DNA from: Macrostomum lignano | Lineage: Eukaryota | Assembly: GCA_002269645.1 (NCBI GenBank) | Contig: NIVC01000583.1 | Span: 1 to 64,000 of the forward strand | Direction of reading: 5' to 3' | Length of the DNA stretch: 64,000 nt | In this document: one piece after another, positions 1 through 64,000 of the stretch | How the letters are laid out: every line of letters starts with the position of its first letter | How positions within the stretch are numbered: position 1 is the stretch's first letter | Notes under the pieces: generated by a model | Told to the model about the DNA's origin: nothing | Database searches by the model: none | The model's input: the letters and a program-made list of their open reading frames with translations, nothing else | Position numbers and translations under genes: made by a program

Positions 1-2998
<2,998 letters not shown>

Positions 2999-3231
2999 TT
3001 TGAAGGTTCAAGCTCGCGGATTCTTGGTGTCATTCTTGCTGTGAAGAATTTGTCTGAGAGGACTTTGTAGGAGAATTTTCCCAAAATGCCTCGGCCAATC
3101 AGCTCCGTTGCTATGAGCTAACTGGCACATTGCAACAAAGTGTAACAAGAGATTTCATTGGCAGATCGATTCGGAATACTGCGCTGTCTCAGAACAAGGC
3201 ATCTGTCTGAACAGGTGGCATAACAACAACA

Positions 3232-4370
3232 AGTTGGTGTGTCTGACAGGTAGGTTTGTGTGTGTCTGACAGGTAGGTTTGTGTGTGTCTGACAGGTAGG
3301 TTTGTGTGTGTCTGACAGGTAGGTTTGTGTGTGTCTGACAGGTAGGTTTGTGTGTGTCTGACAGGTAGGTTTGTGTGTGTGTGACAGGTAGGTTTGTGTG
3401 TGTCTGACAGGTAGGTTTGTGAGTCTGACAGGTAGGTTTGTGTGTGTCTGACAGGTAGGTTTGTGTGTGTCTGACAGGTAGGTTTGTGTGTGTCTGACAG
3501 GTAGGTTTGTGCGTGTCTGACAGGTAGGTTTATGAGTCTGACAGGTAGGTTTGTGTGTGTCTGACAGGTAGGTTTGTGTGTGTCTGACAGGTAGGTTTGT
3601 GTGAGTCTGACAGGTAGGTTTGTGTGTGTCTGACAGGTAGGTTTGTGAGTCTGACAGGTAGGTTTGTGTGTGTGTGACAGGTAGGTTTGTGTGTGTCTGA
3701 CAGGTAGGTTTGTGTGTGTCTGACAGGTAGGTTTGTGTGTGTCTGACAGGTAGGTTTGTGTGTGTCTGACAGGTAGGTTTGTGTGTGTGTGACAGGTAGG
3801 TTTGTGTGTGTCTGACAGGTAGGTTTGTGAGTCTGACAGGTAGGTTTGTGTGTGTCTGACAGGTAGGTTTGTGTGTGTCTGACAGGTAGGTTTGTGTGTG
3901 TCTGACAGGTAGGTTTGTGCGTGTCTGACAGGTAGGTTTATGAGTCTGACAGGTAGGTTTGTGTGTGTCTGACAGGTAGGTTTGTGTGTGTGTGACAGGT
4001 AGGTTTGTGCGTGTGTGTGACAGGTAGGTTTGTGTGTGTGACAGGTAGGTTTGTGCGTGTGTGTGACAGGTACATGTAGGTTTGTGTGTGTGTGACAGGT
4101 AGGTTTGTGTGTCTGTGTGACAGGTAGGTTTGTGTGTGTGTGACAGGTAGGTTTGTGCGTGTGTGTGACAGGTAGGTTTGTGTGTGTGACAGGTAGGTTT
4201 GTGCGTGTGTGTGACAGGTACATGTAGGTTTGTGTGTGTGTGACAGGTAGGTTTGTGTGTCTGTGTGACAGGTAGGTTTGTGTGTGTGTGACAGGTAGGT
4301 TTGTGCGTGTGTGTGACAGGTAGGTTTGTGTGTGTCTGACAGGTAGGTTTGTGTGTGTGACAGTTAGGTT
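3232..4370 (+). repeat. Minisatellite, ~22-bp unit TGTGTGTCTGACAGGTAGGTTT
   Basis: Tandem copies with a variable (GT)n part. Confidence 0.95.
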
Positions 4371-4814
4371 TGCATTTTGTAGACTTCAATCTTTAATTGC
4401 ATTTAATATTGCTTTACAATAATTTAATTAATATAAATAACAATTATATTGATTGACACCTCGAATGAACGAGTTTATTAAATCATAAAGCGAAAAAACC
4501 CTGAATTCTATATGATTAGTGCAAGGCAATCACTCATTTTTTAAGTCCAGCGCTTTCTCTTGCATCAAGAATTAATTGCAGTTTGTAATTAACAATAATT
4601 GCATCGTCAATTTAGATAAATTGCCAATAATCAGATTGCCAAAAAAGAGACCAGACGTAGCCAAAGTTGTTTTAATTTATCGCAAAACTCTTTACTTTCT
4701 ACTTGCAACAGTAGAAATAAATATGTAATGCATTTTATTAACTTAATTTGGAGCGAAATTGCCAAGTATTAAGTATGTAAAGGTGCGTGTTAATTGCTAC
4801 TTGGGGGGGGGTCC

Positions 4815-5573
4815 TCAGACTCCGGCCAAATCGAGATCGGCTGCCCCATCGCCGAACTGCCACATCCCCTCTCCCTCCAAGTCGAGGCCCTCCTCCTCGT
4901 CTTCCAGCATCCACTGCTGCATCTCTACATCGCTCATTTCGCCCAGCCCAGCCTCCTCCATCTCGGCGTCGCTCTCCTCGCTCAGCGTCAGCAGGCTGTC
5001 GCGAGCTTTCGCCTCGGCCGCGTACTTGTCTAGCAGATCTCTGTTGACAATCTTGAAGCCCAGCGGGTTGATCAGCTCGCTCAGCCGGGTGAACACCTCG
5101 TAATTGTCCGGGTGGAAGAACTCATCCGGCTCCGGGCTGGAGATGCACAGCAGGTCGCAGCAGTAGACGTACATGCAGTAGGACGGGTGCAGCGACGCTT
5201 CTACGGGCATCCGGAAGACTTCGCGCCAGAACGGGCCGAGCAGAATCCGGTGCAGGTCGGTGAGCAGCAGGAACTTCTGGTGCAGCAGGGAGATCAGCTT
5301 CATGCCGTAGTGGATCAGCGGCACAGTGAGGGGCAGCAGGAAGCCGATCAGGATGGAGTTCGCGTCAATGAAACTGAAGATCTTCAGGGTTAGTCGGGAC
5401 TGGCCCACCTGGTCCAGGGCCTGCTTCACGTCCATTGACCGGCCCAGCAGGTCGAACTTGCCATGCAGATTGGCCGCCTGCAGGGGGTCCACGATGAGGG
5501 GCAGCTCGGCTCGCTCGTCTGTGTTGATGCAGAAGGAGACTGTGCCCTGGCCTGAGCCCACGTAGCAGGACAT
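4815..5573 (-). CDS. Hypothetical 252-aa protein with acidic C-terminal tail, no internal intron
   Basis: Uninterrupted ORF with C/G-ending codon bias like the other host genes here. An AG acceptor (cccag|ctgagcaatg) lies 7 nt upstream of the ATG. No family recognised. Confidence 0.7.
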   Translation of the reverse strand: MSCYVGSGQGTVSFCINTDERAELPLIVDPLQAANLHGKFDLLGRSMDVKQALDQVGQSRLTLKIFSFIDANSILIGFLLPLTVPLIHYGMKLISLLHQKFLLLTDLHRILLGPFWREVFRMPVEASLHPSYCMYVYCCDLLCISSPEPDEFFHPDNYEVFTRLSELINPLGFKIVNRDLLDKYAAEAKARDSLLTLSEESDAEMEEAGLGEMSDVEMQQWMLEDEEEGLDLEGEGMWQFGDGAADLDLAGV

Positions 5574-5606
5574 TGCTCAGCTGGGGTCTGCTGACTGTCT
5601 GCTGAC

Positions 5607-5803
5607 CTGTCAGATTAGTGACTGCTGACTGTGTCAGATTAGTGACTGCTGACTGTGTCAGATTAGTGACTGCTGACTGTGTCAGATTAGTGACTGCTGA
5701 CTGTGTCAGATTAGTGACTGCTGACTATGTCAAATTAGTGACTGATGGCTGTGTCAGATTAGTGACTGCTGACTGTGTCAGATTAGTGACTGATGGCTGT
5801 GTG
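5607..5803 (+). repeat. Minisatellite, 24-bp unit GTCAGATTAGTGACTGCTGACTGT
   Basis: About 8 tandem copies. Confidence 0.93.
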
Positions 5804-6072
5804 ATGAACGTCTGTTGGCTGTCCAATGCGTGCTGTTTTGGACAAAGTCAGGCCAAATCAGTTGTTAGTGTGAAATTGCATATATTTCTTTCCCATTATT
5901 GCAAATTAAAATCCTGACTATGAAATCCTCTTACCACAGACATTAAAACTGACTTTGGAATTCATCCAGGTTGTTTCACTGCTTCCTTAATATATTTCAC
6001 TAATGGCACCTTATAATTATATTTTTATTGCTTGCTGAGAACAAGTCATTCCAAGAACCGCGATTTGATTGC

Positions 6073-6428
6073 CCCACCTGGAGAACCGGCCACCTGGAGA
6101 ACCGGTCACCTGGAGAACCGGCCACCTGGAGAACCGGCCACCTGAAGAACCGGCCACCTGGAGAATCGCCCACCTGAAGAATCGCCCACCTGAAGAATCG
6201 CCCACCTGGAGAATCGCCCACCTGGAGAACCGGTCACCTGGAGAATCGCCCACCTGAAGAATCGCCCATCTGGAGAATCGCCCACCTGGAGAACCGGTCA
6301 CCTGGAGAACCGGCCACCTGGAGAACCGGCCACCTGGAGAATCGCCCACCTGGAGAACCGGTCATCTGGAGAACCGGCCACCTGGAGAACCGGCCACCTG
6401 GAGAATCGCCCACCTGGAGAACCGGCCA
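6073..6428 (+). repeat. Minisatellite, 16-bp unit CACCTGGAGAA(CCGGC/TCGCC)
   Basis: Tandem copies of two interspersed variants. Confidence 0.93.
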
Positions 6429-7304
6429 TAACCCTTCTTACCTTCCAGCTCATTCCTCGCCGCTCTCATCAATCAATGTCGCCCAGTGCTCCACAATTTG
6501 CCTCTAAAAGCAGCAATGAGCCGCAGCCAGAAATCTCCACTGCAAAAGCAAACAGTCCTCAGTGATTGAGCAGCAGATCTGCTGAAAGAAACTGTAGCTG
6601 TGTTGATTTTAAGTCTCCCGGCCTCAGACTGAAGTATTTGCCCGGGAAATGCTCTCCTAGAAGAAGTCTTGGCAGAGGGCGGGGCTGGCGGCAGTGGAGG
6701 CCGCTGGATTTGCTCAGTGCATCCGTAATGCGCTGCCCTCCCCTGATGAGGCCGCTCCATCTCTCAGGCTCTGTTTTGCAACTCATGACAGTTTCTTTAA
6801 ATGCAGTTATGGGGGCTCAGTTTCCGGCACGCGAAGTGTTTGCCGACCTGAGCTGACTGAGTCCGGCTGGTGGCCTGCCAAGCCCTCAGTGCCGTCTCCA
6901 GTTCTTGTCTCATAGAAGAGGAAATTTATCCCCAATTCCGTGGCGTCGCCTTTGCTCCACAGCTGCTTTTGTTTGTCTGCGCAGTCCTCAAAGCCGTGTG
7001 AGATCCCATTGGCTCAGGCCTCCCCCCAGCGAATTTCCCCAATCCCGTTCAGTTTTCCCCAAAAATCCTCTGCAAGCGAGCAGCCGCCGCAATTCCCACA
7101 ATCAATCTCTGGCTAGGGGATTTTGTCCCACTTTAAATTCTGAGAGGATAAATTTCCCAACTCAAAGCCGCGACAGCCGCCGACTTTGCAATCCGCGACA
7201 GGACCGACCGGACACCCGACTTGAGCAGCGGTGAGTCTCGGCTGCAGCGGCCGCTGGCGGGACTTTGAAGGTCCGGCAGACTGTCGACTCTGCTGCTTGT
7301 GGAA

Positions 7305-7850
7305 GCTCTCCATCCAGTCTCTCACTCTCCATCCAATCTCTCACTCTTCATCCAGTCTCTCACTCTCCATCCAGCCTCTCACTCTTCATCCAGTCTCTCA
7401 CTCTCCATCCAGCCTCTCACTCTTCATCCAGTCTCTCACTCTCCATCCAGCCTCTCACTCTTCATCCAGTCTCTCACTCTCCATCCAGCCTCTCACTCTT
7501 CATCCAGTCTCTCACTCTCCATCCAGCCTCTCACTCTTCATCCAGTCTCTCACTCTCCATCCAGCCTCTCACTCTCCATCCAGCCTCTCACTCTCCATCC
7601 AGCCTCTCACTCTCCATCCAGCCTCTCACTCTCCATCCAGTCTCTCACTCTCCATCCAGTCTCTCACTCTCCATCCAGTCTCTCACTCTCCATCCAGCCT
7701 CTTACTCTCCATCCAGCCTCTCACTCTCCATCCAGCCTCTCACTCTCCATCCAGCCTCTCACTCTCCATCCAGCCTCTCACTCTCCATCCAGTCTCTCAC
7801 TCTCCATCCAGCCTCTCACTCTCCATCCAGCTTCTCACTCTACATCAAGC
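7305..7850 (+). repeat. Minisatellite, 19-bp unit CTCCATCCAG(C/T)CTCTCACT
   Basis: Tandem copies seen directly. Confidence 0.93.
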
Positions 7851-8469
7851 CTCTCCTCACTCTCCCCATCTCCCTCCCTCTCACACGGCTTCATGTCGAT
7901 CCTCTCACATTTTTCCCATCATCTCCGGTCCCATCTCTCCACCTTGCCCTTCATCGGCACTCCAGTTCCGCATTTCCTCCCACCAGTCTCGCAGAACCCG
8001 CACAGCAAAGTGCGGGCAGTGCGAGTTGAAATTCCATTCCCAACTTATCCGCAGAACCGCAGACCTTGAGCCTTGAGAACCGCACTGCTTCTTCTGCCCA
8101 CTACAAGAGGTTTAGCAAAAAAATCTGTCAGCTCTCTCAGACACCAGAGTTGCCTTTTTTGGCCACGGAAAATCTTGTTTCTTCGGTTGAGTTGAATGGC
8201 AGAGTGAGCAGCACTTGGCCCGCCGCCCTGGAAGCGGATTTTTTATTTAATTTTTTGCCATACGATTAGCCGAACACCTGCAGCCAGTCAAACATTGGCT
8301 GCCGGTCTGCCCGCTAGACTTCTTTGAGGCCATCGTGACTGGCGGGTTCAGGAGGGTTCGAACTGCGGCTGCTGGACCTTTCTGAGAACTCTTGATCTTC
8401 TGGCATTGATAACTTTATCCCTTACAGTTTGATCCCTTAAGGCTTGAGCACAGCAGTCAGCAGAGTCAG

Positions 8470-8915
8470 TGATTCTCCCCCTGACCCTCAGCAGTCAGTG
8501 ACTCTCTCCCCTGACCTTCAGCAGTCAGTGACTCTCTCTCCTGACCCTCAGCAGTCAGTGACTCTCTCCCCTGACCCTCAGCAGTCAGTGACTCTCTTCC
8601 CTGACCCTCAGCAGTCAGTGACTCTCTCCCCTGTCCCTCAGCAGTCAGTGACTCTCTCCCCTGACCTTCAGCAGTCAGTGACTCTCTCCCCTGACCCTCA
8701 GCAGTCAGTGACTCTCTCCCCTGTCCCTCAGCAGTCAGTGACTCTCTCCCCTGACCCTCAGCAGTCAGTGACTCTCTCCCCTGACCCCCAGCAGTCAGTG
8801 ACTCTCTCCCCTTACCCTCAGCAGTCAGTGACTCTCTCTCCTGACCCTCAGCAGTCAGTGACTCTCTCTCCTGACCCTCAGCAGTCAGTGACTCTCCCCT
8901 GACCCTCAGCAGTCA
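8470..8915 (+). repeat. Minisatellite, 30-bp unit CTGACCCTCAGCAGTCAGTGACTCTCTCCC
   Basis: Tandem copies ending just before the EF-hand gene ATG. Confidence 0.93.
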
Positions 8916-8918
8916 GCA

Positions 8919-9526
8919 ATGAGTTCCGCCATCAGCCCCAGCCCGTCAGCCGTGGAAGCCACGAAGCCAAAGCCGCGCCGTCCCGCCGACTACCCGCCGA
9001 ACGGCTTCGGCGACTTCTGGCAGCGGAAGCTGCGCACGAGTTTCCGCCGGATGAACCGCAGCGGCTCCGGGCTGCTGACCCGCGACGACTTCCGCGCCAT
9101 CGGCGACGAGATGGTCCGCCTGGGCGGCCTGTCGGGCCAGCGCGCCGAGGACGTCAGGGGGGTGATGCTGAGGATCTGGGATGACTACTACAGGCCGAGG
9201 GAGGGCGGCTCCGGCATCAGCGCCGACCAGTACGTGGCGCAGAAGTGCCGGATGGTCAACGGCCCGCTGCGCGATGACGTCACCCGCTACGGCCAGGAGC
9301 TGTTCAAGGCGATGGACCACAACGGCGACGAGAGGATCTCGCGCGAGGAGTACCGGATCTTCACCGAGGCCTGGGCATCGGCGACCGCGCCAGGGACGAG
9401 ATGTTCGAGCTGATGCAGCGCGATGGAGCCGTGGCGAAGGAGGACTTCTTGAGCGCCCTGGCCGACTTCTACATCAGCGAGGATGAGAGCTCGCCGTACT
9501 CCAGGCTGTTTGGCGACCTGTGCTGA
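8919..9526 (+). CDS. Sarcoplasmic calcium-binding protein (SCP/calexcitin-like EF-hand protein), with an apparent 1-nt frameshift at 9373-9375
   Basis: N-terminal FW.RKLRT.F..MN plus EF-loop motif, and EF-hand MDHNGDERISREEY. Adding one G to TGGG gives WGIGDRARDEMFELMQRDGAVAKEDFLSALADFYISEDESSPYSRLFGDLC*, which matches the SCP-type C-terminus (DF..S.D...P...LFG.L). Confidence 0.85.
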
Positions 9527-9895
9527 CCTCGGTGACCTTGGGTGACTTCTAGTGACCTCGGTTGACCTTGGGTGACTTTGGGTGGCCTTACGTGCTGACC
9601 TTCGACTGACCTTGCAGTGACCTTTGGCGACCTCTACTGACCTGGGTGGAGCTTGGCTCACCTTGAGTGACCTCTACTGACCTCGGTTGAGCTTGGGTGA
9701 CCTCTGTTGACCCAATTGGTGACCTTGGGTGACTTCTATTGACCTCGGTTGACCTTGGGTGACTTTGGGTGGCCTTACGTGCTGACCTTCGACTGACCTT
9801 GCAGTGACGTTTGGCGACCTCTACTGACCTGGGTTGAGCTTGGGTGACCTCTGTTGACCCAATTGGTGACCTTGGAGTGACTTCGGGTGACCTGT
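9527..9895 (+). repeat. Degenerate GACCTTGGGTGAC-rich tandem repeat with an internal block duplication
   Basis: Seen directly, 3' of the SCP stop codon. Confidence 0.8.
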
Positions 9896-11998
9896 CCTGT
9901 TTTAACCCGGAATTACGAGTACTGTATAGACTGGAAAAGTTAATTATGTTAACAAAAGCTATTGGGACAATTTAATTACATAATAAACAATCGGCATCTA
10001 CTTTTGCAAAATATATTAAATGTTCGTCACTTTGCTGAATCACAGTGCGAGCATATGCTGCCGTTAGTTTTAAAAAAGCAACGCCTTTCTCGATGGTTCA
10101 ATGGTAATTGGCCAGAAATTTCTTCTCAAAAGACTGCTTAAAAGTCAGTAAGCAGGAATATCAAACAATAGTTATCATTCTTTGCTCACGACAAACATTC
10201 AAGTTTAACAGGAGGCTTTGCTAGAACTTGTATGTACATGTACGAGTACAAGCTTGCTCACACGAAGCACCGGCTGGGTAATCTTTATCTTTAGAGCAGA
10301 TTTAATACGGCCCGTGAAAGATCTACGGTCTCTTCAATTTCATGCAGAAAGCACGACTGTTTAATGTAGTCTATGGTCTTTACCCGACGGTCCAGACCAA
10401 AGATCATATACGAGTATACACAAGATGGGCCACCATAGAAGCTAATGTGAAAATTTTTGCAACTCGCGACAGCGCGAAAATCAACTACTGAACTCAATTT
10501 CGTCACTAGTCTCTGCAGTGCATGCATTATGCTTAGTTTATTTAGTACCTTTTTTATAACTCTTTATATAAGAATTTATATAAGAATAGAAGACCTATCT
10601 ATGGTCGAGACTGAAGAACTGACTTGTTCCTTAGTGCGAAGAAGAAATGCTTGAAATGAAAAGGTTCAAACAATTAAAGTAACGGAAAACGTGAGTCGAG
10701 AAATATAATAGCCCTCGTTGACTACGAAACTATATGTAGCGCATGGCTCTCATCAATTAGAGTAATCTACCTGTTGATTCTCTGAACGGGCTGACAAGTA
10801 ATGATCAGCTATCGCCCTGGACCGAGTGCTACCATGACTCGTACTAGCCGTAAACCTTTGTTGACTGCTATATTACGTCATCCTCGAAAATATTGTTTTG
10901 TTAACAATTCAACGTTTGTATGTTCTCTTCTCAATAAACGTGTCTATAGCTCTTAGGCTGACTAAGACTGAAATAATGGCCCAATGCGTGTGACAAAAAA
11001 TTATCGCTGTGCCTTATGTACAATATGACGCATGTTTTTTCGCAACCAACTAGTAACTGGCGGCCTCGACTTTCGTCATGCCAAGGAGAATTAAAGTATA
11101 GAAGGTCGGGAAACTCGGTTTCTAAGAAAAACTTTGATTGTATAATTAACTGTTTAACTTCCGAATGAATTTGCGATCCTGCTACAAACAATTGTATTTT
11201 TGATTTATTGACTTGCTTATTTAGGATGACAATCGATAAATATAAATTTAAAAGTTGCAGTCTTGAGAAAACAGGCTTATACGCAACACAATGGAAGCCA
11301 AAAAAAGTTTATGCTTAATTCTATACAAAATATCAGGTGAAAATTTCCTGCATAAATTAAATTAGGTGGCAGTAAATCAAATACAAAAAGGCTGACAGAT
11401 ATTGGAGCAAGCAGTGGTAAAAGAGATTTTAAAAACATAACTACTGCTAGTAGTAGTAAAATGATATTCTAAAAATATGTGAATGAGAAAAACTATTTAT
11501 GGTCAGATATTTCAATGCGATTCTGATCAATTTAAATAAATTATATTTTTTTCCTTTTAGTAATACATGTAGGTGCAAAAGAGAAAAGTAAAGCTAAAAC
11601 TATTGGCTGTCGAATGAGTACTGAAAATACTATTTAAACAATTAGTGGGAAGATCTGTAAATAAAAAATTGAGACTTTTTGGACATGCCAATTTTTTTTC
11701 AAAAGAAACTTTGATTGTACAAAAAACGATTGAAAGTTTTTTTGTCACGCTACTGATAAACAAAAATTGTTGTAAATCTGTACTAAATCATAACAAAAAC
11801 ATGTAGCACAAAATTCAGTCAGTGCGAAAAAAAATTCCGTTAATATTGCACAATATTTGATAATAAAAATAAGTTTATAGTTGTAGCACGTTTTATAATC
11901 CGTTAGCTACTGACAGTAGTAGAAGTGAGGTGCCTGGAGTGAGATTCTATTTTTTGATCAGTCCGATTAGCGAGTTTTACGCGATTTCTGTTATTTAT

Positions 11999-14900
11999 TT
12001 AATCGATTGAGATTGAGCATTCGGTCATTGTGCGCCGCTTAAAATCGGCAACAATCTTCATCGCCTGGAACCGGAGTGCAGAGCAGATTACTGATATTGC
12101 AGTTATTCTTTTATTTGCAGACGATTTTTCCAGGATAGTTAATTAATTGGGGCGATTTTTCTAGGATAATAAATACGAGCATAGGAGCGATTTTTCTAGG
12201 ATTGTAAATAGGGGCAATTTTCCAGGATAGTAAATAGGGGCGACTTTCTAGCGTAGTAAATAGGGGCGATTTTTCTAGGATAGTAAATAGGGGCGATTTT
12301 TCTAGGATTGTAAATAGGGGCGATTTTCTAGGATTGTAAATAGGGGCGATTTTCTAGGATTGTAAATAGGGGCGACTTTCTAGCGTAGTAAATAGGGGCG
12401 ATTTTCCAGGATAGTAAATAGGGGCGATTTTCCAGGATAGTAAATAGGGGCGATTTTTCTAGGATAGTAAATAGGGGCAATTTTTCTAGGATTGTAAATA
12501 GGGGCGATTTTCTAGGATAGTAAATAGGGGCGATTTTCTAGCGTAGTAAATAGGGGCGATTTTCCAGGATAGTAAATAGGGTTGATTTTTCCAGGATAGT
12601 AAATAGGGGCGATTTTTCTAGGATTGTAAATAGGGGCGATTTTCTAGGATTGTAAATAGGGGCGATTTTTCTAGGATTGTAAATAGGGGCGATTTTCTAG
12701 GATAGTAAATAGGGGCGATTTTCTAGCGTAGTAAATAGGGGCGATTTTTCTAGGATTGTAAATAGGGGCGATTTTTATAGGATTGTAAATAGGGGCGATT
12801 TTCTAGGATTGTAAATAGGGGCGATTTTTCTAGGATTGTAAATAGGGGCGATTTTCTAGGATAGTAAATAGGGGCGATTTTTCTAGGATTGTAAATAGGG
12901 TTGATTTTTCCAGGATTGTAAATAGGGGCGATTTTTCTAGGATTGTAAATAGGGGCGATTTTTCTAGGATTGTAAATAGGGGCGATTTTTCTAGGATAGT
13001 AAATAGGGGCGATTTTTCTAGGATTGTAAATAGGGTTGATTTTTCCAGGATTGTAAATAGGGGCGATTTTTCTAGGATTGTAAATAGGGTTGATTTTTCC
13101 AGGATTGTAAATAGGGGCGATTTTTCTAGGATTGTAAATAGGGGCGATTTTTCTAGGATTGTAAATAGGGGCGATTTTTCTAGGATAGTAAATAGGGGCG
13201 ATTTTTCTAGGATAGTAAATAGGGGCGATTTTTCTAGGATAGTAAATAGGGGCGATTTTTCTAGGATAGTAAATAGGGGCGATTTTTCTAGGATAGTAAA
13301 TAGGGGCGATTTTTCTAGGATAGTAAATAGGGGCGATTTTTCTAGGATAGTAAATAGGGGCGATTTTTCTAGGATAGTAAATAGGGGCGATTTTTCTAGG
13401 ATAGTAAATAGGGGCGATTTTTCTAGGATTGTAAATAGGGGCGATTTTCTATGATAAAAATAGGGCCGATTTTCTATAATACAATAGTAAATAGGGGTGC
13501 ATGATTTTTCCAGGATTGTCAATAGGGGTGATTTTTCTTGGATAGTAAATAGCAGCAATTGTTCCAAAATGTTAAAATATATCTGATATTGATTCTCTTT
13601 TTAAAAACTGGAGACTTTTCATGGAGATTTCTGAATCCCAAAAAACAGAGACAGCCAAGCCTCAGCCTCACCGTCTGCAGAGCCGACACCCAGGCCAGCG
13701 TGGTGCGCTGCGTCTCCGGACGTCGGCTGGACAGCTCGGCTCTCACCGACTCGCCCGAGGAGTTGCGCCAGCAGATGCGGATGCCGCAAGGCAGACTGCT
13801 GGCTGCGGGTCGGTGGGGGGCTTGCGATTGATGAAGCTGACTCTGTGCGATTGATGAAGCTGACTCTGTGCGATTGATGAAGCTGACTCTGTGCGATTGA
13901 TGAAGCTGACTCTGTGCGATTGATGAAGCTGACTCTGTGCGATTGATGAAGCTGACTCTGTGCGATTGATGAAGCTGACTCTGTGCGATTGATGAAGCTG
14001 ACTCTGTGCGATTGATGGGGCTGACTCTGTGCGATTGATGGGGCTGACTCTGTGCGATTGATGAAGCTGACTCTGTGCGATTGATGGGGCTGACTCTGTG
14101 CGATTGATGGGGCTGACTCTGTGCGATTGATGAAGCTGACTCTGTGCGATTGATGGGCTGACTCTGTGCGATTGATGAAGCTGACTCTGTGCGATTGATG
14201 AGGCTGACTCTGTGCGATTGATGGGGCTGCCTCTGTGCGATTGATGGGGCTGAATCTGTGCGATTGATGGGGCTGACTCTGTGCGAGTGATGGGGCTGAC
14301 TCTGTGCGATTGATGAAGCTGACTCTGTGCGATTGATGGGGCTGACTCTGTGCGATTGATGGGCTGACTCTGTGCGATTGATGAAGCTGACTCTGTGCGA
14401 TTGATGAGGCTGACTCTGTGCGATTGATGGGGCTGCCTCTGTGCGATTGATGGGGCTGAATCTGTGCGATTGATGGGGCTGACTCTGTGCGAGTGATGGG
14501 GCTGACTCTGTGCGATTGATGAAGCTGACTCTGTGCGATTGATGGGGCTGACTCTGTGCGATTGATGGGCTGACTCTGTGCGATTGATGAAGCTGACTCT
14601 GCGATTGATGGGGCTGACTCTGTGCGATTGATGAAGCTGACTCTGTGCGATTGATGAGGCTGACTCTGTGCGAGTGATGGGGCTGACTCTGTGCGATTGA
14701 TGGGGCTGACTCTAGACGATTTCATATGACTTTTTCAGCGTCAAGGTCTTCAAAGAGATATGTCAGCAAAGCCAAGCATCAAACAGAATCCAGTTTATAG
14801 TCTATCATACGAAATATAAAGGAAATGAAAGCAGGGCATAGGCTTCTTTTTGCAGTGAAGACAAGCAAGTTACAAAACAAAGGGAAGCAAACTGCACATA

Positions 14901-16288
14901 CAGATCCCATGGAACCGATTCGATATATAGAGAACTGATTTACCATCGGAATCAATAACAGTGACGAGGTCACAGCTCTGCACAGCCAGCAGGGGAATTG
15001 GTTCCGGCTTGGTGGATGCCAAGCCGCTGCCACCGCCTTCAAATTGTAGAGACCTGCGCGTGAGACAATAAGTAGTAATAAATCACTCTGTTTGTCATTA
15101 TTTGCATTAGCGGCTTTTTGGGAGGGATATTAAGACAGTAGAATTTGACATGTAGGCAAGGTAAGGAAATTAAATTTTTTTGAAAAGGCCAGTTTTAAAG
15201 ATAAAAGTTTTACTACATAAGAGGAGAGAAGTCTGAGGCGCGAGAGAAAGAGTAGACGGGACGGAGGTGAGAGGGGGAGAGGAGAGGATAAATGAAAGGG
15301 TATAGGGAAAAGGGAAAAGGAGAGGGGAAAGGAGAATGAAAGAGGGGAGAGGGGACAGGGAAAGAAAGGAAGAGGGGAGAAGAAGGAGAGGGAAAGAGGG
15401 GAGAGAGGAGGGAAAGGTCGGGAAGAGGTGAGAGGGGAGGGGAAAGGTCGGGAAGAGGTGAGAGAGGAGAAAGGTCGGGAAGAGGGGAGAGAGGAGGGAA
15501 AGGTCGGGAAGAGGTGAGGGGAAAGGTCGGGAAGAGGTGAGGGGAAAGGTCGGGAAGAGGTGAGAGGGGAGGGGAAAGGACGGGAAGAGGTGAGAGAGGA
15601 GGAGAAAGGTCGGGAAGAGGTGAGGGGAAAGGTCGGGAAGAGGTGAGAGGGGAGGGGAAAGGACGGGAAGAGGGGAGAGAGGAGAAAGGTCGGGAAGAGG
15701 TGAGAGGGAGGGGAAAGGTCGGGAAGAGGTGAGAGGGGAGGGGAAAGGTCGGGAAGAGGCTAGGGGAGGGGAAAAGAGCGGGAGAAGAGAGGGGAGGAAA
15801 AGGAGAGGGGAGATAAGAGGTAAAGAATAGGAACCTGAGAGTGAGGGAAAGCCAGAGGACAAGGCGCACCGCTGATCAGTCGCCAGCCGGCAGACGAACA
15901 CTCCGGCTGCTGAGCCGCCCAAGGACAGCTCGAAAGTGCAGCCAGCGATAAGCAGGCGGATCTGTCGGCCATAGAAGCCGGCTTCAGCTCTGGTGGCCTC
16001 GGCGCATGCCTGGCAGTGCAGCACGGGATCCACAAAGCCCATGCGCGGCAGCGGCAGGCGGCGCTGGCAGCATTGTGAGCAGGCACACACCCCACAGCGC
16101 CGGCAGTGATGGCGCCGGTTTGATAGGCTAAACCAGCAGCTGCAAAGACTACAGGCTGGACAGTCGCGATCACTCTGCCAGGCGGGTTCGTCTAAGGACA
16201 GCGGTGAGGGCTCGCTGCTGCCAGCTGAATCGTGCGGCACCATGCGGAGCCCGCTGCGACTGCGGATGAGCTGCTTGCCAGAGGACAT
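11999..16288 (-). CDS. ZFYVE21: Zinc finger FYVE domain-containing protein 21 homolog, 241 aa. Exons 16288-15870, 15053-14944, 13802-13672, 12064-11999.
   Basis: K.L.RS.SGLRMVP N-terminus, FYVE motif RRHHCRRCG, RMGFVDPV..C..C, and C-terminal AWVSAL match the ZFYVE21 family. All three introns are GT-AG with consistent phases (2,1,0); CDS is 726 nt. Confidence 0.92.
12125..13555 (+). repeat. Minisatellite, 26-27-bp unit AATAGGGGCGATTTTTCTAGGATTGTA (ZFYVE21 intron 3)
   Basis: About 50 tandem copies. Confidence 0.95.
13826..14712 (+). repeat. Minisatellite, 23-bp unit CGATTGATGAAGCTGACTCTGTG (ZFYVE21 intron 2)
   Basis: Tandem copies seen directly. Confidence 0.95.
15230..15830 (+). repeat. Purine-rich degenerate repeat GGGAAAGGTCGGGAAGAGGTGAGA (ZFYVE21 intron 1)
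   Basis: Seen directly; it explains the false low-complexity extension of ORF 15170..16288. Confidence 0.9.
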
Positions 16289-19149
16289 GAAAAAATTTGT
16301 GTCAAAAAGTAGTTAGACACATACGAATTGAATTCACGACCATCTATAACTTTAAATATGTGAGAGAACTGCTTTTCAAGTTCCGAAACTGGGCATCACT
16401 CCATGGAACTAATCTATTTAAACCCAATATACATATAGATCATATTGATGCCATATAATTTTTATTTTAAACAAACTTGCTTTAGTTGGCTACTAGGCCT
16501 ACAGTCAATAATTGACTTGTAGTTATAAAAAATATTTGTGAATTTAAGGATTATAAAATGAACTGCTATGAACTAGCCTATTAATACATTCATTTCAAAT
16601 AGAAATTTCTAGAAAGAATTTGCATACTTAACTCATTGTAAATATGGGATTCTCTCCAACTCCAAAAAATGTCAATTTTTCTTATCTATTCTGGAATCCC
16701 CCCATAATAAATGCTCAGAATGCTGTTAGACAGAATGGTTAAAGCATAATAATAATAATAGTACATAATAATTGCAAAAGCAAACTGCCCAGACAACTAT
16801 ACTAGGCCTAGCAAATTATTTGAATTTGAAGCCTGTGTTTTAACTACAAATAAAAAGCTGTAATACTAAATTCAAGAAAAATTAGAATGCAGTAATTTTT
16901 TTCTGGCACTGTATTTACTTTATAACATGAAACTGTTTTATGGCAGGGCCAACGAGCAAAAAATGCTTGAACACCTTAGTAGTTGCACATGACATAACAC
17001 ACAAATACAATACACAAATAATATTAATAAGCCAAGCCTGATTTAAACGAGAAATCCTCTTGGCTTATAAAGTCAGAAGTTGTTATATAGGCCTAGCTTA
17101 AGAAATCTAAGTAGGTACTTAGAAATGTACTTAGAAATGTACTTAGAAATGTACTTAGAAATCTAAGTAACTTAATTTTAGCAAAAATTAAGTTCCGTAA
17201 TTTACGGGCTTTAACCCTTAAAAGTTATAGTTTGACTGTTTGACTCTGGTCTAGACTCTTAAGTCAGTTTATTTCTTGCAAAACTGAATTTTGAAATAAA
17301 TCAAACGCAATTTATAAATTATCGAAAGTATAAAAGCAAAACAAATATCATTAAATAATACTATTTCGTTTCAATGTTTTTATCTGCCTTATCATTTTAA
17401 AGTCAACAAAATTTAACGTTTAATGAAATCAAACTAACCATAAATAGTCCAGAACTTGTCAAAATGTAACTTTGAAAACCCTTTTCACTTGTCTGTTAAA
17501 TTAATTATATTAAATGCAATAATTGTCCATTTGTCCTTAACTTGTGTTACTGCACATTTAATGCATTTAGTGCTATCTAGTCTTTGTTTCTGTGTTGCTA
17601 GTAGCTCATTAAGCATTGTAATAAATATTTTTATTTATATAGGCCTATCCCCGCCTATATAACATATTGATAGAAAAATATAAAGTATAGAGCCTAGGCC
17701 TATTCATAGGTATAGTAGATATACTAGTAATAGGCCTAAATTAGATTGTTGAAAATGTTCTTGCAGTTTCCAGAGCTTTCCAAACCAAGTTTTTTTTTAT
17801 ATAGAAAGACTTACAAGCGATATAGAGGGTTTCCTAGTTCTTAGTCCAGGTTTTTTTGGCAAGTCACCTTGGAAATATGCATTGTGTAGGAATCGAATTA
17901 GGCCATGATTTGGTTGCTAATTAGGTAATTTGCTAATTTGCTAATTTGATTTGGCAGCTAATCTGTCTATTTATTGGCAATGCAAGTTGGCTATAATTGA
18001 TATATTAGGTGGCAATAGCTTATAGAGCAAAACATGTTCCAATTGTCATTTCAATTGAATAGCTTCCTTGGTGAGAGAATTGGATTGTATGACATAGCCT
18101 ATAGCATGCTATCTTCAATTATTAACCACTCTGATGCAAAATGTGTTAGTTGCATTTGCATAACAACTTCCTAATCTTTCCTTGGCACCTTGTATAATCT
18201 CTTAATTGCTAGCTAAATTTTTCTTTTAGCCTCAAGGCACTCTACAGATTGTATTGGCATTACATTCCATTCTTGGCTTCTTATTGTGTTTTTCCTGTTC
18301 TGCCTTGGCTGATTTTCAAATAGCTACTAGCTTATTTGCTTTCTTTTTGATAGCCATATCCTCCTTATATTATGAACTTGCCTTCAAAGTGGCCTAGGTG
18401 AGCTTCTTAGGAATTGGCAATTTTTTTTGCCTTGAAACTCACAGAAAGTTGCACAGAAAGTTGCATGCCAAGAGTGAATTGTAAAATCTTTTATCTAAGA
18501 GCTTTGGATTAGTGCTAGCATCATGCAATTTTCCAATAAATTGTTTGGCATTTGTGTTCTCATGTCATGAAATAGAGTACAGCATAGAGATGCAAAACAA
18601 GATGTGGGTACTTTTTAGTCTTTGCAGCGCTTTTTCCAACTATAGGCAATGTCACAATTGTTAGGCAAAAGGAGTTCACAACTTTTAGTTCACAGATCTC
18701 AGTTTGTAAAGCCTGGTTCAAATTTCCATAAATAGCTGATGCTCATAGCTAATAGCTGATTTTCAGAAATCTACTAGCTCAGTGCGACCACTACTAGCGG
18801 GTGCTACTATTGGCCTCAAATAGATGCATCACCATGCAGTTCAATTTAGCCTAACCTGCGAAGATAATAGGCAATATTTGACCCTTGGCCACTGTTACGA
18901 GTATATAAAGTACAAGCTGTTGAAACCCGCGGATTTTGAACCCGGGGAATTCCAATCCCCGGAACTACTTTTGCATGTATTCTGAAATCTAAGGCCATAC
19001 ACAAACAAAAACTTGTTAATAGTTAGTAGGATAGAGGTACACATAAAATGAAGCACATTCGTGTAAAATTAGGGTTTGAGACATTGTTGGCTAGGGTACT
19101 GCGCAGAATGTCAGGCAATGTCTGTCTGACTAAAACATATATTGCTAAA

Positions 19150-19828
19150 CTCTGGTCTCTCCCTGACTCTCCCTACGTCCCTTGGATCCTTTAAAATTTC
19201 TATCGTCTCTTTGTTTCCTCTCATCTCTCTCGTCCCTCGTCTCTCCTCTCTCCTCTCTCCTCTCCCCCTCTTCTCTCGTATCTTTCCTCATCTCTCTTCT
19301 CTTTCATCCCTGTTATCTCATCTCTTGTCTCTTCTTTTCTCTCTCCTCTCCTCTCTCCTCTCCTCTCTCTTCTCTCCTCTCTTCTCTCGTATCTTCCCTC
19401 ATCTCTCTTCTCTTTCATCCCTCTTATCTCATCTCTTGTCTCTTCTTTTCTCTCTCCTCTCCTCTCTCCTCTCTCCCCCTCTCCTCTCTCCTCTCACCCC
19501 CTCTTCTCTCTTATCTTCCTTCTCCTTTCTATTCTTTTCTCTCTTCTCTTAACTCTCTCCTCTACTCTCTCATCTCTCCCCTCTTCTCTCGTATCTTCCC
19601 TCACCTCTCTTCTCTTTCATCTCTCTTATCTCATCTCTTGTCTCTTCGTTTCTCTCTCATCTCCTTTCTCCTCTCTCCCCCTCTCCTCTCTCCTCTACTC
19701 TCTTATCTCTCCCCTCTCCCCTCTTCTCTCGTCTCTTCCCTCACCTCTTTTCTCTCTCGTCTTTGCTCTCTCATCATTCCTTTCTCTTCTTTTATCTTTT
19801 ATCTCTTATCTCTTCTCATTTCTCTCTG

Positions 19829-19894
<66 letters not shown>

Positions 19895-20770
19895 GTCTTT
19901 CTCTCTTATCTCTTCTCCTCTCTCTACTCTCTCCCCTCTCCATTCTCCTCTTTCCTCTCCTCTCTCCTCACTCACTTCTCTACCTTTGTCTCTCCTCTCT
20001 CCTCACTCACTTCTCTACCTTTGTCTCTCCTCTCTCCTCACTCACTTCTCTACCTTTGTCTCTCCTCTCTCCTCACTCACTTCTCTACCTTTGTCTCTCC
20101 TCTCTCCTCACTCACTTCTCTACCTTTGTCTCTCCTCTCTCCTCACTCACTTCTCTACCTTTGTCTCTCCTCTCTCCTCTCGTCTCTGTAACCTCTCCTC
20201 TGTTCTCTCTACTCTCCCATCTTTTATCTGTTCACTCTCGTCTCTGCTCTCTCATCCCCCTCTTTAATCTGGCATCTCTGTCTTATATGTTCTCTCACCT
20301 CTCTCCTCTGTACTCTTTTCTTTCCCCTCTTTTGACTCCCCACTTTCCTTTCTACTTTCTTCTTTTCTCTTCTCTTCCCTTTTCTATACTCTGTCTCCCT
20401 CTCTTCTCTCACTCCACTCTCCTCTCTCCTTTATCTCTCATCTCTCATTTCTCATCTCTCCTTCCACCTCTCTCATCTCTACAACCTTAGAGATGTAGAG
20501 ATGTATCTTTATCTCTTCTCTCTTCCCTTTACTCTCTCATCTCTTTTTTCACCTGTTTCCTCTCTGCTGTCTCCTCTCTCCTCTCATCTGCAGCTCTCTG
20601 CTCTCTCATCTCTACTCTCTGCTCTCGCTTTTCCTCTCTCCCCTCTTCTCCCCCTCTCTCTCATCGTCCTCACCCCCTCATCTCTCCTATTATCTTTTAT
20701 CTTTTCTTTTTATCCCCTCTGTCGCCTCTCCTCTCTTCAAATCGTCTATTCCTTCTTCTTTCCACTTTCA
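19150..20770 (+). repeat. CT-rich low-complexity tract with a (CT)n microsatellite (~19830-19890) and local tandem duplications
   Basis: Seen directly. Confidence 0.9.
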
Positions 20771-22068
20771 TCTGCCCCTCAGCTATGAGCTGGATTCTTT
20801 ATCTGGCCTTTGAGATAAAAATCTGCTGATCCCTGCTTCGAAAGCCAGTTTGTGGGACGTAGTACTATCATGGTTGTTATCATTTCTCATGCTTTAATCA
20901 CGTCATCTTTCTGGCCAATTAGCAGCCCTGAGAGAAATTTGTATATCTCCAGCTCCACCACCACAGTCTGCAGCAGTCTAACAACCATGGAAATACGCAT
21001 TTCTTAGGAGGCCAGTTAAATTTTAAAGTACCTTATGCGAATCTTAATGTTAAAATTTTCATGGTGTAACCAATTTAGTAGGATTGCATTGTAATCAGTT
21101 ATTCATTAATTTTTAGATATTTTTATAAACCATCCCACATCGCCTTGATTTGCCATCCTTGTTTAACTGCATGCTGCGACTTGTTTATACAGAGGACAGT
21201 AGTTTGAATCTCCCGCTAAACTCTCTCCTCTCAACGCCTCTCCACTCGCGGGGGTACAGAGAAGGCTATTAAAAAGTTATTCCAAAACACTGTACACTCG
21301 CTATGTACATTGAGCCCCATCGCCTGACCCTTCGTCTGGGGGAATGAGTTGGATGAGCGGCAAACAACAGAAAAAGCAGACAAACTTCACATGCTTACAG
21401 TTTCTTTTTCGGTTGAGTTACAGAGTTGAAACTTTACATTTAGATAGAGAATGAGTCAATGAAGAATTGTGTCAAGTTTGAAGTCAATCGCTTTACGTGG
21501 AGCAAACTTATGGCAGCCGAAAGTTAGTTATTTTAAAACCCATTTACACCCTTTGCCCAGATCGGGAAAGAGGCAGGCGGGCGGAGGTTGGGGTGGCTGT
21601 CTCGCTGAAAAAAACAGCCAAACTTTAAAAGTGCACAGCGCCGTTCAGGATTAACTTTGAGACTCGAAATTTTACACGATTGTGTCAAAATAGTTGAAAA
21701 TTGATTGTGTCAAATTTGAAGAGAATCGGTAGAAGTGGAGCGGCGCTAAGGAGGCTTTAGTAAAAAAATCGCGCATTTTGAGCAGTTTTTTGCACTTTTA
21801 GGTAGGAAGACTCAAATTTAGGAAATTTAAAGGTAGCCTAAGACATTCTCCGTAGTGAGTTTAGGGTGGGTGTAAAATTTAGTGTCATTTGGTTGAGCGG
21901 TTTGGGAGTCCATAGCGATCAAAATTGTCCACACACACACAGACAGAGTTTTGATTTTTATAGGTAGAGATTTCAGTCTAGTGCTAGCCCTATCTGTGCT
22001 TTGGACAGGGCGCTTTCAATCTAAGAAATCTTGACCAGAAAGCTGTGACCAGCTTTCAGATTTCAAAC

Positions 22069-23385
22069 ATGCTTTCACGAGCCAAGAAGCTACTGCTACT
22101 GGCAATCGTAACGATACTGCAACATCATAGGCTGATCAGGCAAGGCTGCCGCCCTAGGCGATGCTGGCAGAGACCGAGTCATCAATGAAGAGAAGAGCTT
22201 GGCGAGTTTGCCGGATTGATCCCACATCTACAAGATAGAGACTCGGAGATGTAATTCAAGTATATGTGCATGTGCCCAGCTCGGTTTGAGCATCTGCTTT
22301 CACTGGTTGCAACCAAACTCTCCAGGCCATGTGCAAGAAGAGAGGCCATTCCGGCAGAGGAGAAGCTAATGATGATGCTTTGCTACCTGGCTTCGGGTTG
22401 CAGCCAAGCCGACGTGTTGTTTTGATTTGGCCAAGGACACTCTACTATGTCAGGGGTCATGTTCGAGACTGCAATTGCCATCTACGACAAGTTGACGTCA
22501 ACATGTCTAAAGTTTCCTGCATCTGCAGAAGAATGGAAAGCAATCGCTGGTGGATTCTGGGAAAAGTGGCATTTTCCGAACTGCCTCGGTGCAATTGACG
22601 GCAAGCATTTTAAGGTTCATTGTCCAAGAAACACCGGCTCCCAGTACTTCAATTACAAGCAACAGTTCAGCTCACTGGTACTCGCCATGTGCGATAGTAA
22701 CTACATCTTCACATACATAGAGAGTGGCAGCGCAGGGAGAGAAGGAGATGCTGGAGTCTTCTCACATTCAGCCTTGTATGCTGGATTGGAGTCTAGATTG
22801 GTGAAAGTCCTGGAGCCTTCCTGAATTTCTGGCAGTAGCCTTGTCATGCCATTTGCAATTGTCAGTGATGAGGCTTTCCCGCTGAAGAATTATCTCATGC
22901 GCCTGTTCCCGGGGTGCAGCGGAATGGTACCATTGGACTACAAGATGCAAGTGTTCAACTATCGGCTGTCTTGAGCAAGATGCACAATTGAGAATGCATT
23001 TGGAATCCTGGTGACTCACTGGCAACTCTTCCTGCAGCCTGTCATAGCAAGAATCGATCACGTTGAGGCCTTTATTCGGTGTGCATTTGTACTGCATAAC
23101 TTCATGCAAATAGAGGACAAGGCCAACATTACAGCAGCTCAGTCCTACATGCCACCTGGAAGTGTTGACCAGGAACTGCCCACCGGCCAGGTACAGGAGG
23201 GTTCATGGAAATCCACCGTGACAGGCAGCGTCAGGGTAATGCCAGCCCGGAATCTGGGTTGAAATCAAAGCAGCGCCTCCACTCGGGAGCAACAGATGCT
23301 GCTGAGGGACTTCTTCGTCAGCCCCAATGGTGCCATTCCATGGCAGAGTGCAATGATACATGTATCTACTGATGATAATCGATAA
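22069..23385 (+). pseudogene. Harbinger (DDE_Tnp_4/HARBI1-like) transposase pseudogene
   Basis: One frame from ATG 22069 with six in-frame stops and no frameshift. Motifs: FPNCLGAIDGKH, YFNYK, DAGVF, DEAFPL, FNYRLS.AR..IENAFG, LHNF, RDFF.SP.G.IPWQ. Confidence 0.92.
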
Positions 23386-23712
23386 TACTGTTGATTAATC
23401 ATTAATTTATTTCGCATGTTTATTTCGCATACAGAACGTGAATTTATGAGCTAATTTTTTGGAAATTTCAAACAAGGTGGCAAGAAAGTACAATGCTGCA
23501 GCAGAAAGTAATCCAAACTCATAAATAAATTGACAAGACTAGAGACAATATTTTCAACATTTTCATTTATGATTTCATTATATTTTCTGTCTCTCTCGAT
23601 CTCTGCACTTGCTTTCTGACATGCACAATGCAATCTGGTCATGAAAAAAAGGAAAAAAGATTTGCTTCTAGTTTGCAAATATTGCACTCTATCGCTTTTA
23701 TCTCACGCACTT

Positions 23713-24540
23713 CTAGGAGTCATTGGGAGGTGTGACCGTGGATATGATGGAGCCAAGCATGTCGTCGAAGGAAACTGATCCAGCAGTGGCATCAGCGGCA
23801 GGCTCAGTTTGGATGGCAATGCTTTGGGGCAGGCCGTGGAGTTGGATTATGAACAACTCGCTCCGCAGGTGTGCCATGGCATAGTCGCGCTCAATTTGCG
23901 TTGGAAGCCAATGGATGGCTTGTCCAATTGCTTGGCCAAAGGAGGCATATTTGTCCTCATCTTTTGTCAGTTGCTGAGTCAACTGGCTGAGGGCAGTATC
24001 CAGCTTTGATGCTTCTGTTGCAGTTGCCTTTCTGGCCTTCTTTGGCACACTTTCCGCAAACTCTCGCATTGACGCCTCACTGGGGTCAGTTGTTGCAGCC
24101 TGTGCCTCTGCTCGACTAGACTGTTGCGCCTCATCATTGACCGAGGTTGCCTGCTGAGAGGGTCCAGCAGATCTCACAGGTACAAGTTCTGGTGTGGGCG
24201 GAGGCACATTTGAGATAGTATCGCCAATGTATTTACACTTGTCCAGGAAGTTCATGCGACTGTATATTCCCAACCGCCTGGGAATAGGCTTGACCGCACT
24301 CCCACTCGGAAGCTTGCTTCCACGCCAGAAAACAAAGTAGTCACGCTTGAGACCTTGAAACCGTTTGAGGCACCAAGTTGCATCCTTGCCCAAAGTCTCA
24401 GCAATCTGATTCCATGCGCTGGTTTTTGCCTGCTGATCCTTGAATTTTCGGCTTGAGATGTTGTAGACAACTTCATGTTTGGCAACTTCATCTATCAGAG
24501 TTACATCCAACTTCGGAGTCTCGTGTGACAAGTCAGACAT
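23713..24540 (-). CDS. Harbinger ORF2: MADF/Myb-SANT-like DNA-binding protein, 275 aa, ORF intact
   Basis: LIDEVAKHEVVYN..S..FKD..AK..AW..IA..LG..C..RF..L...Y is a MADF pattern. It is convergent with the transposase, as in Harbinger two-gene elements. Confidence 0.88.
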   Translation of the reverse strand: MSDLSHETPKLDVTLIDEVAKHEVVYNISSRKFKDQQAKTSAWNQIAETLGKDATWCLKRFQGLKRDYFVFWRGSKLPSGSAVKPIPRRLGIYSRMNFLDKCKYIGDTISNVPPPTPELVPVRSAGPSQQATSVNDEAQQSSRAEAQAATTDPSEASMREFAESVPKKARKATATEASKLDTALSQLTQQLTKDEDKYASFGQAIGQAIHWLPTQIERDYAMAHLRSELFIIQLHGLPQSIAIQTEPAADATAGSVSFDDMLGSIISTVTPPNDS

Positions 24541-26548
24541 TTCCAGGTATCAAGTTGTGTGGAGTTTGGGGTGAAGAATAGAGCATGGTTCTATTCGTTT
24601 CATATAGCCTCCAGCTGTGCTCCTGTCTGGTTGCGCAAGAAATTGTCTGTACTCATTGTACAGTGAGCAGTGAGCAATGACAATTGTTTAAATTTACTGT
24701 ACGCCTACCCCTGCCATCCATGCTGCAGAAGCGGACAACTCAAGGCAAGGAGTTGTGAGTGCTTATGTGAATGGGGTGCATTTTGGTTTCGTTTGCCATG
24801 CATTAAATTGAAAGTTATATTGTCCTTTCTAGTTCTAATGAATAGAACCAAATAAAATCACTATTAGAGTCCGCTAGGAGCGGCGGACTTTTGGATAGTA
24901 GAGCTGCGCATGGATAGTAGCGTTCGTAATCAGCTGGTAGCGGCGGCGAACAGCTATTAGTTTGAAGCACTGAGCTATTTGCGGAAATGTGAACCAGGCT
25001 TAAGCTACTCAATTTGCCAGCAAGAACAATTTAGGGAAGCTTTTTGGGAACAAAAATCATAGATTCTTTATCAATTTCCCTTGAAAAATCAGGGAACTTT
25101 ATGCTTTGCAGAATAATCTTTTTTAATAGCAGTTTCTCCTGCAAGTAGGTTATCACAGCAAGGTAAAATTGCTTAAAGTGATAAATGAGTGGTTGATCTT
25201 TTTTATTGTCTTGCTACCTACGACAGTCTTGCTAGTACATAATGGCAGTACTAGACATAGGCAAGTATAGGCTTTGGTTTTTAAAGCCAACAGAGACAAA
25301 TTTCCTCTTAAGGGCAAATGGCTACATAAAATAAATAGTTATCAACTCTAGAAAGGCAATCAGCTTAGTATGCAATCAATAAATAAGAACTGTGCTGCTT
25401 TCTTGAAATGAGCTCTCAAAATGGCTAGCATTGTAGCAAGCTTCAGTGTGTAGATTCCAAAGCAGAGGCCTACACAAACTATTGTGTATAAGTCTTGAAA
25501 GGCAGCTTGGAGTCATTGTATGTGCTTCAAATCATCTGCAGACTCCAAAAGAAAAGCTGTCAAAAGAGCCAAGTATTTGAGTATTCACTCTAAATGGGGC
25601 AGTAGAATTAGTCATCTTAACTCAACATTCCACTTGAAAGCAAGCTGTGCCTTTATTACAGAACCTTGATTATTAGCTGGGTTTGCCTGGTGTGTATTTA
25701 TAGAAAAATTAATGGTGTTCTAGAAATTTCTTTAAGATAATAACACAAATACAGTATTATAATATATACTGTAATTAATAAGGGTAAATGCGTTGAATAA
25801 GAATATGGCTAATAATTAAAGTATAAGTTATGTAAAGTTTAAAGGTAGAAATATTTTGCTATAGAAATTTGCAGAAAAATGGGGAAATTTCTTTTACTTA
25901 ATTTGGAAATTTTACTCATAGAATGCGCAGAAAAAGGGAAATTTCTAGAAGCTAGGTACATTGGAATAACATTGCAACAATAGTCCCCCTTGCTAGAGAT
26001 GGAGTCTCAGGATAGAATGACGATTGCGCAGTATGTACAAATTAATGACTGAATGAGCTATATACACTAAAGATGTCAATGGTCAGGTCTAAAGCCTGTC
26101 ATGAAGGAGTAGCAGGATGCGATTATGATACAGATAAGGTCAAAATCAGACCTTATCTGTATCAAAAATGTCAGAAGTAATGGTAGTCATTGTGGGCTTT
26201 AAATTGAATGCATTATCCACTGCTTGATTAGGTCGTCGGCGCCTCCTTGTCAACTTTTGGTGTATTCGCTGTAGTGGATGTTGGTGTGGCCTCCATGTCG
26301 TCCTGGTGTCTGGCTGGTGTAGAGGTTTCCTCCTGCCCCAAAGTCAGCTATATGGACTGCCTAGGCCTGCTCTGTGTTGGTGGCCTTGGCGTCAACCTGC
26401 AGGGTTTGAGCCTGTCAATGGAGATGGCTTCTTTGTGGCCAGGGTGGGACTCAATGATGAAAAACTTGGGAGTGCGCCAAATGACTGGGTACAGTCTGGA
26501 GTATGGTGCTTCCAATGGCTTCCTCACCCTGTCCATATGGACCCAAAC

Positions 26549-28077
26549 CTAATCGGTCAACCATAGCTCCTGAGGCACATGTGGTGTGGTAGATAGCTTT
26601 CTTGGTCGCTGCTCCAAGAGGTGGTCCAAGCTCAGCTGAATGGAGTTAGGGTCTTTGTCACTGACAATAACCTGTGGAAGCATCAGATGCTCGCTAGTGA
26701 GCCTGGTAAATAGGCTGAGGCCTGAATCATCCAGAGCGACATGCATGGTGGGGAATGCCAATGGGAGGTTGTCAAGCCAAGCAAGACCGCACGCCTTAAG
26801 CATTGTCTTCAGAGTCCTGTGGGCGCTCTCAATCTTCCCGTTGCACTTTGGGTGGTACACTGTGGTGCGCAGATAGTGAAAACCCAGGGCGGACAAGAGT
26901 GTCTTGAAGAGCTCGGACTCAAACTGTGGTCCACTATCAGTGATGACATATAGGAGCACTTCGAAGCGAGAAATCCAGGAAGAGATGAAAGCTGCTCCTA
27001 TACTTTGTGCTGTGATGGTCTCGAATGGTGTGGCCTCTAGCCAGCCTGTGTTGCAGTCAATCATGGTAAGGAGATTTCGAGGTGTAAGACCGCACTGAGT
27101 ATCATGTTTCCTTTTGGGAACTGGAAAAGGGCCTACAATGTCGATGTGTACCATCTTGAACCTGTTGGATGGGAGGTTGAAGGCAGCGCTACTGGCCATC
27201 ATGTGGCGGTCTATCTTGGTGCACTGACAAACCTCGCAGGACCTGCAAAAGACCTTGATCTCTGCGCGTATGCTAGTCCAGTAGTAGCAGCTGATGATCA
27301 GGTTGGCAGTCCTGTGGAATCTGTAATGACCAAGTTCATGAAAATGTTTTAGCAGTGATTCACGCATGGAAATGGGGATGACTGGGCAAGGGTAACCTGT
27401 AGAGGTCTCGCAGAGTATGTGACAGCTGTCTCCAAGTAGAAAGAAGTGGCGATGGTCTGATTTGGAAAGGTGTTCGGCAGCTTGCTGATCAGCAATTGCT
27501 GACAAGTCAGTTGACACTGCACCCTGCTTGTTGGCTACAATGGCAGTCGGCTTGTTGAGTCTGGAAAGTGCATCAGCAACAGCATTGTCTGAGCCACAGA
27601 TATATTGAAAGTCAGTGACATACTCAGACAGGATGTTCATGTAGCGCTAGTTGTGGTTGGAGTTGCCATGGGAGTTGTGCCGGAATGCCTGCTTGTGATC
27701 CATGAAGACCGTGACATGCCTGCCCTCGATCAGGTTCCAGAAGTGAAGCACAGCAAGGTAAGTGGCTAGTAGCTCTCGATCAAATGCTGAATAGGCTCGC
27801 TAGGTGGCAGAGAGCTTCTTACTGAACATGCCGATCAAGGTGGTCTGTTCTCCGATTGTCTGATGCGATGCAGCTCTGACGCTGGTAGCAGAAACATCTG
27901 TGACCATCTGATAGGCCGAGCAGTCTGGATCGGGGTGGTATAGCAGGAGACGCTCGGCGAGCTTCTTCTTGAGGTTGTTGAATGTGGCTTGGTGGATGTC
28001 GCTCCATTGGTAGGATCGAGGAGACCGTAGTGCTGCAGTGAGCAGATCCTGCAATGGGGCTACAGCAGATGCAAAAC
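26549..28077 (-). pseudogene. RNase H and integrase remnants of the outer Gypsy element
   Basis: NAVADALSR, zinc-binding HELGH..C..CEVC, VHIDIVGP, VITDSGPQFES, TTVYHPKCNG.IE..HRTLK. Confidence 0.9.
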
Positions 28078-28081
28078 CGGA

Positions 28082-29063
28082 TGTAGAGAACTGTAAATTA
28101 TAACAAAACGCACTACTTAAAGTAATATTCTAACTAAATCAATTTAAACTCGCAATCTATTTTTAGAATGAGTCATATTTATTTTTAGAAATTCTATTTT
28201 TAGAATGAGTCACATGCAAACAGAAGTGACTCAGAGCCCTACGTAGGACCGACGTTTATTTGATCAAGAAACCGGTTCTCGTGAGTTTTATTTGCTTAAT
28301 TCCATATATGGTAATGATCAAACATTCATGACCTCCTAATCAAACATACGTGACCTAAGTAAATAACCGATTTTGAACCAGTTTTTCACCAACATTTTAC
28401 TATAAATATAAGCGAAAATCCGAGTCAAAAATTCAGACTCGGAGCGGTCTCAAGAAAGACTTTGGAATACGTTAACCAAAGAAGACTCATCTCTGAGAGA
28501 AGAAATCCGGATAGATTGGTAAGCGTTTACCCGAATTAGTTAATTGTTACTAGCGCTAATAAGTTAATTAATTGAATTTACGAGAGCCACTTTTGTCGAC
28601 ACATTTGAGAAAGGCCTCCTTGTTTCCTAGGATACATTCCTAGAGGATTTATTGATTTGAATTGAGTTACCCGTTACGTTTCGGACGTAACGAAGAAGAC
28701 GCCCTTCAGGAGGACCTATTACAGACAGTTAGAGAATTCAATTGTTCATAAGGGCGCACGTGTACGTTCTATTGTTCATTCCGAGCTCGAGGACCGTCAA
28801 GAATTCTGATTCGCTCTCGTGTTGGTCGACCCACAGATAAAGTTAAGGACTCCAAGAAACAACAGTTGTTCACCGGAACCGGCCGCCGCCCAGCTCAGCC
28901 AAGTCAGACAGCGCTGCCCACTACAAGAACCAGACGTCTACAAACCACTAGAGGATCCGCCGCAGTAAGTTATCCGACTTGTAGATACCTAGGCACTTGT
29001 TCCCCAGTGTCTAGAAGTGGGAGTTTATTGAGTGACTGATCACCACTCAATATAAACTCTTCA
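28082..29063 (+). repeat. 5' LTR of the nested element
   Basis: Direct repeat of 38602-39583; TATA-like TATAAAT at 28401. Confidence 0.97.
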
Positions 29064-29515
29064 ACTGGTGATCTCGCCCAGGCTCCAGGCCTAACTCAGG
29101 CTCAATCTGAGGCCTATTCTAGGCACGTCAGGCTAATTCAAGCCAGACCAGGCGGGACTGCTAAAAACACCTGGACAAAAATTAAATTTTTTTTATTGCG
29201 TAACCCTACTGAATTTTTCGTGCCGCCCTACGATTGTTTGCATATAGACTCTTTGATTCACCGCATACCGTTTGCACCACTCAGCTGTTAAATTTTGTGA
29301 ATATCTCATTTCAATCACCCCCTTTCTCTTTGGTAAAGGCGTTATATAGAAAAATTTTCCCCTTGCCTTTTTCGCTTCCTCCTGAGTAAATAACAGCCGC
29401 GCGTGCACACACACACACATACACACACACTTGCTCACCACTTTGAGAGGTCAATCTGGAAAATCCTTTGGAAATTGACCCCAATCTTGACTTGCTGCCA
29501 TTTCCATTTGGAAAT

Positions 29516-32500
29516 ATGGCTCGAAGAAACCCTACAGTGCATCGCGATGTCAAGGAAACTGTTGGAATGTATACTATGGATAAGGATTTTAACACCTTCA
29601 TTGAACACTTTGACCTTGTAACTCGCGAATACGGATTACAAAATCCAGAAAAGGCACTTCTTCTTCCTCCACTGCTAGAAGGCACTGCCAGAGAAATTTA
29701 TGGCAAACTAAATGCTGCTGCTCAGCAAGACTATCATACCTTAGTTACGCAACTAAGAACACAATTCGCCAGATGTGGAACCAATCGATCTGTGCTTCTA
29801 CACAAACTTCATAATCGAAAAATGAGTCCGACGGAATCCTTCCTTACTTTCGTCGATGACGTCCGCAAAATTATTAAAGCGTTGCACCAACCACCACCGC
29901 CGAACCCAGGAGCTCAACCTATCGGACCAGCAGAACTAGCTGCAAGAGAAAGACAACGTCTTGCTGATCAAGAACAAAGCCTAATCCTCCATGTCATTAA
30001 TAATGCTCAACCTTCCCTGCGAGACAGGTTGTTAAGAGAAACCATTGAGACAGAAGAACAACTAATTCGTTGCGGCATGCAATGGGAAGCAAGTGCCCCA
30101 CTGCTAACTTCTCGTAGTAGTGATACAACACAATTGGCAGAACAATTAAGCAAGCTGATGCAGCAACACCAAACTTCTGCGATCATGCTACAGCGACAGA
30201 GATACACTTCGCCACCCACTTGCTACACCTGTGGAAGAATTGGTCATTACGCCAGAGACTGCCGATCACGTGGCAATCCAAGACAATATTACGACAACAG
30301 AAGAAAAATTTGGACTCGTCCTCAAAATCGCAATTGGAACCCACCACAGAATAGACAAGGAAATGCCTTGGTGCCTTACCGACAACAGAGAAATCCTCCT
30401 CCTCCAAGACAGCCTACTCAGGTCCGCAGACAATATGCTCAAGCTATTGAGCCGGAATACACCCAAGTCATTGAACCAGAGTTTAAGATAGAAGACCTTA
30501 TGCCGGATTTCACAATCAATGTCCTTGAGGAGTTTGAAAAACGAAAGGATAGCACAAGCAGCGAAAGTAGCTGCATGATGGATTCTCTGTTAGAAGAAGA
30601 TCCACCCATTCCTACCTCTTCCAAAGCAAGTCCAGTCTTCCGAGAAAACAAAAGACAACAACAAGCTACTCCTAAGCAACAAAGCAATTTATTTAAAGTT
30701 CCGACGATCAATAATCTTTCGGAAACTCACAGAGAGAACGAGTCCCAGGATCTTAAAGAAATACCAACACTCGAAGAAGACAGAGACCCAGCAACTTTTC
30801 AAAACATATTTGAAGAAAGCGTTGACATGTTGCAGATCCTAGTCGATGATATAGACCTGTCAGAAACACCTCCAACACAGGAACCAGACTATGAAAATAT
30901 TGTCTCCCCTCGTCCAGCCCAAGAACATTGGAGACATGACAAGGCCACGAACACTGAATCAAGCCATTTGACACACGAAAAGTTCGCACAGACAGAGGAT
31001 GACACTTATGTTTCCATGAACATAGATAACGAAAGCGACTATGATGACCCGATAACAATAATGGAACCGGCTAACAATCCAACTTTTAACAATAAAACCA
31101 CACATCTTACCGATGTATCGAAACCAGGCGAATTTACTCGTCCGATGTGGCAAGCGCAGCTACCTACACCATTACCATGCTCCAACAAGTGGCACTTTTC
31201 GACTCGCCTTACTCCTCCGCCGTATCCTGAAGATAGTCATGACGAGATTGAAGACACTCCACCAGTACCAACAAGACGAAAGAAAAAACATCCGCTACTG
31301 CAATGCTTCCTCACGATCTTGATGATGGCAATTGTTCCCACGGTACTGCCGTCTCCATCTCCAATGATCTGTCCCACTGATGGAGACATCCAGCCAGTCA
31401 TTTACAAGATTCCTACGGAAATCAAATGCAGTTACTTTAAGACAAACCAAACCAAGCCGCTACCACTAACTATCGAAATATACAAGGCAAATACAAAGAA
31501 GCATCGACAAATGGGAATTGTGTGCTTCAGAGATAAGGATGAAATTGAAAAGGTTTGGCTAGTACAATGGAACCGAATCAGATACTGGCAAACTTCGATG
31601 ATGGTATCACATGAGGAATGTCTTCAATGGAACCAAACCTTGTTTTCTAAGGATGGCGAATTAAAACTCCATGAGACGTCCGCCAGTGGAGCACAACTAT
31701 TCCGCACGAATAACGTAGCCTATGGAAGATACGTCCATTATCATCAAGCGCAATGGCCTGCATACACAGTCTACAACAGCTACCTCATCCGAAATGTCTT
31801 ATTCTACCACAATCCATTTGACAACATGGAATCCATGCAGCTACCACTTGACCAGTGTCACTACAGCTCAGGATATTGTGCTACCTCTAACTACAACAAA
31901 GAAGAAGCTCAAAATTTACCCCTAGCACCGACTTATTTCCACGACTATCGATACCAAATTGAATACAGATCGGATTCCCGCTATGAGGAGCCTAGCCGAA
32001 CCCGCAAATATTTCATTGCATGGGAAGTTAAAACTGAAATTGACTGCAAGCTACAAAAATATCACACTGTTAAAGGAAAATTGCTATCTAACACCTTCCT
32101 TGCCGACTCAGGAGATCTCGCTCTTACATTTCCTAAGCAACCAAGCTACACACACTTGAAATGTAAAGACAAGGACGAGCAACTAATCCTCTCCGACCAA
32201 GAAATCCCAATCGTGCTTAAGGATATGGATAAGAATGTGTTCCTGAAAGTAGTAAATGGAACCTATCCGAGAGAAGATATTACAGAACGACATAAGCGAG
32301 ACCTACCGAAGCCTTCCCTAGTGTCAGCACGACTTTTGGCAGCAAAACTAGCCGCTATGGAACATAAGCTGCACAAGCAACTGAACTATTTACACCGATC
32401 TATGGTCAAACTGACATGCCGAATGCATGAAACCAGTCTAAATTACGCAAGACAGAACTATTATGTCAATCCCACGACGACCTTCAGGAAAATCACAGGG

Positions 32501-35500
32501 ATTGAAAACGTCTTGGCAATTCCGGTTTACGGATATTTGTTAATCTACAAGTGCACACCGATCCAACATTTCAACATTTTGCCAGCAAATACGACAACAA
32601 CCTGCTACGATAAACCTCGAATTGAAGCATTTTTCAATGGAAGGCGAATCCGAGGATTTCTGGACACTGTCCACAATATCATCGTTGGAACTGCCATTCC
32701 AAGACCATGTACCAACGCAGCCAACTACTTCAATTTAAACGATCTACTTCACCAGATTTCATCGGCAGGCAATATAAAGAATATCTCAAACTCGCAAGCT
32801 ATTATAGACGAGACATATGAAATATCGGACCTTCAAGTAAAATTTAACAAAACGATGTACAAACCTTTTGGAGATGTTAAGCTGGACGAAATTACCCCAG
32901 GATGGACTATCAACGATTTCCTGCAAGTCTTCATTTCACAACGACAGGTCCTAACAAAACTGTTCACGAAACGACAGCAACGAGATCCAAATCGACCTAC
33001 ATCTCCGATAGGAATGACTATGCACAATGCCATTCAATCGTTTTGGTCGAATAGCTTTCTAGACCTAATACAAGGGCGAGGAAGCCTATACCAAGGTTTT
33101 CTTTTCTCCAGCGCTTGCATTGTATGGATCCACCTAGCGCTACTCATTCTTGTCACAGTAGCCCGATGCGCAGCAAGAAATTGTCCACAAACTCGAGGCA
33201 TCTTTCAAATAATCAAACAAACAGAAACTACCACTACAGGAGAAGAACCAACCGAGGAAACACCTATGCAAGTTCAAGAAATTAGACCAGAACCTAACGC
33301 ACCAGAAACTTCAAACATTTATCCCAGAATCGAATTTAAGCCAGCAATTCCTCCGCAAATGCCGCCTCCACTACCAACCGACCCAAAATGGCCAGCTAAT
33401 TACGTCTGCACTCTCCAAGCCAACATGGGAAGAGCAATGGCTCAAGTACTTGTCAACAACACGCCCAGCAAAGCACTACTTGATTCCGGAAGTTCCATTA
33501 CAGTCATCACCAGGAGACTGTATGATAAGCTACAACTTCGAATGCGACCATCATCCATCGCTGTTGCTGGAGCAGGTGGACACGCGCTTAATATCCTTGG
33601 ACAAGTTGGGATTATGCTCAAGCTGGCAAATAAACAACTTCCTGTTCAAGCGTTTGTTATTGACCACCTCCCAAGTCAAGATGTTATCATTGGAATCGAC
33701 ACATTTCGACAACTGAATCTACCGTTGACATTTGACTTCAACAAACAGACATTCAAACTGGACAATGTAGAACACCCTTTGGTCAGCCAGGTCCATCTCC
33801 AACCTAAAGTTCATCTGCGACAAGATGTCTTCATACAGCCACAAAGCACTTGTTGGGTTAAGGCACATTTGGCAAGTAACGAAGATGTTGAAGAAGCTAT
33901 GATTTTCGAACCAAGAAAGAAACTACTAACAACAAAGGAAGTTCTAATTCCAACAGCATTGGTTCTTATTAACTCAGAAAAAACAATTCCGGTACAGATT
34001 GTCAACCCTCACCAACATCCCGTTAAGATCTACGCGAAAACCTGCATTGGATATCTTAATACACAAGCCTCCGTTATGCTTATCCAACATACGACAACAA
34101 GGATGTCAAAGCAACAGTTCTTGAAACAAATTGATCTCTCGCAAAGTCCAATCACGGAAGGACAAAAAACACAGGTCAGAGATCTACTTTGGAAGTACAA
34201 TGACGTCTTCTGTCATCATGATTACGACATTGGTCGCGCTCGTGACATCAAGCAGAAAATCGAACTACTACCCCACCAGGAACCCATCCAATGCAAACCA
34301 TACCCAGTCGCAAAACATCTGCAGCAACATTTCGATGAAATCATCGAGAAAATGCTCAAGGCCGGAATCATCAAAAGAACAGTTTCGGCATATTCATCAC
34401 CGTGTCTACTAGTTGAAAAGAAGGAAACAAATGAAAGACGACTTGTCTGTGACTTTCGAGTCTTAAATAAATACATCCCCACAGACCAACAAAGTCTACC
34501 AAAGATTTCGGAACTATTGGCACGACTGAACACAGCTACCCTCTTCACCGTATTTGATCTGAGACATGGCTTCTGGCAAATTGAACTTGAAGAAGAATCA
34601 AAACAATACACAGCATTCAAGACTTACAAGGGAGAAGTCTTCGCCTATCAGAGAAGCCCAATGGGGATTTCCAACTCCCCAGCAACCATGAGCCGCTTAA
34701 CAGCCTACATGCTAGCGGGATGTACGAACCTACTGCATTACGTAGACGATATCCTCGCCTTCGGAGATAATTTCGAACAACTACTGAACGTCATGGAACA
34801 AGCTCTCTCACTCCTTCAAAAACAAGGCCTAAAACTACAACCTACAAAGTGCAAATTCTGCAGAGACTCAGTCCGATATCTAGGACATCATGTCTCCGCA
34901 AGAGGAATTTCACCTGACCCTAATAACGTCGAAAAGGTCAAGAAGTTCCCCAAGCCTACAACACTTACAAAACTACAATCATTCCTTGGATTAGCACAGT
35001 ACTTCAGAAAATTCCTACCAAACTTCGCGCAAACCGCAAAGCCATTATATGAGTTGTTGAAGTTTCCCAAATGGAAGGAAGAAAATTGGAAAACGGAACA
35101 GCAAAACAGTTTTGATAAAATTAAACAGCAACTAACCAGCGACGCTCTGCTCAAACATCCAGACTTCCAAAAACCTTTTATTATCGAAACAGACGCATCA
35201 GGAAGTGGCTTAGGAGCTGTACTACTTCAAGAAACAGACCAGAAAAAGGAAAAACCAGTTGCTTTCATCAGCCGAGCCCTACGGCCGAACGAAACAAAAT
35301 GGTCAGCCACCGAACGTGAACTACTAGCGATCTTATTCGCCCTTCGACAGTTTCATTACTACATATACGGATCACCGCTACCAACCATCATCCGCACAGA
35401 CCACGCACCGCTGACTCATGTCGTCAAAACAAAAGGACAAACGAATAACAGACTTATTCGAATGGTCCTCAAAATTCAGGACTACAACTTTCATCTTGTC

Positions 35501-36955
35501 TACAAACCAGGACCTACAAACAAGGCCGCGGATGCGCTATCAAGAGCATATGAAGTCAATGCGGTTCACCCCATCCCGACAATGACGGATCTACTGAAAG
35601 CACAACAAGAAGATAATTTCTACCAAGCTGTACTCGATGACACAGAAGAAACCGAAAAATCGCTCACCAAGATCGAAAAGAAATTTTTACGGAAGCAAAG
35701 CAACAATCTCATCTTCAAAGAACTAGCACTTTACTGGTTGCACAACAATACTCCAAGATTGTACCTACCATACAACTATCGTGCTACAATCTTACACGAA
35801 CTACACGACACACCTCTAGCCGGACACCTATCCGCCAAAAAAACAATTCACAGGATAGCCCAGTTTTACTTCTGGCCAACAATGAATGCAGACATCCGCA
35901 AGTACTGTCTACAATGCCACTCATGCGCCTCGACAAAGACTGGAAGAAGACAAAAACCGGAACTTCAATCCGTACCAAAAACGACTACATGGGACACGTT
36001 ATCACTTGATATTACCGGACCACTACCACCAGCTCGACAACATGCTATCGATTACACTTATATCCTCACGGCACTAGACGTGTTTTCTAAATTTGCTGTT
36101 GCCATCCCACTACCTGACATCACAGCCACTACCGTTGCTATGGCCTTCTACAATGAAATCATCTGCAAATACGGAACTCCAAAGACCTTAACCTCCGACA
36201 ATGGTACGCAATTTACGTCGCAACTATTCCAACAAGCGGCTAAACTACTAAACATCCAACAAATTTTCACCTCCACCTACAATCCAAAAGCGAACCTAGT
36301 AGAACGATTCCATAGAAATCTACACGAAATGTTGACACACTTCGTCTATAAGCAGCCTGAAGATTGGATCATATATCTACAGTCAGTAACAATGGCCTAC
36401 AACAGCGCAGTGCACCGCTCAACAGAGAACACACCATTCTTCCTTATGTTCTCTCGAGACTTCCAGCCACCAAGCTTACTAGTTCAAAAACTACTACCTT
36501 CTCAGTACGTGGACAAGCCAACAACACTGCAAAAGTTTACTTCACAGCTTCACCTGGCATGGCAAATCGCGAAACACAATTTAGAAAATCAACAGGCAGT
36601 CGCCACCACAAGCAATCATGCATCTACTCTACAAGTAGGAGACATCGTTTACCTACATTATCCTGCGCAACACACGCATAAGCACGCCTTTAAATACAAA
36701 GGACCATTCCGAGTAACGGCACTAGTATCGGCAACAACGGCACGTCTTGCTAATATCCAGGATCCGCATCAGGCTCAATTCTATGTTCACATTCAACGCC
36801 TAAAACGTATCACCAACGACACTACGTTTCTTCCAGAACTACAAAATCCAGATCACACAAAAACAGCAAGCAAACACATTGCTACAGCACATGCCGAAAC
36901 ACAAACAACAAACGCACCACCTATCGGCCATACGTACAATCTAAGACCCCGTTAA
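29516..36955 (+). CDS. Single Gag-Env-Pol polyprotein (2479 aa from the first ATG; the frame is open from 29468)
   Basis: CCHC knuckle CYTCGRIGHYARDC (~30220); hydrophobic signal-like segment (~31290); RHKR (32288); TM segment (~33090-33160); protease LLDSGS (~33475); RT YVDD (~34740); RNase H IETDASGSGLGAVL; integrase HELH..H..C..CHSC, LDITGP, SDNG.QF and GPF motif. Confidence 0.95.
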   Translation: MARRNPTVHRDVKETVGMYTMDKDFNTFIEHFDLVTREYGLQNPEKALLLPPLLEGTAREIYGKLNAAAQQDYHTLVTQLRTQFARCGTNRSVLLHKLHNRKMSPTESFLTFVDDVRKIIKALHQPPPPNPGAQPIGPAELAARERQRLADQEQSLILHVINNAQPSLRDRLLRETIETEEQLIRCGMQWEASAPLLTSRSSDTTQLAEQLSKLMQQHQTSAIMLQRQRYTSPPTCYTCGRIGHYARDCRSRGNPRQYYDNRRKIWTRPQNRNWNPPQNRQGNALVPYRQQRNPPPPRQPTQVRRQYAQAIEPEYTQVIEPEFKIEDLMPDFTINVLEEFEKRKDSTSSESSCMMDSLLEEDPPIPTSSKASPVFRENKRQQQATPKQQSNLFKVPTINNLSETHRENESQDLKEIPTLEEDRDPATFQNIFEESVDMLQILVDDIDLSETPPTQEPDYENIVSPRPAQEHWRHDKATNTESSHLTHEKFAQTEDDTYVSMNIDNESDYDDPITIMEPANNPTFNNKTTHLTDVSKPGEFTRPMWQAQLPTPLPCSNKWHFSTRLTPPPYPEDSHDEIEDTPPVPTRRKKKHPLLQCFLTILMMAIVPTVLPSPSPMICPTDGDIQPVIYKIPTEIKCSYFKTNQTKPLPLTIEIYKANTKKHRQMGIVCFRDKDEIEKVWLVQWNRIRYWQTSMMVSHEECLQWNQTLFSKDGELKLHETSASGAQLFRTNNVAYGRYVHYHQAQWPAYTVYNSYLIRNVLFYHNPFDNMESMQLPLDQCHYSSGYCATSNYNKEEAQNLPLAPTYFHDYRYQIEYRSDSRYEEPSRTRKYFIAWEVKTEIDCKLQKYHTVKGKLLSNTFLADSGDLALTFPKQPSYTHLKCKDKDEQLILSDQEIPIVLKDMDKNVFLKVVNGTYPREDITERHKRDLPKPSLVSARLLAAKLAAMEHKLHKQLNYLHRSMVKLTCRMHETSLNYARQNYYVNPTTTFRKITGIENVLAIPVYGYLLIYKCTPIQHFNILPANTTTTCYDKPRIEAFFNGRRIRGFLDTVHNIIVGTAIPRPCTNAANYFNLNDLLHQISSAGNIKNISNSQAIIDETYEISDLQVKFNKTMYKPFGDVKLDEITPGWTINDFLQVFISQRQVLTKLFTKRQQRDPNRPTSPIGMTMHNAIQSFWSNSFLDLIQGRGSLYQGFLFSSACIVWIHLALLILVTVARCAARNCPQTRGIFQIIKQTETTTTGEEPTEETPMQVQEIRPEPNAPETSNIYPRIEFKPAIPPQMPPPLPTDPKWPANYVCTLQANMGRAMAQVLVNNTPSKALLDSGSSITVITRRLYDKLQLRMRPSSIAVAGAGGHALNILGQVGIMLKLANKQLPVQAFVIDHLPSQDVIIGIDTFRQLNLPLTFDFNKQTFKLDNVEHPLVSQVHLQPKVHLRQDVFIQPQSTCWVKAHLASNEDVEEAMIFEPRKKLLTTKEVLIPTALVLINSEKTIPVQIVNPHQHPVKIYAKTCIGYLNTQASVMLIQHTTTRMSKQQFLKQIDLSQSPITEGQKTQVRDLLWKYNDVFCHHDYDIGRARDIKQKIELLPHQEPIQCKPYPVAKHLQQHFDEIIEKMLKAGIIKRTVSAYSSPCLLVEKKETNERRLVCDFRVLNKYIPTDQQSLPKISELLARLNTATLFTVFDLRHGFWQIELEEESKQYTAFKTYKGEVFAYQRSPMGISNSPATMSRLTAYMLAGCTNLLHYVDDILAFGDNFEQLLNVMEQALSLLQKQGLKLQPTKCKFCRDSVRYLGHHVSARGISPDPNNVEKVKKFPKPTTLTKLQSFLGLAQYFRKFLPNFAQTAKPLYELLKFPKWKEENWKTEQQNSFDKIKQQLTSDALLKHPDFQKPFIIETDASGSGLGAVLLQETDQKKEKPVAFISRALRPNETKWSATERELLAILFALRQFHYYIYGSPLPTIIRTDHAPLTHVVKTKGQTNNRLIRMVLKIQDYNFHLVYKPGPTNKAADALSRAYEVNAVHPIPTMTDLLKAQQEDNFYQAVLDDTEETEKSLTKIEKKFLRKQSNNLIFKELALYWLHNNTPRLYLPYNYRATILHELHDTPLAGHLSAKKTIHRIAQFYFWPTMNADIRKYCLQCHSCASTKTGRRQKPELQSVPKTTTWDTLSLDITGPLPPARQHAIDYTYILTALDVFSKFAVAIPLPDITATTVAMAFYNEIICKYGTPKTLTSDNGTQFTSQLFQQAAKLLNIQQIFTSTYNPKANLVERFHRNLHEMLTHFVYKQPEDWIIYLQSVTMAYNSAVHRSTENTPFFLMFSRDFQPPSLLVQKLLPSQYVDKPTTLQKFTSQLHLAWQIAKHNLENQQAVATTSNHASTLQVGDIVYLHYPAQHTHKHAFKYKGPFRVTALVSATTARLANIQDPHQAQFYVHIQRLKRITNDTTFLPELQNPDHTKTASKHIATAHAETQTTNAPPIGHTYNLRPR

Positions 36956-37085
36956 AAATTTTCGCTTTTGTTCCCCGTGTAGTGACCGGGATAAAGAATA
37001 GCACTACAGCTTCTTCAAGCTTGTCGTAAGAGGCGACTAAACCTGTTTTTCTACGAGCGTTCACGTAACTTCTAGAAACGCCACC

Positions 37086-37736
37086 ATGGACTGCCCGATT
37101 TGTCTCGAAGACTTTTTATGTAAACTACCTTGTATATGTGTCAATAAACATCAGGTTTGTGGTTCTTGCTTAAGCTTTGCACATTACAAAAAACCTTTTA
37201 AAACTTGCCCTGTATGTAGGGGTAACCTCCGTCAATGCATAATATGCAATTCATGGCGCACTGAACAATATTGCCTAAATCAACATTTTATATGCGCGCA
37301 ATGTATCAAGAAACTTGCTTCTCGCTCCCTCTGCCAATGTCCCATATGCGATGCCACCCCTCTCCCTAAAGTTAACAACAAACTTGCATGTATTCAAGCA
37401 AACTATAAACTGCAGCTTCACCCATTCACTTATGCTCTTTTTCCATCAAATGCGATAATTATACGCCTCAGAGCATGGCCCATACCACGTATTGCTCATA
37501 AAACACGTAAATACCTTGTACGCTATTCATCTCTCTATGGTTTTAGCCTCCGACAATTATCTCCAGAAGAAATTGAACATAAACTGTTTAAAATAGTTAC
37601 GGATAAGGCTCTACATCCATGTCCGATCCTCTGTACAGTTCTACCTGCACTTATTCTGCGTAATGACGACTTATCTTACATATTACCACCCCAAGAATCG
37701 TATCAGTATATTAGTTCCGAATCAGAAAATAATTAA
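37086..37736 (+). CDS. Accessory ORF A: tandem double RING-finger (C3HC4-like) protein, 216 aa
   Basis: CPIC..C...H..C..C..CPVC immediately followed by CIIC..C...H..C..C..CPIC. The ATG sits in a GCCACCATGG Kozak context. Confidence 0.88.
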   Translation: MDCPICLEDFLCKLPCICVNKHQVCGSCLSFAHYKKPFKTCPVCRGNLRQCIICNSWRTEQYCLNQHFICAQCIKKLASRSLCQCPICDATPLPKVNNKLACIQANYKLQLHPFTYALFPSNAIIIRLRAWPIPRIAHKTRKYLVRYSSLYGFSLRQLSPEEIEHKLFKIVTDKALHPCPILCTVLPALILRNDDLSYILPPQESYQYISSESENN

Positions 37737-37752
37737 TATCTTGCCCACAGAT

Positions 37753-38349
37753 ATGGAAGACTGCCCGATATGCCTCGACACCAAGCCGTATATGGTGCCT
37801 ACGTGCGCATGGGGCCATCTGGTCTGCAACGACTGTGGCGAAAGAGAGGAAATTACACGATGTCCACTCTGTCGACAAGACAGGGTGTGGTGTATCGTTT
37901 GCGGCGACCTCCCCCAACTCCAATTGTGCACCCAAGGCCATTGGAGTTGCGTTTCTTGTGCCGAAACAATCGCACGCCGCGACATTCGGCACTGCCTAGA
38001 GTGCGGTTGGGCAATGACAACCACAACGCTAGACTACACGCATAGAATACCAGTCGTTCCGGAAACCCAGCTCCACACGGAACAAATAGCCACAATGTCC
38101 ACAGCTGACCTGACGTGGGCCATCCGGACATGGCCCGTGACCTTACGCCAAGTCGTCTTCCGTGACAGACTGCTAGAAATGGGCCGCAACATCACGGTGG
38201 ACACTACAATCACCACCGACGTGGCAGCCTATCTCACCATCCTCGACAGGACAGAAGATACAGGCTACACACCACTTCAGTTCCTATACTGGCCAATGGT
38301 CACCTTAATAATGCGGCTAAAGGCCATGCTAAGGCATGCCTTCGAGTAA
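37753..38349 (+). CDS. Accessory ORF B: tandem double RING-finger protein, 198 aa (likely start MEDCPIC)
   Basis: CPIC..C.WGH..C..C..CPLC followed by CIVC..C.QGH..C..C..CLEC. AG acceptor CCCACAG lies 2 nt before the ATG. Confidence 0.88.
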   Translation: MEDCPICLDTKPYMVPTCAWGHLVCNDCGEREEITRCPLCRQDRVWCIVCGDLPQLQLCTQGHWSCVSCAETIARRDIRHCLECGWAMTTTTLDYTHRIPVVPETQLHTEQIATMSTADLTWAIRTWPVTLRQVVFRDRLLEMGRNITVDTTITTDVAAYLTILDRTEDTGYTPLQFLYWPMVTLIMRLKAMLRHAFE

Positions 38350-38601
38350 CAAATAATTTATAACCCTTACTCTAACACGCTTAACTCGACGCGAACGCAT
38401 CGTACTAAATTAATTTGGTAATGGGTTTTTCCAAGCTAATGTCGCAATTATGATATGTACATTCCGTTCTTGCTCTATAAATACTTACATATTTATTCCA
38501 CATCATTACTATGAATTCATTCTCATTTCTGTCATTAAAACCATAATTTTATTATTCCAACTTTAAATTCGGGACGAATTTTTTGTAACCATGGGAGATA
38601 T

Positions 38602-39583
38602 TGTAGAGAACTGTAAATTATAACAAAACGCACTACTTAAAGTAATATTCTAACTAAATCAATTTAAACTCGCAATCTATTTTTAGAATGAGTCATATTT
38701 ATTTTTAGAAATTCTATTTTTAGAATGAGTCACATGCAAACAGAAGTGACTCAGAGCCCTACGTAGGACCGACGTTTATTTGATCAAGAAACCGGTTCTC
38801 GTGAGTTTTATTTGCTTAATTCCATATATGGTAATGATCAAACATTCATGACCTCCTAATCAAACATACGTGACCTAAGTAAATAACCGATTTTGAACCA
38901 GTTTTTCACCAACATTTTACTATAAATATAAGCGAAAATCCGAGTCAAAAATTCAGACTCGGAGCGGTCTCAAGAAAGACTTTGGAATACGTTAACCAAA
39001 GAAGACTCATCTCTGAGAGAAGAAATCCGGATAGATTGGTAAGCGTTTACCCGAATTAGTTAATTGTTACTAGCGCTAATAAGTTAATTAATTGAATTTA
39101 CGAGAGCCACTTTTGTCGACACATTTGAGAAAGGCCTCCTTGTTTCCTAGGATACATTCCTAGAGGATTTATTGATTTGAATTGAGTTACCCGTTACGTT
39201 TCGGACGTAACGAAGAAGACGCCCTTCAGGAGGACCTATTACAGACAGTTAGAGAATTCAATTGTTCATAAGGGCGCACGTGTACGTTCTATTGTTCATT
39301 CCGAGCTCGAGGACCGTCAAGAATTCTGATTCGCTCTCGTGTTGGTCGACCCACAGATAAAGTTAAGGACTCCAAGAAACAACAGTTGTTCACCGGAACC
39401 GGCCGCCGCCCAGCTCAGCCAAGTCAGACAGCGCTGCCCACTACAAGAACCAGACGTCTACAAACCACTAGAGGATCCGCCGCAGTAAGTTATCCGACTT
39501 GTAGATACCTAGGCACTTGTTCCCCAGTGTCTAGAAGTGGGAGTTTATTGAGTGACTGATCACCACTCAATATAAACTCTTCA
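38602..39583 (+). repeat. 3' LTR of the nested element
   Basis: Same length as the 5' LTR; no mismatch found by eye. Confidence 0.97.
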
Positions 39584-41870
39584 CGGAGATGAAACATCCA
39601 TAGAAACCGATCACACAATTCACACCAAGGAAATGTTGCAGGGCAGCAGTGTTGTGAGGAACTGGCCAGTTTTTGATGGTATTGACTCTCATTTTAAGAG
39701 GTCGGATTCCATTGGAGGAAACATGATGGCTGAGAAAGGTGACTACACTCCTAAGGAAAACATTTGCTGAGCTGAACCTTTAAGCTATGGTGAGCGAGTC
39801 GGGTCAACATGGCTTCTAGGTGTTAGAGATGCTCTTCCTCCGACCTCGAGTAGACCAGAAGGTCATCCAAGTAGGTGATGATGCAAGATAGGCCACGCAG
39901 GACAGAGTCGATGAAGCACTAGAAGGTCTGCGTGGCATTGCAAAGTCGAAAGGGCATCCTAGTCCACTCAAAAAGGCCAAATGGTGTGATGATAGCAGTC
40001 TTGGCGATATCCTTTTCTGCAATGGGGATCTGATGGTAAGCGCGAACCAGATCAAGCTTGCTGAACATTTTTGCGCCATGGAGATAATGAGTGAAACTCT
40101 GGATATGTGGGACCAGGTAACTGTCTGGCTTGGTAGTGCTGTTTAGCACTCAATAGTTGCCACATGGTTGCCATTTGCCAGATGGCTTCCTGTCTAATTT
40201 CTTTGGAACCATGTGGCAAAGAGGCGAAGCCCATGAACTCTTAGATGGATGGATGTACCCTGCATCGATGAGTTGCTAGAATTCATTAGGAGCAATGTGA
40301 AGTTTCTCCAGATAAAGCTGATGCGCTCTGGCGTGCACTGGCTGATGTCTGCCAGTGTTGATCCTATGAACAGTGTCATGCTTGATCACATCCACTGGTG
40401 GTAGCCGACCTCCCTCTACATAGATAAAGACCCTGAAATCGGCCGATCAGCCGCCTGACGCGTGGATTGCAGTCTTTATGGTAGTTCAGAGTGACGTTGA
40501 AGTTGCCGATGGTTGTCGTAGTGACAGGCAGCAGTGGAGTATGGAATGCAGTTGTTGGATCTACCAGCTGGCAAGCTTTGCAGTCGACCAAGAGACCAAA
40601 ATGTGACAGAAAATCGTAGCCAAGGATAGGGTGAACAATGGAGGCCACTATAAAAGTCCATCGATAGGCGCGGTGCAGTCCTTTAATGACAACCTCCAGG
40701 GAGATTACGCCTACAACAGGAATGGTCTCATCTTTGGCAATGGTTAATCGGAATCCTGTTGCTTGGACATTTTGGGATAAGTACTGTGGTAGGATGATAT
40801 AGACACTGCAGCGCCAATATCAACCAGGAACAGTCGGCGACACACATTGAAGAGGAGGTTGACGATAAGACAAGACTTGCACGCCGCTTTGTCTGTGGCA
40901 CTGCTAATTACGGCGTCATGGGTAGTGCCTAGAAGTTTCCTTGGGCCAGATATTCTGGCAAGTTCAAGCGGGATTGCACCAGAGTCCTTTTGTTGGGACC
41001 TATGATGCAAGGCTGGCAACCACTAGATGAGCGCGGGAACTGGCACCAGCATCTACATGTGTGTGTTTGTGCACCATAGTATAGATGTCCTCTGCAGACT
41101 ACTGGTTTTTGGCCTGGGTAGAAGGGCTCCATGCTAGATGTCAGCTGGGACTTCTGCCATGGCCCCAGTGTCTTTGAGTTACCTGCTGCACTCTGAACTG
41201 CATGGACATGGTGGCCAGATGACTGCTGGATAGCCAGCATGGAGTCCACAATGGAAGCAAGCCATGCTGGATCTTTGTCTTGGAAACTGGACAGATGAAG
41301 GTGTAGCTCTGCTGGGAGGCAGCGAAGAAGTGTGGCCTTGACCATGTCTGGGTTCTCCTTGATGTTGCACTATGCCATCTTGGCCTGCAGCCACTGTATG
41401 GTGCTGGGTTTGTCTCTTCCCAGGTCAGAGATGCTCATGACCTCATTAATTTGCTCCTGCTGACTCTTCTGAAGCATCTTCAGTATGACTTGCTTCAATG
41501 TGGTATAGTTGGCTGGAGTGTCCACAGACAATAAAACAGCTGCAATATCCTCTGGTAGATGACAGATCAGGTGGTTGAACTGCATTACCTCGGATGTGAT
41601 GTTTTGAAGGTTGAACTGAGCATCCAACATCCAAAACTATGCATCGGGGTTGCCACAAAAGAATGGTGGTACCTTAAGGGCTACCACAGCTACCGTGGGC
41701 TGGTTGACAGGTGCTGCCGCGACACTCATTCCTTGTGTAGGCAACGTGGCAGGTGCAGGCGTACCCCCGGAGGGCTGTTGGCTGACCACTGATGGTGTGT
41801 TGGTGTTTCCTTCCGCTATTGGATCGTACACATTGAATGAATTGAATGCTCTGAATGAAATACTAGTCAA
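39584..41870 (-). pseudogene. gag-PR-RT remnants of the outer Gypsy element
   Basis: Fragments in several frames with stops and frameshifts (ORFs 41637..41870, 41370..41630, 40929..41345, 40744..41019, 40376..40648, 39919..40149). Confidence 0.88.
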
Positions 41871-43384
41871 TTAGATGCCTCACCAGACCAGTTGTAGTGG
41901 GTTTGCAAAATAAGTAAGGCTTGTAAGTGGTGGTTCGTTTGTTTATTTTTGATAATTGAGATTACAGAACCTTGCTTATTAGCTGGGTTTGCCTGGTGTG
42001 TATTTATAGAAAAATTAACGGTATTCTAGAAATTTCTTTAAGATTATAACAAAGATATGGTATTATAATATATACTGTAGTTAATAATGGTAAATGCATT
42101 AAATAAGAATATGGCTAATAATTAAAGTTTAAGTTATGTAAAGTTTAAACATAGAAAAATTTTGCTATAGAAATTTGCAGAAAAATGGGGAAATTTCTTT
42201 TACTTAATTTAGAAATTTTACTCATATAGAATGTGCAAAGAGAAAGGGAAATTTCTAGAAGCTAGGTACATTGGAATAACATTGCAACAGGCCTATGTTG
42301 TCCTAAATTAGTATCATACTTTTGCTAAACCATATAACTCCTAATACCAGGAGGGGAAAGAGCAAAAAGTTTAGACACTATCCTTGGGCATAGAGTTTGA
42401 AAGCCCTTAAAATGGTATAATAAGCATTTTCTTCTAGAATATTATAGTCTTACAAAATTGAATATATATTGATATATAATTTGTTTATCTCTTGTCTAGT
42501 ATTTGAGGCATGTATAAAATGTATTTATATTAACTAAAAGTTAGATTTTTCTTACTTGGTACTATAGATATTAATAGGAAGAATGAAGAAAAGAAAATAC
42601 TTGAATAAACAAAAAAAATAAAAGAGAAGAAAGTTATAACTGCAGCATTTTTGGTAGGAACTATGGTTTTTTAGGCTATCACCACCAAATATCAAAAATA
42701 TTTATTTCTACTATCAAAGTCTCCTCTGGTGTTAAAGGTTTAATTTTACACTGTTTCAATTTTTACACCTTTTTCGTTGGCTTTTATTGAGGCCCTAGAA
42801 GTGCACTAACAAATAAATTGTATTAACACACAAGTAATAGACATTATTAAGGTTCATATCAGTCAGCTTTGCAATTTTTTTTTCATTCTAAAAGACTTGC
42901 CATAATACAAATATTTCCATAGTTTAAGTCCATAGTTTATATATAGTCCTTTCCTTTCACCCAACTATTGCACTTTAGCCTAATCTCCATTTTGAACTCC
43001 TTGACATGTTTGGCTACATGTTCTTAACATGTTTAATCTAAAATTGACATTTTTTCTGCAGGCTAAAAATTCTAAGGCACATCTATCTAATGCATTTTCA
43101 AACTATGTTAACAGTTTTTGCGGACTGTATATATTCGAATGTATTTGTCAATTAGTAAAATTCATTATTAAATTCCTTTTTGCACTCTTTTGCAGCGAAT
43201 TACTTCTTAAGAATGCAGTTAAAGTCAGAAGTTGGCATCCTGATGATAGATGTAAGTGCAAGCGATTCAATTTATTGTTCTTTTACTCCAGTTCAAATAT
43301 TTATAGTTTTTAAACAAGAAATAACGATAAGGTTTGCTCTTACATGAAAAATACTGTTACTGGACTACCGCCAAACCTCCTACA

Positions 43385-43825
43385 TCCCCATTTCCCAGTT
43401 TCTGGGCCAGCCTCCCAGATCCTCGTTGCTGTGCCAGCCTCCCAGAGTGTCAGTTGTTGGGCCAGCCTCCCAGATCCTCAGTTGCTGGGCCAGCCTCCCA
43501 GAGTGTCAGTTGTTGGGCCAGCCTCCCAGATCCTTAGTTGCTGGGCCAGCCTCCCAGATCCTCAGTTGCTGGGCCAGCCTCCCAGATCCTCAGTTGCTGG
43601 GCCAGCCTCTCAGATCCTCAGTTGCTGGGCCAGCCTCCCAGATCCTCAGTTGCTGTGCCAGCCTCCCAGAGTGTCAGTTGTTGGGCCAGCCTCCCAGATC
43701 CTCAGTTGCTGGGCCAGCCTCTCAGATCCTCAGTTGCTGGGCCAGCCTCCCAGATCCTCAGTTGCTGTGCCAGCCTCCCAGAGTGTCAGTTGTTGGGCCA
43801 GCCTCCCAGATCCTTAGTTGCTTGG
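43385..43825 (+). repeat. Minisatellite, 28-bp unit GCCAGCCTCCCAGATCCTCAGTTGCTGG
   Basis: Tandem copies of two variants. Confidence 0.93.
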
Positions 43826-44542
43826 CCACCGCCTATCCCTCAGTCTCAGATTCTCAATTAAAAGTAGCAATAACACTTAGGCAGAAAATTAGATTATTAG
43901 AGCAATATCCCCACTAAACTACTAACAGTAAGGATCGTTAAGTTTCAGTGAGCGGTTTTTTCCCATATTGTAAACCTGAACTGTTAGCAACATGCGGCCA
44001 CGCCGATCTGTCCAACCTGGCCAGCTGGTTGAAGGGGACCAAAAGAATCCCCTTTTTAGGCCAAGGACGGCACTTTTGGACCGGCCCTTGAACCAGCTTA
44101 ACAGATTGGGCGAGTGGAAAATTTAATTACAGGTGTTCTTAAGCGCAAACTTACCTTTCGATGATGTTTAATGTAGTTGAGGCTTGCCTGGCTTGCTTCA
44201 AGCGTTTCCTAATTGCCACTTCTATCTGGCGCGACTGCCTCTATATTTATAGTATTCGAAGGCTGCTGTCGATACCGGATGTTAATAATTGAAGAAAGCG
44301 GCAAATTTATAAATAGCTTCAAATTCTAATCTTACTCATCATCTCCGACTGCCGGATTTCATCCGTGCAGCCTGGAACAGCGCATACTATTCAGAATAGA
44401 TATGTATATGTATATATAAACAGTGCTTCATAATGCAGCCCCATCGAGTGAAGCAAATCTCAGCGGCCTGTTCTGTCAGTTGCTATGCCAAACGGGTATT
44501 TTTTAAATTGCATTCAATTCAAGTCGAACCGGTGTCCCGTGC

Positions 44543-46788
44543 CATAGAAATCTAGAATACTAACTGGAAGTGAAGGCTTTCGCGGGGGCGTACATACCCG
44601 GGCCGGGATAAAAAGCTCCTCTTCCCCAAAAGTTTTATTTCCCCCAAAATTTTAATGTTTATTTATCATTCTTTCCATTGAAACAATTTTATTTTGCTCA
44701 AATTTTGCTACAATTAAGGAATCAGCCGTTCTCTTCTCATGTGGTAGCGGGACATTAAAAAAGGCGCTATCTTTTGCTGGGAGCTCCAGAGACTGCCTTT
44801 TCTGAAAATTGTTATATACGTTTTTAATTGTGTGCGTTGGGTCAAACAGAAGGAAAATCTTCTTTTCTCGATGGAACGGATGGGGTACGCATGTTTGCAG
44901 AATGCCACCGCAAAGCTTGTGGACAAAAAACGCACGGTTTGCGGAATGGTTGTCAACCAAGATGGTCACTACATTAAGGTTTGTGCGCTGCAGCATCCCC
45001 ATGACGCTCGTGTAGTGCTCGTGCAATATTTCGGCAGTCAACTTGCTGAGGGGGAAAAGTGCGACGACATCGCGGTACTTTCCGGCGATTGACTTGACCA
45101 TGAAGCACAGCATTGTTGAAGCCGGGTTGGCCTCCTGCATGCCAACAATAGACCCGGAAGAGTAGTCTATTCTTCGATTTAGGTGTATCTCATCAATAAT
45201 CAGGTTGACATTACTCTCCATTATTGACAGATTTTGAGTCCGTAGATGAAGGTAATTTTCGTCCGAGACGCCAGGGCTGACAGACAGAGGACTAGAAATC
45301 GCCGTTAGTCGTCTAACTGATGGCAGAACAAGCAGGTCTTGATCCAGCAGCACCTGGTAGCAAGCTGAACTGGTGGACTTCAGCACCATGGCAAACACTA
45401 TCAAACCAGGGGAGTACCGTCTAGCCTCCTTTGCCTGGCAACGAAGCCTAAGCTGCTCCACTATAAACTGGATTTGCTGCATCAGTGGCGTGGCAGAGTC
45501 ATTCGATTCCTCCAGCAAGTTGCACAGGCAATCGATGGCAGCTTCAATCCATTTAGCTTCTGCGCTTCTCGGATTGGGATCAGGGATGCCCCACGATTTT
45601 ACTAAAGCTAATAAGTTTTGAATCTGCGAAAACAAGGTGATCTTTTCGAGATCCAAAAATTGTTCAAATCGCTTCATTGGAACCGGTTGTCCTTTCAAAC
45701 TTACAGAAGCAATCATATCGCGTTGAATTTTTACAGAGCAGACCAGATTCGGGACATCCTCCACATCAATCAGGCAGAACGCAATGGAGTCGGCGCCAAA
45801 CACAGGAACGAATCCAATAGGAATCGGATTGCTCTCTAGCATGGTCTTGATTTCCTCCAACGATCCCACTTTATCCAACGACAGAAACTCCGATGCCGCT
45901 GTTTCTAGCCTGTCACTTTCGGCTTGGTGTCGTAGCCCAGCTGTGGCTGATTCGGTCCGGGAAGTAGAAGCCATTGGCTGCAGTCTTTCCGGAAGTTGAG
46001 GAAAAACAGAGGGGATGGCTCCCTTTCGTAAAACGCGCAGGCTCAGTTGCGCATTTCTCTTGCGCTTTCGACGAGTGTTGGAGTCTTGCGATGTGCTGAT
46101 GAAGTCCGACTCCAAAAAGTGCGCAGAGCACAACCGAGACTCCTTAGTTGGGGCATAGTGCTCTCTGCGAATTCTTCGGAGCCACTCAGTCATCAGTTGT
46201 GGATCATTTAACGGAAAGGCATGGAAAGATGTTTTCACATTCGATTCATTGTTCGAAGTCCTTCTTGCGTAGCCAGATTGGCAATTAAATGCAGCGCATT
46301 TGTATCCCATCTAGGCAAATTTGTGATATTCAGTTTTGGCAGGATTTGGGTGCTAACAGCCGGTTGCCTCTTTGTTATATATATTATTTTCCTGTGCAGA
46401 ATACTGTTTGATGTACATTTCCCTCCTCTCCTCTCGTTTCCCATATTCTTTCCTTCCTCCCAAGAATATCCCCACTCCTATTCAATTGATCGTGCACCAC
46501 TGTAAAGAGCTCTCTGTTTTGCTCCAGTCCAGGGTTTGCTATCACTGTACGCTCGTACAGCATTTACAGTGTACATCTGGGTGCTGTCTGAGCTTGAAGG
46601 GAATGAGAGATGAAGGCATGAGCAACTAGAAAGAGTTTTAAAGGGCTGGGGGGTTTTGGGAGGGTCTTTTGGATGCGGGTTTAGTCACTATAACATTTTC
46701 AAGCTAAAAAGAATCGGCCCGGGTAGGTACGACTTGAACTCCCCGACAAAGAAGCCTTCACTTCCAGTTAGTATTCTAGATTTCTATG
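44543..46788 (-). mobile_element. P-superfamily (THAP-transposase) DNA transposon, probably internally deleted, 2246 bp
   Basis: Perfect 37-bp TIRs CATAGAAATCTAGAATACTAACTGGAAGTGAAGGCTT at 44543-44579 and 46752-46788. 7-bp TSD CCCGTGC at 44536-44542 and 46789-46795. Confidence 0.93.
44652..46310 (-). CDS. THAP-domain P-element/THAP9-like transposase, C-terminally truncated, 552 aa
   Basis: THAP pattern CAAFNC..FHAFP..W..CSAHF..AIPSVF. Catalytic-region motifs LIIDEI, LVDNHSAN and FDPTH.IKN..NN are present, then similarity appears to end. Confidence 0.88.
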   Translation of the reverse strand: MGYKCAAFNCQSGYARRTSNNESNVKTSFHAFPLNDPQLMTEWLRRIRREHYAPTKESRLCSAHFLESDFISTSQDSNTRRKRKRNAQLSLRVLRKGAIPSVFPQLPERLQPMASTSRTESATAGLRHQAESDRLETAASEFLSLDKVGSLEEIKTMLESNPIPIGFVPVFGADSIAFCLIDVEDVPNLVCSVKIQRDMIASVSLKGQPVPMKRFEQFLDLEKITLFSQIQNLLALVKSWGIPDPNPRSAEAKWIEAAIDCLCNLLEESNDSATPLMQQIQFIVEQLRLRCQAKEARRYSPGLIVFAMVLKSTSSACYQVLLDQDLLVLPSVRRLTAISSPLSVSPGVSDENYLHLRTQNLSIMESNVNLIIDEIHLNRRIDYSSGSIVGMQEANPASTMLCFMVKSIAGKYRDVVALFPLSKLTAEILHEHYTSVMGMLQRTNLNVVTILVDNHSANRAFFVHKLCGGILQTCVPHPFHREKKIFLLFDPTHTIKNVYNNFQKRQSLELPAKDSAFFNVPLPHEKRTADSLIVAKFEQNKIVSMERMINKH

Positions 46789-47094
46789 CCCGTGCTGCTA
46801 AATTTAATTTCTGCCTTCCTGTTTACGCTGAGGTGAAGGCTTTGCTTTGGTTTGTATGAAACTCTTGCCTTGAGTTTATAAGATTTATTTGGCTGTGGCT
46901 ATTCAGCGGATGGATTGCTTGCTATGATAATTATTATATTTTGCAGCCTATTTCCGCTTAGATTTTATCTATAAATATTCTATAGCTGCCCATGTATTAT
47001 AGACTGATAATTAGCTGTGGATTTCTTGGATTGTTTATGACTGTTATTGGTTGTAAAGTTTGGGGAAATATGTGTAATTGTGAGGTTTGGGGAT

Positions 47095-47400
47095 TGTGAA
47101 GATTGAGATTGTGAAGATTGGGGATTGTGAAGATTGGGGATTGTGAAGATTGGGGATTGTGAAGATTGGGGATTGTGAAGATTGGGGATTGTGAAGATTG
47201 GGGATTGTGAAGATTGGGGATTGTGAAGATTGGGGATTGTGAAGATTGGGGATTGTGAAGATTGGGGATTGTGAAGATTGGGGATTGTGAAGATTGGGGA
47301 TTGTGAAGATTGGGGATTGTGAAGATTGGGGATTGTGAAGATTGGGGATTGTGAAGATTGGGGATTGTGAAGATCGGATTTGTGAAGATTAGGGATGTGA
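47095..47400 (+). repeat. Minisatellite, 16-bp unit GAAGATTGGGGATTGT
   Basis: Nearly homogeneous tandem array with a degenerate right flank. Confidence 0.95.
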
Positions 47401-48317
47401 AGTTTAGGAGGAACTGTGAAGCTTGGGATTGCGAAGTTTGGGGATTGTGAAAATTGAAGATTGTGAAGCTTGGGGATTCAGAAATTTGGAAATTATGAAT
47501 CCAGATGACTTGTGGAATGTAAAATTTAGGAAGTTTGTGAAAGCACCGCGCCTATCTTACAATTTCACTACTTTGATCTAATTCGTCCAGGTCGTATCAA
47601 GGGTCCAACGGTTTTCCCCGAAATAGTTGCGGTCATAGCCAGCAGCTGTTTCGTAGTATAGTATTAGGCCATAATCCATAGTATAATCCATAGTATTAGG
47701 CCAAAGGTCACAGTTGGACAGTTGACATTGAAATGTTCGATGCGGTTCAAGCTTAGAAACCCGGGGCGGCATATGCTAGAAGCAATCTAGCCAACTAAGT
47801 GAAATTCTCAGCAGAAAGATGATGGACGAGCAACTGGTTGCTTTTTGTTTAAAGCTACGGGGGTATTATCCAGGGGTTTTGAGGGCTTTCTTGGTTAACC
47901 TTTGACAATCGTCCGCGCCGCGCTTATGCTTTTTGTCAGCTGTTATCTACATATAAGGATTGCATACAGCAGCAGTGCATATCTATTTCGGCAGATCCTA
48001 TTTCACACACATTTCTCCATTCCCATAGCGGCAAGATTTGCTGTTGTGCAAGAAGTTTCTGCTTTCAATCATTATTCAGCATGGCTGGCTCTTATCAAAC
48101 TGAGGCTGGAAGGCTGGATTCGCTATCTCTAAGGTGGCTTTCTTGCTTGGAATTGTTTATAATGAAACGATTACGCAATAGACTAAAAGCGGGCCCCAGT
48201 GTCCCGTTACTTGCTTGCGATGAGGAATGATCTCTTTGTTCTCGGACCCGAAATATCATAGCATTCATTCTATCCAGCGATGGCTCCACACTTCCTAGTT
48301 GGTTATAGAATTCCGGA

Positions 48318-49715
48318 TGGACACTATAGACACATGTAGTGCAGACCAACAGACACTATAGACACATGTAGTGCAGACCAACAGACACTATAGACACATG
48401 TAGTGCAGACCAACAGACACTATAGACACATGCAGTGCAAACCAACAGACACTATAGACACATGCAGTGCAGACCAACATACACAACAGACACTATAGAC
48501 ACATGCAGTGCAGACCAACATACACAACAGACACTATAGACACATGCAGTGCAGACCAACATACACAACAGACACTATAGACACATGCAGTGCAGACCAA
48601 CATACACAACAGACACTATAGACACATGCAGTGCAGACCAACATACACAACAGACACTATAGACACATGCAGTGCAGACCAACATACACAACAGACACTA
48701 TAGACACATGCAGTGCAGACCAACATACACAACAGACACTATAGACACATGCAGTGCAGACCAACAGACACTATAGACGCATACAGTGCAAACCAACAGA
48801 CACTATAGACACATGCAGTGCAGACCAACATACACAACAGACACTATAGACACATGCAGTGCAGACCGACATACACAACAGACACTATAGACACATGCAG
48901 TGCAGACCAACAGACACAACAGACACTATAGACACATGCAGTGCAGACCGACATACACAACAGACACTATAGACACATGCAGTGCAGACCGACATACACA
49001 ACAGACACTATAGACACATGCAGTGCAGACCAACAGACACAACAGACACTATAGACACATGCAGTGCAGACCGACATACACAACAGACACTATAGACACA
49101 TGCAGTGCAGACCAACAGACACAACAGACACTATAGACACATGCAGTGCAGACCGACATAGACAACAGACACTATAGACACATGCAGTGCAGACCGACAT
49201 ACACAACAGACACTATAAACACATGCAGTGCAGACCAACAGACACTATAGACACATGCAGTGCAGACCGACATACACAACAGACACTATAGACACATGCA
49301 GTGCAGACCAACAGACACAACAGACACTATAGACACATGCAGTGCAGACCAACAGACACTATAGACGCATACAGTGCAAACCAACAGACACTATAGACAC
49401 ATGCAGTGCAGACCGACATACACAACAGACACTATAGACACATGCAGTGCAGACCAACATACACAACAGACACTATAGACACATGCAGTGCAGACCAACA
49501 GACACTATAGACACATGCAGTGCAGACCAACAGACACTATAGACACATGCAGTGCAGACCAACAGACACTATAGACACATGCAGTGCAGACCAACAGACA
49601 CTATAGACACATGCAGTGCAGACCAACAGACACTATAGACACATGCAGTGCAGACAACAGATACTATAGACACAAATAGTGCAGACCAACAGACAGACAA
49701 TATAGACACATGCAG
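48318..49715 (+). repeat. Minisatellite, 32/41-bp units GACACTATAGACACATGCAGTGCAGACCAACA(TACACAACA)
   Basis: Tandem copies seen directly. Confidence 0.95.
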
Positions 49716-51601
49716 TACACTGTACAGATCTACAGATACAGATACAAGCAAAATCAATACAAAGGCAAGGAAGGAAAAAGAATGGCAAGTCAGTTTATCA
49801 TTTGCCATTAAATTATATATTTGGCTGGGGGGCTTATCGTTTTATTGTTAGTTGAGCAAAGTTGCGCAAAGAACACACTTCTTTACATTCCATGGTTTTG
49901 AACTGGTCAATTGTTATTTAGTTTTTATTAAACTAACAAAACACCATGTGTATGCAAAAAAGTGTGGTCCAATGGCAACTTTAGCAGTCTTTTTATTCTT
50001 GTTTTGCATTAGTACGAGCATGGTGAGCTAGTGTGAGTTATTAGTAAAACAAAAAGTTCTTACCGTTCGTCTGTTCTTTTGTACCGTTTTAGATTTTGGG
50101 GAAAAACTCTCGTAACTTCCTGTCTGTCTGCTGTGTGGTTGTCTAAGGGGTTTCCATTATATATGCCAACCGGTTCTACCCACCCTTTCCGTAGGATTTT
50201 AGTGAGGATGTTTCTCTCTTCCCTTCTAGCCTATGCTATCTTTGTTGCGTTTTCCCCTTTGGGTTCTTCCCTTCTCCCAGCTGTCCAATCAAATGCCACA
50301 CTCCGAGGGGTTCGGAGGGCGTTTTATGACGCCCCTCCTCTCTCTCCTTCTTTGGCCTGGGGCTTCTGCCCCAATTCATTTCTTCATTTTTTCGATTTCC
50401 TAGACGCATAACAGAGATGGGGAGTTGCCAGAGGGAACTGTGCCCGTGACTCAGCACCAAGGCTTTGACTGTTCTGGGAAAGTCTCTGACTCTACACACA
50501 TTCGTTCGTTCATTTTTCTCTCCTCGGAATTTACCTGGATTGTAAAACTTACCTTGCAAATGGCAAAGTTGCAACGCAGAAACAGCACTGAAGAAGGCAG
50601 GCAGACTTGGTGTCAGAAGCGAACGCCTAGTTCGTAATTTATTTATTTCTATCTTCTTTTCTGGTTTCTGGGCTCTTCTCAACAGTGACAGTCGACTGTT
50701 CTTATATTTGTCTATGGCACATAATTAATATTCAATAATTATCTTTTTAAGGCATGTGTAGACCATAGAGTATAGACCATGCGCATGATTCGTTCTGTCT
50801 GTATATTTCGATTTGAGATGCGTTTATGTAGCACAACAATGGATGCCAGTTTCTGCCTAAATGTTAGCACGGCTTTTGGCTGGACTGAGAAAGAGGTTAG
50901 AAATGACAGGAGAGGAAAGAGATGAGGAGAGAGCTGTGAAGAGACGCAAACCTTGAAGTTTTAAAACACCCGAGGGCCGGCCCCAGAGTTAAATACTTGC
51001 TGCTAATTCTCAATCTCGTATGCTCCAAAAAATTTTAGCTGCCAAAAATAAATTTAAATGACACTCCGCAGACAAACTACTAAATAAAGAGTAGCGCCAT
51101 TTAGCTTTCATTTTAAATTTAACTGACTTACAAAGAATTAACATCAAGTCCGCTGTCTTCTTTTTGCCCGCAGAGCTGAACCTGTCTTTCGGTTGGAACC
51201 AACGCGCGATCGTCGATGTGCATTTATAACTATGGGCAGCCGCGTGCCATGTGTAACACATTTAACTTTTTATAGTTGATAAATAAAATGCATATCAATT
51301 TGTCGATTCGATTTTTTAACTGACTTTTTTGTTCCTTTCTCTTAAATTTTTAATTAACAAATTTTACTGCATCATGAGATATGACGAAAGGCGGTTAAGT
51401 GAGTTTTTAATATTTTAGAAGCAGAGCTACTTACTAAGTAGTATACACTGACATTAAAATTAATATATTACGAGTGTATCATAGCAGTAACTGTCCATCT
51501 GCTCGCCTCCCGCTGCTAATACTTGGGTTTTGAAGCCCTCAGTTAGACCGCACTGACCAACTGATTGTTGACAAGAACTTTTCCCTTGAAAAAGAGACAG
51601 C

Positions 51602-52896
51602 ATGGTTGGCAAGAAGGAGTCCGCTAAGAAGCTGCGCACCAAGACCAAGGTCGACTTGGAGAAGCAGCTCAATGAGCTCAAGCAGGAATTGGCTACGCTT
51701 CGTGTTGCCAAGGTAAACAAATCGATTGTCGCGCTTAAGAAATGCTAGAATCGCCCTGAGCCATACCATAATCGCCCTGAGCCATACCAGAATCGCCCTA
51801 AACCACACCACAATCGCCCTGAACCATACCAGAATCGCCCTGAAGCACACCGGAATCGCCCTGAAACACACCAGAATCGCCCTGCACCACACCAGAATCG
51901 CCCTGCACCACACCAGAATCGCCTTGAACCGCACTAGAATCGCCCTGAACCGCGCCAGAATCGCCCTGAACCACACCAGAATCGCCCTGAGCCATACCAG
52001 AATCGCCCTAAACCACACCACAATCGCCCTGAACCATACCAGAATCGCCCTGAAGCACACCGGAATCGCCCTGAAACACACCAGAATCGCCCTGCACCAC
52101 ACCAGAATCGCCCTGAGCCACACCAGAATCGCCCTGAACCGCACTAGAATCGCCCTGAAGCACACCAGAATCGCCCTGAACCGCGCTAGAATGGCCCTGA
52201 ACCGCACTAGAATCGCCCTGAAGCGCACTAGAATCGCCCTGAACCGCACTAGAATCGCCCTGAACCGCACTAGAATCGCCCTGAACCGCACTAGAATCGC
52301 CCTGAACCGCACTAGAATCGCCCTGAACCGCACTAGAATCGCCCTGAACCGCACTAAAATCGCCCTGAAGCACACCAGAATCGCCCTGAACCGCACTAGA
52401 ATCGCCCTGAACCGCACTAGAATCGCCCTGAACCACACCAGAATCGCCCTGAAGCACACCAGAATCGCCCTGAACCACACCAGAATCGCCCTGAAGCACA
52501 CCAGAATCGCCCTGAACCACACCAGAATCGCCCTGAAGCACACCAGAATCGCCCTGAACCACACCAGAATCGCCCTGAACCACACCGGAATCGCCCTGAA
52601 CCAGTCCTCACCCATGGAACCTGCAGGTGACGGGCGGCGCCGCCTCCAAGCTGGCCCAGATTCACCAGGTGCGCAAGATGATCGCCCGCGTCTACACGGT
52701 CATCCACCAGACCCAGAAAGACGCTGTCCGCCAATTCCAAAAGAAATCCAGCAAGCGCTTCTCGCGCGACCTCCGCGCCAAGAAGACCCGCGCCCTGCGC
52801 CGCGCCCTGACGCCGTTCGAGGCCAGCCGGACCACCGCCAAGCAGCAGCGCAGGAAGCGCGCCTTCCCTGTCCGTCGCTTCGCTGTGAAAGCTTAA
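51602..52896 (+). CDS. RPL35: 60S ribosomal protein L35 (uL29), 126 aa. Exons 51602-51712 and 52627-52896.
   Basis: LEKQLNELKQELATLRVAK|VTGGAASKL..I..VRK.IARV.TVI and DLRAKKTRALRRALT. Phase-0 GT-AG intron. Pyrimidine tract CTTTTCCCTT (possible TOP motif) at 51578. Confidence 0.97.
51746..52602 (+). repeat. Minisatellite, 21-bp unit AGAATCGCCCTGAACCACACC, filling the RPL35 intron
   Basis: About 40 tandem copies. Confidence 0.95.
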
Positions 52897-53179
52897 AATG
52901 TTTTCTATTGGACCGATTTGTTGATCAACTAGGCAGTTTGCAGTGCGTCAGTGACTTCAGTTGGGTCTGCGCTGGCTTGGATCGTAAATAAATGCCTAAG
53001 CATTCGCTTAATCTAGCTGGAAACAAATTTGACCGGGATGGTCTCGAGAGATGCGCGATTTGGATTAAATTTTTCTTGTCCGTGTTGCCTCATCATTTTC
53101 GGACTTTAGTAAAGCATATTTAGCAGTTTAGCTTGGAATAGGGATAGTAGTGGGTATAGTTATTATAGGAATATTCTGT

Positions 53180-53229
53180 CTGTGCTGAGTATCTGTCTGC
53201 CTGTCTGTCTGTCTGTCTGTCTGTCTGCC

Positions 53230-53262
<33 letters not shown>

Positions 53263-53890
53263 GCCTGTCTGTCTGCCTGTCTGTCTGTCTGTCTGCCTGT
53301 CTGCCTGTCTGTCTGTCTGTCTGCCTGTCTGCCTGCCTGTCTGTCTGTCTGTTTGTCTGTCCGTCTGCCTTTCTGTCTGTCTGTCTGCCTGCCTGTCTGT
53401 CTGCCTGCCTGTCTGTCTGTCTGTCTGTCTTCCCGTCTGTCTGTCTGTCTGTCTGCCTGTCTGCCTGTCTGTCTGTCTGCCTGCCTGTCTGCCTGCCTGT
53501 CTGTCTGTCTGTTTGTCTGTCCGTCTGCCTTTCTGTCTGTCTGTCTGCCTGCCTGTCTGTCTGCCTGCCTGTCTGTCTGTCTGTCTTCCCGTCTGTCTGT
53601 CTGTCTTCCCGTCTGTCTGTCTATCTGTCTGCCTGTCTGCTTGCCTGCCTGTCTGTCTGTCTGTCTTCCCGTCTGTCTGTCTGTCTGTCTGCCTGTCTGT
53701 CTGTCTGTCTGTCTTCCCGTCTGTCTGTCTGTCTTCCCGTCTGTCTGTCTATCTGTCTGCCTGTCTGCTTGCCTGCCTGTCTGTCTGTCTGTCTTCCCGT
53801 CTGTCTGTCTGTCTGTCTATCTGTCTGCCTGTCTGTCTGTCTGTCTGTCTGTCTTAGTGTCTGTCTGTCTGTCTCTCTTTCTGTCTGTCT
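53180..53890 (+). repeat. (GTCT/GCCT)n array
   Basis: Seen directly. Confidence 0.95.
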
Positions 53891-54182
53891 ATCCAGCAGT
53901 CGTAGGCGGCCATCACGGAGCAGGTAAAACGGGAGGCTTATTGCTAAAGCCAATCTGATGCACCCCTCCTCACTAACCGCTCCAATAGTAGTGCTCGGCA
54001 CGCTCTTCCTTGAGGGTGACTTCGCTTAAGTCATTTTGAGTCACCTACAGAAACGGAGTGAACATTAAGACACTTGAAAAGTAAAACGGATTACTGAGAC
54101 TTGTATTTCTACTTTTAGTAGTATAAGCAGTATACGGATATTCCAGCGCAAAATTTAGCACTTCAATAAAAAACTCAACTTC

Positions 54183-57103
54183 ATGCTGTCTCTGTGTGCC
54201 AGACGATTCCAGAAGCTTCTGCCAACCGTAGCCGCCGCTGCTTGTCTCAGCAGAAGCAACGGACAGCTGTCCGAATCGCAAATGACGTCAGCCGGCAACA
54301 GTCTGGCCGCGTTGGTGCAGCTGCACTGCACTAACAACAAGGCTAGGAATTTTGCTCAGGCTCGCGGCCACATTTTATCGGCCGCGTCGGCTGGCGCTGG
54401 CATTGTTTTCCTGCCCGAGTGCACCGACTATGTGGCTGAGAGCGTGGCCGAGAGCATACGAATGGCTGAGCCTATCGATGGCCCAACCTGCTCTGATTAC
54501 AGAGCTCTGGCTAGGGAGACCGGACTCTGGCTGTCTATTGGCAGTTTGCACCTGCGCGACCAACCCGCCGCGGATGAGGTACTTTCTGACGCCGTCTGGA
54601 AGTTGACTGATGAGGCCTGATTTTATCATTGGGTTATGTGCCCCTCTTGACAGATGCTCATGAAATCGCAGGCGTTGCCCTTAGGACTCGTCCTCGCAAG
54701 AATCTCCCCTTATAAATCACCCCCTCCGGAATCGCCCTCGCAAGAATCGCCCTGGCAAGAATCTCCCCTTATAAATCGCCCTCGCAAGAATCTCCCCTTA
54801 TGAATCACCCTTGCAAGAATCTCCCCTTATGAATCACCCTTGCAAGAATCGCCCCTCAGGCTCAGGAATCGCCCCCTCCGAAATCTCCCTCGCAAGAATC
54901 GCCCCTCAGGCTCAGGAATCGCCCCTTATGAATCGCCCCCTCCGAAATCGCCCTCGCAAGAATCGCCCCTCAGGCTCAGGAATCGCCCCTCAGGAATCGC
55001 CTCCCTCAAGAATTGCCCTTTATAAATCGCCCTGGCAAGAATCGCCAAGCGAGAACCTATCCGAATCCATTAAAAACTTCAGCAGCCGAACGGCGCCACC
55101 CAAGGCGCTGAGCGCATCAGCAACAGCCACCTGCTAATTGACCCTGAGGGCCGCATCGCCGGCCGCTACGACAAGGCGCACATGTTCGACGTTCAAGTGC
55201 CCGGCGACGGCGGCGGCAATCCCGGCGGCGGCAGAAGCTTCTTGGAGTCGCGGTACACGAAGCCGGGCGACAGTCTGGCGCCGGTGATTGACACCCCGGT
55301 CGGCCGGGTGGGCCTGGCCATCTGCTACGATATGCGATTCGCGGAATTGGCCATCGGGATGAGAGAGCGAGGGGCGCAGATTATCACCTATCCCAGCGCT
55401 TTCACCGTGCCTACGGGTGAGGCAAATTATTGATTAGTATAATGGGCCTTTTATGGCACTATGAGGGGTTGTAGCCTAGTGGTTAGAGCGTCGGACTCAA
55501 CTGAAAGGTCGGGGGTTCGATTCCCAACCCACTCGAAACAATTTGTGGCCTTGAGCAGGACGCTAAACTCTGCATTGCTTCAGTTCACTCAGCTCTAAAA
55601 TGGGTGCCAGCATTAGCTGGGGTAATTGAGGGTGTTTGGCGACCCCTCAGTTCCTGGAGTGAACGGCCGTACGCAGCCCTCAGATGCGCCGCGCAATAGC
55701 TCCGGCTGAGCTGTCGGTTGCACATCTGGCCCAATTGGGCAAGTTTAATAAATTATTATTATGACGCTACATGGCTTTTTGTGGCGCTTAAATACGCTCG
55801 TAAATCTTTGTGGCCCTTCATGGTAGTTCGGATCGCCGATAAAATATTTTTGGTGCCATTGAATCAATCCCAGCTATTCGAATCCCAACCGCAGGCCAGG
55901 CCCACTGGTCCGCTCTGCTGCGCGCCAGAGCCATCGAGACCCAATGCTGGCTGGTGGCCGCCGCCCAGGCCGGCTCGCACAATCCCAGGCGGCATTCGTA
56001 CGGCCACGCCTGCATTATCGACCCGTGGGGCAAGGTGTGCGCCGAACTTGATGACAAATCAGATGGCCTGGCCCTGTGTCAGATTAATTTGAAATACCTG
56101 GAACAGGTTCGAGCCGGTATGCCGGTGATGCAGCAACGACGATTAGATCTGTATCCCAGCGTGTCGGGCCAGCTGCATCTGCGTGAGTTGCCTGTCTGTC
56201 CACCACTATAAAAAATTAAAACGTAATGTTTATTACAGTACCAAGTGTCACGGTTGATAAATATTTATTGACTGACGTCAGTTTCTATATGTGGAAATAT
56301 CGATCGATTTCATGTGTCATAAAGCCAGTTTCTATATTCAGAATTATTGATCGATTTCATGTGTCATAAAGCCAGTTTCTATATTTAGAAATATCGATCG
56401 ATTTCATGTGTCATACAGTAAGTTTCTATATTTAGAATTATCGATTGATTTTATGCGTCAAGCCAGGTTCTATATTTAAAATTATCGATCGATTTCATGT
56501 GTCATAAAGCCAGTTTCTATATTTAGAAATATATCACAGATAGAGCATGACGTCACTTTCAATTCATTGCTTCCTGGCGTCATTTTTAGCCTTCAAAACT
56601 TTTCAGTGCCCATTCCTGACTCAGCCGAGTTCGCGTTCGGTCCGCACCGGCTCCCAGCTAGCGAGCAGGTGTTCTGCCTCACCAGTCTGTCTTTTGCCGC
56701 GGTGAATCTTCGCCCAATCCGGCCGCATCACACGCTGGTCTGCCCGCGCCGTTCGGTTGCAATGCTAAGCGAGCTCACTCCGTTAGAACGGGCGGATCTA
56801 TTCGGCTTAGCTGAGCTGGTGGCCTTCCGGCTGAGGCAGCTCGCCGGCACCGAGTCGTGCAGCTTCAGTCTGCAGGACGGCCCCCTGGCCGGCCAGTCGG
56901 TGCCGCACGTCCACATTCACGTGCTGCCTCGGCTGCCCGGCGACTTCCAGCCGAACGACTCCGTCTACACGGCGCTGGAGGCAGAGCCGAAGCCTGAACG
57001 GCCAAATCGGTCGGCCGAGGAGATGGCCAAAGAGACCGCTCAGTTTCGGGCGCTTTTCTATCATCAAGACACTAATAATACTACTGGTAGAGTAGTAGAG
57101 TAG
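54183..57103 (+). CDS. NitFhit: NitFhit fusion protein (Nit1 deaminated-glutathione amidase-like + Fhit), 504 aa. Exons 54183-54578, 55083-55416, 55895-56182, 56607-57103.
   Basis: Nitrilase triad motifs FLPEC (E), YDKAHMFD (K) and ICYD (C), plus YPSAFT.PTG.AHW and RARAIETQC. HIT motif GQSVPHVHIHVLPR. Exon phases 0,1,1 are consistent; CDS is 1515 nt. Confidence 0.95.
54690..55045 (+). repeat. Mosaic 14-15-bp repeat built on GAATCGCCC (NitFhit intron 1)
   Basis: Seen directly. Confidence 0.85.
55465..55762 (+). mobile_element. tRNA-derived SINE in NitFhit intron 2
   Basis: A box TAGCCTAGTGG, B box GGTTCGATTCCC, a body containing CCTTGAGCAGG..CAGCTCTAAAATGGGT, and an (ATT)n tail. Confidence 0.8.
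56280..56530 (+). repeat. Degenerate ~47-bp tandem repeat (NitFhit intron 3)
   Basis: AGTTTCTATATTTAGAAATATCGATCGATTTCATGTGTCATAAAGCC, about 5 copies. Confidence 0.85.
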
Positions 57104-57486
57104 AAGTGTTCTGACTGTTCTTAAAGTAGAAAATCGTGCATTTTTCTCATAATAATAGCTTTATCCGGTTAACTTGACACTTTCTTGCTGAAAAATAAAC
57201 TAAGCTTCATATTTTAGTCATGTCAGTGTCCTTAAATTTATTATGATTAGAAGTTTTTAACTTTTTCGTTTAATTTGAAAAGAAGAAACGCAAACAAGTG
57301 CTAATTTTAGATTTTTGGTTTGTACTCTAAAAGTACACGTAGCACTTCAATCGATCGTATGTTTAGTAATGTCGGAAGCACGTTGTATTTATTGAAATAA
57401 AAACGTGTGCAAATGGCCTACAAATGCAGCAACAACTGGTAACCTCTGAGAGGTAGCTACGCAAATGCAACGATAATAGAACTAAT

Positions 57487-57911
57487 TTATAAGCGATAAA
57501 CTGATCCAGAGATGCAGACGATATCGCGATGCGATTGGTCTGTTATTGTCGCCTGTCTCGATACCACAGCTTCACATTCGCCTTCGCCGTCGCCCTCGCC
57601 TACAATTTGCCAACCAACGCACATCGCCTCGGTAGTGTGGCCGTACAGAAACTCCAGCTGCTGTAGCGGCAAGTTGGGATCTGTTAGGATGAACAAATAG
57701 GATGGAGTTTGAATGTCACAATCCGATCTTTAGGCGTCATAATTGCGGTGCCATTTGGCATCCCGGGAACAAACAGCTAGCGTGAATTATAAAGTTCAAA
57801 ATCAACACCATCTCTAACATTACTTGAGACCCTTGTCTGTCGTAGTGTCTGTCTGTCTGTCTGTGTCTGTCTGTGTCTGCCTTTCTGTATGTCTGTCTGT
57901 CTGTCTGTCTC

Positions 57912-57943
<32 letters not shown>

Positions 57944-58000
57944 CCTTTCTGTCTGTCTGTCTGTCTGTCTGTCTCTGTCTGTCTGCTGTCTGTCTGTCTC

Positions 58001-58043
<43 letters not shown>

Positions 58044-58046
58044 GCC

Positions 58047-58081
<35 letters not shown>

Positions 58082-58108
58082 GTCTGTCTGTGTCTGTCTG
58101 TCTGCCTT

Positions 58109-58187
<79 letters not shown>

Positions 58188-58208
58188 GTCTGTCTGTCTG
58201 TCTGTCTC

Positions 58209-58267
<59 letters not shown>

Positions 58268-59415
58268 GCCTTTCTGTCTGTCTGCCTTTCTGTCTGTCTG
58301 TCTGTCTGCCTGCCTTTCTGTCTGTCTGTCTGTCTGTCTCTCTGTCTGTCTCTCTGTCTATCTGTCTGTCTGCCTTTCTGTCTGTCTGTCTGTCTGCCTT
58401 TCTGTCTGTCTGTCTGTCTAAGTGTCTGTCTGTGTCTATCTGTGACCCACAGAAGTTGCAAACTCCTAAAATATGCAACCCAAATAACAATGCATCCAGC
58501 TTAGAAAACACGGTGACAAGAATGAAAGCTAACGCGTAGACACACTCCAGACTCCAGCACACCAGGTTTGTGGTACATTAAGACTTGCAACCCAGATTAA
58601 TTCAACCCTGGCCTCGCCCCGCCTCACCCTGACGGCGCCGCCGGATCAGCAACAGGCCGGCGTCACGCAGCTCAACGCCTTCCATGAATGCATGGCCAAG
58701 GAACTCTCGGCGAAGGCAGTCGCCGGCGACGCTGGCCAAGTCGTCCTGACGATGTGCGTCGATGTCGCTGCCGCTGCTCTCGCTGCGGTGAAGAAAAGTT
58801 TAAAGACAAATAAATTTACAAAGTTGTTGAAAAACCAATTACGAAGACATAATTAGATTTTGTTTCGCATTCACTTCTTGCTACTTGCTACGAGTAGTAG
58901 GTTACGCAACATCGGCCTTACCGAGCAATAATTCTCGGTAAGGCCGATGTGATGAGAAATTCCCCTTTTTAAATGAGAATTCTCAGCATCAAAAAGAAGT
59001 AACCACAGAGTTCTCAACATTCAGGAGAGGAATTCCCGCTGATAAGATGAGGAATTCCCCACCGTGGCTCACCTCCCGCCGCAGTCGCCATTACTGACGA
59101 CGGCAGGGGACGCGCGGCGCGGCGAACGGCGAAGAGCGGCGCGAGCGCAGGTCTGCGCCAACTGGCAGCGCACCAGGTACTCGCCGGCCCCGCTGGTGAC
59201 GCAGCCGACGCCAGTCGAGCCACCATCGTCGTCTTCTACACCTGCATCGCCGACCGACTCGGCCCAGCAGCCGCAGCCAAAAATTGCGGCCTGGCCGACT
59301 CGGCCCGGCTGTTTGAGGGCCACGCCGCCGCTTGAGCAGGCCACCGCGATGCGACCGCTGGAGTCCAGGCAGACTGCGCCAACCTGGAATTCATTGTTTG
59401 ACTGATTGATAGATG

Positions 59416-59451
<36 letters not shown>

Positions 59452-59452
59452 T

Positions 59453-59534
<82 letters not shown>

Positions 59535-59550
59535 GGACAGATAGATAGAC

Positions 59551-59594
<44 letters not shown>

Positions 59595-61177
59595 TGATTG
59601 GTTGACTGATTGGTTGATATCTGACCATTTGCTTGATTGACATTAGTTAAAGGACTGATTGGCGCACTAACTGATGGATTGACACAAATTCTTCAGTCTC
59701 ACCGTGTCGGAAACTGGGCCGCCGCCAGCCGCCGGCGTCAGCCAGCAGCGGTGCCCGCCGTTGCCAAGCTGACGCTCCACCGCCGCCGTAGACGCCGTTG
59801 ACTCCCCCGACGGCGACGAATCAGGCGACTCGGCGCGTCTTTTTCTCGGTCCTAGTCGCTGCTGCTGCTGCTGCTGCTCGGCCGCTTCTAGAAGACGCGA
59901 ATACTTCAAATAGGCAGTTCGAGCAGCTGGGGTGACCAGAGCGTTGTCAGACTCTACGAACCCGACATCGCAGTCGCGGCAGTTGGCCCTGGCCCAGTCC
60001 AGCGCGCCGTGACCGACTAGCAGCGAGGGCGGGATGAGGCCGCCCGGCAGCAGCGGGGACTGCAGCTGCGACTCCAGCAAGCAGCGGGCCACCAGCACAG
60101 GGCGGCGGACCAGGCCGGGCAGGGCGCCGACGCCGGCGAACAGGCCGCGGCTGTCTAGCATGACGCCGGCGTCGCACTGGACGCTGCCGTCACGAGAGAG
60201 GCAGGAGCCGCGGCCGGCGTTGGTTAGCTCGGAGTCCTGCAGGTGGTCGGAGATGACAGCTGTTTGTGTGTTTGTGTCTGTGTCTTTCTGTCTGTCTGTG
60301 TGTGCCTGTGTCTGCCTGTCTGTCTGTGTGTCTGCCTGTCTGTCTGTGTCTTTTTGTCTGTCTGTGTGTCTGCCTGTCTGTCTATGTCTGCCTGTCTGTC
60401 TGTGTCTGCCTGCCTGCCTGTCTGTCTGTCTGTCTGTGTCTGCCTGCCTGCCTGTCTGTCTGCGTCTTTCTGTCTGTCTGCCTGTCTGTTTGTGTCTGCC
60501 TGCCTGTCTGTGTCTGCCTGTGTCTTTCTGTCTGTCTGTGTGTCTGCCTGTCTGTTTGTGTCTGCCTGTCTGTCTGTGTCTGCCTTTCTGTCTGTGTCTG
60601 CCTGTCTGTCTGTGTCTTTCTGTCTGTCTGTGTGTCTGCCTGTCTGTTTGTGTCTGCCTGTCTGTGTCTGCCTTTCTGTCTGTGTCTGCCTGTCTGTTTG
60701 TGTCTGCCTGTCTGTCTGTGTCTGCCTGTCTGTCTGTGTCTGCCTGTCTGCCTGTCTGTCTGTCTGTCTGTCTTAGTGTCTTCAGCCATGTATCAGTCAG
60801 TCAGCCATGCATCTAGCTTTTTATTGTATCTGTGGCCAAACCTAATCAAATAAGCAACCCAACCTCCAGCATGGCCACAGCCAGACTGACGGCTTCCAAA
60901 GCGCCGGCCCCGGCAGCCAGCCGGTCTCCCACAGTCTGGCAGACGCGGCGGCAGAAATCCGTGTAGGCGCGCTCGTTCCGGCGGCTGTAACGCCCGGCAC
61001 CTGCGCGTTGCGAGGCACATAGCAACGGAGTTGTTTACATTGGATACAGGAGTTAATATTGAATATGGTAGTGTATATTTCAAGAAACAGGCAAGCATGC
61101 CTAAAAGAGTAACTGGAATACGATGAGCCCCCAGTCTTACCTGTGTGAACGGCAATAAATGCCCTGTGTCTGTCGGA
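57487..61177 (-). CDS. TASP1: Taspase-1 (threonine aspartase 1). Exons 61177-61141, 61000-60864, 60236-59703, 59383-59073, 58782-58628, 57680-57487; the start-codon exon was not located.
   Basis: FIAVHTGAG, TNAGRGS.L..DG.V.CDA..M, autocleavage site SD|[48 protein letters not shown]. All five introns are GT-AG with matching phases. Confidence 0.95.
57833..58440 (+). repeat. (GTCT)n array (TASP1 intron)
   Basis: Seen directly. Confidence 0.95.
59400..59610 (+). repeat. (ATAG)n microsatellite (TASP1 intron)
   Basis: Seen directly. Confidence 0.95.
60260..60780 (+). repeat. (GTCT/GTGTCT/GCCT)n array (TASP1 intron)
   Basis: Seen directly. Confidence 0.95.
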
Positions 61178-61370
61178 CTGCAAACAAAGCACAGCAGGTG
61201 GTTGTAAACGAAAATGTTAATAGAGCCAATGTTAATAGATTAAAGCATGTAAAGTAATAAGGCCAATTACGCTACACAAATACGAGCTATGAAACTTTTC
61301 TTACTAATCCAAGGCATGACAATGAAGTTTATTTCAATCTATTATTTACTCAATTGCAATTCACACAAAA

Positions 61371-63492
61371 GGGGGGCATCATAAACCCGAAAAATCACAA
61401 CTCCGAAAAGCGCTTTTCATCATAAACCCGAAATATCATAAACCCGAAATATCATAAACCCGAAATATCATAACTCCGAAAGTGCTAGCAACGTCCATCA
61501 TAAACCCGAAATATCACAAACCCGAAATATCATATCTCCGAAAACCAAAAAAGCAACGCCCATCACAAACCCGAAATATCATATCTCCGAAAACCAAAAA
61601 GCAACGCCCATCACAAACCCGAAATATCATATCTCCGAAAACCAAAAAAGCAACGCCCATCACAAACCCGAAATATCATATCTCCGAAAACCAAAAAAGC
61701 AACGCCCATCACAAACCCGAAATATCATATCTCCGAAAACCAAAAAAGCAACGCCCATCACAAACCCGAAATATCATATCTCCGAAAACCAAAATAGCAA
61801 CGCCCATCACAAACCCGAAATATCATAAACCCGAAATATCATATCTCCGAAAGTGCTAGCAACGTCAATCATAAACCCGAAATATCACAAACCCGAAATA
61901 TCATATCTCCGAAAACCAAAATAGCAACGCCCATCACAAACCCGAAATATCATATCTTCGAAAACCAAAATAGCAACGCCCATCACAAACCCGAAATATC
62001 ATATCTCCGAAAACCAAAATAGCAACGCCCATCACAAACCCGAAATATCATATCTCCGAAAACCAAAATAGCAACGCCCATCACAAACCCGAAATATCAT
62101 AACTCCGAAAACCAATTCATGGCAATGCCCATCCAAGATCGAAATATGATAAATACGAGCTATCAATATCGTAATCTGCATGTAGATCTTTTAAGAAATG
62201 TCGCTTTCCACTTCGCGGCTCTTTATGTACCGTTATTTTATAATATTGCACCGGAAAGCTACAGCAACAATACAATCATATTGGATGTAGCTAGCTGAAC
62301 ATTGGATAAAGCCAAGAGAAACCAAAGCAGGAACAAAGACCAAGAGAATCCCCCAACTTCTGTTCTGAAGCATAAATAGGTTTTGTTTGCTTCACAGTTA
62401 TAAATATAGGCTGTTACTAAATACATAAGAACTTCAATTTTAGGCAGATGCCACCAGCTGAGATGCGTCCCTCAGATTTCTTAATAAGGGTGTCAATATA
62501 AATCACATGTTCAAAATCCCATTTGTTTTCGTTTTCCCTTCGAGTAATTTTACTTCTTTTAGAAATTAGATAGCGTCAAATAGCAGAATGTGAAGCACTA
62601 ATAGTCCTACTAATTTCACTTACAGTTTTATGCTCTAATAAAAACATTCTGTCAATGTCCATTCTTTGAGTGGATGATAAACATGGTAAGCAGATAGCAA
62701 ACAAAATTTGTGCTAACGATACCTGCACCAATTTTAGAAAAGTGAAGATTAATACGAGCACGCGATGATAAGCAATAACGATCGAAACAGGATCGTTCAA
62801 TTTGCTCAAATTTAGTTAATTTGCACCTTTTAAACAAATCCCCGCTCACTTAGCAAAAAATACACGCGGTACGCATGATCTATGTGATAATCAAAGCACA
62901 AGAACATAAAAAAGAATAATTACGTAGATTAATATTTTTGGTCATCTGCTGGTTGCTATTTTGGTTTTCGAAGTTATGATATTTCGGGTTTGTGATGGGC
63001 GTTGCTATTTTGGTTTTCGGAGATATGATATTTCGGGTTTGTGATATTTCGGGTTTATGATTGACGTTGCTAGCACTTTCGGAGATATGATATTTCGGGT
63101 TTATGATATTTCGGGTTTGTGATGGGCGTTGCTATTTTGGTTTTCGGAGATATGATATTTCGGGTTTGTGATATTTCGGGTTTATGATTGACGTTGCTAG
63201 CACTTTCGGAGATATGATATTTCGGGTTTATGATATTTCGGGTTTGTGATGGGCGTTGCTATTTTCGTTTTCGGAGATATGATATTTCGGGTTTATGATA
63301 TTTCGGGTTTGTGATGGGCGTTGCTATTTTCGTTTTCGGAGATAAGATATTTCGGGTTTATGATATTTCGGGTTTGTGATGGGCGTTGCTATTTTGGTTT
63401 TCGGAGATATGATATTTCGGGTTTATGATATTTCGGGTTTATGATGGGAAGTGTTTTCGGAGTTGTGATTTTTCGGGTTTATGATGGCGACC
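61371..63492. mobile_element. Foldback/MULE-like non-autonomous element with long, internally repetitive inverted arms
   Basis: Left arm ~61371-62110 and right arm ~62950-63492 are inverted arrays of CATCAC/TAAACCCGAAATATCATATCTCCGAAAACC units. 9-bp TSD CACACAAAA at 61362-61370 and 63493-63501. Termini begin with GG. Confidence 0.88.
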
Positions 63493-63634
63493 CACACAAA
63501 AGTCAGCAAAGAGTGCAAGCAGATTGAATATCTACCGAAGGCATTTTACACAGACCTGAATGCATGAAAAATGGCATTAAAAGTAGGATAAGCTAACGTT
63601 TTCTAAATAGGTCACTCGGTGTCTAGATTACACC

Positions 63635-64000
63635 AGAACTGGGTGACCTAATTCTAGGCTACAAACAGACCTCGGTGACCTAATTCTAGGCTACACCAGA
63701 ACTGGGTGACCTAATTCTAGGCTACACCAGAACTAGGTGACCTAATTCTAGGCTACAAACAGAACACGGTGACCTAATTCTAGGCTACAAACAGAACTCG
63801 GTGACCTAATTCTAGGCTACAAACAGACCTCGGTGACCTAATTCTAGGCTACAACCAGACCTCGGTGACCTAATTCTAGGCTACAACCAGACCTCGGTGA
63901 CCTAATTCTAGGCTACAAACAGAACTGCGTGACGTAATTCTACGCTACAAACAGAACTGCGTGACCTAATTCTAGGCTACGCCAGAACTGGGTGACCTAA
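63635..64000 (+). repeat. Minisatellite, 30-32-bp unit GGTGACCTAATTCTAGGCTACAAACAGACCTC, runs off the window
   Basis: Tandem copies seen directly. Confidence 0.93.

Follow-up and report, generated by a model that had tools for sequence, protein, structure and literature searches.

Retroviruses use their spliced-mRNA slot for env. The nematode endogenous retroviruses (NERVs) of Sacco et al. 2022 are said to have a continuous gag-env-pro-pol ORF with a nyamivirus-like glycoprotein, and extra 3' ORFs, which reportedly encode either a helicase or a small hypothetical protein rather than tandem RING fingers. NERVs reside in nematodes, whereas the element described here has a flatworm host. Errantiviruses with the order GAG-ENV-POL and a gB-type envelope were described in nematodes, bryozoans and flatworms by Chary and Hayashi (eLife 2026, PMC13524379), who also cite the flipped ENV-POL order of NERVs and list Platyhelminthes_Rhabditophora_Mlig_errantivirus_2 with an LTR of 864 bp and the same 12-nt primer site as our element. 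The accessible part of that main text makes no mention of a fused protein or polyprotein, accessory genes, splicing or frameshifting, and describes neither RING genes nor a pseudoknot.

Two other groups of elements invite comparison. Atlas virus, a member of the Belpaoviridae from Ancylostoma ceylanicum, encodes a stop-free 2828-aa polyprotein; as far as the accessible text of PMC9094657 goes, it shares with our element identical LTRs and the joining of Gag and Pol to a membrane-anchored viral glycoprotein in one polyprotein. It differs in its Gag-Pol-Env order, its class II phlebovirus-like GN-GC and its Bel/Pao RT with YVDN, and its Pol precedes the membrane part; our element has neither this gene order, nor a class II GN-GC, nor YVDN. 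The Cer1 gene CERV (PMC10309623) and the ORF3s of bdelloid rotifer LTR elements (PMC5408684) are, like the genes described below, non-env 3' genes of Ty3/gypsy elements made from spliced RNA. According to the accessible parts of these papers, in which a RING domain was not found by name, CERV is an RNA-export factor and the ORF3s are esterases, exonucleases or TM proteins.

Organisation of the element

The window, a stretch of 64,000 nucleotides from Macrostomum lignano contig NIVC01000583.1, contains a complete Ty3/gypsy element of 11.5 kb with a 2479-codon ORF (Table 1). We put the probability at roughly 0.7 that this flatworm element is an intact, recently integrated errantivirus (Metaviridae) with the GAG-ENV-POL order and an HSV/gB-type env, and that its polyprotein spans the membrane as proposed below. 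The LTRs, primer-binding site, target-site duplication and Pol order PR-RT-RH-IN place it in Ty3/gypsy. The 5' LTR carries TATAAA at 28401 and splice-donor-like GTAAG motifs at 28519 and 28965, and a short purine tract lies directly 5' of the 3' LTR. The LTR has no two-unit or three-unit heat-shock element and the element is therefore not of the heat-induced type of PMC12801592, whose main text, as accessible, has no env, ORF or RING and in whose supplement a whole-word search found no LTR row.

Table 1. Features of the element, in coordinates of the window.
Feature	Position	Strand	Remarks
5' target-site duplication copy, 4 bp, CGGA	28078..28081	.	
5' LTR, 982 bp, TG...CA	28082..29063	+	
Primer-binding site, 12-mer	29066..29077	+	
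Single Gag-linker-signal-Env-TM-tail-PR-RT-RH-IN ORF, 2479 aa	29516..36955	+	
Gag with CCHC knuckle (30218-30265)	29516..30280	+	Pfam zf-CCHC, E 3.8e-6
Linker, acidic, Pro-rich, fast-evolving	30281..31270	+	dN/dS 0.39
Basic cluster and hydrophobic putative internal signal / signal-anchor	31271..31360	+	hydropathy 2.06; K+R 5 before, 0 after
Predicted class III envelope ectodomain, herpes gB / chu-, nyamivirus G-like	31361..33085	+	predicted fold, Pfam
Predicted transmembrane anchor	33098..33154	+	hydropathy 2.47; K+R 1 before, 3 after
Aspartic protease, LDSGS	33431..33727	+	Pfam, aa 1306-1404
Reverse transcriptase (YVDD) and RNase H	34415..35485	+	Pfam; RT aa 1634-1793, RNase H aa 1858-1990
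Integrase, H2C2 zinc finger and core	35768..36286	+	Pfam, aa 2085-2257
Conserved non-coding RNA, H-type pseudoknot and two hairpins	36974..37037	+	just 3' of polyprotein stop
Accessory ORF 1, 216 aa, tandem RING-type zinc fingers and helical C-terminal part	37086..37736	+	
Spliced exon start	37751..37752	+	acceptor CAG ends 37750; 2 nt before ORF 2 ATG
Accessory ORF 2, 198 aa, tandem SIAH-type RING fingers and helical C-terminal part	37753..38349	+	
3' LTR, 982 bp, 100% identical to 5' LTR	38602..39583	+	
3' target-site duplication copy, CGGA	39584..39587	.	

The first-pass annotation had equated the element with the ORF; its ORF coordinates were correct, but the LTRs and two further ORFs of the element had been left out. 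The ORF is indeed single and stop-free, with zero stops against 99 and 131 in the other two plus frames, and the chance that its 1045-codon linker-env-tail portion would be open at its own base composition is ~1e-25. The CCHC knuckle expected near 30220 was found at aa 235-250, and the linker is as acidic and proline-rich as had been claimed (17.5% D/E, 12% P). Linker identity to a sister family is 24-26%; short conserved islands just 3' of the knuckle may be protease sites. All four enzymes that had been read after env were assigned by Pfam. By sequence comparison, the RT resembles that of Ty3 more closely than those of retroviruses or caulimoviruses: the nearest solved structure is Ty3 RT (E 1.6e-59), followed by a group at E 8e-42 and by retroviral RTs at E 1e-38 or weaker. 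For Gag, dN/dS is 0.05; measured against a 94%-identical copy, it is 0.016 for RT-RH, and 0.14 and 0.06 for env, which is under purifying selection.

The sister family shares 63% Env identity with the element, and its LTR of ~864 bp matches the length given for Mlig_errantivirus_2 in the accessible listing of PMC13524379. That listed description and the sister family set our element, with its LTR of 982 bp, apart from Mlig_errantivirus_2. Because this LTR has no BLAST match to that of the sister family, and because the element is 11.5 kb long, we regard it as a distinct family.

The envelope segment

Searching PDB chains with the ectodomain sequence gave nothing useful (best E only 0.26), so that a fold search was needed. 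The AlphaFold2 monomer (pLDDT 80, pTM 0.59) has herpesvirus gB as its best Foldseek match in the PDB, with E 6e-21 over ~650 aligned columns at 12% identity, a TM score of 0.42-0.46 and an r.m.s. deviation of 12-17 Å. Matches in BFVD also include nyami-, chu- and rhabdo-like G proteins, and Pfam Monjiviricetes_fusion matches below the family cut-off (E 1.4e-5). The predicted fold is class III and gB-like, which bears out the proposal of a viral envelope protein in the middle segment. The segment contains six N-glycosylation sequons in 575 aa. Its supposed cysteine richness proved mild, at 12 Cys in 575 aa compared with 13 in the 1179 aa of Pol.

The basic cluster with its hydrophobic segment, the TM helix and the furin-type RHKR each lie where they had been expected: TRRKKKH starts at nt 31271, and RHKR is at 32288-32299, inside the ectodomain. 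The predicted ectodomain is thus placed between a signal/TM segment and a TM segment, as in the published gB-type elements. The tail after the TM anchor is basic, Cys-bearing and predicted to be cytosolic.

Recurrence of the gag-env-pol fusion

The genome holds at least 74 env matches (72 scored of 262 candidates), 11 of the 74 inside open frames of >2400 aa. We fetched 13 copies, 11 chosen for long frames and two for high identity; a single ORF of >2400 aa starting at the Gag Met is present in 10 of them. Relatives numbered two in a word-index protein search compared with 75 clusters in a HMMER scan. Within the same protein, 29 of the 75 clusters have a CCHC upstream of env, 18 have PR/RT downstream, 11 have both, and none has RT/IN upstream; a Meloidogyne protein (P0063) has env followed by PR-RT. 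Contigs of independent runs span linker-signal-env (X2, X3) and TM-protease (X1) at ~93-95% identity.

Of 288 candidates, 40 were scored; none of the 40 is a copy of the exact element at ≥98% identity, and the nearest reach 91-92%. Apart from this absence of a near-identical twin among those scored, we found nothing in favour of an assembly chimera or a chance env insertion into one gag-pol copy. Since env recurs in frame in genome copies and distant relatives, as well as in the run contigs, we reject that reading as having a negligible chance of being correct, and take the fusion to be genuine, as first claimed.

Predicted topology and proposed mechanism

Topology was read from hydropathy and charge counts only. 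Hydropathy exceeds 2.0 in just two 19-residue windows of the polyprotein, the first at aa 593-611 (nt 31292-31348), the second at aa 1195-1213 (nt 33098-33154), and the third-best window reaches 1.52; the same scan found no N-terminal signal besides the internal one. A strong hydrophobic segment precedes env in 19 of the 28 aligned homologues that have an upstream CCHC; in 17 of these 19, K+R is higher before the segment than after it. A strong second helix is present in 14 of the 28, with positive-inside flanks in nine. The signal and stop-transfer topology put forward earlier fits these flanks in the element and its relatives.

Our preferred model is a membrane-spanning polyprotein, which we consider likely from the sequence and the predicted structure. 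Unspliced genomic RNA would be translated into one precursor, with Gag and linker made in the cytosol. The basic-plus-hydrophobic segment would act as an internal signal and thread the ectodomain into the ER lumen, and the second helix would stop transfer and so return PR-RT-RH-IN to the cytosol. Signal peptidase may release the Env N-terminus, or the segment may remain as a first anchor; furin would cleave Env at RHKR. The element's protease would dimerise once Env trimers, or Gag molecules, gather at the membrane, freeing Gag and the enzymes. One membrane-spanning precursor would bring capsid and Pol to the fusogen-bearing membrane, and enveloped particles could then spread from cell to cell into germline or stem cells.

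The element's own signal has a poor cleavage motif, with prolines near the site and no clean A-x-A end, and may for this reason remain uncleaved. The same polyprotein and topology might thus serve without an extracellular virion, with Gag tethered until the protease cuts and with particles budding into internal membranes or being passed on through local cell-cell fusion or extracellular vesicles. According to the accessible text of PMC13524379, gB-type ectodomains lie between a signal peptide and a TM domain or, alternatively, between two TM domains, which would accommodate an uncleaved signal. We nevertheless think this unlikely. The sister-family signal, at only 24-27% identity, keeps the basic and hydrophobic parts and an A-x-A/A-x-M cleavage-like end, and many distant homologues likewise have a signal-peptide-like end, followed in them and in the sister family by a conserved P-M/L-x-C mature start. 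Moreover, the full class III fold is predicted and the multibasic furin site is kept in the sister-family Env.

A probable spliced RNA and a deletion derivative

As the polyprotein already contains env, the spliced-mRNA slot would serve the accessory genes, from a donor in the LTR to an acceptor before RING gene 2. A joint 28964-37751 with GT..AG ends, its donor at 28965 in the LTR and its short side 30 letters long, occurs in two of four runs (X1, X3); these runs consist of contigs that are only presumed to derive from RNA, none being on record as such. CAG stands 0-2 nt before the ATG in 6/6 second-position RING genes and in 0/6 first-position ones. Two other candidates were rejected as splices: the loose ends at 36973 in three runs, seemingly leading to RING gene 1, match sister-family genomic DNA, and the joint 32326-36740 has GC..CG ends with five shared letters and is a genomic deletion copy.

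An in-frame deletion derivative has recently spread. It encodes Gag, the signal and the N-terminal half of Env without Pol, and is represented by six genome matches, five with different flanks; its joint is also present in runs X2 and X3. A multi-copy derivative making Gag without Pol could shift Gag:Env:Pol from the proposed 1:1:1.

Splicing from the element's LTR and this derivative raise the question whether the single ORF is a matter of layout only, with spliced or truncated RNAs as the main source of Gag, Env or Pol, or with the derivative supplying additional Gag, and a 1:1:1 precursor being minor. This reading is improbable, more so than that of a polyprotein without virions: neither an env-skipping joint nor an LTR-to-env joint is among the 15 joints listed of 22, and the polyprotein has no N-terminal signal besides the internal one. 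The ORF also lacks any GT[AG]AG donor (0 observed, 3.5 expected, p 0.017, several motifs having been tried). This depletion is weak, reaching significance in three of five ORFs, two of the ORFs being close kin.

RING accessory genes and pseudoknot RNA

The two accessory ORFs are paralogues, both 3' of pol. In a family of 11 sequences, 15 of 16 zinc ligands are invariant and the 16th nearly so, and C-P-x-C-R, a motif typical of E2-activating RINGs, is invariant. Viral RING ligases include herpes ICP0 and baculovirus IE2/PE38. Both the sequence and the model (pLDDT 94) display the cross-brace C3HC4 ligand pattern and RING fold; model residues 1-46 superimpose on RING domains at ~2 Å over 41-45 residues. 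Like SIAH/SINA E3 ligases, the protein has a C-x2-C...C-x3-H-x2-C...C-P-x-C-R ring, and SIAH-type proteins give its best matches in Pfam, by sequence and in Foldseek: Sina_RING scores 28.9 (E 1.2e-6), just under the cut-off of 29.3, and Foldseek matches are weak throughout, the best being SIAH1 RING-ZnF1 (E 0.044). It differs from them in having two tandem RING-like modules and a helical domain, and no SIAH substrate-binding domain. The helical C-terminal part matches common helical bundles only (Z 6.2 or less). No full-length homologue of the tandem-RING protein was found by sequence search or in metagenome contigs, and the latter contained no relatives of ORF 2. All ESM Atlas matches of the RING protein score <0.9, and the giant-virus RING clusters among them are leads only.

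Judging from sequence and model, these proteins most likely act as ubiquitin ligases and modulate host defence. A doubtful but weightier alternative than those above holds that they are passive host SIAH-like fragments, or zinc-finger RNA/DNA-binding regulators of the Rev-/CERV-like export type, and not ligases. SIAH-like sequence matches are confined to the first RING; RING genes have no match in three of the 13 copies that we fetched, and in three more the first gene is truncated, some with an intact polyprotein; the genes are not needed in every copy. Cer1 provides a precedent for a spliced 3' RNA-export regulator (PMC10309623, as accessible). Against this stand the invariant C-P-x-C-R motif, the conserved splice acceptor, repeated duplication and purifying selection, with dN/dS of 0.09-0.28 in the five computable pairs of eight and 0.22 for ORF 1.

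The pseudoknot is conserved with compensatory changes and sits before RING gene 1, which probably depends on this region for its expression. An Rfam scan of the region assigned no family (sole match mir-7964, at chance level, E 8.6), and the pattern had 0 matches in viral contigs. Readthrough or frameshifting from pol into RING gene 1 was set aside because the spacer from stop to pseudoknot varies (~10-18 nt) and the frames of pol and RING gene 1 differ between families.

Discussion

The high novelty implied by the first-pass annotation is not borne out, since the GAG-ENV-POL order is already published for nematodes, bryozoans and flatworms (PMC13524379, as accessible). The Ty3/gypsy Pol, gB-type Env, uninterrupted GAG-ENV-POL and flatworm host of our element all have counterparts there, and with its headline layout published the element is a confirmation and a further family. 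The literature search found no Macrostomum LTR element with an envelope beyond the entry in the accessible part of that paper, no description of a membrane-spanning retroelement polyprotein and none of RING accessory genes in LTR elements, where Sacco 2022 may bear on novelty. Two tandem SIAH-type RING genes, a probable LTR-spliced RNA, a conserved pseudoknot and the deletion derivative were not found in that literature, and the first-pass annotation had overlooked them as well.

Taken together, these features might describe a complex invertebrate retrovirus, a tentative reading that we regard as possible but would not favour. The move of env would have freed the spliced 3' slot for a changing array of tandem-RING ligases, two to about five per element and exchanged among close relatives, whose products degrade proteins of host defence; by analogy with Vif and ICP0, targets could be factors such as those of the piRNA or dsRNA pathways. 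The new pseudoknot RNA would control the first ligase, and the in-frame deletion derivative would be a parasite or, by releasing the N-terminal half of Env, might interfere with entry.

We found no test in the accessible literature of how a retroelement manages to have Pol follow a membrane anchor and to deal with equal amounts of Gag, Env and Pol. The element is intact and transgenic tools exist for its flatworm group, which makes topology and processing testable. If functional, the RING genes, spliced RNA and pseudoknot would show that a Ty3/gypsy lineage has accessory counter-defence in the style of retroviruses, and the targets of the RING proteins would point to host anti-retroelement factors.

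Organisation of the element

The element, a Ty3/gypsy errantivirus of 11,502 bp, is an intact, recent insertion. Its two 982-bp LTRs are identical, its target duplication reads CGGA, and its primer site lies two bases past the 5' LTR. Translation gives one stop-free open reading frame (ORF) of 2479 residues in which Pfam finds a CCHC knuckle, protease (PR), reverse transcriptase (RT), RNase H (RH) and integrase (IN) in that order, bearing out the single Gag-Env-Pol frame described in the first-pass annotation. The nearest solved structure to the RT is Ty3 RT, and the nearest named protein to the element is from Macrostomum lignano. A hydrophobic segment and a transmembrane (TM) helix had also been placed around a Cys-rich region; just two 19-residue windows of the ORF exceed a hydropathy of 2.0, and they flank this middle region, one on each side.

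Positions of features in the window and in the polyprotein
Feature	Position (strand)	Residues (aa)	Basis
Gag-Env-Pol ORF	29516-36955 (+)		translation
CCHC knuckle		235-250	Pfam
First hydrophobic window		593-611	hydropathy
Furin-type RHKR		925	
Second hydrophobic window		1195-1213	hydropathy
Protease		1306-1404	Pfam
RT		1634-1793	Pfam
RNase H		1858-1990	Pfam
Integrase		2085-2257	Pfam
Consensus LTR splice donor	28965		
RING gene 1 (ORF 1)	37086-37736 (+)		
RING gene 2 (ORF 2)	37753-38349 (+)		
Joint of deletion derivative	32326-36740 (window equivalent)		
Integrase remnant	26549-27640 (-)		
THAP ORF	44652-46310 (-)		
Repeat arrays	720-1600; 61435-63447		
Unrelated ORFs in L041	L041 542-2001 (reverse strand numbering)		

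Elsewhere in the window, the strand opposite to the element carries, some 440 bp away from the 5' LTR, an integrase remnant of another gypsy-type element. An ORF with THAP and transposase-like RNase H domains is a P-element-like DNA transposon gene. Long microsatellite-like arrays occur with a 221-bp perfect inverted repeat with tandem units of 49 and 65 bp, possibly a foldback element.

The envelope segment

The middle region has a weak Pfam match to the Monjiviricetes fusion glycoprotein (E 1.4e-5, under the Pfam cut-off). Its AlphaFold2 model, built from a 76-row alignment (pLDDT 80, pTM 0.59), shows long strands in pairs, with a helix of 47 residues following the furin site. The PDB fold matches listed are herpesvirus gB throughout (best E 6e-21, 12% identity; TM 0.42-0.46, rmsd 12-17 Å), and BFVD adds further nyami-, chu- and rhabdo-like glycoproteins. 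As modelled, the segment is a class III fusogen, in agreement with the envelope identity first proposed for it. In a comparison with a copy of 94% identity, the two Env halves have dN/dS values of 0.14 and 0.06, RT-RH 0.016 and the linker 0.39.

The genome has at least 74 matches to the env region (262 candidates, 72 of them scored); open frames of >2400 codons hold 11 of these. We fetched 13 copies, 11 picked for long frames and two for high identity. The ORFs of all 13 share the Gag start, from which ten run as a single ORF of >2400 aa (two of these stop early, in the integrase tail); three copies are broken. Contigs of independent sequencing runs, mostly from 93-95%-identical copies, bridge both the linker-signal-env and the TM-protease junctions. 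A scan of 1.84 billion representatives returned 75 relatives, many of them fragments: 29 have an upstream CCHC knuckle in the same protein, 18 a downstream PR or RT, and 11 both, while none of the 75, many fragmentary, has RT or integrase upstream of env. Names among the ten looked up include Macrostomum lignano, Meloidogyne enterolobii and a gammaproteobacterial MAG, the last probably a contaminating animal contig. With the layout present in ten fetched copies, 11 relatives and the independent contigs, the assembly chimera considered in the first-pass annotation is ruled out.

Among the homologues, P0004 (2852 aa, Macrostomum lignano) represents a second, distant single-ORF Gag-Env-Pol family (Env identity 28%) with Gag knuckle, signal, Env, TM, PR, RT and IN. 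In other, distant relatives, two protease-like motifs apparently follow Env (P0011, P0055 and P0063) or lie one on each side of it (P0017).

Topology and processing

Lysine plus arginine counts are 5/0 around the first hydrophobic segment and 1/3 around the second, and the charge direction at both is repeated in four relatives from the same genome; these flanking charges fit a cytosol-lumen-cytosol path. Where a knuckle lies upstream (28 homologues), a strong first segment occurs in 19 (17 positive-inside) and a strong second helix in 14 (nine positive-inside). In a sister family of the same genome (Env 63% identical), most signal residues are changed, with the basic n-region, hydrophobic core, small-residue end and multibasic furin site all kept.

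A single precursor would span the ER membrane at two points, Env, Gag and the enzymes would be set free by signal peptidase, furin and the element's own protease, and Pol, tethered to the Env tail, would be carried to the budding membrane. Candidate protease sites are the short conserved islands that follow the knuckle and those that precede PR, RT and IN. We put the probability of this membrane-spanning precursor, predicted cleavages included, at roughly 0.7; the reading given in the first-pass annotation is partly supported. Splicing of env out of the mRNA had been raised as the contrary case; none of the 15 joints listed of 22 skips env. The ORF contains no GT[AG]AG donor (3.5 expected, p 0.017), a depletion that is not general across five ORFs.

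Gag, Env and Pol would be made in equal amounts only without another source of Gag, and one exists in a spreading deletion derivative that encodes Gag but no Pol. Its six matches (L034-L039, on contigs C301, C352, C525, C1192, C2828 and C2869) have 91% DNA identity to the window, and the 5' flanks differ in all five checked; these copies therefore arose by separate, recent insertions. The reading frame is kept across the deletion, which leaves Gag through linker and signal into the Env half, up to 12 residues beyond the furin site, joined to the integrase tail. The derivative lacks the TM anchor and PR/RT, and retains the pseudoknot and both RING genes described below.

RING genes, spliced RNA and pseudoknot

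The interval from the polyprotein stop to the 3' LTR contains two further ORFs, of 216 and 198 aa, which are paralogous (27% identity across the zinc-finger part). Of the 16 Cys/His ligands, 15 do not vary among 11 family members and the remaining one hardly does; these ligands make two RING-type modules, the first ending in an invariant C-P-x-C-R. Pfam, sequence and fold searches indicate a SIAH-type RING, the protein model has pLDDT 94, and sequence searches returned no full-length homologue outside this genome. dN/dS is 0.09-0.28 in five of eight pairs, the others being saturated. The boldest reading, in which these would be ubiquitin-ligase counter-defence genes of a complex invertebrate retrovirus, is tentative and rather unlikely.

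A joint from the LTR donor to an acceptor 2 nt 5' of the ORF 2 ATG occurs in sequencing runs X1 and X3 (two studies) and is absent from X2 and X15; its short side is 30 letters, and the RNA status of the runs is a guess. Independently of this joint, CAG lies 0-2 nt before the ATG in 6/6 second-position RING genes and 0/6 first-position ones. Because the RING genes have no match in three of the 13 fetched copies, and the first is truncated in three more, they are dispensable in cis. The copy on contig C717 (L021) is 94% identical to the window in the polyprotein, 85% in RING gene 1 and 33% in RING gene 2, with DNA identity falling at ~37750, and in a 16-sequence tree, whose branches are long, the two second genes belong to separate clades. 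This pattern suggests an exchange of RING cassettes at the splice acceptor.

RING matches number at least 150 in the genome (scored of 212 candidates). Tandem arrays of at least three occur (L032, L041; C272, C4009); in L041, two unrelated ORFs of 126 and 185 aa occupy the position of pol, upstream of the pseudoknot and three RING genes. In L040 and L043 a pair of RING genes stands without any pol match inside 4 kb; these may be mini-elements or nested insertions. The pair in L040 lies ~400 nt past an LTR end, where a primer site was looked for and none found. RING gene 1 of the sister family (L027, L028, L022) starts MGN, with Ser at position 5-6 in one subfamily, and so resembles an N-myristoylation signal; the window's gene lacks this extension.

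Upstream of ORF 1, a 64-nt block is conserved across families with saturated synonymous sites; its fold combines an H-type pseudoknot with two hairpins. Pairing holds in 96.5% of cells over nine distinct rows (slid controls, 29-43%), with two-sided changes at 3/19 pairs, two of them in the pseudoknot stem; the structure was derived from these same rows, which are related and hold few independent events. The pattern has 97 matches in the genome versus 0 for a reversed control, and no Rfam family matches the block. As a first guess, it may control RING gene 1 expression; splice control, cap-independent translation, nuclease block and packaging are other candidate roles.

Relation to published elements

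According to the available text of Chary and Hayashi (PMC13524379), which for nematodes builds on Sacco et al. 2022, a gB-type env in the order GAG-ENV-POL is present in errantiviruses of Nematoda, Bryozoa and Platyhelminthes, as the first-pass annotation had guessed for some invertebrate elements. One M. lignano element tabulated there has an 864-bp LTR and the window's 12-nt primer site; the sister family agrees with it in both, whereas the window's 982-bp LTR has no match to the sister-family LTR. The window's element is therefore a different family of the published kind. Atlas virus encodes one polyprotein in the order Gag-Pol-Env that includes a class II protein (available text of PMC9094657). 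Spliced non-env 3' genes are described for Cer1 and rotifer elements (in the parts available of PMC10309623 and PMC5408684). We found neither RING accessory genes nor such a pseudoknot in LTR elements in the open-access literature searched.

The gag-env-pol layout is already in print. Sacco et al. 2022 reportedly describe a continuous gag-env-pro-pol ORF with additional 3' ORFs and, if so, the in-frame fusion is also already known. Within its kind the element is a new form, distinguished by the RING cassette, the spliced RNA and the pseudoknot.

Follow-up and report, generated by a model that had tools for sequence, protein, structure and literature searches.

Envelope proteins of the HSV/gB type are widespread in Ty3/gypsy elements, including those with a GAG-ENV-POL order, and have been described from nematodes, bryozoans and flatworms (Chary and Hayashi, PMC13524379). 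Non-retroviral fusogens also occur in other invertebrate LTR elements, namely Tas of Ascaris, Atlas virus and mosquito BEL/Pao elements with chuvirus-like G. The available text of PMC9094657 describes the similarity of Tas env to gB as weak and Atlas virus as encoding one Gag-Pol-Env polyprotein. The Macrostomum lignano element described here belongs among such invertebrate LTR elements with non-retroviral fusogens but, as far as that text goes, differs from Atlas virus, a belpaovirus with a C-terminal class II Env, in being Ty3/gypsy with a central Env.

Within the window (64,000 nucleotides of M. lignano contig NIVC01000583.1, all features lying on the forward strand), an intact Ty3/gypsy element occupies positions 28082-39583. 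Its 5' LTR (28082-29063; 982 nt, TG...CA) and 3' LTR (38602-39583) are identical (0 mismatches), a CGGA target-site duplication flanks the element (28078-28081 and 39584-39587), and a tRNA-Val(AAC) primer-binding site at 29066-29085 is perfectly complementary over 20 nt to host tRNA-Val plus CCA. A single Gag-Env-Pol ORF extends from 29447 to 36955 (2502 aa between stops, with its first Met at 29516). Env, at 31289-33175, has no separate ORF and is in frame with gag upstream and protease downstream. The Gag region (29516-30271; dN/dS 0.05) contains a CCHC knuckle at 30221-30262 (Pfam zf-CCHC, E 3.8e-06), and a Pfam scan found no capsid match in the Gag of this copy. Pol (33443-36955) encodes protease, RT with YVDD, RNase H and integrase, with Asp_protease_2, RVT_1, RT_RNaseH, Integrase_H2C2 and rve each above the Pfam cut-off. 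The LTRs, primer site, target duplication and PR-RT-RH-IN order together place the element in Ty3/gypsy (Metaviridae), bearing out the gypsy-order host proposed in the earlier note, and BEL/Pao (Belpaoviridae) gag or protease domains were absent from the 15 Pfam families detected in it. Open frames of at least 2461 aa were found at 11 of 70 genome matches. The reading favoured here, to which we assign a probability of roughly 85%, is that Env is a class III fusogen resembling gB, carried by a recently inserted, intact, multicopy endogenous retrovirus of the Ty3/gypsy group with GAG-ENV-POL order.

The element is thereby like the HSV/gB-type GAG-ENV-POL errantiviruses of PMC13524379, sharing with them gene order, gypsy pol, intact multicopy state and an intact gB-type Env carrying a signal and a transmembrane segment, and its Env is one more well-supported member of that published group. 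Mlig_errantivirus_2, a flatworm element (ENV_HSV, 16 copies) in the available part of PMC13524379, shares the 12-nt primer site GCGAGATCACCA, and the family may already be catalogued there.

The envelope part of the ORF begins with a hydrophobic internal signal sequence that follows a basic RRKKKH motif (31289-31351, residues 615-635, by hydropathy), and a hydrophobic stretch is present at the same position in the aligned family copies and distant homologues. The gB-type class III ectodomain follows at 31352-33085 (578 aa, 12 Cys, six N-glycosylation sequons) and a transmembrane anchor at 33092-33175 (residues about 1216-1243, hydropathy up to 2.47), a layout of signal, luminal ectodomain and C-terminal TM that fits class III fusogens. 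Two candidate fusion loops were identified: loop 1 (31553-31576) has an aromatic tip between model strands 51-70 and 73-83, and loop 2 (31721-31765) is Tyr/His/Trp-rich and precedes strand 137-153. Both were placed at hairpin tips from the secondary structure of the model. A furin-type RHKR site lies at 32288-32299 (residue 948), and R-x-K/R-R stands at the equivalent place in at least 11 of 30 loci. It is followed by a predicted central helix equivalent to that of domain III (32327-32467, ectodomain residues 326-372; 47 residues in the AlphaFold model). The motifs quoted in the earlier note were all present in the ORF, including LLAAKL at residue 963 (32333), NPTTTF at 1008 (32468), CYDKPR at 1053 (32603) and PRPC at 1085 (32699). 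A PPxY late domain was rejected as a conserved feature: PPPY occurs in P0001 and L031, yet no PPxY was found in six subfamily B ORFs.

The AlphaFold model of Env (pTM 0.53, full-length TM about 0.4, with the C-terminal 90 residues of low confidence) has PH domains, an elongated fusion domain, a long central helix and a beta-rich domain IV, as in class III proteins. When Foldseek compared this model with the PDB, all 32 matches listed were herpesvirus gB (best E 4.1e-19, TM about 0.40-0.44). VIA-align likewise ranked gB first, with Z 11.7 for HSV gB (405 aligned, rmsd 7.8) and 11.2 for PRV gB domain IV (163 aligned, rmsd 3.2), above Chandipura G (6.8), Bourbon (5.9), Thogoto (5.6) and GP64 (4.6); numerous PH domains also matched Env residues 28-307. 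A trimer model scored 0.36 against 0.00 for the best control, at a pLDDT of only 32 and possibly reflecting memory of gB; in calibration the mark was reached by 21 of 30 paired and none of 23 single chains. Separate runs of the trimer model shared at least 29% of contacts and tentatively placed contacts at 321-362 in the central helix.

Searched alone against solved chains, Env did not retrieve gB and gave one unrelated match (E 0.28), and a word-index protein search returned one relative. A profile built from 82 aligned sequences matched EBV gB (3fvc) at E 3.6e-20, with herpesvirus gB making up 45 of the 55 matches listed; in this alignment the NPT, C, CY..P, G.L and C positions of Env register with gB, and six Env cysteines align to EBV gB cysteines. 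The parallel with gB drawn in the earlier note from motifs is therefore beyond chance. Env is like herpesvirus gB (PF00606; 3fvc, 2gum, 9cu4) in fold, central helix, domain IV, cysteine register and a furin site preceding domain III. It is unlike gB in its low identity (11-14%), in having no PF00606 match in the window protein at E up to 1, in being made within a retroelement polyprotein and in having no gH/gL partner encoded in the element. The baculovirus-F type of insect errantivirus Env, which the earlier note had excluded, finds no place here, as PF12259 gave no Pfam match and the model is class III.

The herpesvirus component of this similarity can be read in several ways. That herpesvirus gB is the best match among solved structures would favour a recent independent capture of Env from a herpesvirus in the lineage of this element, but solved class III structures are mostly herpesvirus gB. 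Among predicted viral structures (BFVD), the best gB (E 1.0e-21) came after both Nyavirus G (1.1e-23) and the G of Beihai rhabdo-like virus 3 (1.3e-22). Since Nyamivirus-like G ties with gB in this set, the description 'class III, gB-type' holds while a herpesvirus donor is not established; the herpesvirus-gB-type envelope of the earlier note thus stands as to class and gB-like fold and not as to donor. Moreover, all 77 sequence relatives of Env lie much nearer to it (22-64% identity) than does any viral protein. In 40, the same protein also holds upstream gag/CCHC or downstream PR/pol sequence, and in 12 it holds both; RT/RH/IN upstream of Env, matching the element's own, was found in none of the 77. 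The nearest named relative is P0004 (28% identity), a flatworm protein according to its source, and relative P0012 is similarly given as a nematode protein. For 10 elements drawn from homologues found here, the RT tree and the Env tree both recovered a clade of P0001, subfamily B and P0004 with full support, with a long-branch warning on the Env tree. Recent herpesvirus capture is accordingly very improbable and already largely refuted. The suggestion in the earlier note that this Env marks an independent route to infectivity also fails, because gB-type gypsy elements are published (PMC13524379) and the Env and RT trees share their main split.

An older origin of the Env lineage from the G protein of a negative-strand RNA virus (Nyamiviridae/Monjiviricetes-like), and not from a DNA-virus gB, appears evenly balanced. 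The best fusogen Pfam match, and the sole fusogen family matched by the window protein, was PF24664 (23.8 bits, under the cut-off of 27). Among the 41 of 77 homologues scanned, PF24664 matched 22 (nine over cut-off) and PF00606 four (none over cut-off). In the ESM Atlas, Monjiviricetes/rhabdovirus G clusters took ranks 1-4 and gB ranked 28th, and in BFVD such G proteins took ranks 1-2. RNA-virus glycoprotein capture has reportedly been claimed for nematode elements of the same order by Sacco et al. in 2022, to judge by the title. Env is thus like Monjiviricetes, Nyamiviridae and chuvirus G in its best Pfam, Atlas and BFVD matches and in its similar length, and unlike them in its sub-threshold family score and 10-16% identity. 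The scores are nearly tied at 12-16% identity, however, and the models differ in conformation (TM 0.28 for Nyavirus), the divergence being too deep to give transfer a direction; PMC13524379 inferred no global tree. This reading bears solely on where Env came from and does not conflict with a gB-like fusogen.

The ectodomain is under purifying selection, with dN/dS values of 0.14 and 0.06 against L031 and 0.05 and 0.04 against L004, compared with 0.40 against L031 for the Gag-Env linker. Six genome matches had the same score and broke off at residue 349 of the Env query, and the two inspected were LTR-flanked and carried an in-frame 1031-aa ORF. These two lack domains III to V as well as the TM and the greater part of pol, and the form is present in putative RNA contigs; a 32326-36740 joint was rejected as splicing, as its ends are GC..CG and copies exist in the genome. 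A fusion-less Env fragment can therefore spread, which is consistent with a class III fold that has no role in extracellular infection and instead helps transfer from cell to cell, anchors assembly at membranes or interferes with related viruses. This is considered unlikely, given that in full-length copies both ectodomain halves are strongly purified by selection and the furin site and TM are kept.

For the favoured gB-like fusogen of a GAG-ENV-POL retrovirus, predicted topology and the biology of class III proteins suggest a route of biogenesis. Polyprotein synthesis would begin in the cytosol with Gag, and the basic-then-hydrophobic segment 610-635 would pass the ectodomain into the ER lumen, where signal peptidase would release its N-terminus and leave Gag membrane-anchored. 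TM 1216-1243 would halt transfer, with PR-RT-RH-IN remaining cytosolic and Env-tethered until cut by the protease. Env would trimerize via the central helix, a furin-type protease would cleave it at RHKR, and a trigger (low pH is the probable one) would cause the two aromatic loops to insert and Env to refold to a post-fusion hairpin. Particles would thus assemble on secretory membranes and could move between cells. The single ORF forces 1:1:1 synthesis of Gag, Env and Pol unless other controls exist, and the 15 joints listed, of 31, in putative RNA contigs include neither an Env-only nor a Gag-only splice. Being intact, selected and multicopy, this Env is suited to asking whether membrane fusion by gB-type envelopes of retroelements needs herpesvirus helper proteins, and to the study of how an envelope is processed out of the interior of a Gag-Pol polyprotein.

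The usual env slot downstream of pol appears to be occupied by accessory genes, two conserved double-RING ORFs whose zinc ligands are invariant in all eight aligned sequences. RING1 (37086-37736, 216 aa) has two Cys/His fingers and a helical tail and gives only weak Pfam RING matches, and RING2 (37753-38349, 198 aa) matches Sina_RING just below cut-off (E 2.3e-06). The RING2 model (pLDDT 92.8) has a first finger that fits RING domains (Z 4.7-5.3, rmsd about 1.9 over 44-45 residues); the whole fold gave no PDB match of Z at least 8, the helical tail matching generic bundles only, and no BFVD match at E 0.001. No RING2 relatives were present among 47 candidates from a word-index protein search, and ESM Atlas scores of at most 0.83 are a lead only. 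A splice donor of the LTR (CA|GTAAGT, 28964|28965 in the 5' copy) is joined to a RING2 acceptor at 37750|37751 in contigs from two putative RNA runs, supporting production of RING2 from a spliced LTR-to-RING2 mRNA. A genomic LTR-RING2 fusion was rejected as the source of this joint, since all six close RING2 copies in the assembly retain the acceptor upstream. Between pol and RING1 lies a conserved intergenic RNA (36974-37037) comprising an H-type pseudoknot with compensatory changes and two hairpins; Rfam gave a chance match only, and a fold that left pseudoknots out was nothing unusual (z -0.41). This pseudoknot RNA is the probable route by which RING1 is produced. For this copy, RING1 expression by read-through or frameshifting out of pol was rejected, as the frames differ and stops follow.

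The available texts of PMC10309623 and PMC5408684 describe comparable non-Env ORFs in the env position, CERV of Cer1 and the rotifer ORF3s. CERV is said there to arise from a spliced mRNA and is not a RING protein, 'ring' referring to ring-shaped oligomers or ring channels, and RING gave no matches in PMC5408684. The terms RING, accessory, zinc finger and polyprotein do not occur in the main text of PMC13524379, and a limited literature search found no published description of double-RING accessory genes with a pseudoknot. A wider reading, tentative and somewhat doubtful as a whole, is that of a 'complex' invertebrate retrovirus with RING accessories as viral ubiquitin ligases and spliced plus pseudoknot expression. 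According to this, the gB-type Env would have moved into the Gag-Pol polyprotein and two or three double-RING accessories would have taken the spliced env slot, the pseudoknot would be an internal ribosome entry site or nuclease block, and the ligases would oppose host defence or trim surplus Pol/Env. Such accessory genes, together with the pseudoknot, would carry more weight than Env: should the reading hold, a gypsy lineage of invertebrates possesses accessory genes of the retroviral sort that are expressed by routes of their own, which points to an unknown step of host defence or of assembly. The first RING protein of the sister subfamily starts MGNA(L/Q)S, which is myristoylation-like, and by analogy with arenavirus Z it could act at membranes or in budding.

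The 31290-33170 region lies in a stop-free frame of 2502 residues (29447-36955), and all motifs quoted for it in the earlier note were found at the position given. This frame belongs to a Ty3/gypsy element (28082-39583) with LTRs, a target-site duplication and a primer site. The 982-nt LTR pair has 0 differing positions, CGGA duplications flank the element, and the primer site comprises 20 nt complementary to a host tRNA-Val(AAC); the element is a very recent insertion. Its host is an older, broken gypsy-like element on the minus strand (26549-28081 and 39584-40142), with integrase-, RNase H- and RT-like pieces recognized by reading.

When solved chains were searched with the single Env sequence there was no gB match, and Pfam analysis of the window protein gave PF24664 (Monjiviricetes_fusion) at 23.8 bits, below the cut-off of 27, with Baculovirus F unmatched, in agreement with the view that this Env is not of the baculovirus-F type. 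On its own the Env sequence is evidently too distant from gB for detection. An exhaustive search yielded 77 Env relatives (E up to 0.001), and an ectodomain alignment of the window Env, nine genome copies and 72 of these relatives (P0003, P0048, P0055, P0064 and P0071 excluded) gave a profile matching EBV gB at E 3.6e-20. Herpes gB accounted for 45 of the 55 listed profile hits, the other 10 being weak (E 0.067 or worse) and nine of them proteases matched via flanking columns. The profile alignment confirmed the domain III-IV parallels proposed in the earlier note and added an N-terminal cysteine pair. The AlphaFold ectodomain model (pLDDT 77.8, pTM 0.53) combines a long N-terminal half rich in beta structure with a helix of 47 residues, and both structural searches placed herpes gB first among solved structures: all 32 rows shown by Foldseek against the PDB were herpes gB (best E 4.1e-19, TM about 0.4), as were the top six VIA-align chains (Z 11.7 to 7.7), followed by vesiculovirus and thogotovirus glycoproteins and PH domains. 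These data bear out the gB-like class III fold proposed for Env. A trimer prediction reached the tool's mark (0.36 vs 0.00 for the best control) with contacts on the central helix; its pLDDT was 32, separate runs shared no fewer than 29% of their contacts, the score may reflect memorised gB structures, and the prediction carries little weight.

The label gB-type describes the fold and not the donor. In BFVD, the E values of a Nyavirus G and a rhabdo-like G were one to two orders of magnitude better than that of the highest-ranking gB, and chuvirus, orinovirus and entomopoxvirus proteins followed closely. Monjiviricetes/rhabdovirus clusters also headed an Atlas search with Env, gB appearing at rank 28 with a low recognition value, and a Pfam scan of 41 of the 77 relatives gave PF24664 hits for 22 and PF00606 hits for four. 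According to PMC13524379, Env of the HSV/gB type is widespread among Ty3/gypsy elements, and elements arranged GAG-ENV-POL occur in Nematoda, Bryozoa and Platyhelminthes; the nematode elements are attributed there to Sacco et al. 2022. The window Env therefore belongs to a published kind, and the novelty suggested for it does not hold. A flatworm element listed there has a 12-nt primer site identical to that of the window element, whose Env family is possibly catalogued already. PMC9094657 agrees with the earlier note on the Tas example.

Pairwise Nei-Gojobori dN/dS, calculated separately for the two ectodomain halves, was 0.14 and 0.06 against family copy L031 and 0.05 and 0.04 against L004. 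Against sister subfamily B synonymous sites were saturated, with 63-64% identity in Env and 25-28% in the linker. The genome holds at least 70 Env matches, 11 within frames of 2461 aa or more. Among the 77 relatives, gag/CCHC lay upstream in 31 and PR/pol downstream in 21 (both in 12, either in 40), and many of the other 37 were short pieces. RT/RH/IN matching the window element was found upstream of Env in none of the 77, P0003 being an exception by Pfam, with an upstream RNase H hit in an apparently fused gene model. For the 10 elements with both RT and Env, the two trees share their main split; each has two open forks, and the Env tree carries a long-branch warning. This agreement fits long co-inheritance rather than fresh capture of Env. 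Six contigs (G000:C87, C272, C1130, C1405, C2121 and C4009) each carry many family copies near one another, possibly silencing clusters or nested insertions. A genome LTR search gave 43 matches (80-100% identity), mostly on contigs without a listed Env match, which suggests many solo LTRs. L049 and L050 (G000:C301 and C525), whose score is identical to that of four more matches, are LTR-flanked copies with a 4413-nt in-frame internal loss. Their 1031-aa ORF joins Gag, the N-terminal Env half and an integrase tail without a TM, both RING ORFs are retained, and the deletion joint occurs in contigs of the putative RNA runs X2 and X3; this form is a candidate non-autonomous or interfering element making a soluble Env fragment.

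Beyond the anatomy, fold and selection observed for Env, we infer a Gag-Env-Pol processing route from the established topology rules for signal anchors and from the biology of class III fusogens. A basic RRKKKH stretch would hold Gag in the cytosol, an internal signal sequence would export the Env ectodomain and the TM would bring Pol back to the cytosol, with signal peptidase, a furin-type protease and the viral protease presumably freeing the parts. A hydrophobic segment occupies the signal position in the family copies and distant relatives compared.

Two ORFs lie 3' of pol, RING1 (37086-37736) and RING2 (37753-38349). Each carries two Cys/His fingers, and the finger ligands do not vary among the eight aligned proteins. 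Such ORFs recur across the family as pairs or triplets, and dN/dS was 0.10-0.29 in four of six comparisons, the other two being saturated. The predicted RING2 fold is confident (pLDDT 92.8), and known structural look-alikes cover its first finger only. In subfamily B (L034, L036, L046, L092-L096, L103 and L104) the first RING ORF starts MGNA(L/Q)S (MGKALS in L094), which we take to be myristoylation-like; the window's first RING ORF is without this extension. A further subfamily (L052, L088, L090 and L091) has three RING ORFs after pol.

A 64-nt element 5' of RING1 (36974-37037) is conserved across subfamilies with saturated synonymous sites, has no match in Rfam, and fits an H-type pseudoknot plus two hairpins with 96.4% of cells paired, a structure drawn by eye from the same sequences on which it was scored. 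Slid controls reached 34-41%; none of 500 shuffles reached its paired cells and covariation score, and 283 of 500 reached its number of covarying pairs. Two pseudoknot pairs are changed on both sides, and since the 17 aligned rows form about three groups, these changes represent two or three events. Three of 20 variant rows were excluded (one decayed copy with CpG-type changes and two near-duplicates). In the three-RING subfamily an alternative CACAG/CTGTG hairpin could compete. A literature search with thin coverage of subscription journals, including passages of PMC5408684 and PMC10309623, found no description of RING ORFs or similar pseudoknot RNA in LTR elements; within that coverage, the RING accessory genes and pseudoknot go beyond the published Env elements.

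A joint with GT..AG ends links LTR position 28964 to 37751, which lies two bases 5' of the RING2 ATG. It was present in X1 contigs (depth 47.4) and X2 contigs (14.7), the two runs coming from different studies, and absent from X3 and X15; these runs are only guessed to be RNA, the short side of the joint has 30 letters, and likeness was set at 90. Back-splicing from the 3' LTR would give an identical joint. The 28430-28964 segment contains no ATG, the RING2 acceptor is kept in all six close genomic copies, and CAG stands 0-2 nt 5' of the ATG in 14 of the 15 second-position RING ORFs compared vs 0 of the 12 first-type ORFs. Identity to L031 is about 91% up to 37754, and RING2 (38% aa) and the LTR (78%) diverge (37737-38601; L031/L032); this change suggests, from sequence comparison, recombination at the RING2 acceptor.

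Elsewhere in the window, sequence motifs presumably mark a Harbinger-like transposase piece (22426-22824, plus strand) and a facing MADF-like ORF (23713-24549, minus strand). A 552-aa minus-strand ORF (44655-46310), starting with what we take to be a THAP-like zinc finger, is probably a DNA transposase. Nested inverted repeats at 61435-63447, with arms of up to 221 nt and 100% complementarity, are foldback- or MITE-like.

Follow-up and report, generated by a model that had tools for sequence, protein, structure and literature searches.

Duplicated tandem-RING accessory genes with E3-ligase hallmarks in a gB-type errantivirus of the flatworm Macrostomum lignano

Errantiviruses with a GAG-ENV-POL order and a gB-type Env are known from nematodes, bryozoans and flatworms, according to the parts of PMC13524379 at hand. 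RING, accessory, zinc finger and splicing go unmentioned in its main text. One element listed there under Platyhelminthes, Mlig_errantivirus_2, has an LTR of 863 nt, which fits the 864-866 nt LTRs of a sister family in the genome studied here; Pol of that sister family is ~72% identical to Pol of the family that we describe. Full-text searches of openly accessible papers, judged by their listings, turned up no description of RING accessory genes in an LTR retrotransposon. Large DNA viruses encode RING proteins that act against host defence.

We analyzed a 64,000-nt stretch of the M. lignano genome, called the window here, in which positions 28082-39583 form a complete LTR element with the following features:

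28082-29063, plus strand: 5′ LTR, 982 bp, TG...CA
29066-29077, plus strand: primer-binding site (PBS); its reverse complement is the PBS given for the published flatworm gB errantivirus
29516-36955, plus strand: single ORF of 2479 aa, Gag - Env - PR - RT - RNase H - IN
31292-33178, plus strand: gB/chuvirus-like envelope region, limits approximate
38602-39583, plus strand: 3′ LTR, 100% identical to the 5′ LTR
28078-28081 and 39584-39587: target-site duplication CGGA flanking the element

The Gag part of the ORF carries a CCHC knuckle and a PPPY sequence at aa 567. The env region has a hydrophobic leader, a furin-like RHKR site (aa 925) and a transmembrane segment (aa 1193-1221), and it resembles the Pfam family Monjiviricetes_fusion (PF24664) with an E value of 6.7e-5 that falls short of the cut-off. 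Paired LTRs, a PBS, a target-site duplication, the order PR-RT-RNase H-IN and an env between gag and pol, the traits of gB-type errantiviruses, were all found. Judged from its sequence, the element is an intact, young GAG-ENV(gB)-POL Ty3/gypsy errantivirus. It shares the Ty3/gypsy pol, the gB-like env between gag and pol, and the PBS with the errantiviruses of PMC13524379, but an array of 3′ genes, a subgenomic mRNA and an RNA element do not figure in the available parts of that source. The errantivirus is itself inserted in a Ty3/gypsy element of the minus strand that is older and broken (25655-42289), with an integrase-like ORF at 26549-27640 and 329-bp repeats at 25655-25979 and 41961-42289 that are 93% alike. 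The window also holds a THAP-domain P-type transposase at 44652-46310 on the minus strand, with 37-bp terminal inverted repeats near 44543-44579 and 46752-46788.

An initial annotation had reported two intact ORFs between the pol stop and the 3′ LTR, each opening with M(E)DCPIC and encoding two adjoining C3HC4-like fingers with C-x3-H spacing. We confirmed both points, with the ORFs at 37086-37736 and 37663/37753-38349. The ATG at 37753, 2 nt past a splice acceptor, is the working start of ORF2, and not that at 37663. The two genes are laid out as follows:

37086-37736, plus strand: accessory gene 1 (ORF1, type 1), 216 aa, basic
37092-37220, plus strand: RING1 of gene 1
37236-37349, plus strand: RING2 of gene 1
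37350-37733, plus strand: helical domain of gene 1
37753-38349, plus strand: accessory gene 2 (ORF2, type 2), 198 aa, acidic, 2 lysines
37762-37875, plus strand: RING1 of gene 2
37891-38004, plus strand: RING2 of gene 2
38005-38346, plus strand: helical domain of gene 2

The C-terminal halves, which had been described as sharing no obvious similarity, proved to be related. Separately built profiles aligned over 95 columns (hhalign probability 88, E 2.8e-6), the W and P at positions 127-128 were kept in 26 and 27 of 27 proteins, and the predicted models showed the same series of helices in ORF1 and ORF2, a second check that is not independent, as both models used alignments with all paralogues. 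Because their C-terminal halves are homologous, ORF1 and ORF2 are paralogous over their full length, with the layout RING1-RING2-helical domain, and belong to a new family. The earlier picture of two ligases with unrelated substrate-binding halves gives way to one of homologous halves that have diverged, and the old duplication that it assumed, yielding genuine, selected accessory genes, is upheld, as is the description of the whole as a complex, virus-like retroelement.

Searches of the same genome returned at least 150 matches for each ORF, and families with ~70-96% Pol identity carry arrays of two to three RING genes right behind the integrase. For alignment we took 27 open or nearly open proteins, chosen to span the families, with broken copies left out. 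A tree of 23 proteins of this genome and 3 outside homologues parted type 1, which is always first in the array, from type 2, which comprises four subtypes; long branches join at the root, and the deep order is unsure. Full-length homologues from other public runs (P0002-P0004) are 30-41% identical, and since P0002 groups with type 1, the split between the two types is old. On visual comparison P0001, a UniRef entry assigned to Macrostomum lignano, almost matches one of the paralogues found here, and P0005 and P0037 are further homologues from other public runs. Whole-protein coverage was seen in only 4 of 204 matches when 1.84 billion representatives were searched, the remainder being mostly single RINGs. 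All seven type-1 proteins are basic (pI 8.6-9.4) and type-2 proteins are neutral to acidic, so the two types probably have different partners.

The structure predictions for the two accessory proteins were confident (pLDDT 93.9 and 90.6), and neither model contained a transmembrane segment. For the helical domain no recognised relative emerged, the best fold-search Z scores (6.3 and 5.5) lying within noise; fold searches of the accessory proteins gave no match at E<=0.001, and an Atlas search yielded RING leads below 0.9 and nothing for the helical domain. The viral and metagenome contigs searched held no relatives of these proteins. A prediction of an ORF1-ORF2 complex, run without alignments, scored 0.00. 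Most tandem-RING matches follow an integrase or other element parts, a few fragments having no such neighbour in the stretch fetched, and we saw no free-standing host copy of the gene in the cluster stretches read. We conclude that the tandem RING plus an unclassified helical domain is a new protein family.

We compared the fingers with known RING domains. RING1 matched Pfam Sina_RING in 25 of the 27 family members at E<=0.05; ORF2 fell just short of the curated cut-off (E 1.2e-6) and ORF1 reached only E 0.59. In a search of PDB sequences the best solved relative of RING1 was the SIAH1 RING (E 2.7e-5), and the suggested SIAH/Sina-like character is therefore supported for this finger. The host SIAH RING came first of three candidates compared with RING1 (82 vs. 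77 and 63), with overlapping spreads. RING1 may derive from host SIAH or from a Polinton-like RING. No Pfam match to the Sina zinc fingers or TRAF-like domain was found in the 27 proteins, whereas host SIAH has both. There was likewise no match to an IBR domain, and six residues separate the two fingers, so the layout departs from that of RBR ligases. Each C3HC4 zinc ligand, with RING spacing, was present in 24-27 of the 27 proteins in both fingers. The RING1 model superimposed on cIAP2, RING1B and RNF4 with an rmsd of ~2 Å, and the RING2 model on Nse1, RNF213 and RNF146 with Z ~5 and an rmsd of 1.9-2.8 Å.

The fingers differ at the surface that faces the E2. RING1 has the linchpin Arg after the last Cys in 27/27 proteins, the Pro in 25/27 and an I/V in loop 1 in 23/27, whereas the linchpin Arg of RING2 was found in 0/27. 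A linchpin residue positions ubiquitin for transfer and activates E2~Ub (PMC12326332, in the part available). The view of the domains as E3 modules thus stood for RING1, which carries E3-ligase hallmarks, but not for the two RINGs as equivalents. Lysine was depleted in 18 of 20 type-2 proteins relative to the element's own polyprotein (6.4%), with 2 lysines in 198 residues of ORF2; the signal is partly compositional (26% A in ORF2 vs. 35% in pol) and comes from related rows, and it was missing from the other 2 type-2 proteins and from most type-1 proteins. Lysine poverty is a trait of many RING E3s (the accessible part of PMC10665810). Taken together, these sequence features suggest that the accessory proteins are likely to have E3 ligase activity.

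We next considered how the genes are expressed. Two splice signals are relevant to gene 2:

28961-28970, plus strand: splice donor in the 5′ LTR, exon end 28964, intron GT from 28965
37748-37750, plus strand: splice acceptor CAG, exon from 37751, 2 nt before the ORF2 ATG

The donor at 28964 and the CAG-ATG starts had been predicted before the run contigs were compared. Among the joints listed, a GT..AG joint from 28964 to 37751 was detected in runs X1, X3 and X4, which come from three studies and are presumed to be RNA with strandless contigs (depth 14.7, 47.4 and 15), and in 0/1 control runs, this being a fourth run of unrecorded kind. Contigs starting from 37751 showed 1 and 0 differences from the window copy over 850 nt, and 0 of 52 genomic matches started at this acceptor. 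A YAG 0-2 nt ahead of the ATG was present in 11/11 second-position genes, 0/8 first-position genes and 0/6 third-position genes. In these putative RNA runs, ORF2 is made from a spliced LTR-to-acceptor mRNA.

Gene 1 lies behind a stretch of ~65 nt, between the pol stop and its ATG, that is kept in all families and contains a predicted structure:

36974-37037, plus strand: conserved non-coding RNA element, an H-type pseudoknot and two small hairpins
36974-36977 with 36987-36990, and 36978-36984 with 37002-37008: stems of the pseudoknot

The pairing held in 97.7% of cells on 13 distinct sequences, compared to 28-40% in slid controls, and two pairs of the second stem changed on both sides (11 cells; 0/500 shuffles as high). 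We consider this support moderate, since the 13 sequences stand for some three lineages and were themselves the source of the structure. Two methods blind to pseudoknots, RNAalifold and single-strand folding, gave no covariation and z -0.41, Rfam contained no family for 36900-37150 (one chance row at E 6.1 among 4227 families), and no match to the pseudoknot turned up in viral contigs. The pseudoknot lies within the intron of the ORF2 mRNA and always directly 5′ of gene 1. As gene 1 falls within the intron removed from the gene-2 mRNA and its ATG is not preceded by an acceptor, the RNA element most likely serves gene 1, and it may do so through internal initiation, re-initiation or control of a candidate acceptor at 37009/37010; a role in export or stability is the alternative.

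Two other routes to gene 1 were examined and set aside. An acceptor at 36982/36983, suggested by contigs that start at 36984, was rejected on the joints listed: a 41-nt stretch common to families explains the contig break, and other families have no AG there. Read-through of the stop or a fixed frameshift into gene 1 is unlikely because, by eye, gene 1 lies in another frame and the spacer between the pol stop and the pseudoknot differs in length (~10 to 19 nt).

To gauge selection we calculated dN/dS by the Nei-Gojobori method. In 12 of 19 gene pairs the ratio was 0.10-0.30 with bootstrap intervals below 1, covering both RINGs and the helical domain. Four of the remaining pairs are very close, with intervals spanning 1 (0.31-1.21), and three are saturated, none being informative against selection; the pol ratio was 0.04-0.06. 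A ratio near 1 across copies had been named as evidence against function, and between families we found purifying selection instead. An arms race might push dN/dS above 1, but we saw no sign of this between families, and the four close pairs were uninformative. Between families, type-1 proteins are 27-28% identical in the helical domain vs. 57-61% in the RINGs. One family (C717) is 96% identical to the window element in Pol and 86% in gene 1, but only 32% in gene 2, and the C282 and C1154 families have a dS of 0.54 in pol vs. 1.5-1.9 in the accessory genes. These comparisons show that the array duplicates and that sibling families exchange gene 2.

The cassette has been lost from about 45 young copies. 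In a hand count of 150 matches listed for gene 1, 30 were intact, 24 ended after RING2 and 21 had a stop in RING2. Three checked copies of the RING2-truncated or RING2-stop kinds were without gene 2 and had LTRs that were 99.7-100% identical. In the two full-length copies most closely related to that of the window, gene 1 is frameshifted and gene 2 open. Conversely, six internally deleted copies (L006, L007, L008, L009, L010 and L013) keep both RING genes open. These non-autonomous copies are without most of env, PR, RT, RNase H and IN (window 32326-36740) and retain one open frame from gag to the integrase tail, ending at the normal stop, together with the pseudoknot; their deletion joint was also present in runs X1 and X4. 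Disrupted or absent ORFs in other copies had been named as grounds for doubting the genes. Many young sister-family copies do indeed have no intact cassette, but because selection is clear between families, the losses point to a trans-acting, dispensable function rather than an artefact. The cassette is dispensable in cis, which fits a function supplied in trans.

The slot behind pol holds other cargo in more distant GAG-ENV-POL families of this genome (env ~24% identical). Some have a different ORF of ~255 aa with a CAG right before its ATG (L084:7799-8578 and L086:7956-8717 on the minus strand; L090:2303-3100; L091:2149-3027), for which we found no credible Pfam match and no relationship to the RING genes. 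In a third distant family the ORF behind pol is hydrophobic, in part broken and at most 309 aa long (L082:8182-9158, L088:7161-8135, L092:1912-2623), and the C270/C247 family has no ORF of at least 100 aa behind pol. An unrelated ORF with the same CAG-ATG start suggests that the spliced 3′ slot, freed by the move of env into the polyprotein, takes up cargo such as the accessory genes.

We propose the following model. With env inside the gag-pol polyprotein, the spliced 3′ slot holds an array of paralogous accessory genes, of which gene 1 would be translated or spliced with help of the pseudoknot. Each protein would be a single-chain RING E3 ligase, with a RING1 that binds E2~ubiquitin and activates it, a structural RING2, and a diverging helical domain that selects the substrate. 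The proteins would act in trans, so that copies without a cassette could multiply as passengers, and their substrates would come from the host. Factors of silencing or restriction are the likeliest of these, in parallel to lentiviral Vpr/Vpx. That these are functional accessory genes we regard as nearly certain. That they encode trans-acting RING E3 ligases with host proteins as targets, and probably factors of silencing or restriction among them, is in our judgement an even call, and the odds that the target is a host defence factor in particular fall a little short of even. Of the two roles first suggested, budding is weaker than anti-silencing.

In the host the piRNA pathway is active and uses clusters that run in one direction (PMC4604429, as far as its available part shows). 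Several stretches of this genome are packed with whole and partial copies of the element (C2121:1-66000, C87:229000-280000, C1130:1-46000, C3033, C272, C1405, C4009 and C273; L050-L075), and in C2121, C87, C1130 and C3033 all listed element matches have one orientation. By their sequence arrangement, these one-orientation stretches resemble unidirectional piRNA clusters or tandem insertion hot spots. A bolder version of the model, which we advance tentatively, is that the element's own ligase array acts in trans to destroy factors of piRNA or chromatin silencing, and that the host in turn gathers elements in one-directional clusters, a complex-virus design evolved in an invertebrate retrotransposon lineage independently of vertebrate retroviruses. 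Such a design would comprise a variable ligase array in the place that env left, expressed through subgenomic mRNAs and through a new pseudoknot signal.

Other readings of the same data deserve attention. The proteins could be regulators like Rev or CERV that, with the pseudoknot as response element, move or protect unspliced genomic RNA, their RINGs serving as scaffolds or regulating turnover. In C. elegans, a spliced mRNA of the Cer1 element encodes the export factor CERV (PMC10309623, available part), and gene 2 here likewise comes from a spliced mRNA whose removed intron holds a conserved structured RNA, the predicted pseudoknot with its two compensatory pairs, which is the logic of Rev and RRE; the basic charge of all seven type-1 proteins also agrees. 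However, the proteins, compared by description, show no likeness to the H/M/G domains of CERV, the spliced product is the neutral to acidic type 2, the invariant linchpin Arg and the lysine depletion are left unexplained, and the pseudoknot is invariably found just ahead of gene 1, the place expected of a signal for translation or splicing. We consider this reading unlikely.

Less probable again is that the ligases act in stem or germ cells on host regulators of the cell cycle or of apoptosis, so that they would give the element a wider niche and not a weapon against silencing. It draws on the same ligase hallmarks, on the presence of a Sina-type RING gene in a Polinton-like element of this genome, and on the oncogene-like accessory genes of adintoviruses (the part of PMC8502044 available).

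A role in assembly or budding, like that of arenavirus Z or of ligases that ubiquitinate Gag or Env for ESCRT sorting, we rate a shade lower still. Arenavirus Z has an N-terminal Gly for myristoylation and a late domain. An M-G-N-x-x-S start, which we take to be myristoylation-like, is seen in type-1 proteins of four sister families, C282, C1154, C102 and C181 (L041:1698, L042:1972, L044:1855, L046:2063), and RING2 aligns with Lassa Z (Z 5.0, rmsd 1.9 Å, 46 aa), where it is tied with cellular RINGs. Against this, the M-G-N-x-x-S start is absent from the window ORFs and the C391 type; a Z-like N-terminal Gly and late domain are absent from both window ORFs, Gly-2 occurring only in sister-family type 1; neither accessory model has a transmembrane segment; and the polyprotein has its own PPPY at aa 567, presumably a late motif. 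Finally, neutral cargo, that is, captured host exons or chance ORFs without function, is largely refuted and hardly credible: many young copies have lost or broken the cassette, but purifying selection at saturating dS, acceptors conserved in all 11 second-position genes along with a spliced transcript, the confident folds and the occurrence in other public runs of homologues that span the whole protein (30-41% identity) speak against it.

The model of trans-acting ligases aimed at host proteins bears on a wider question: do retrotransposons of animals, like complex retroviruses, take active steps to disable silencing by the host? The element offers small, well-folded, expressed candidate ligases and natural lineages with and without them, in a tractable flatworm whose piRNA pathway has been described, and this opens the question to direct testing.

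Several known systems share parts of this arrangement. ORF3 of bdelloid elements (PMC5408684) and the 3′ ORFs of plant elements (PMC7264820, PMC11963269) are extra, typically spliced ORFs between pol and the 3′ LTR, but the available parts of these sources describe a GDSL esterase, a DEDDy nuclease, and coiled-coil or TM proteins, encoded by single genes rather than arrays. The words RING and ubiquitin are absent from those parts, and RING also from the part of PMC12440569 available. CERV of Cer1 is a cysteine-rich Ty3/gypsy accessory protein from a spliced mRNA but, on the accessible part of PMC10309623, it is spliced from within gag, has 517 aa and H/M/G domains, contains no RING and is a proven export factor. 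SIAH/Sina E3 ligases resemble RING1 in spacing and sequence, but in place of the Sina zinc fingers and TRAF-like domain the element proteins have a second RING and an all-helical domain.

The RING proteins of DNA viruses (ICP0, NCLDV, adintovirus) share the RING fold, weak Foldseek rows covering one RING only, but none matches at E<=0.001 or spans the tandem RING and helical domain. Polinton/adintovirus-like elements of this genome, recognised by an integrase and an Adeno_PX-like core protein, carry single Sina-type RING plus B-box-like genes (L095:3609-4094 and L096:3493-3879, both minus strand; G000:C210, also C1491 and C2920), and they are a possible exchange partner for RING genes.

Lentiviral Vpr and Vpx, which share no homology with the accessory genes here, are also duplicated, recombining accessory paralogues, and they bring about the degradation of SAMHD1 and HUSH, host factors of restriction and silencing (PMC12090772, in the part available). 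Having no RING of their own, they work as adaptors for a cullin ligase of the host, whereas the element described here encodes the RING itself. By analogy, the Vpr/Vpx pair may be the closest working model for the array. With its new protein family and new RNA element, the errantivirus is a real new variant within a known element class.
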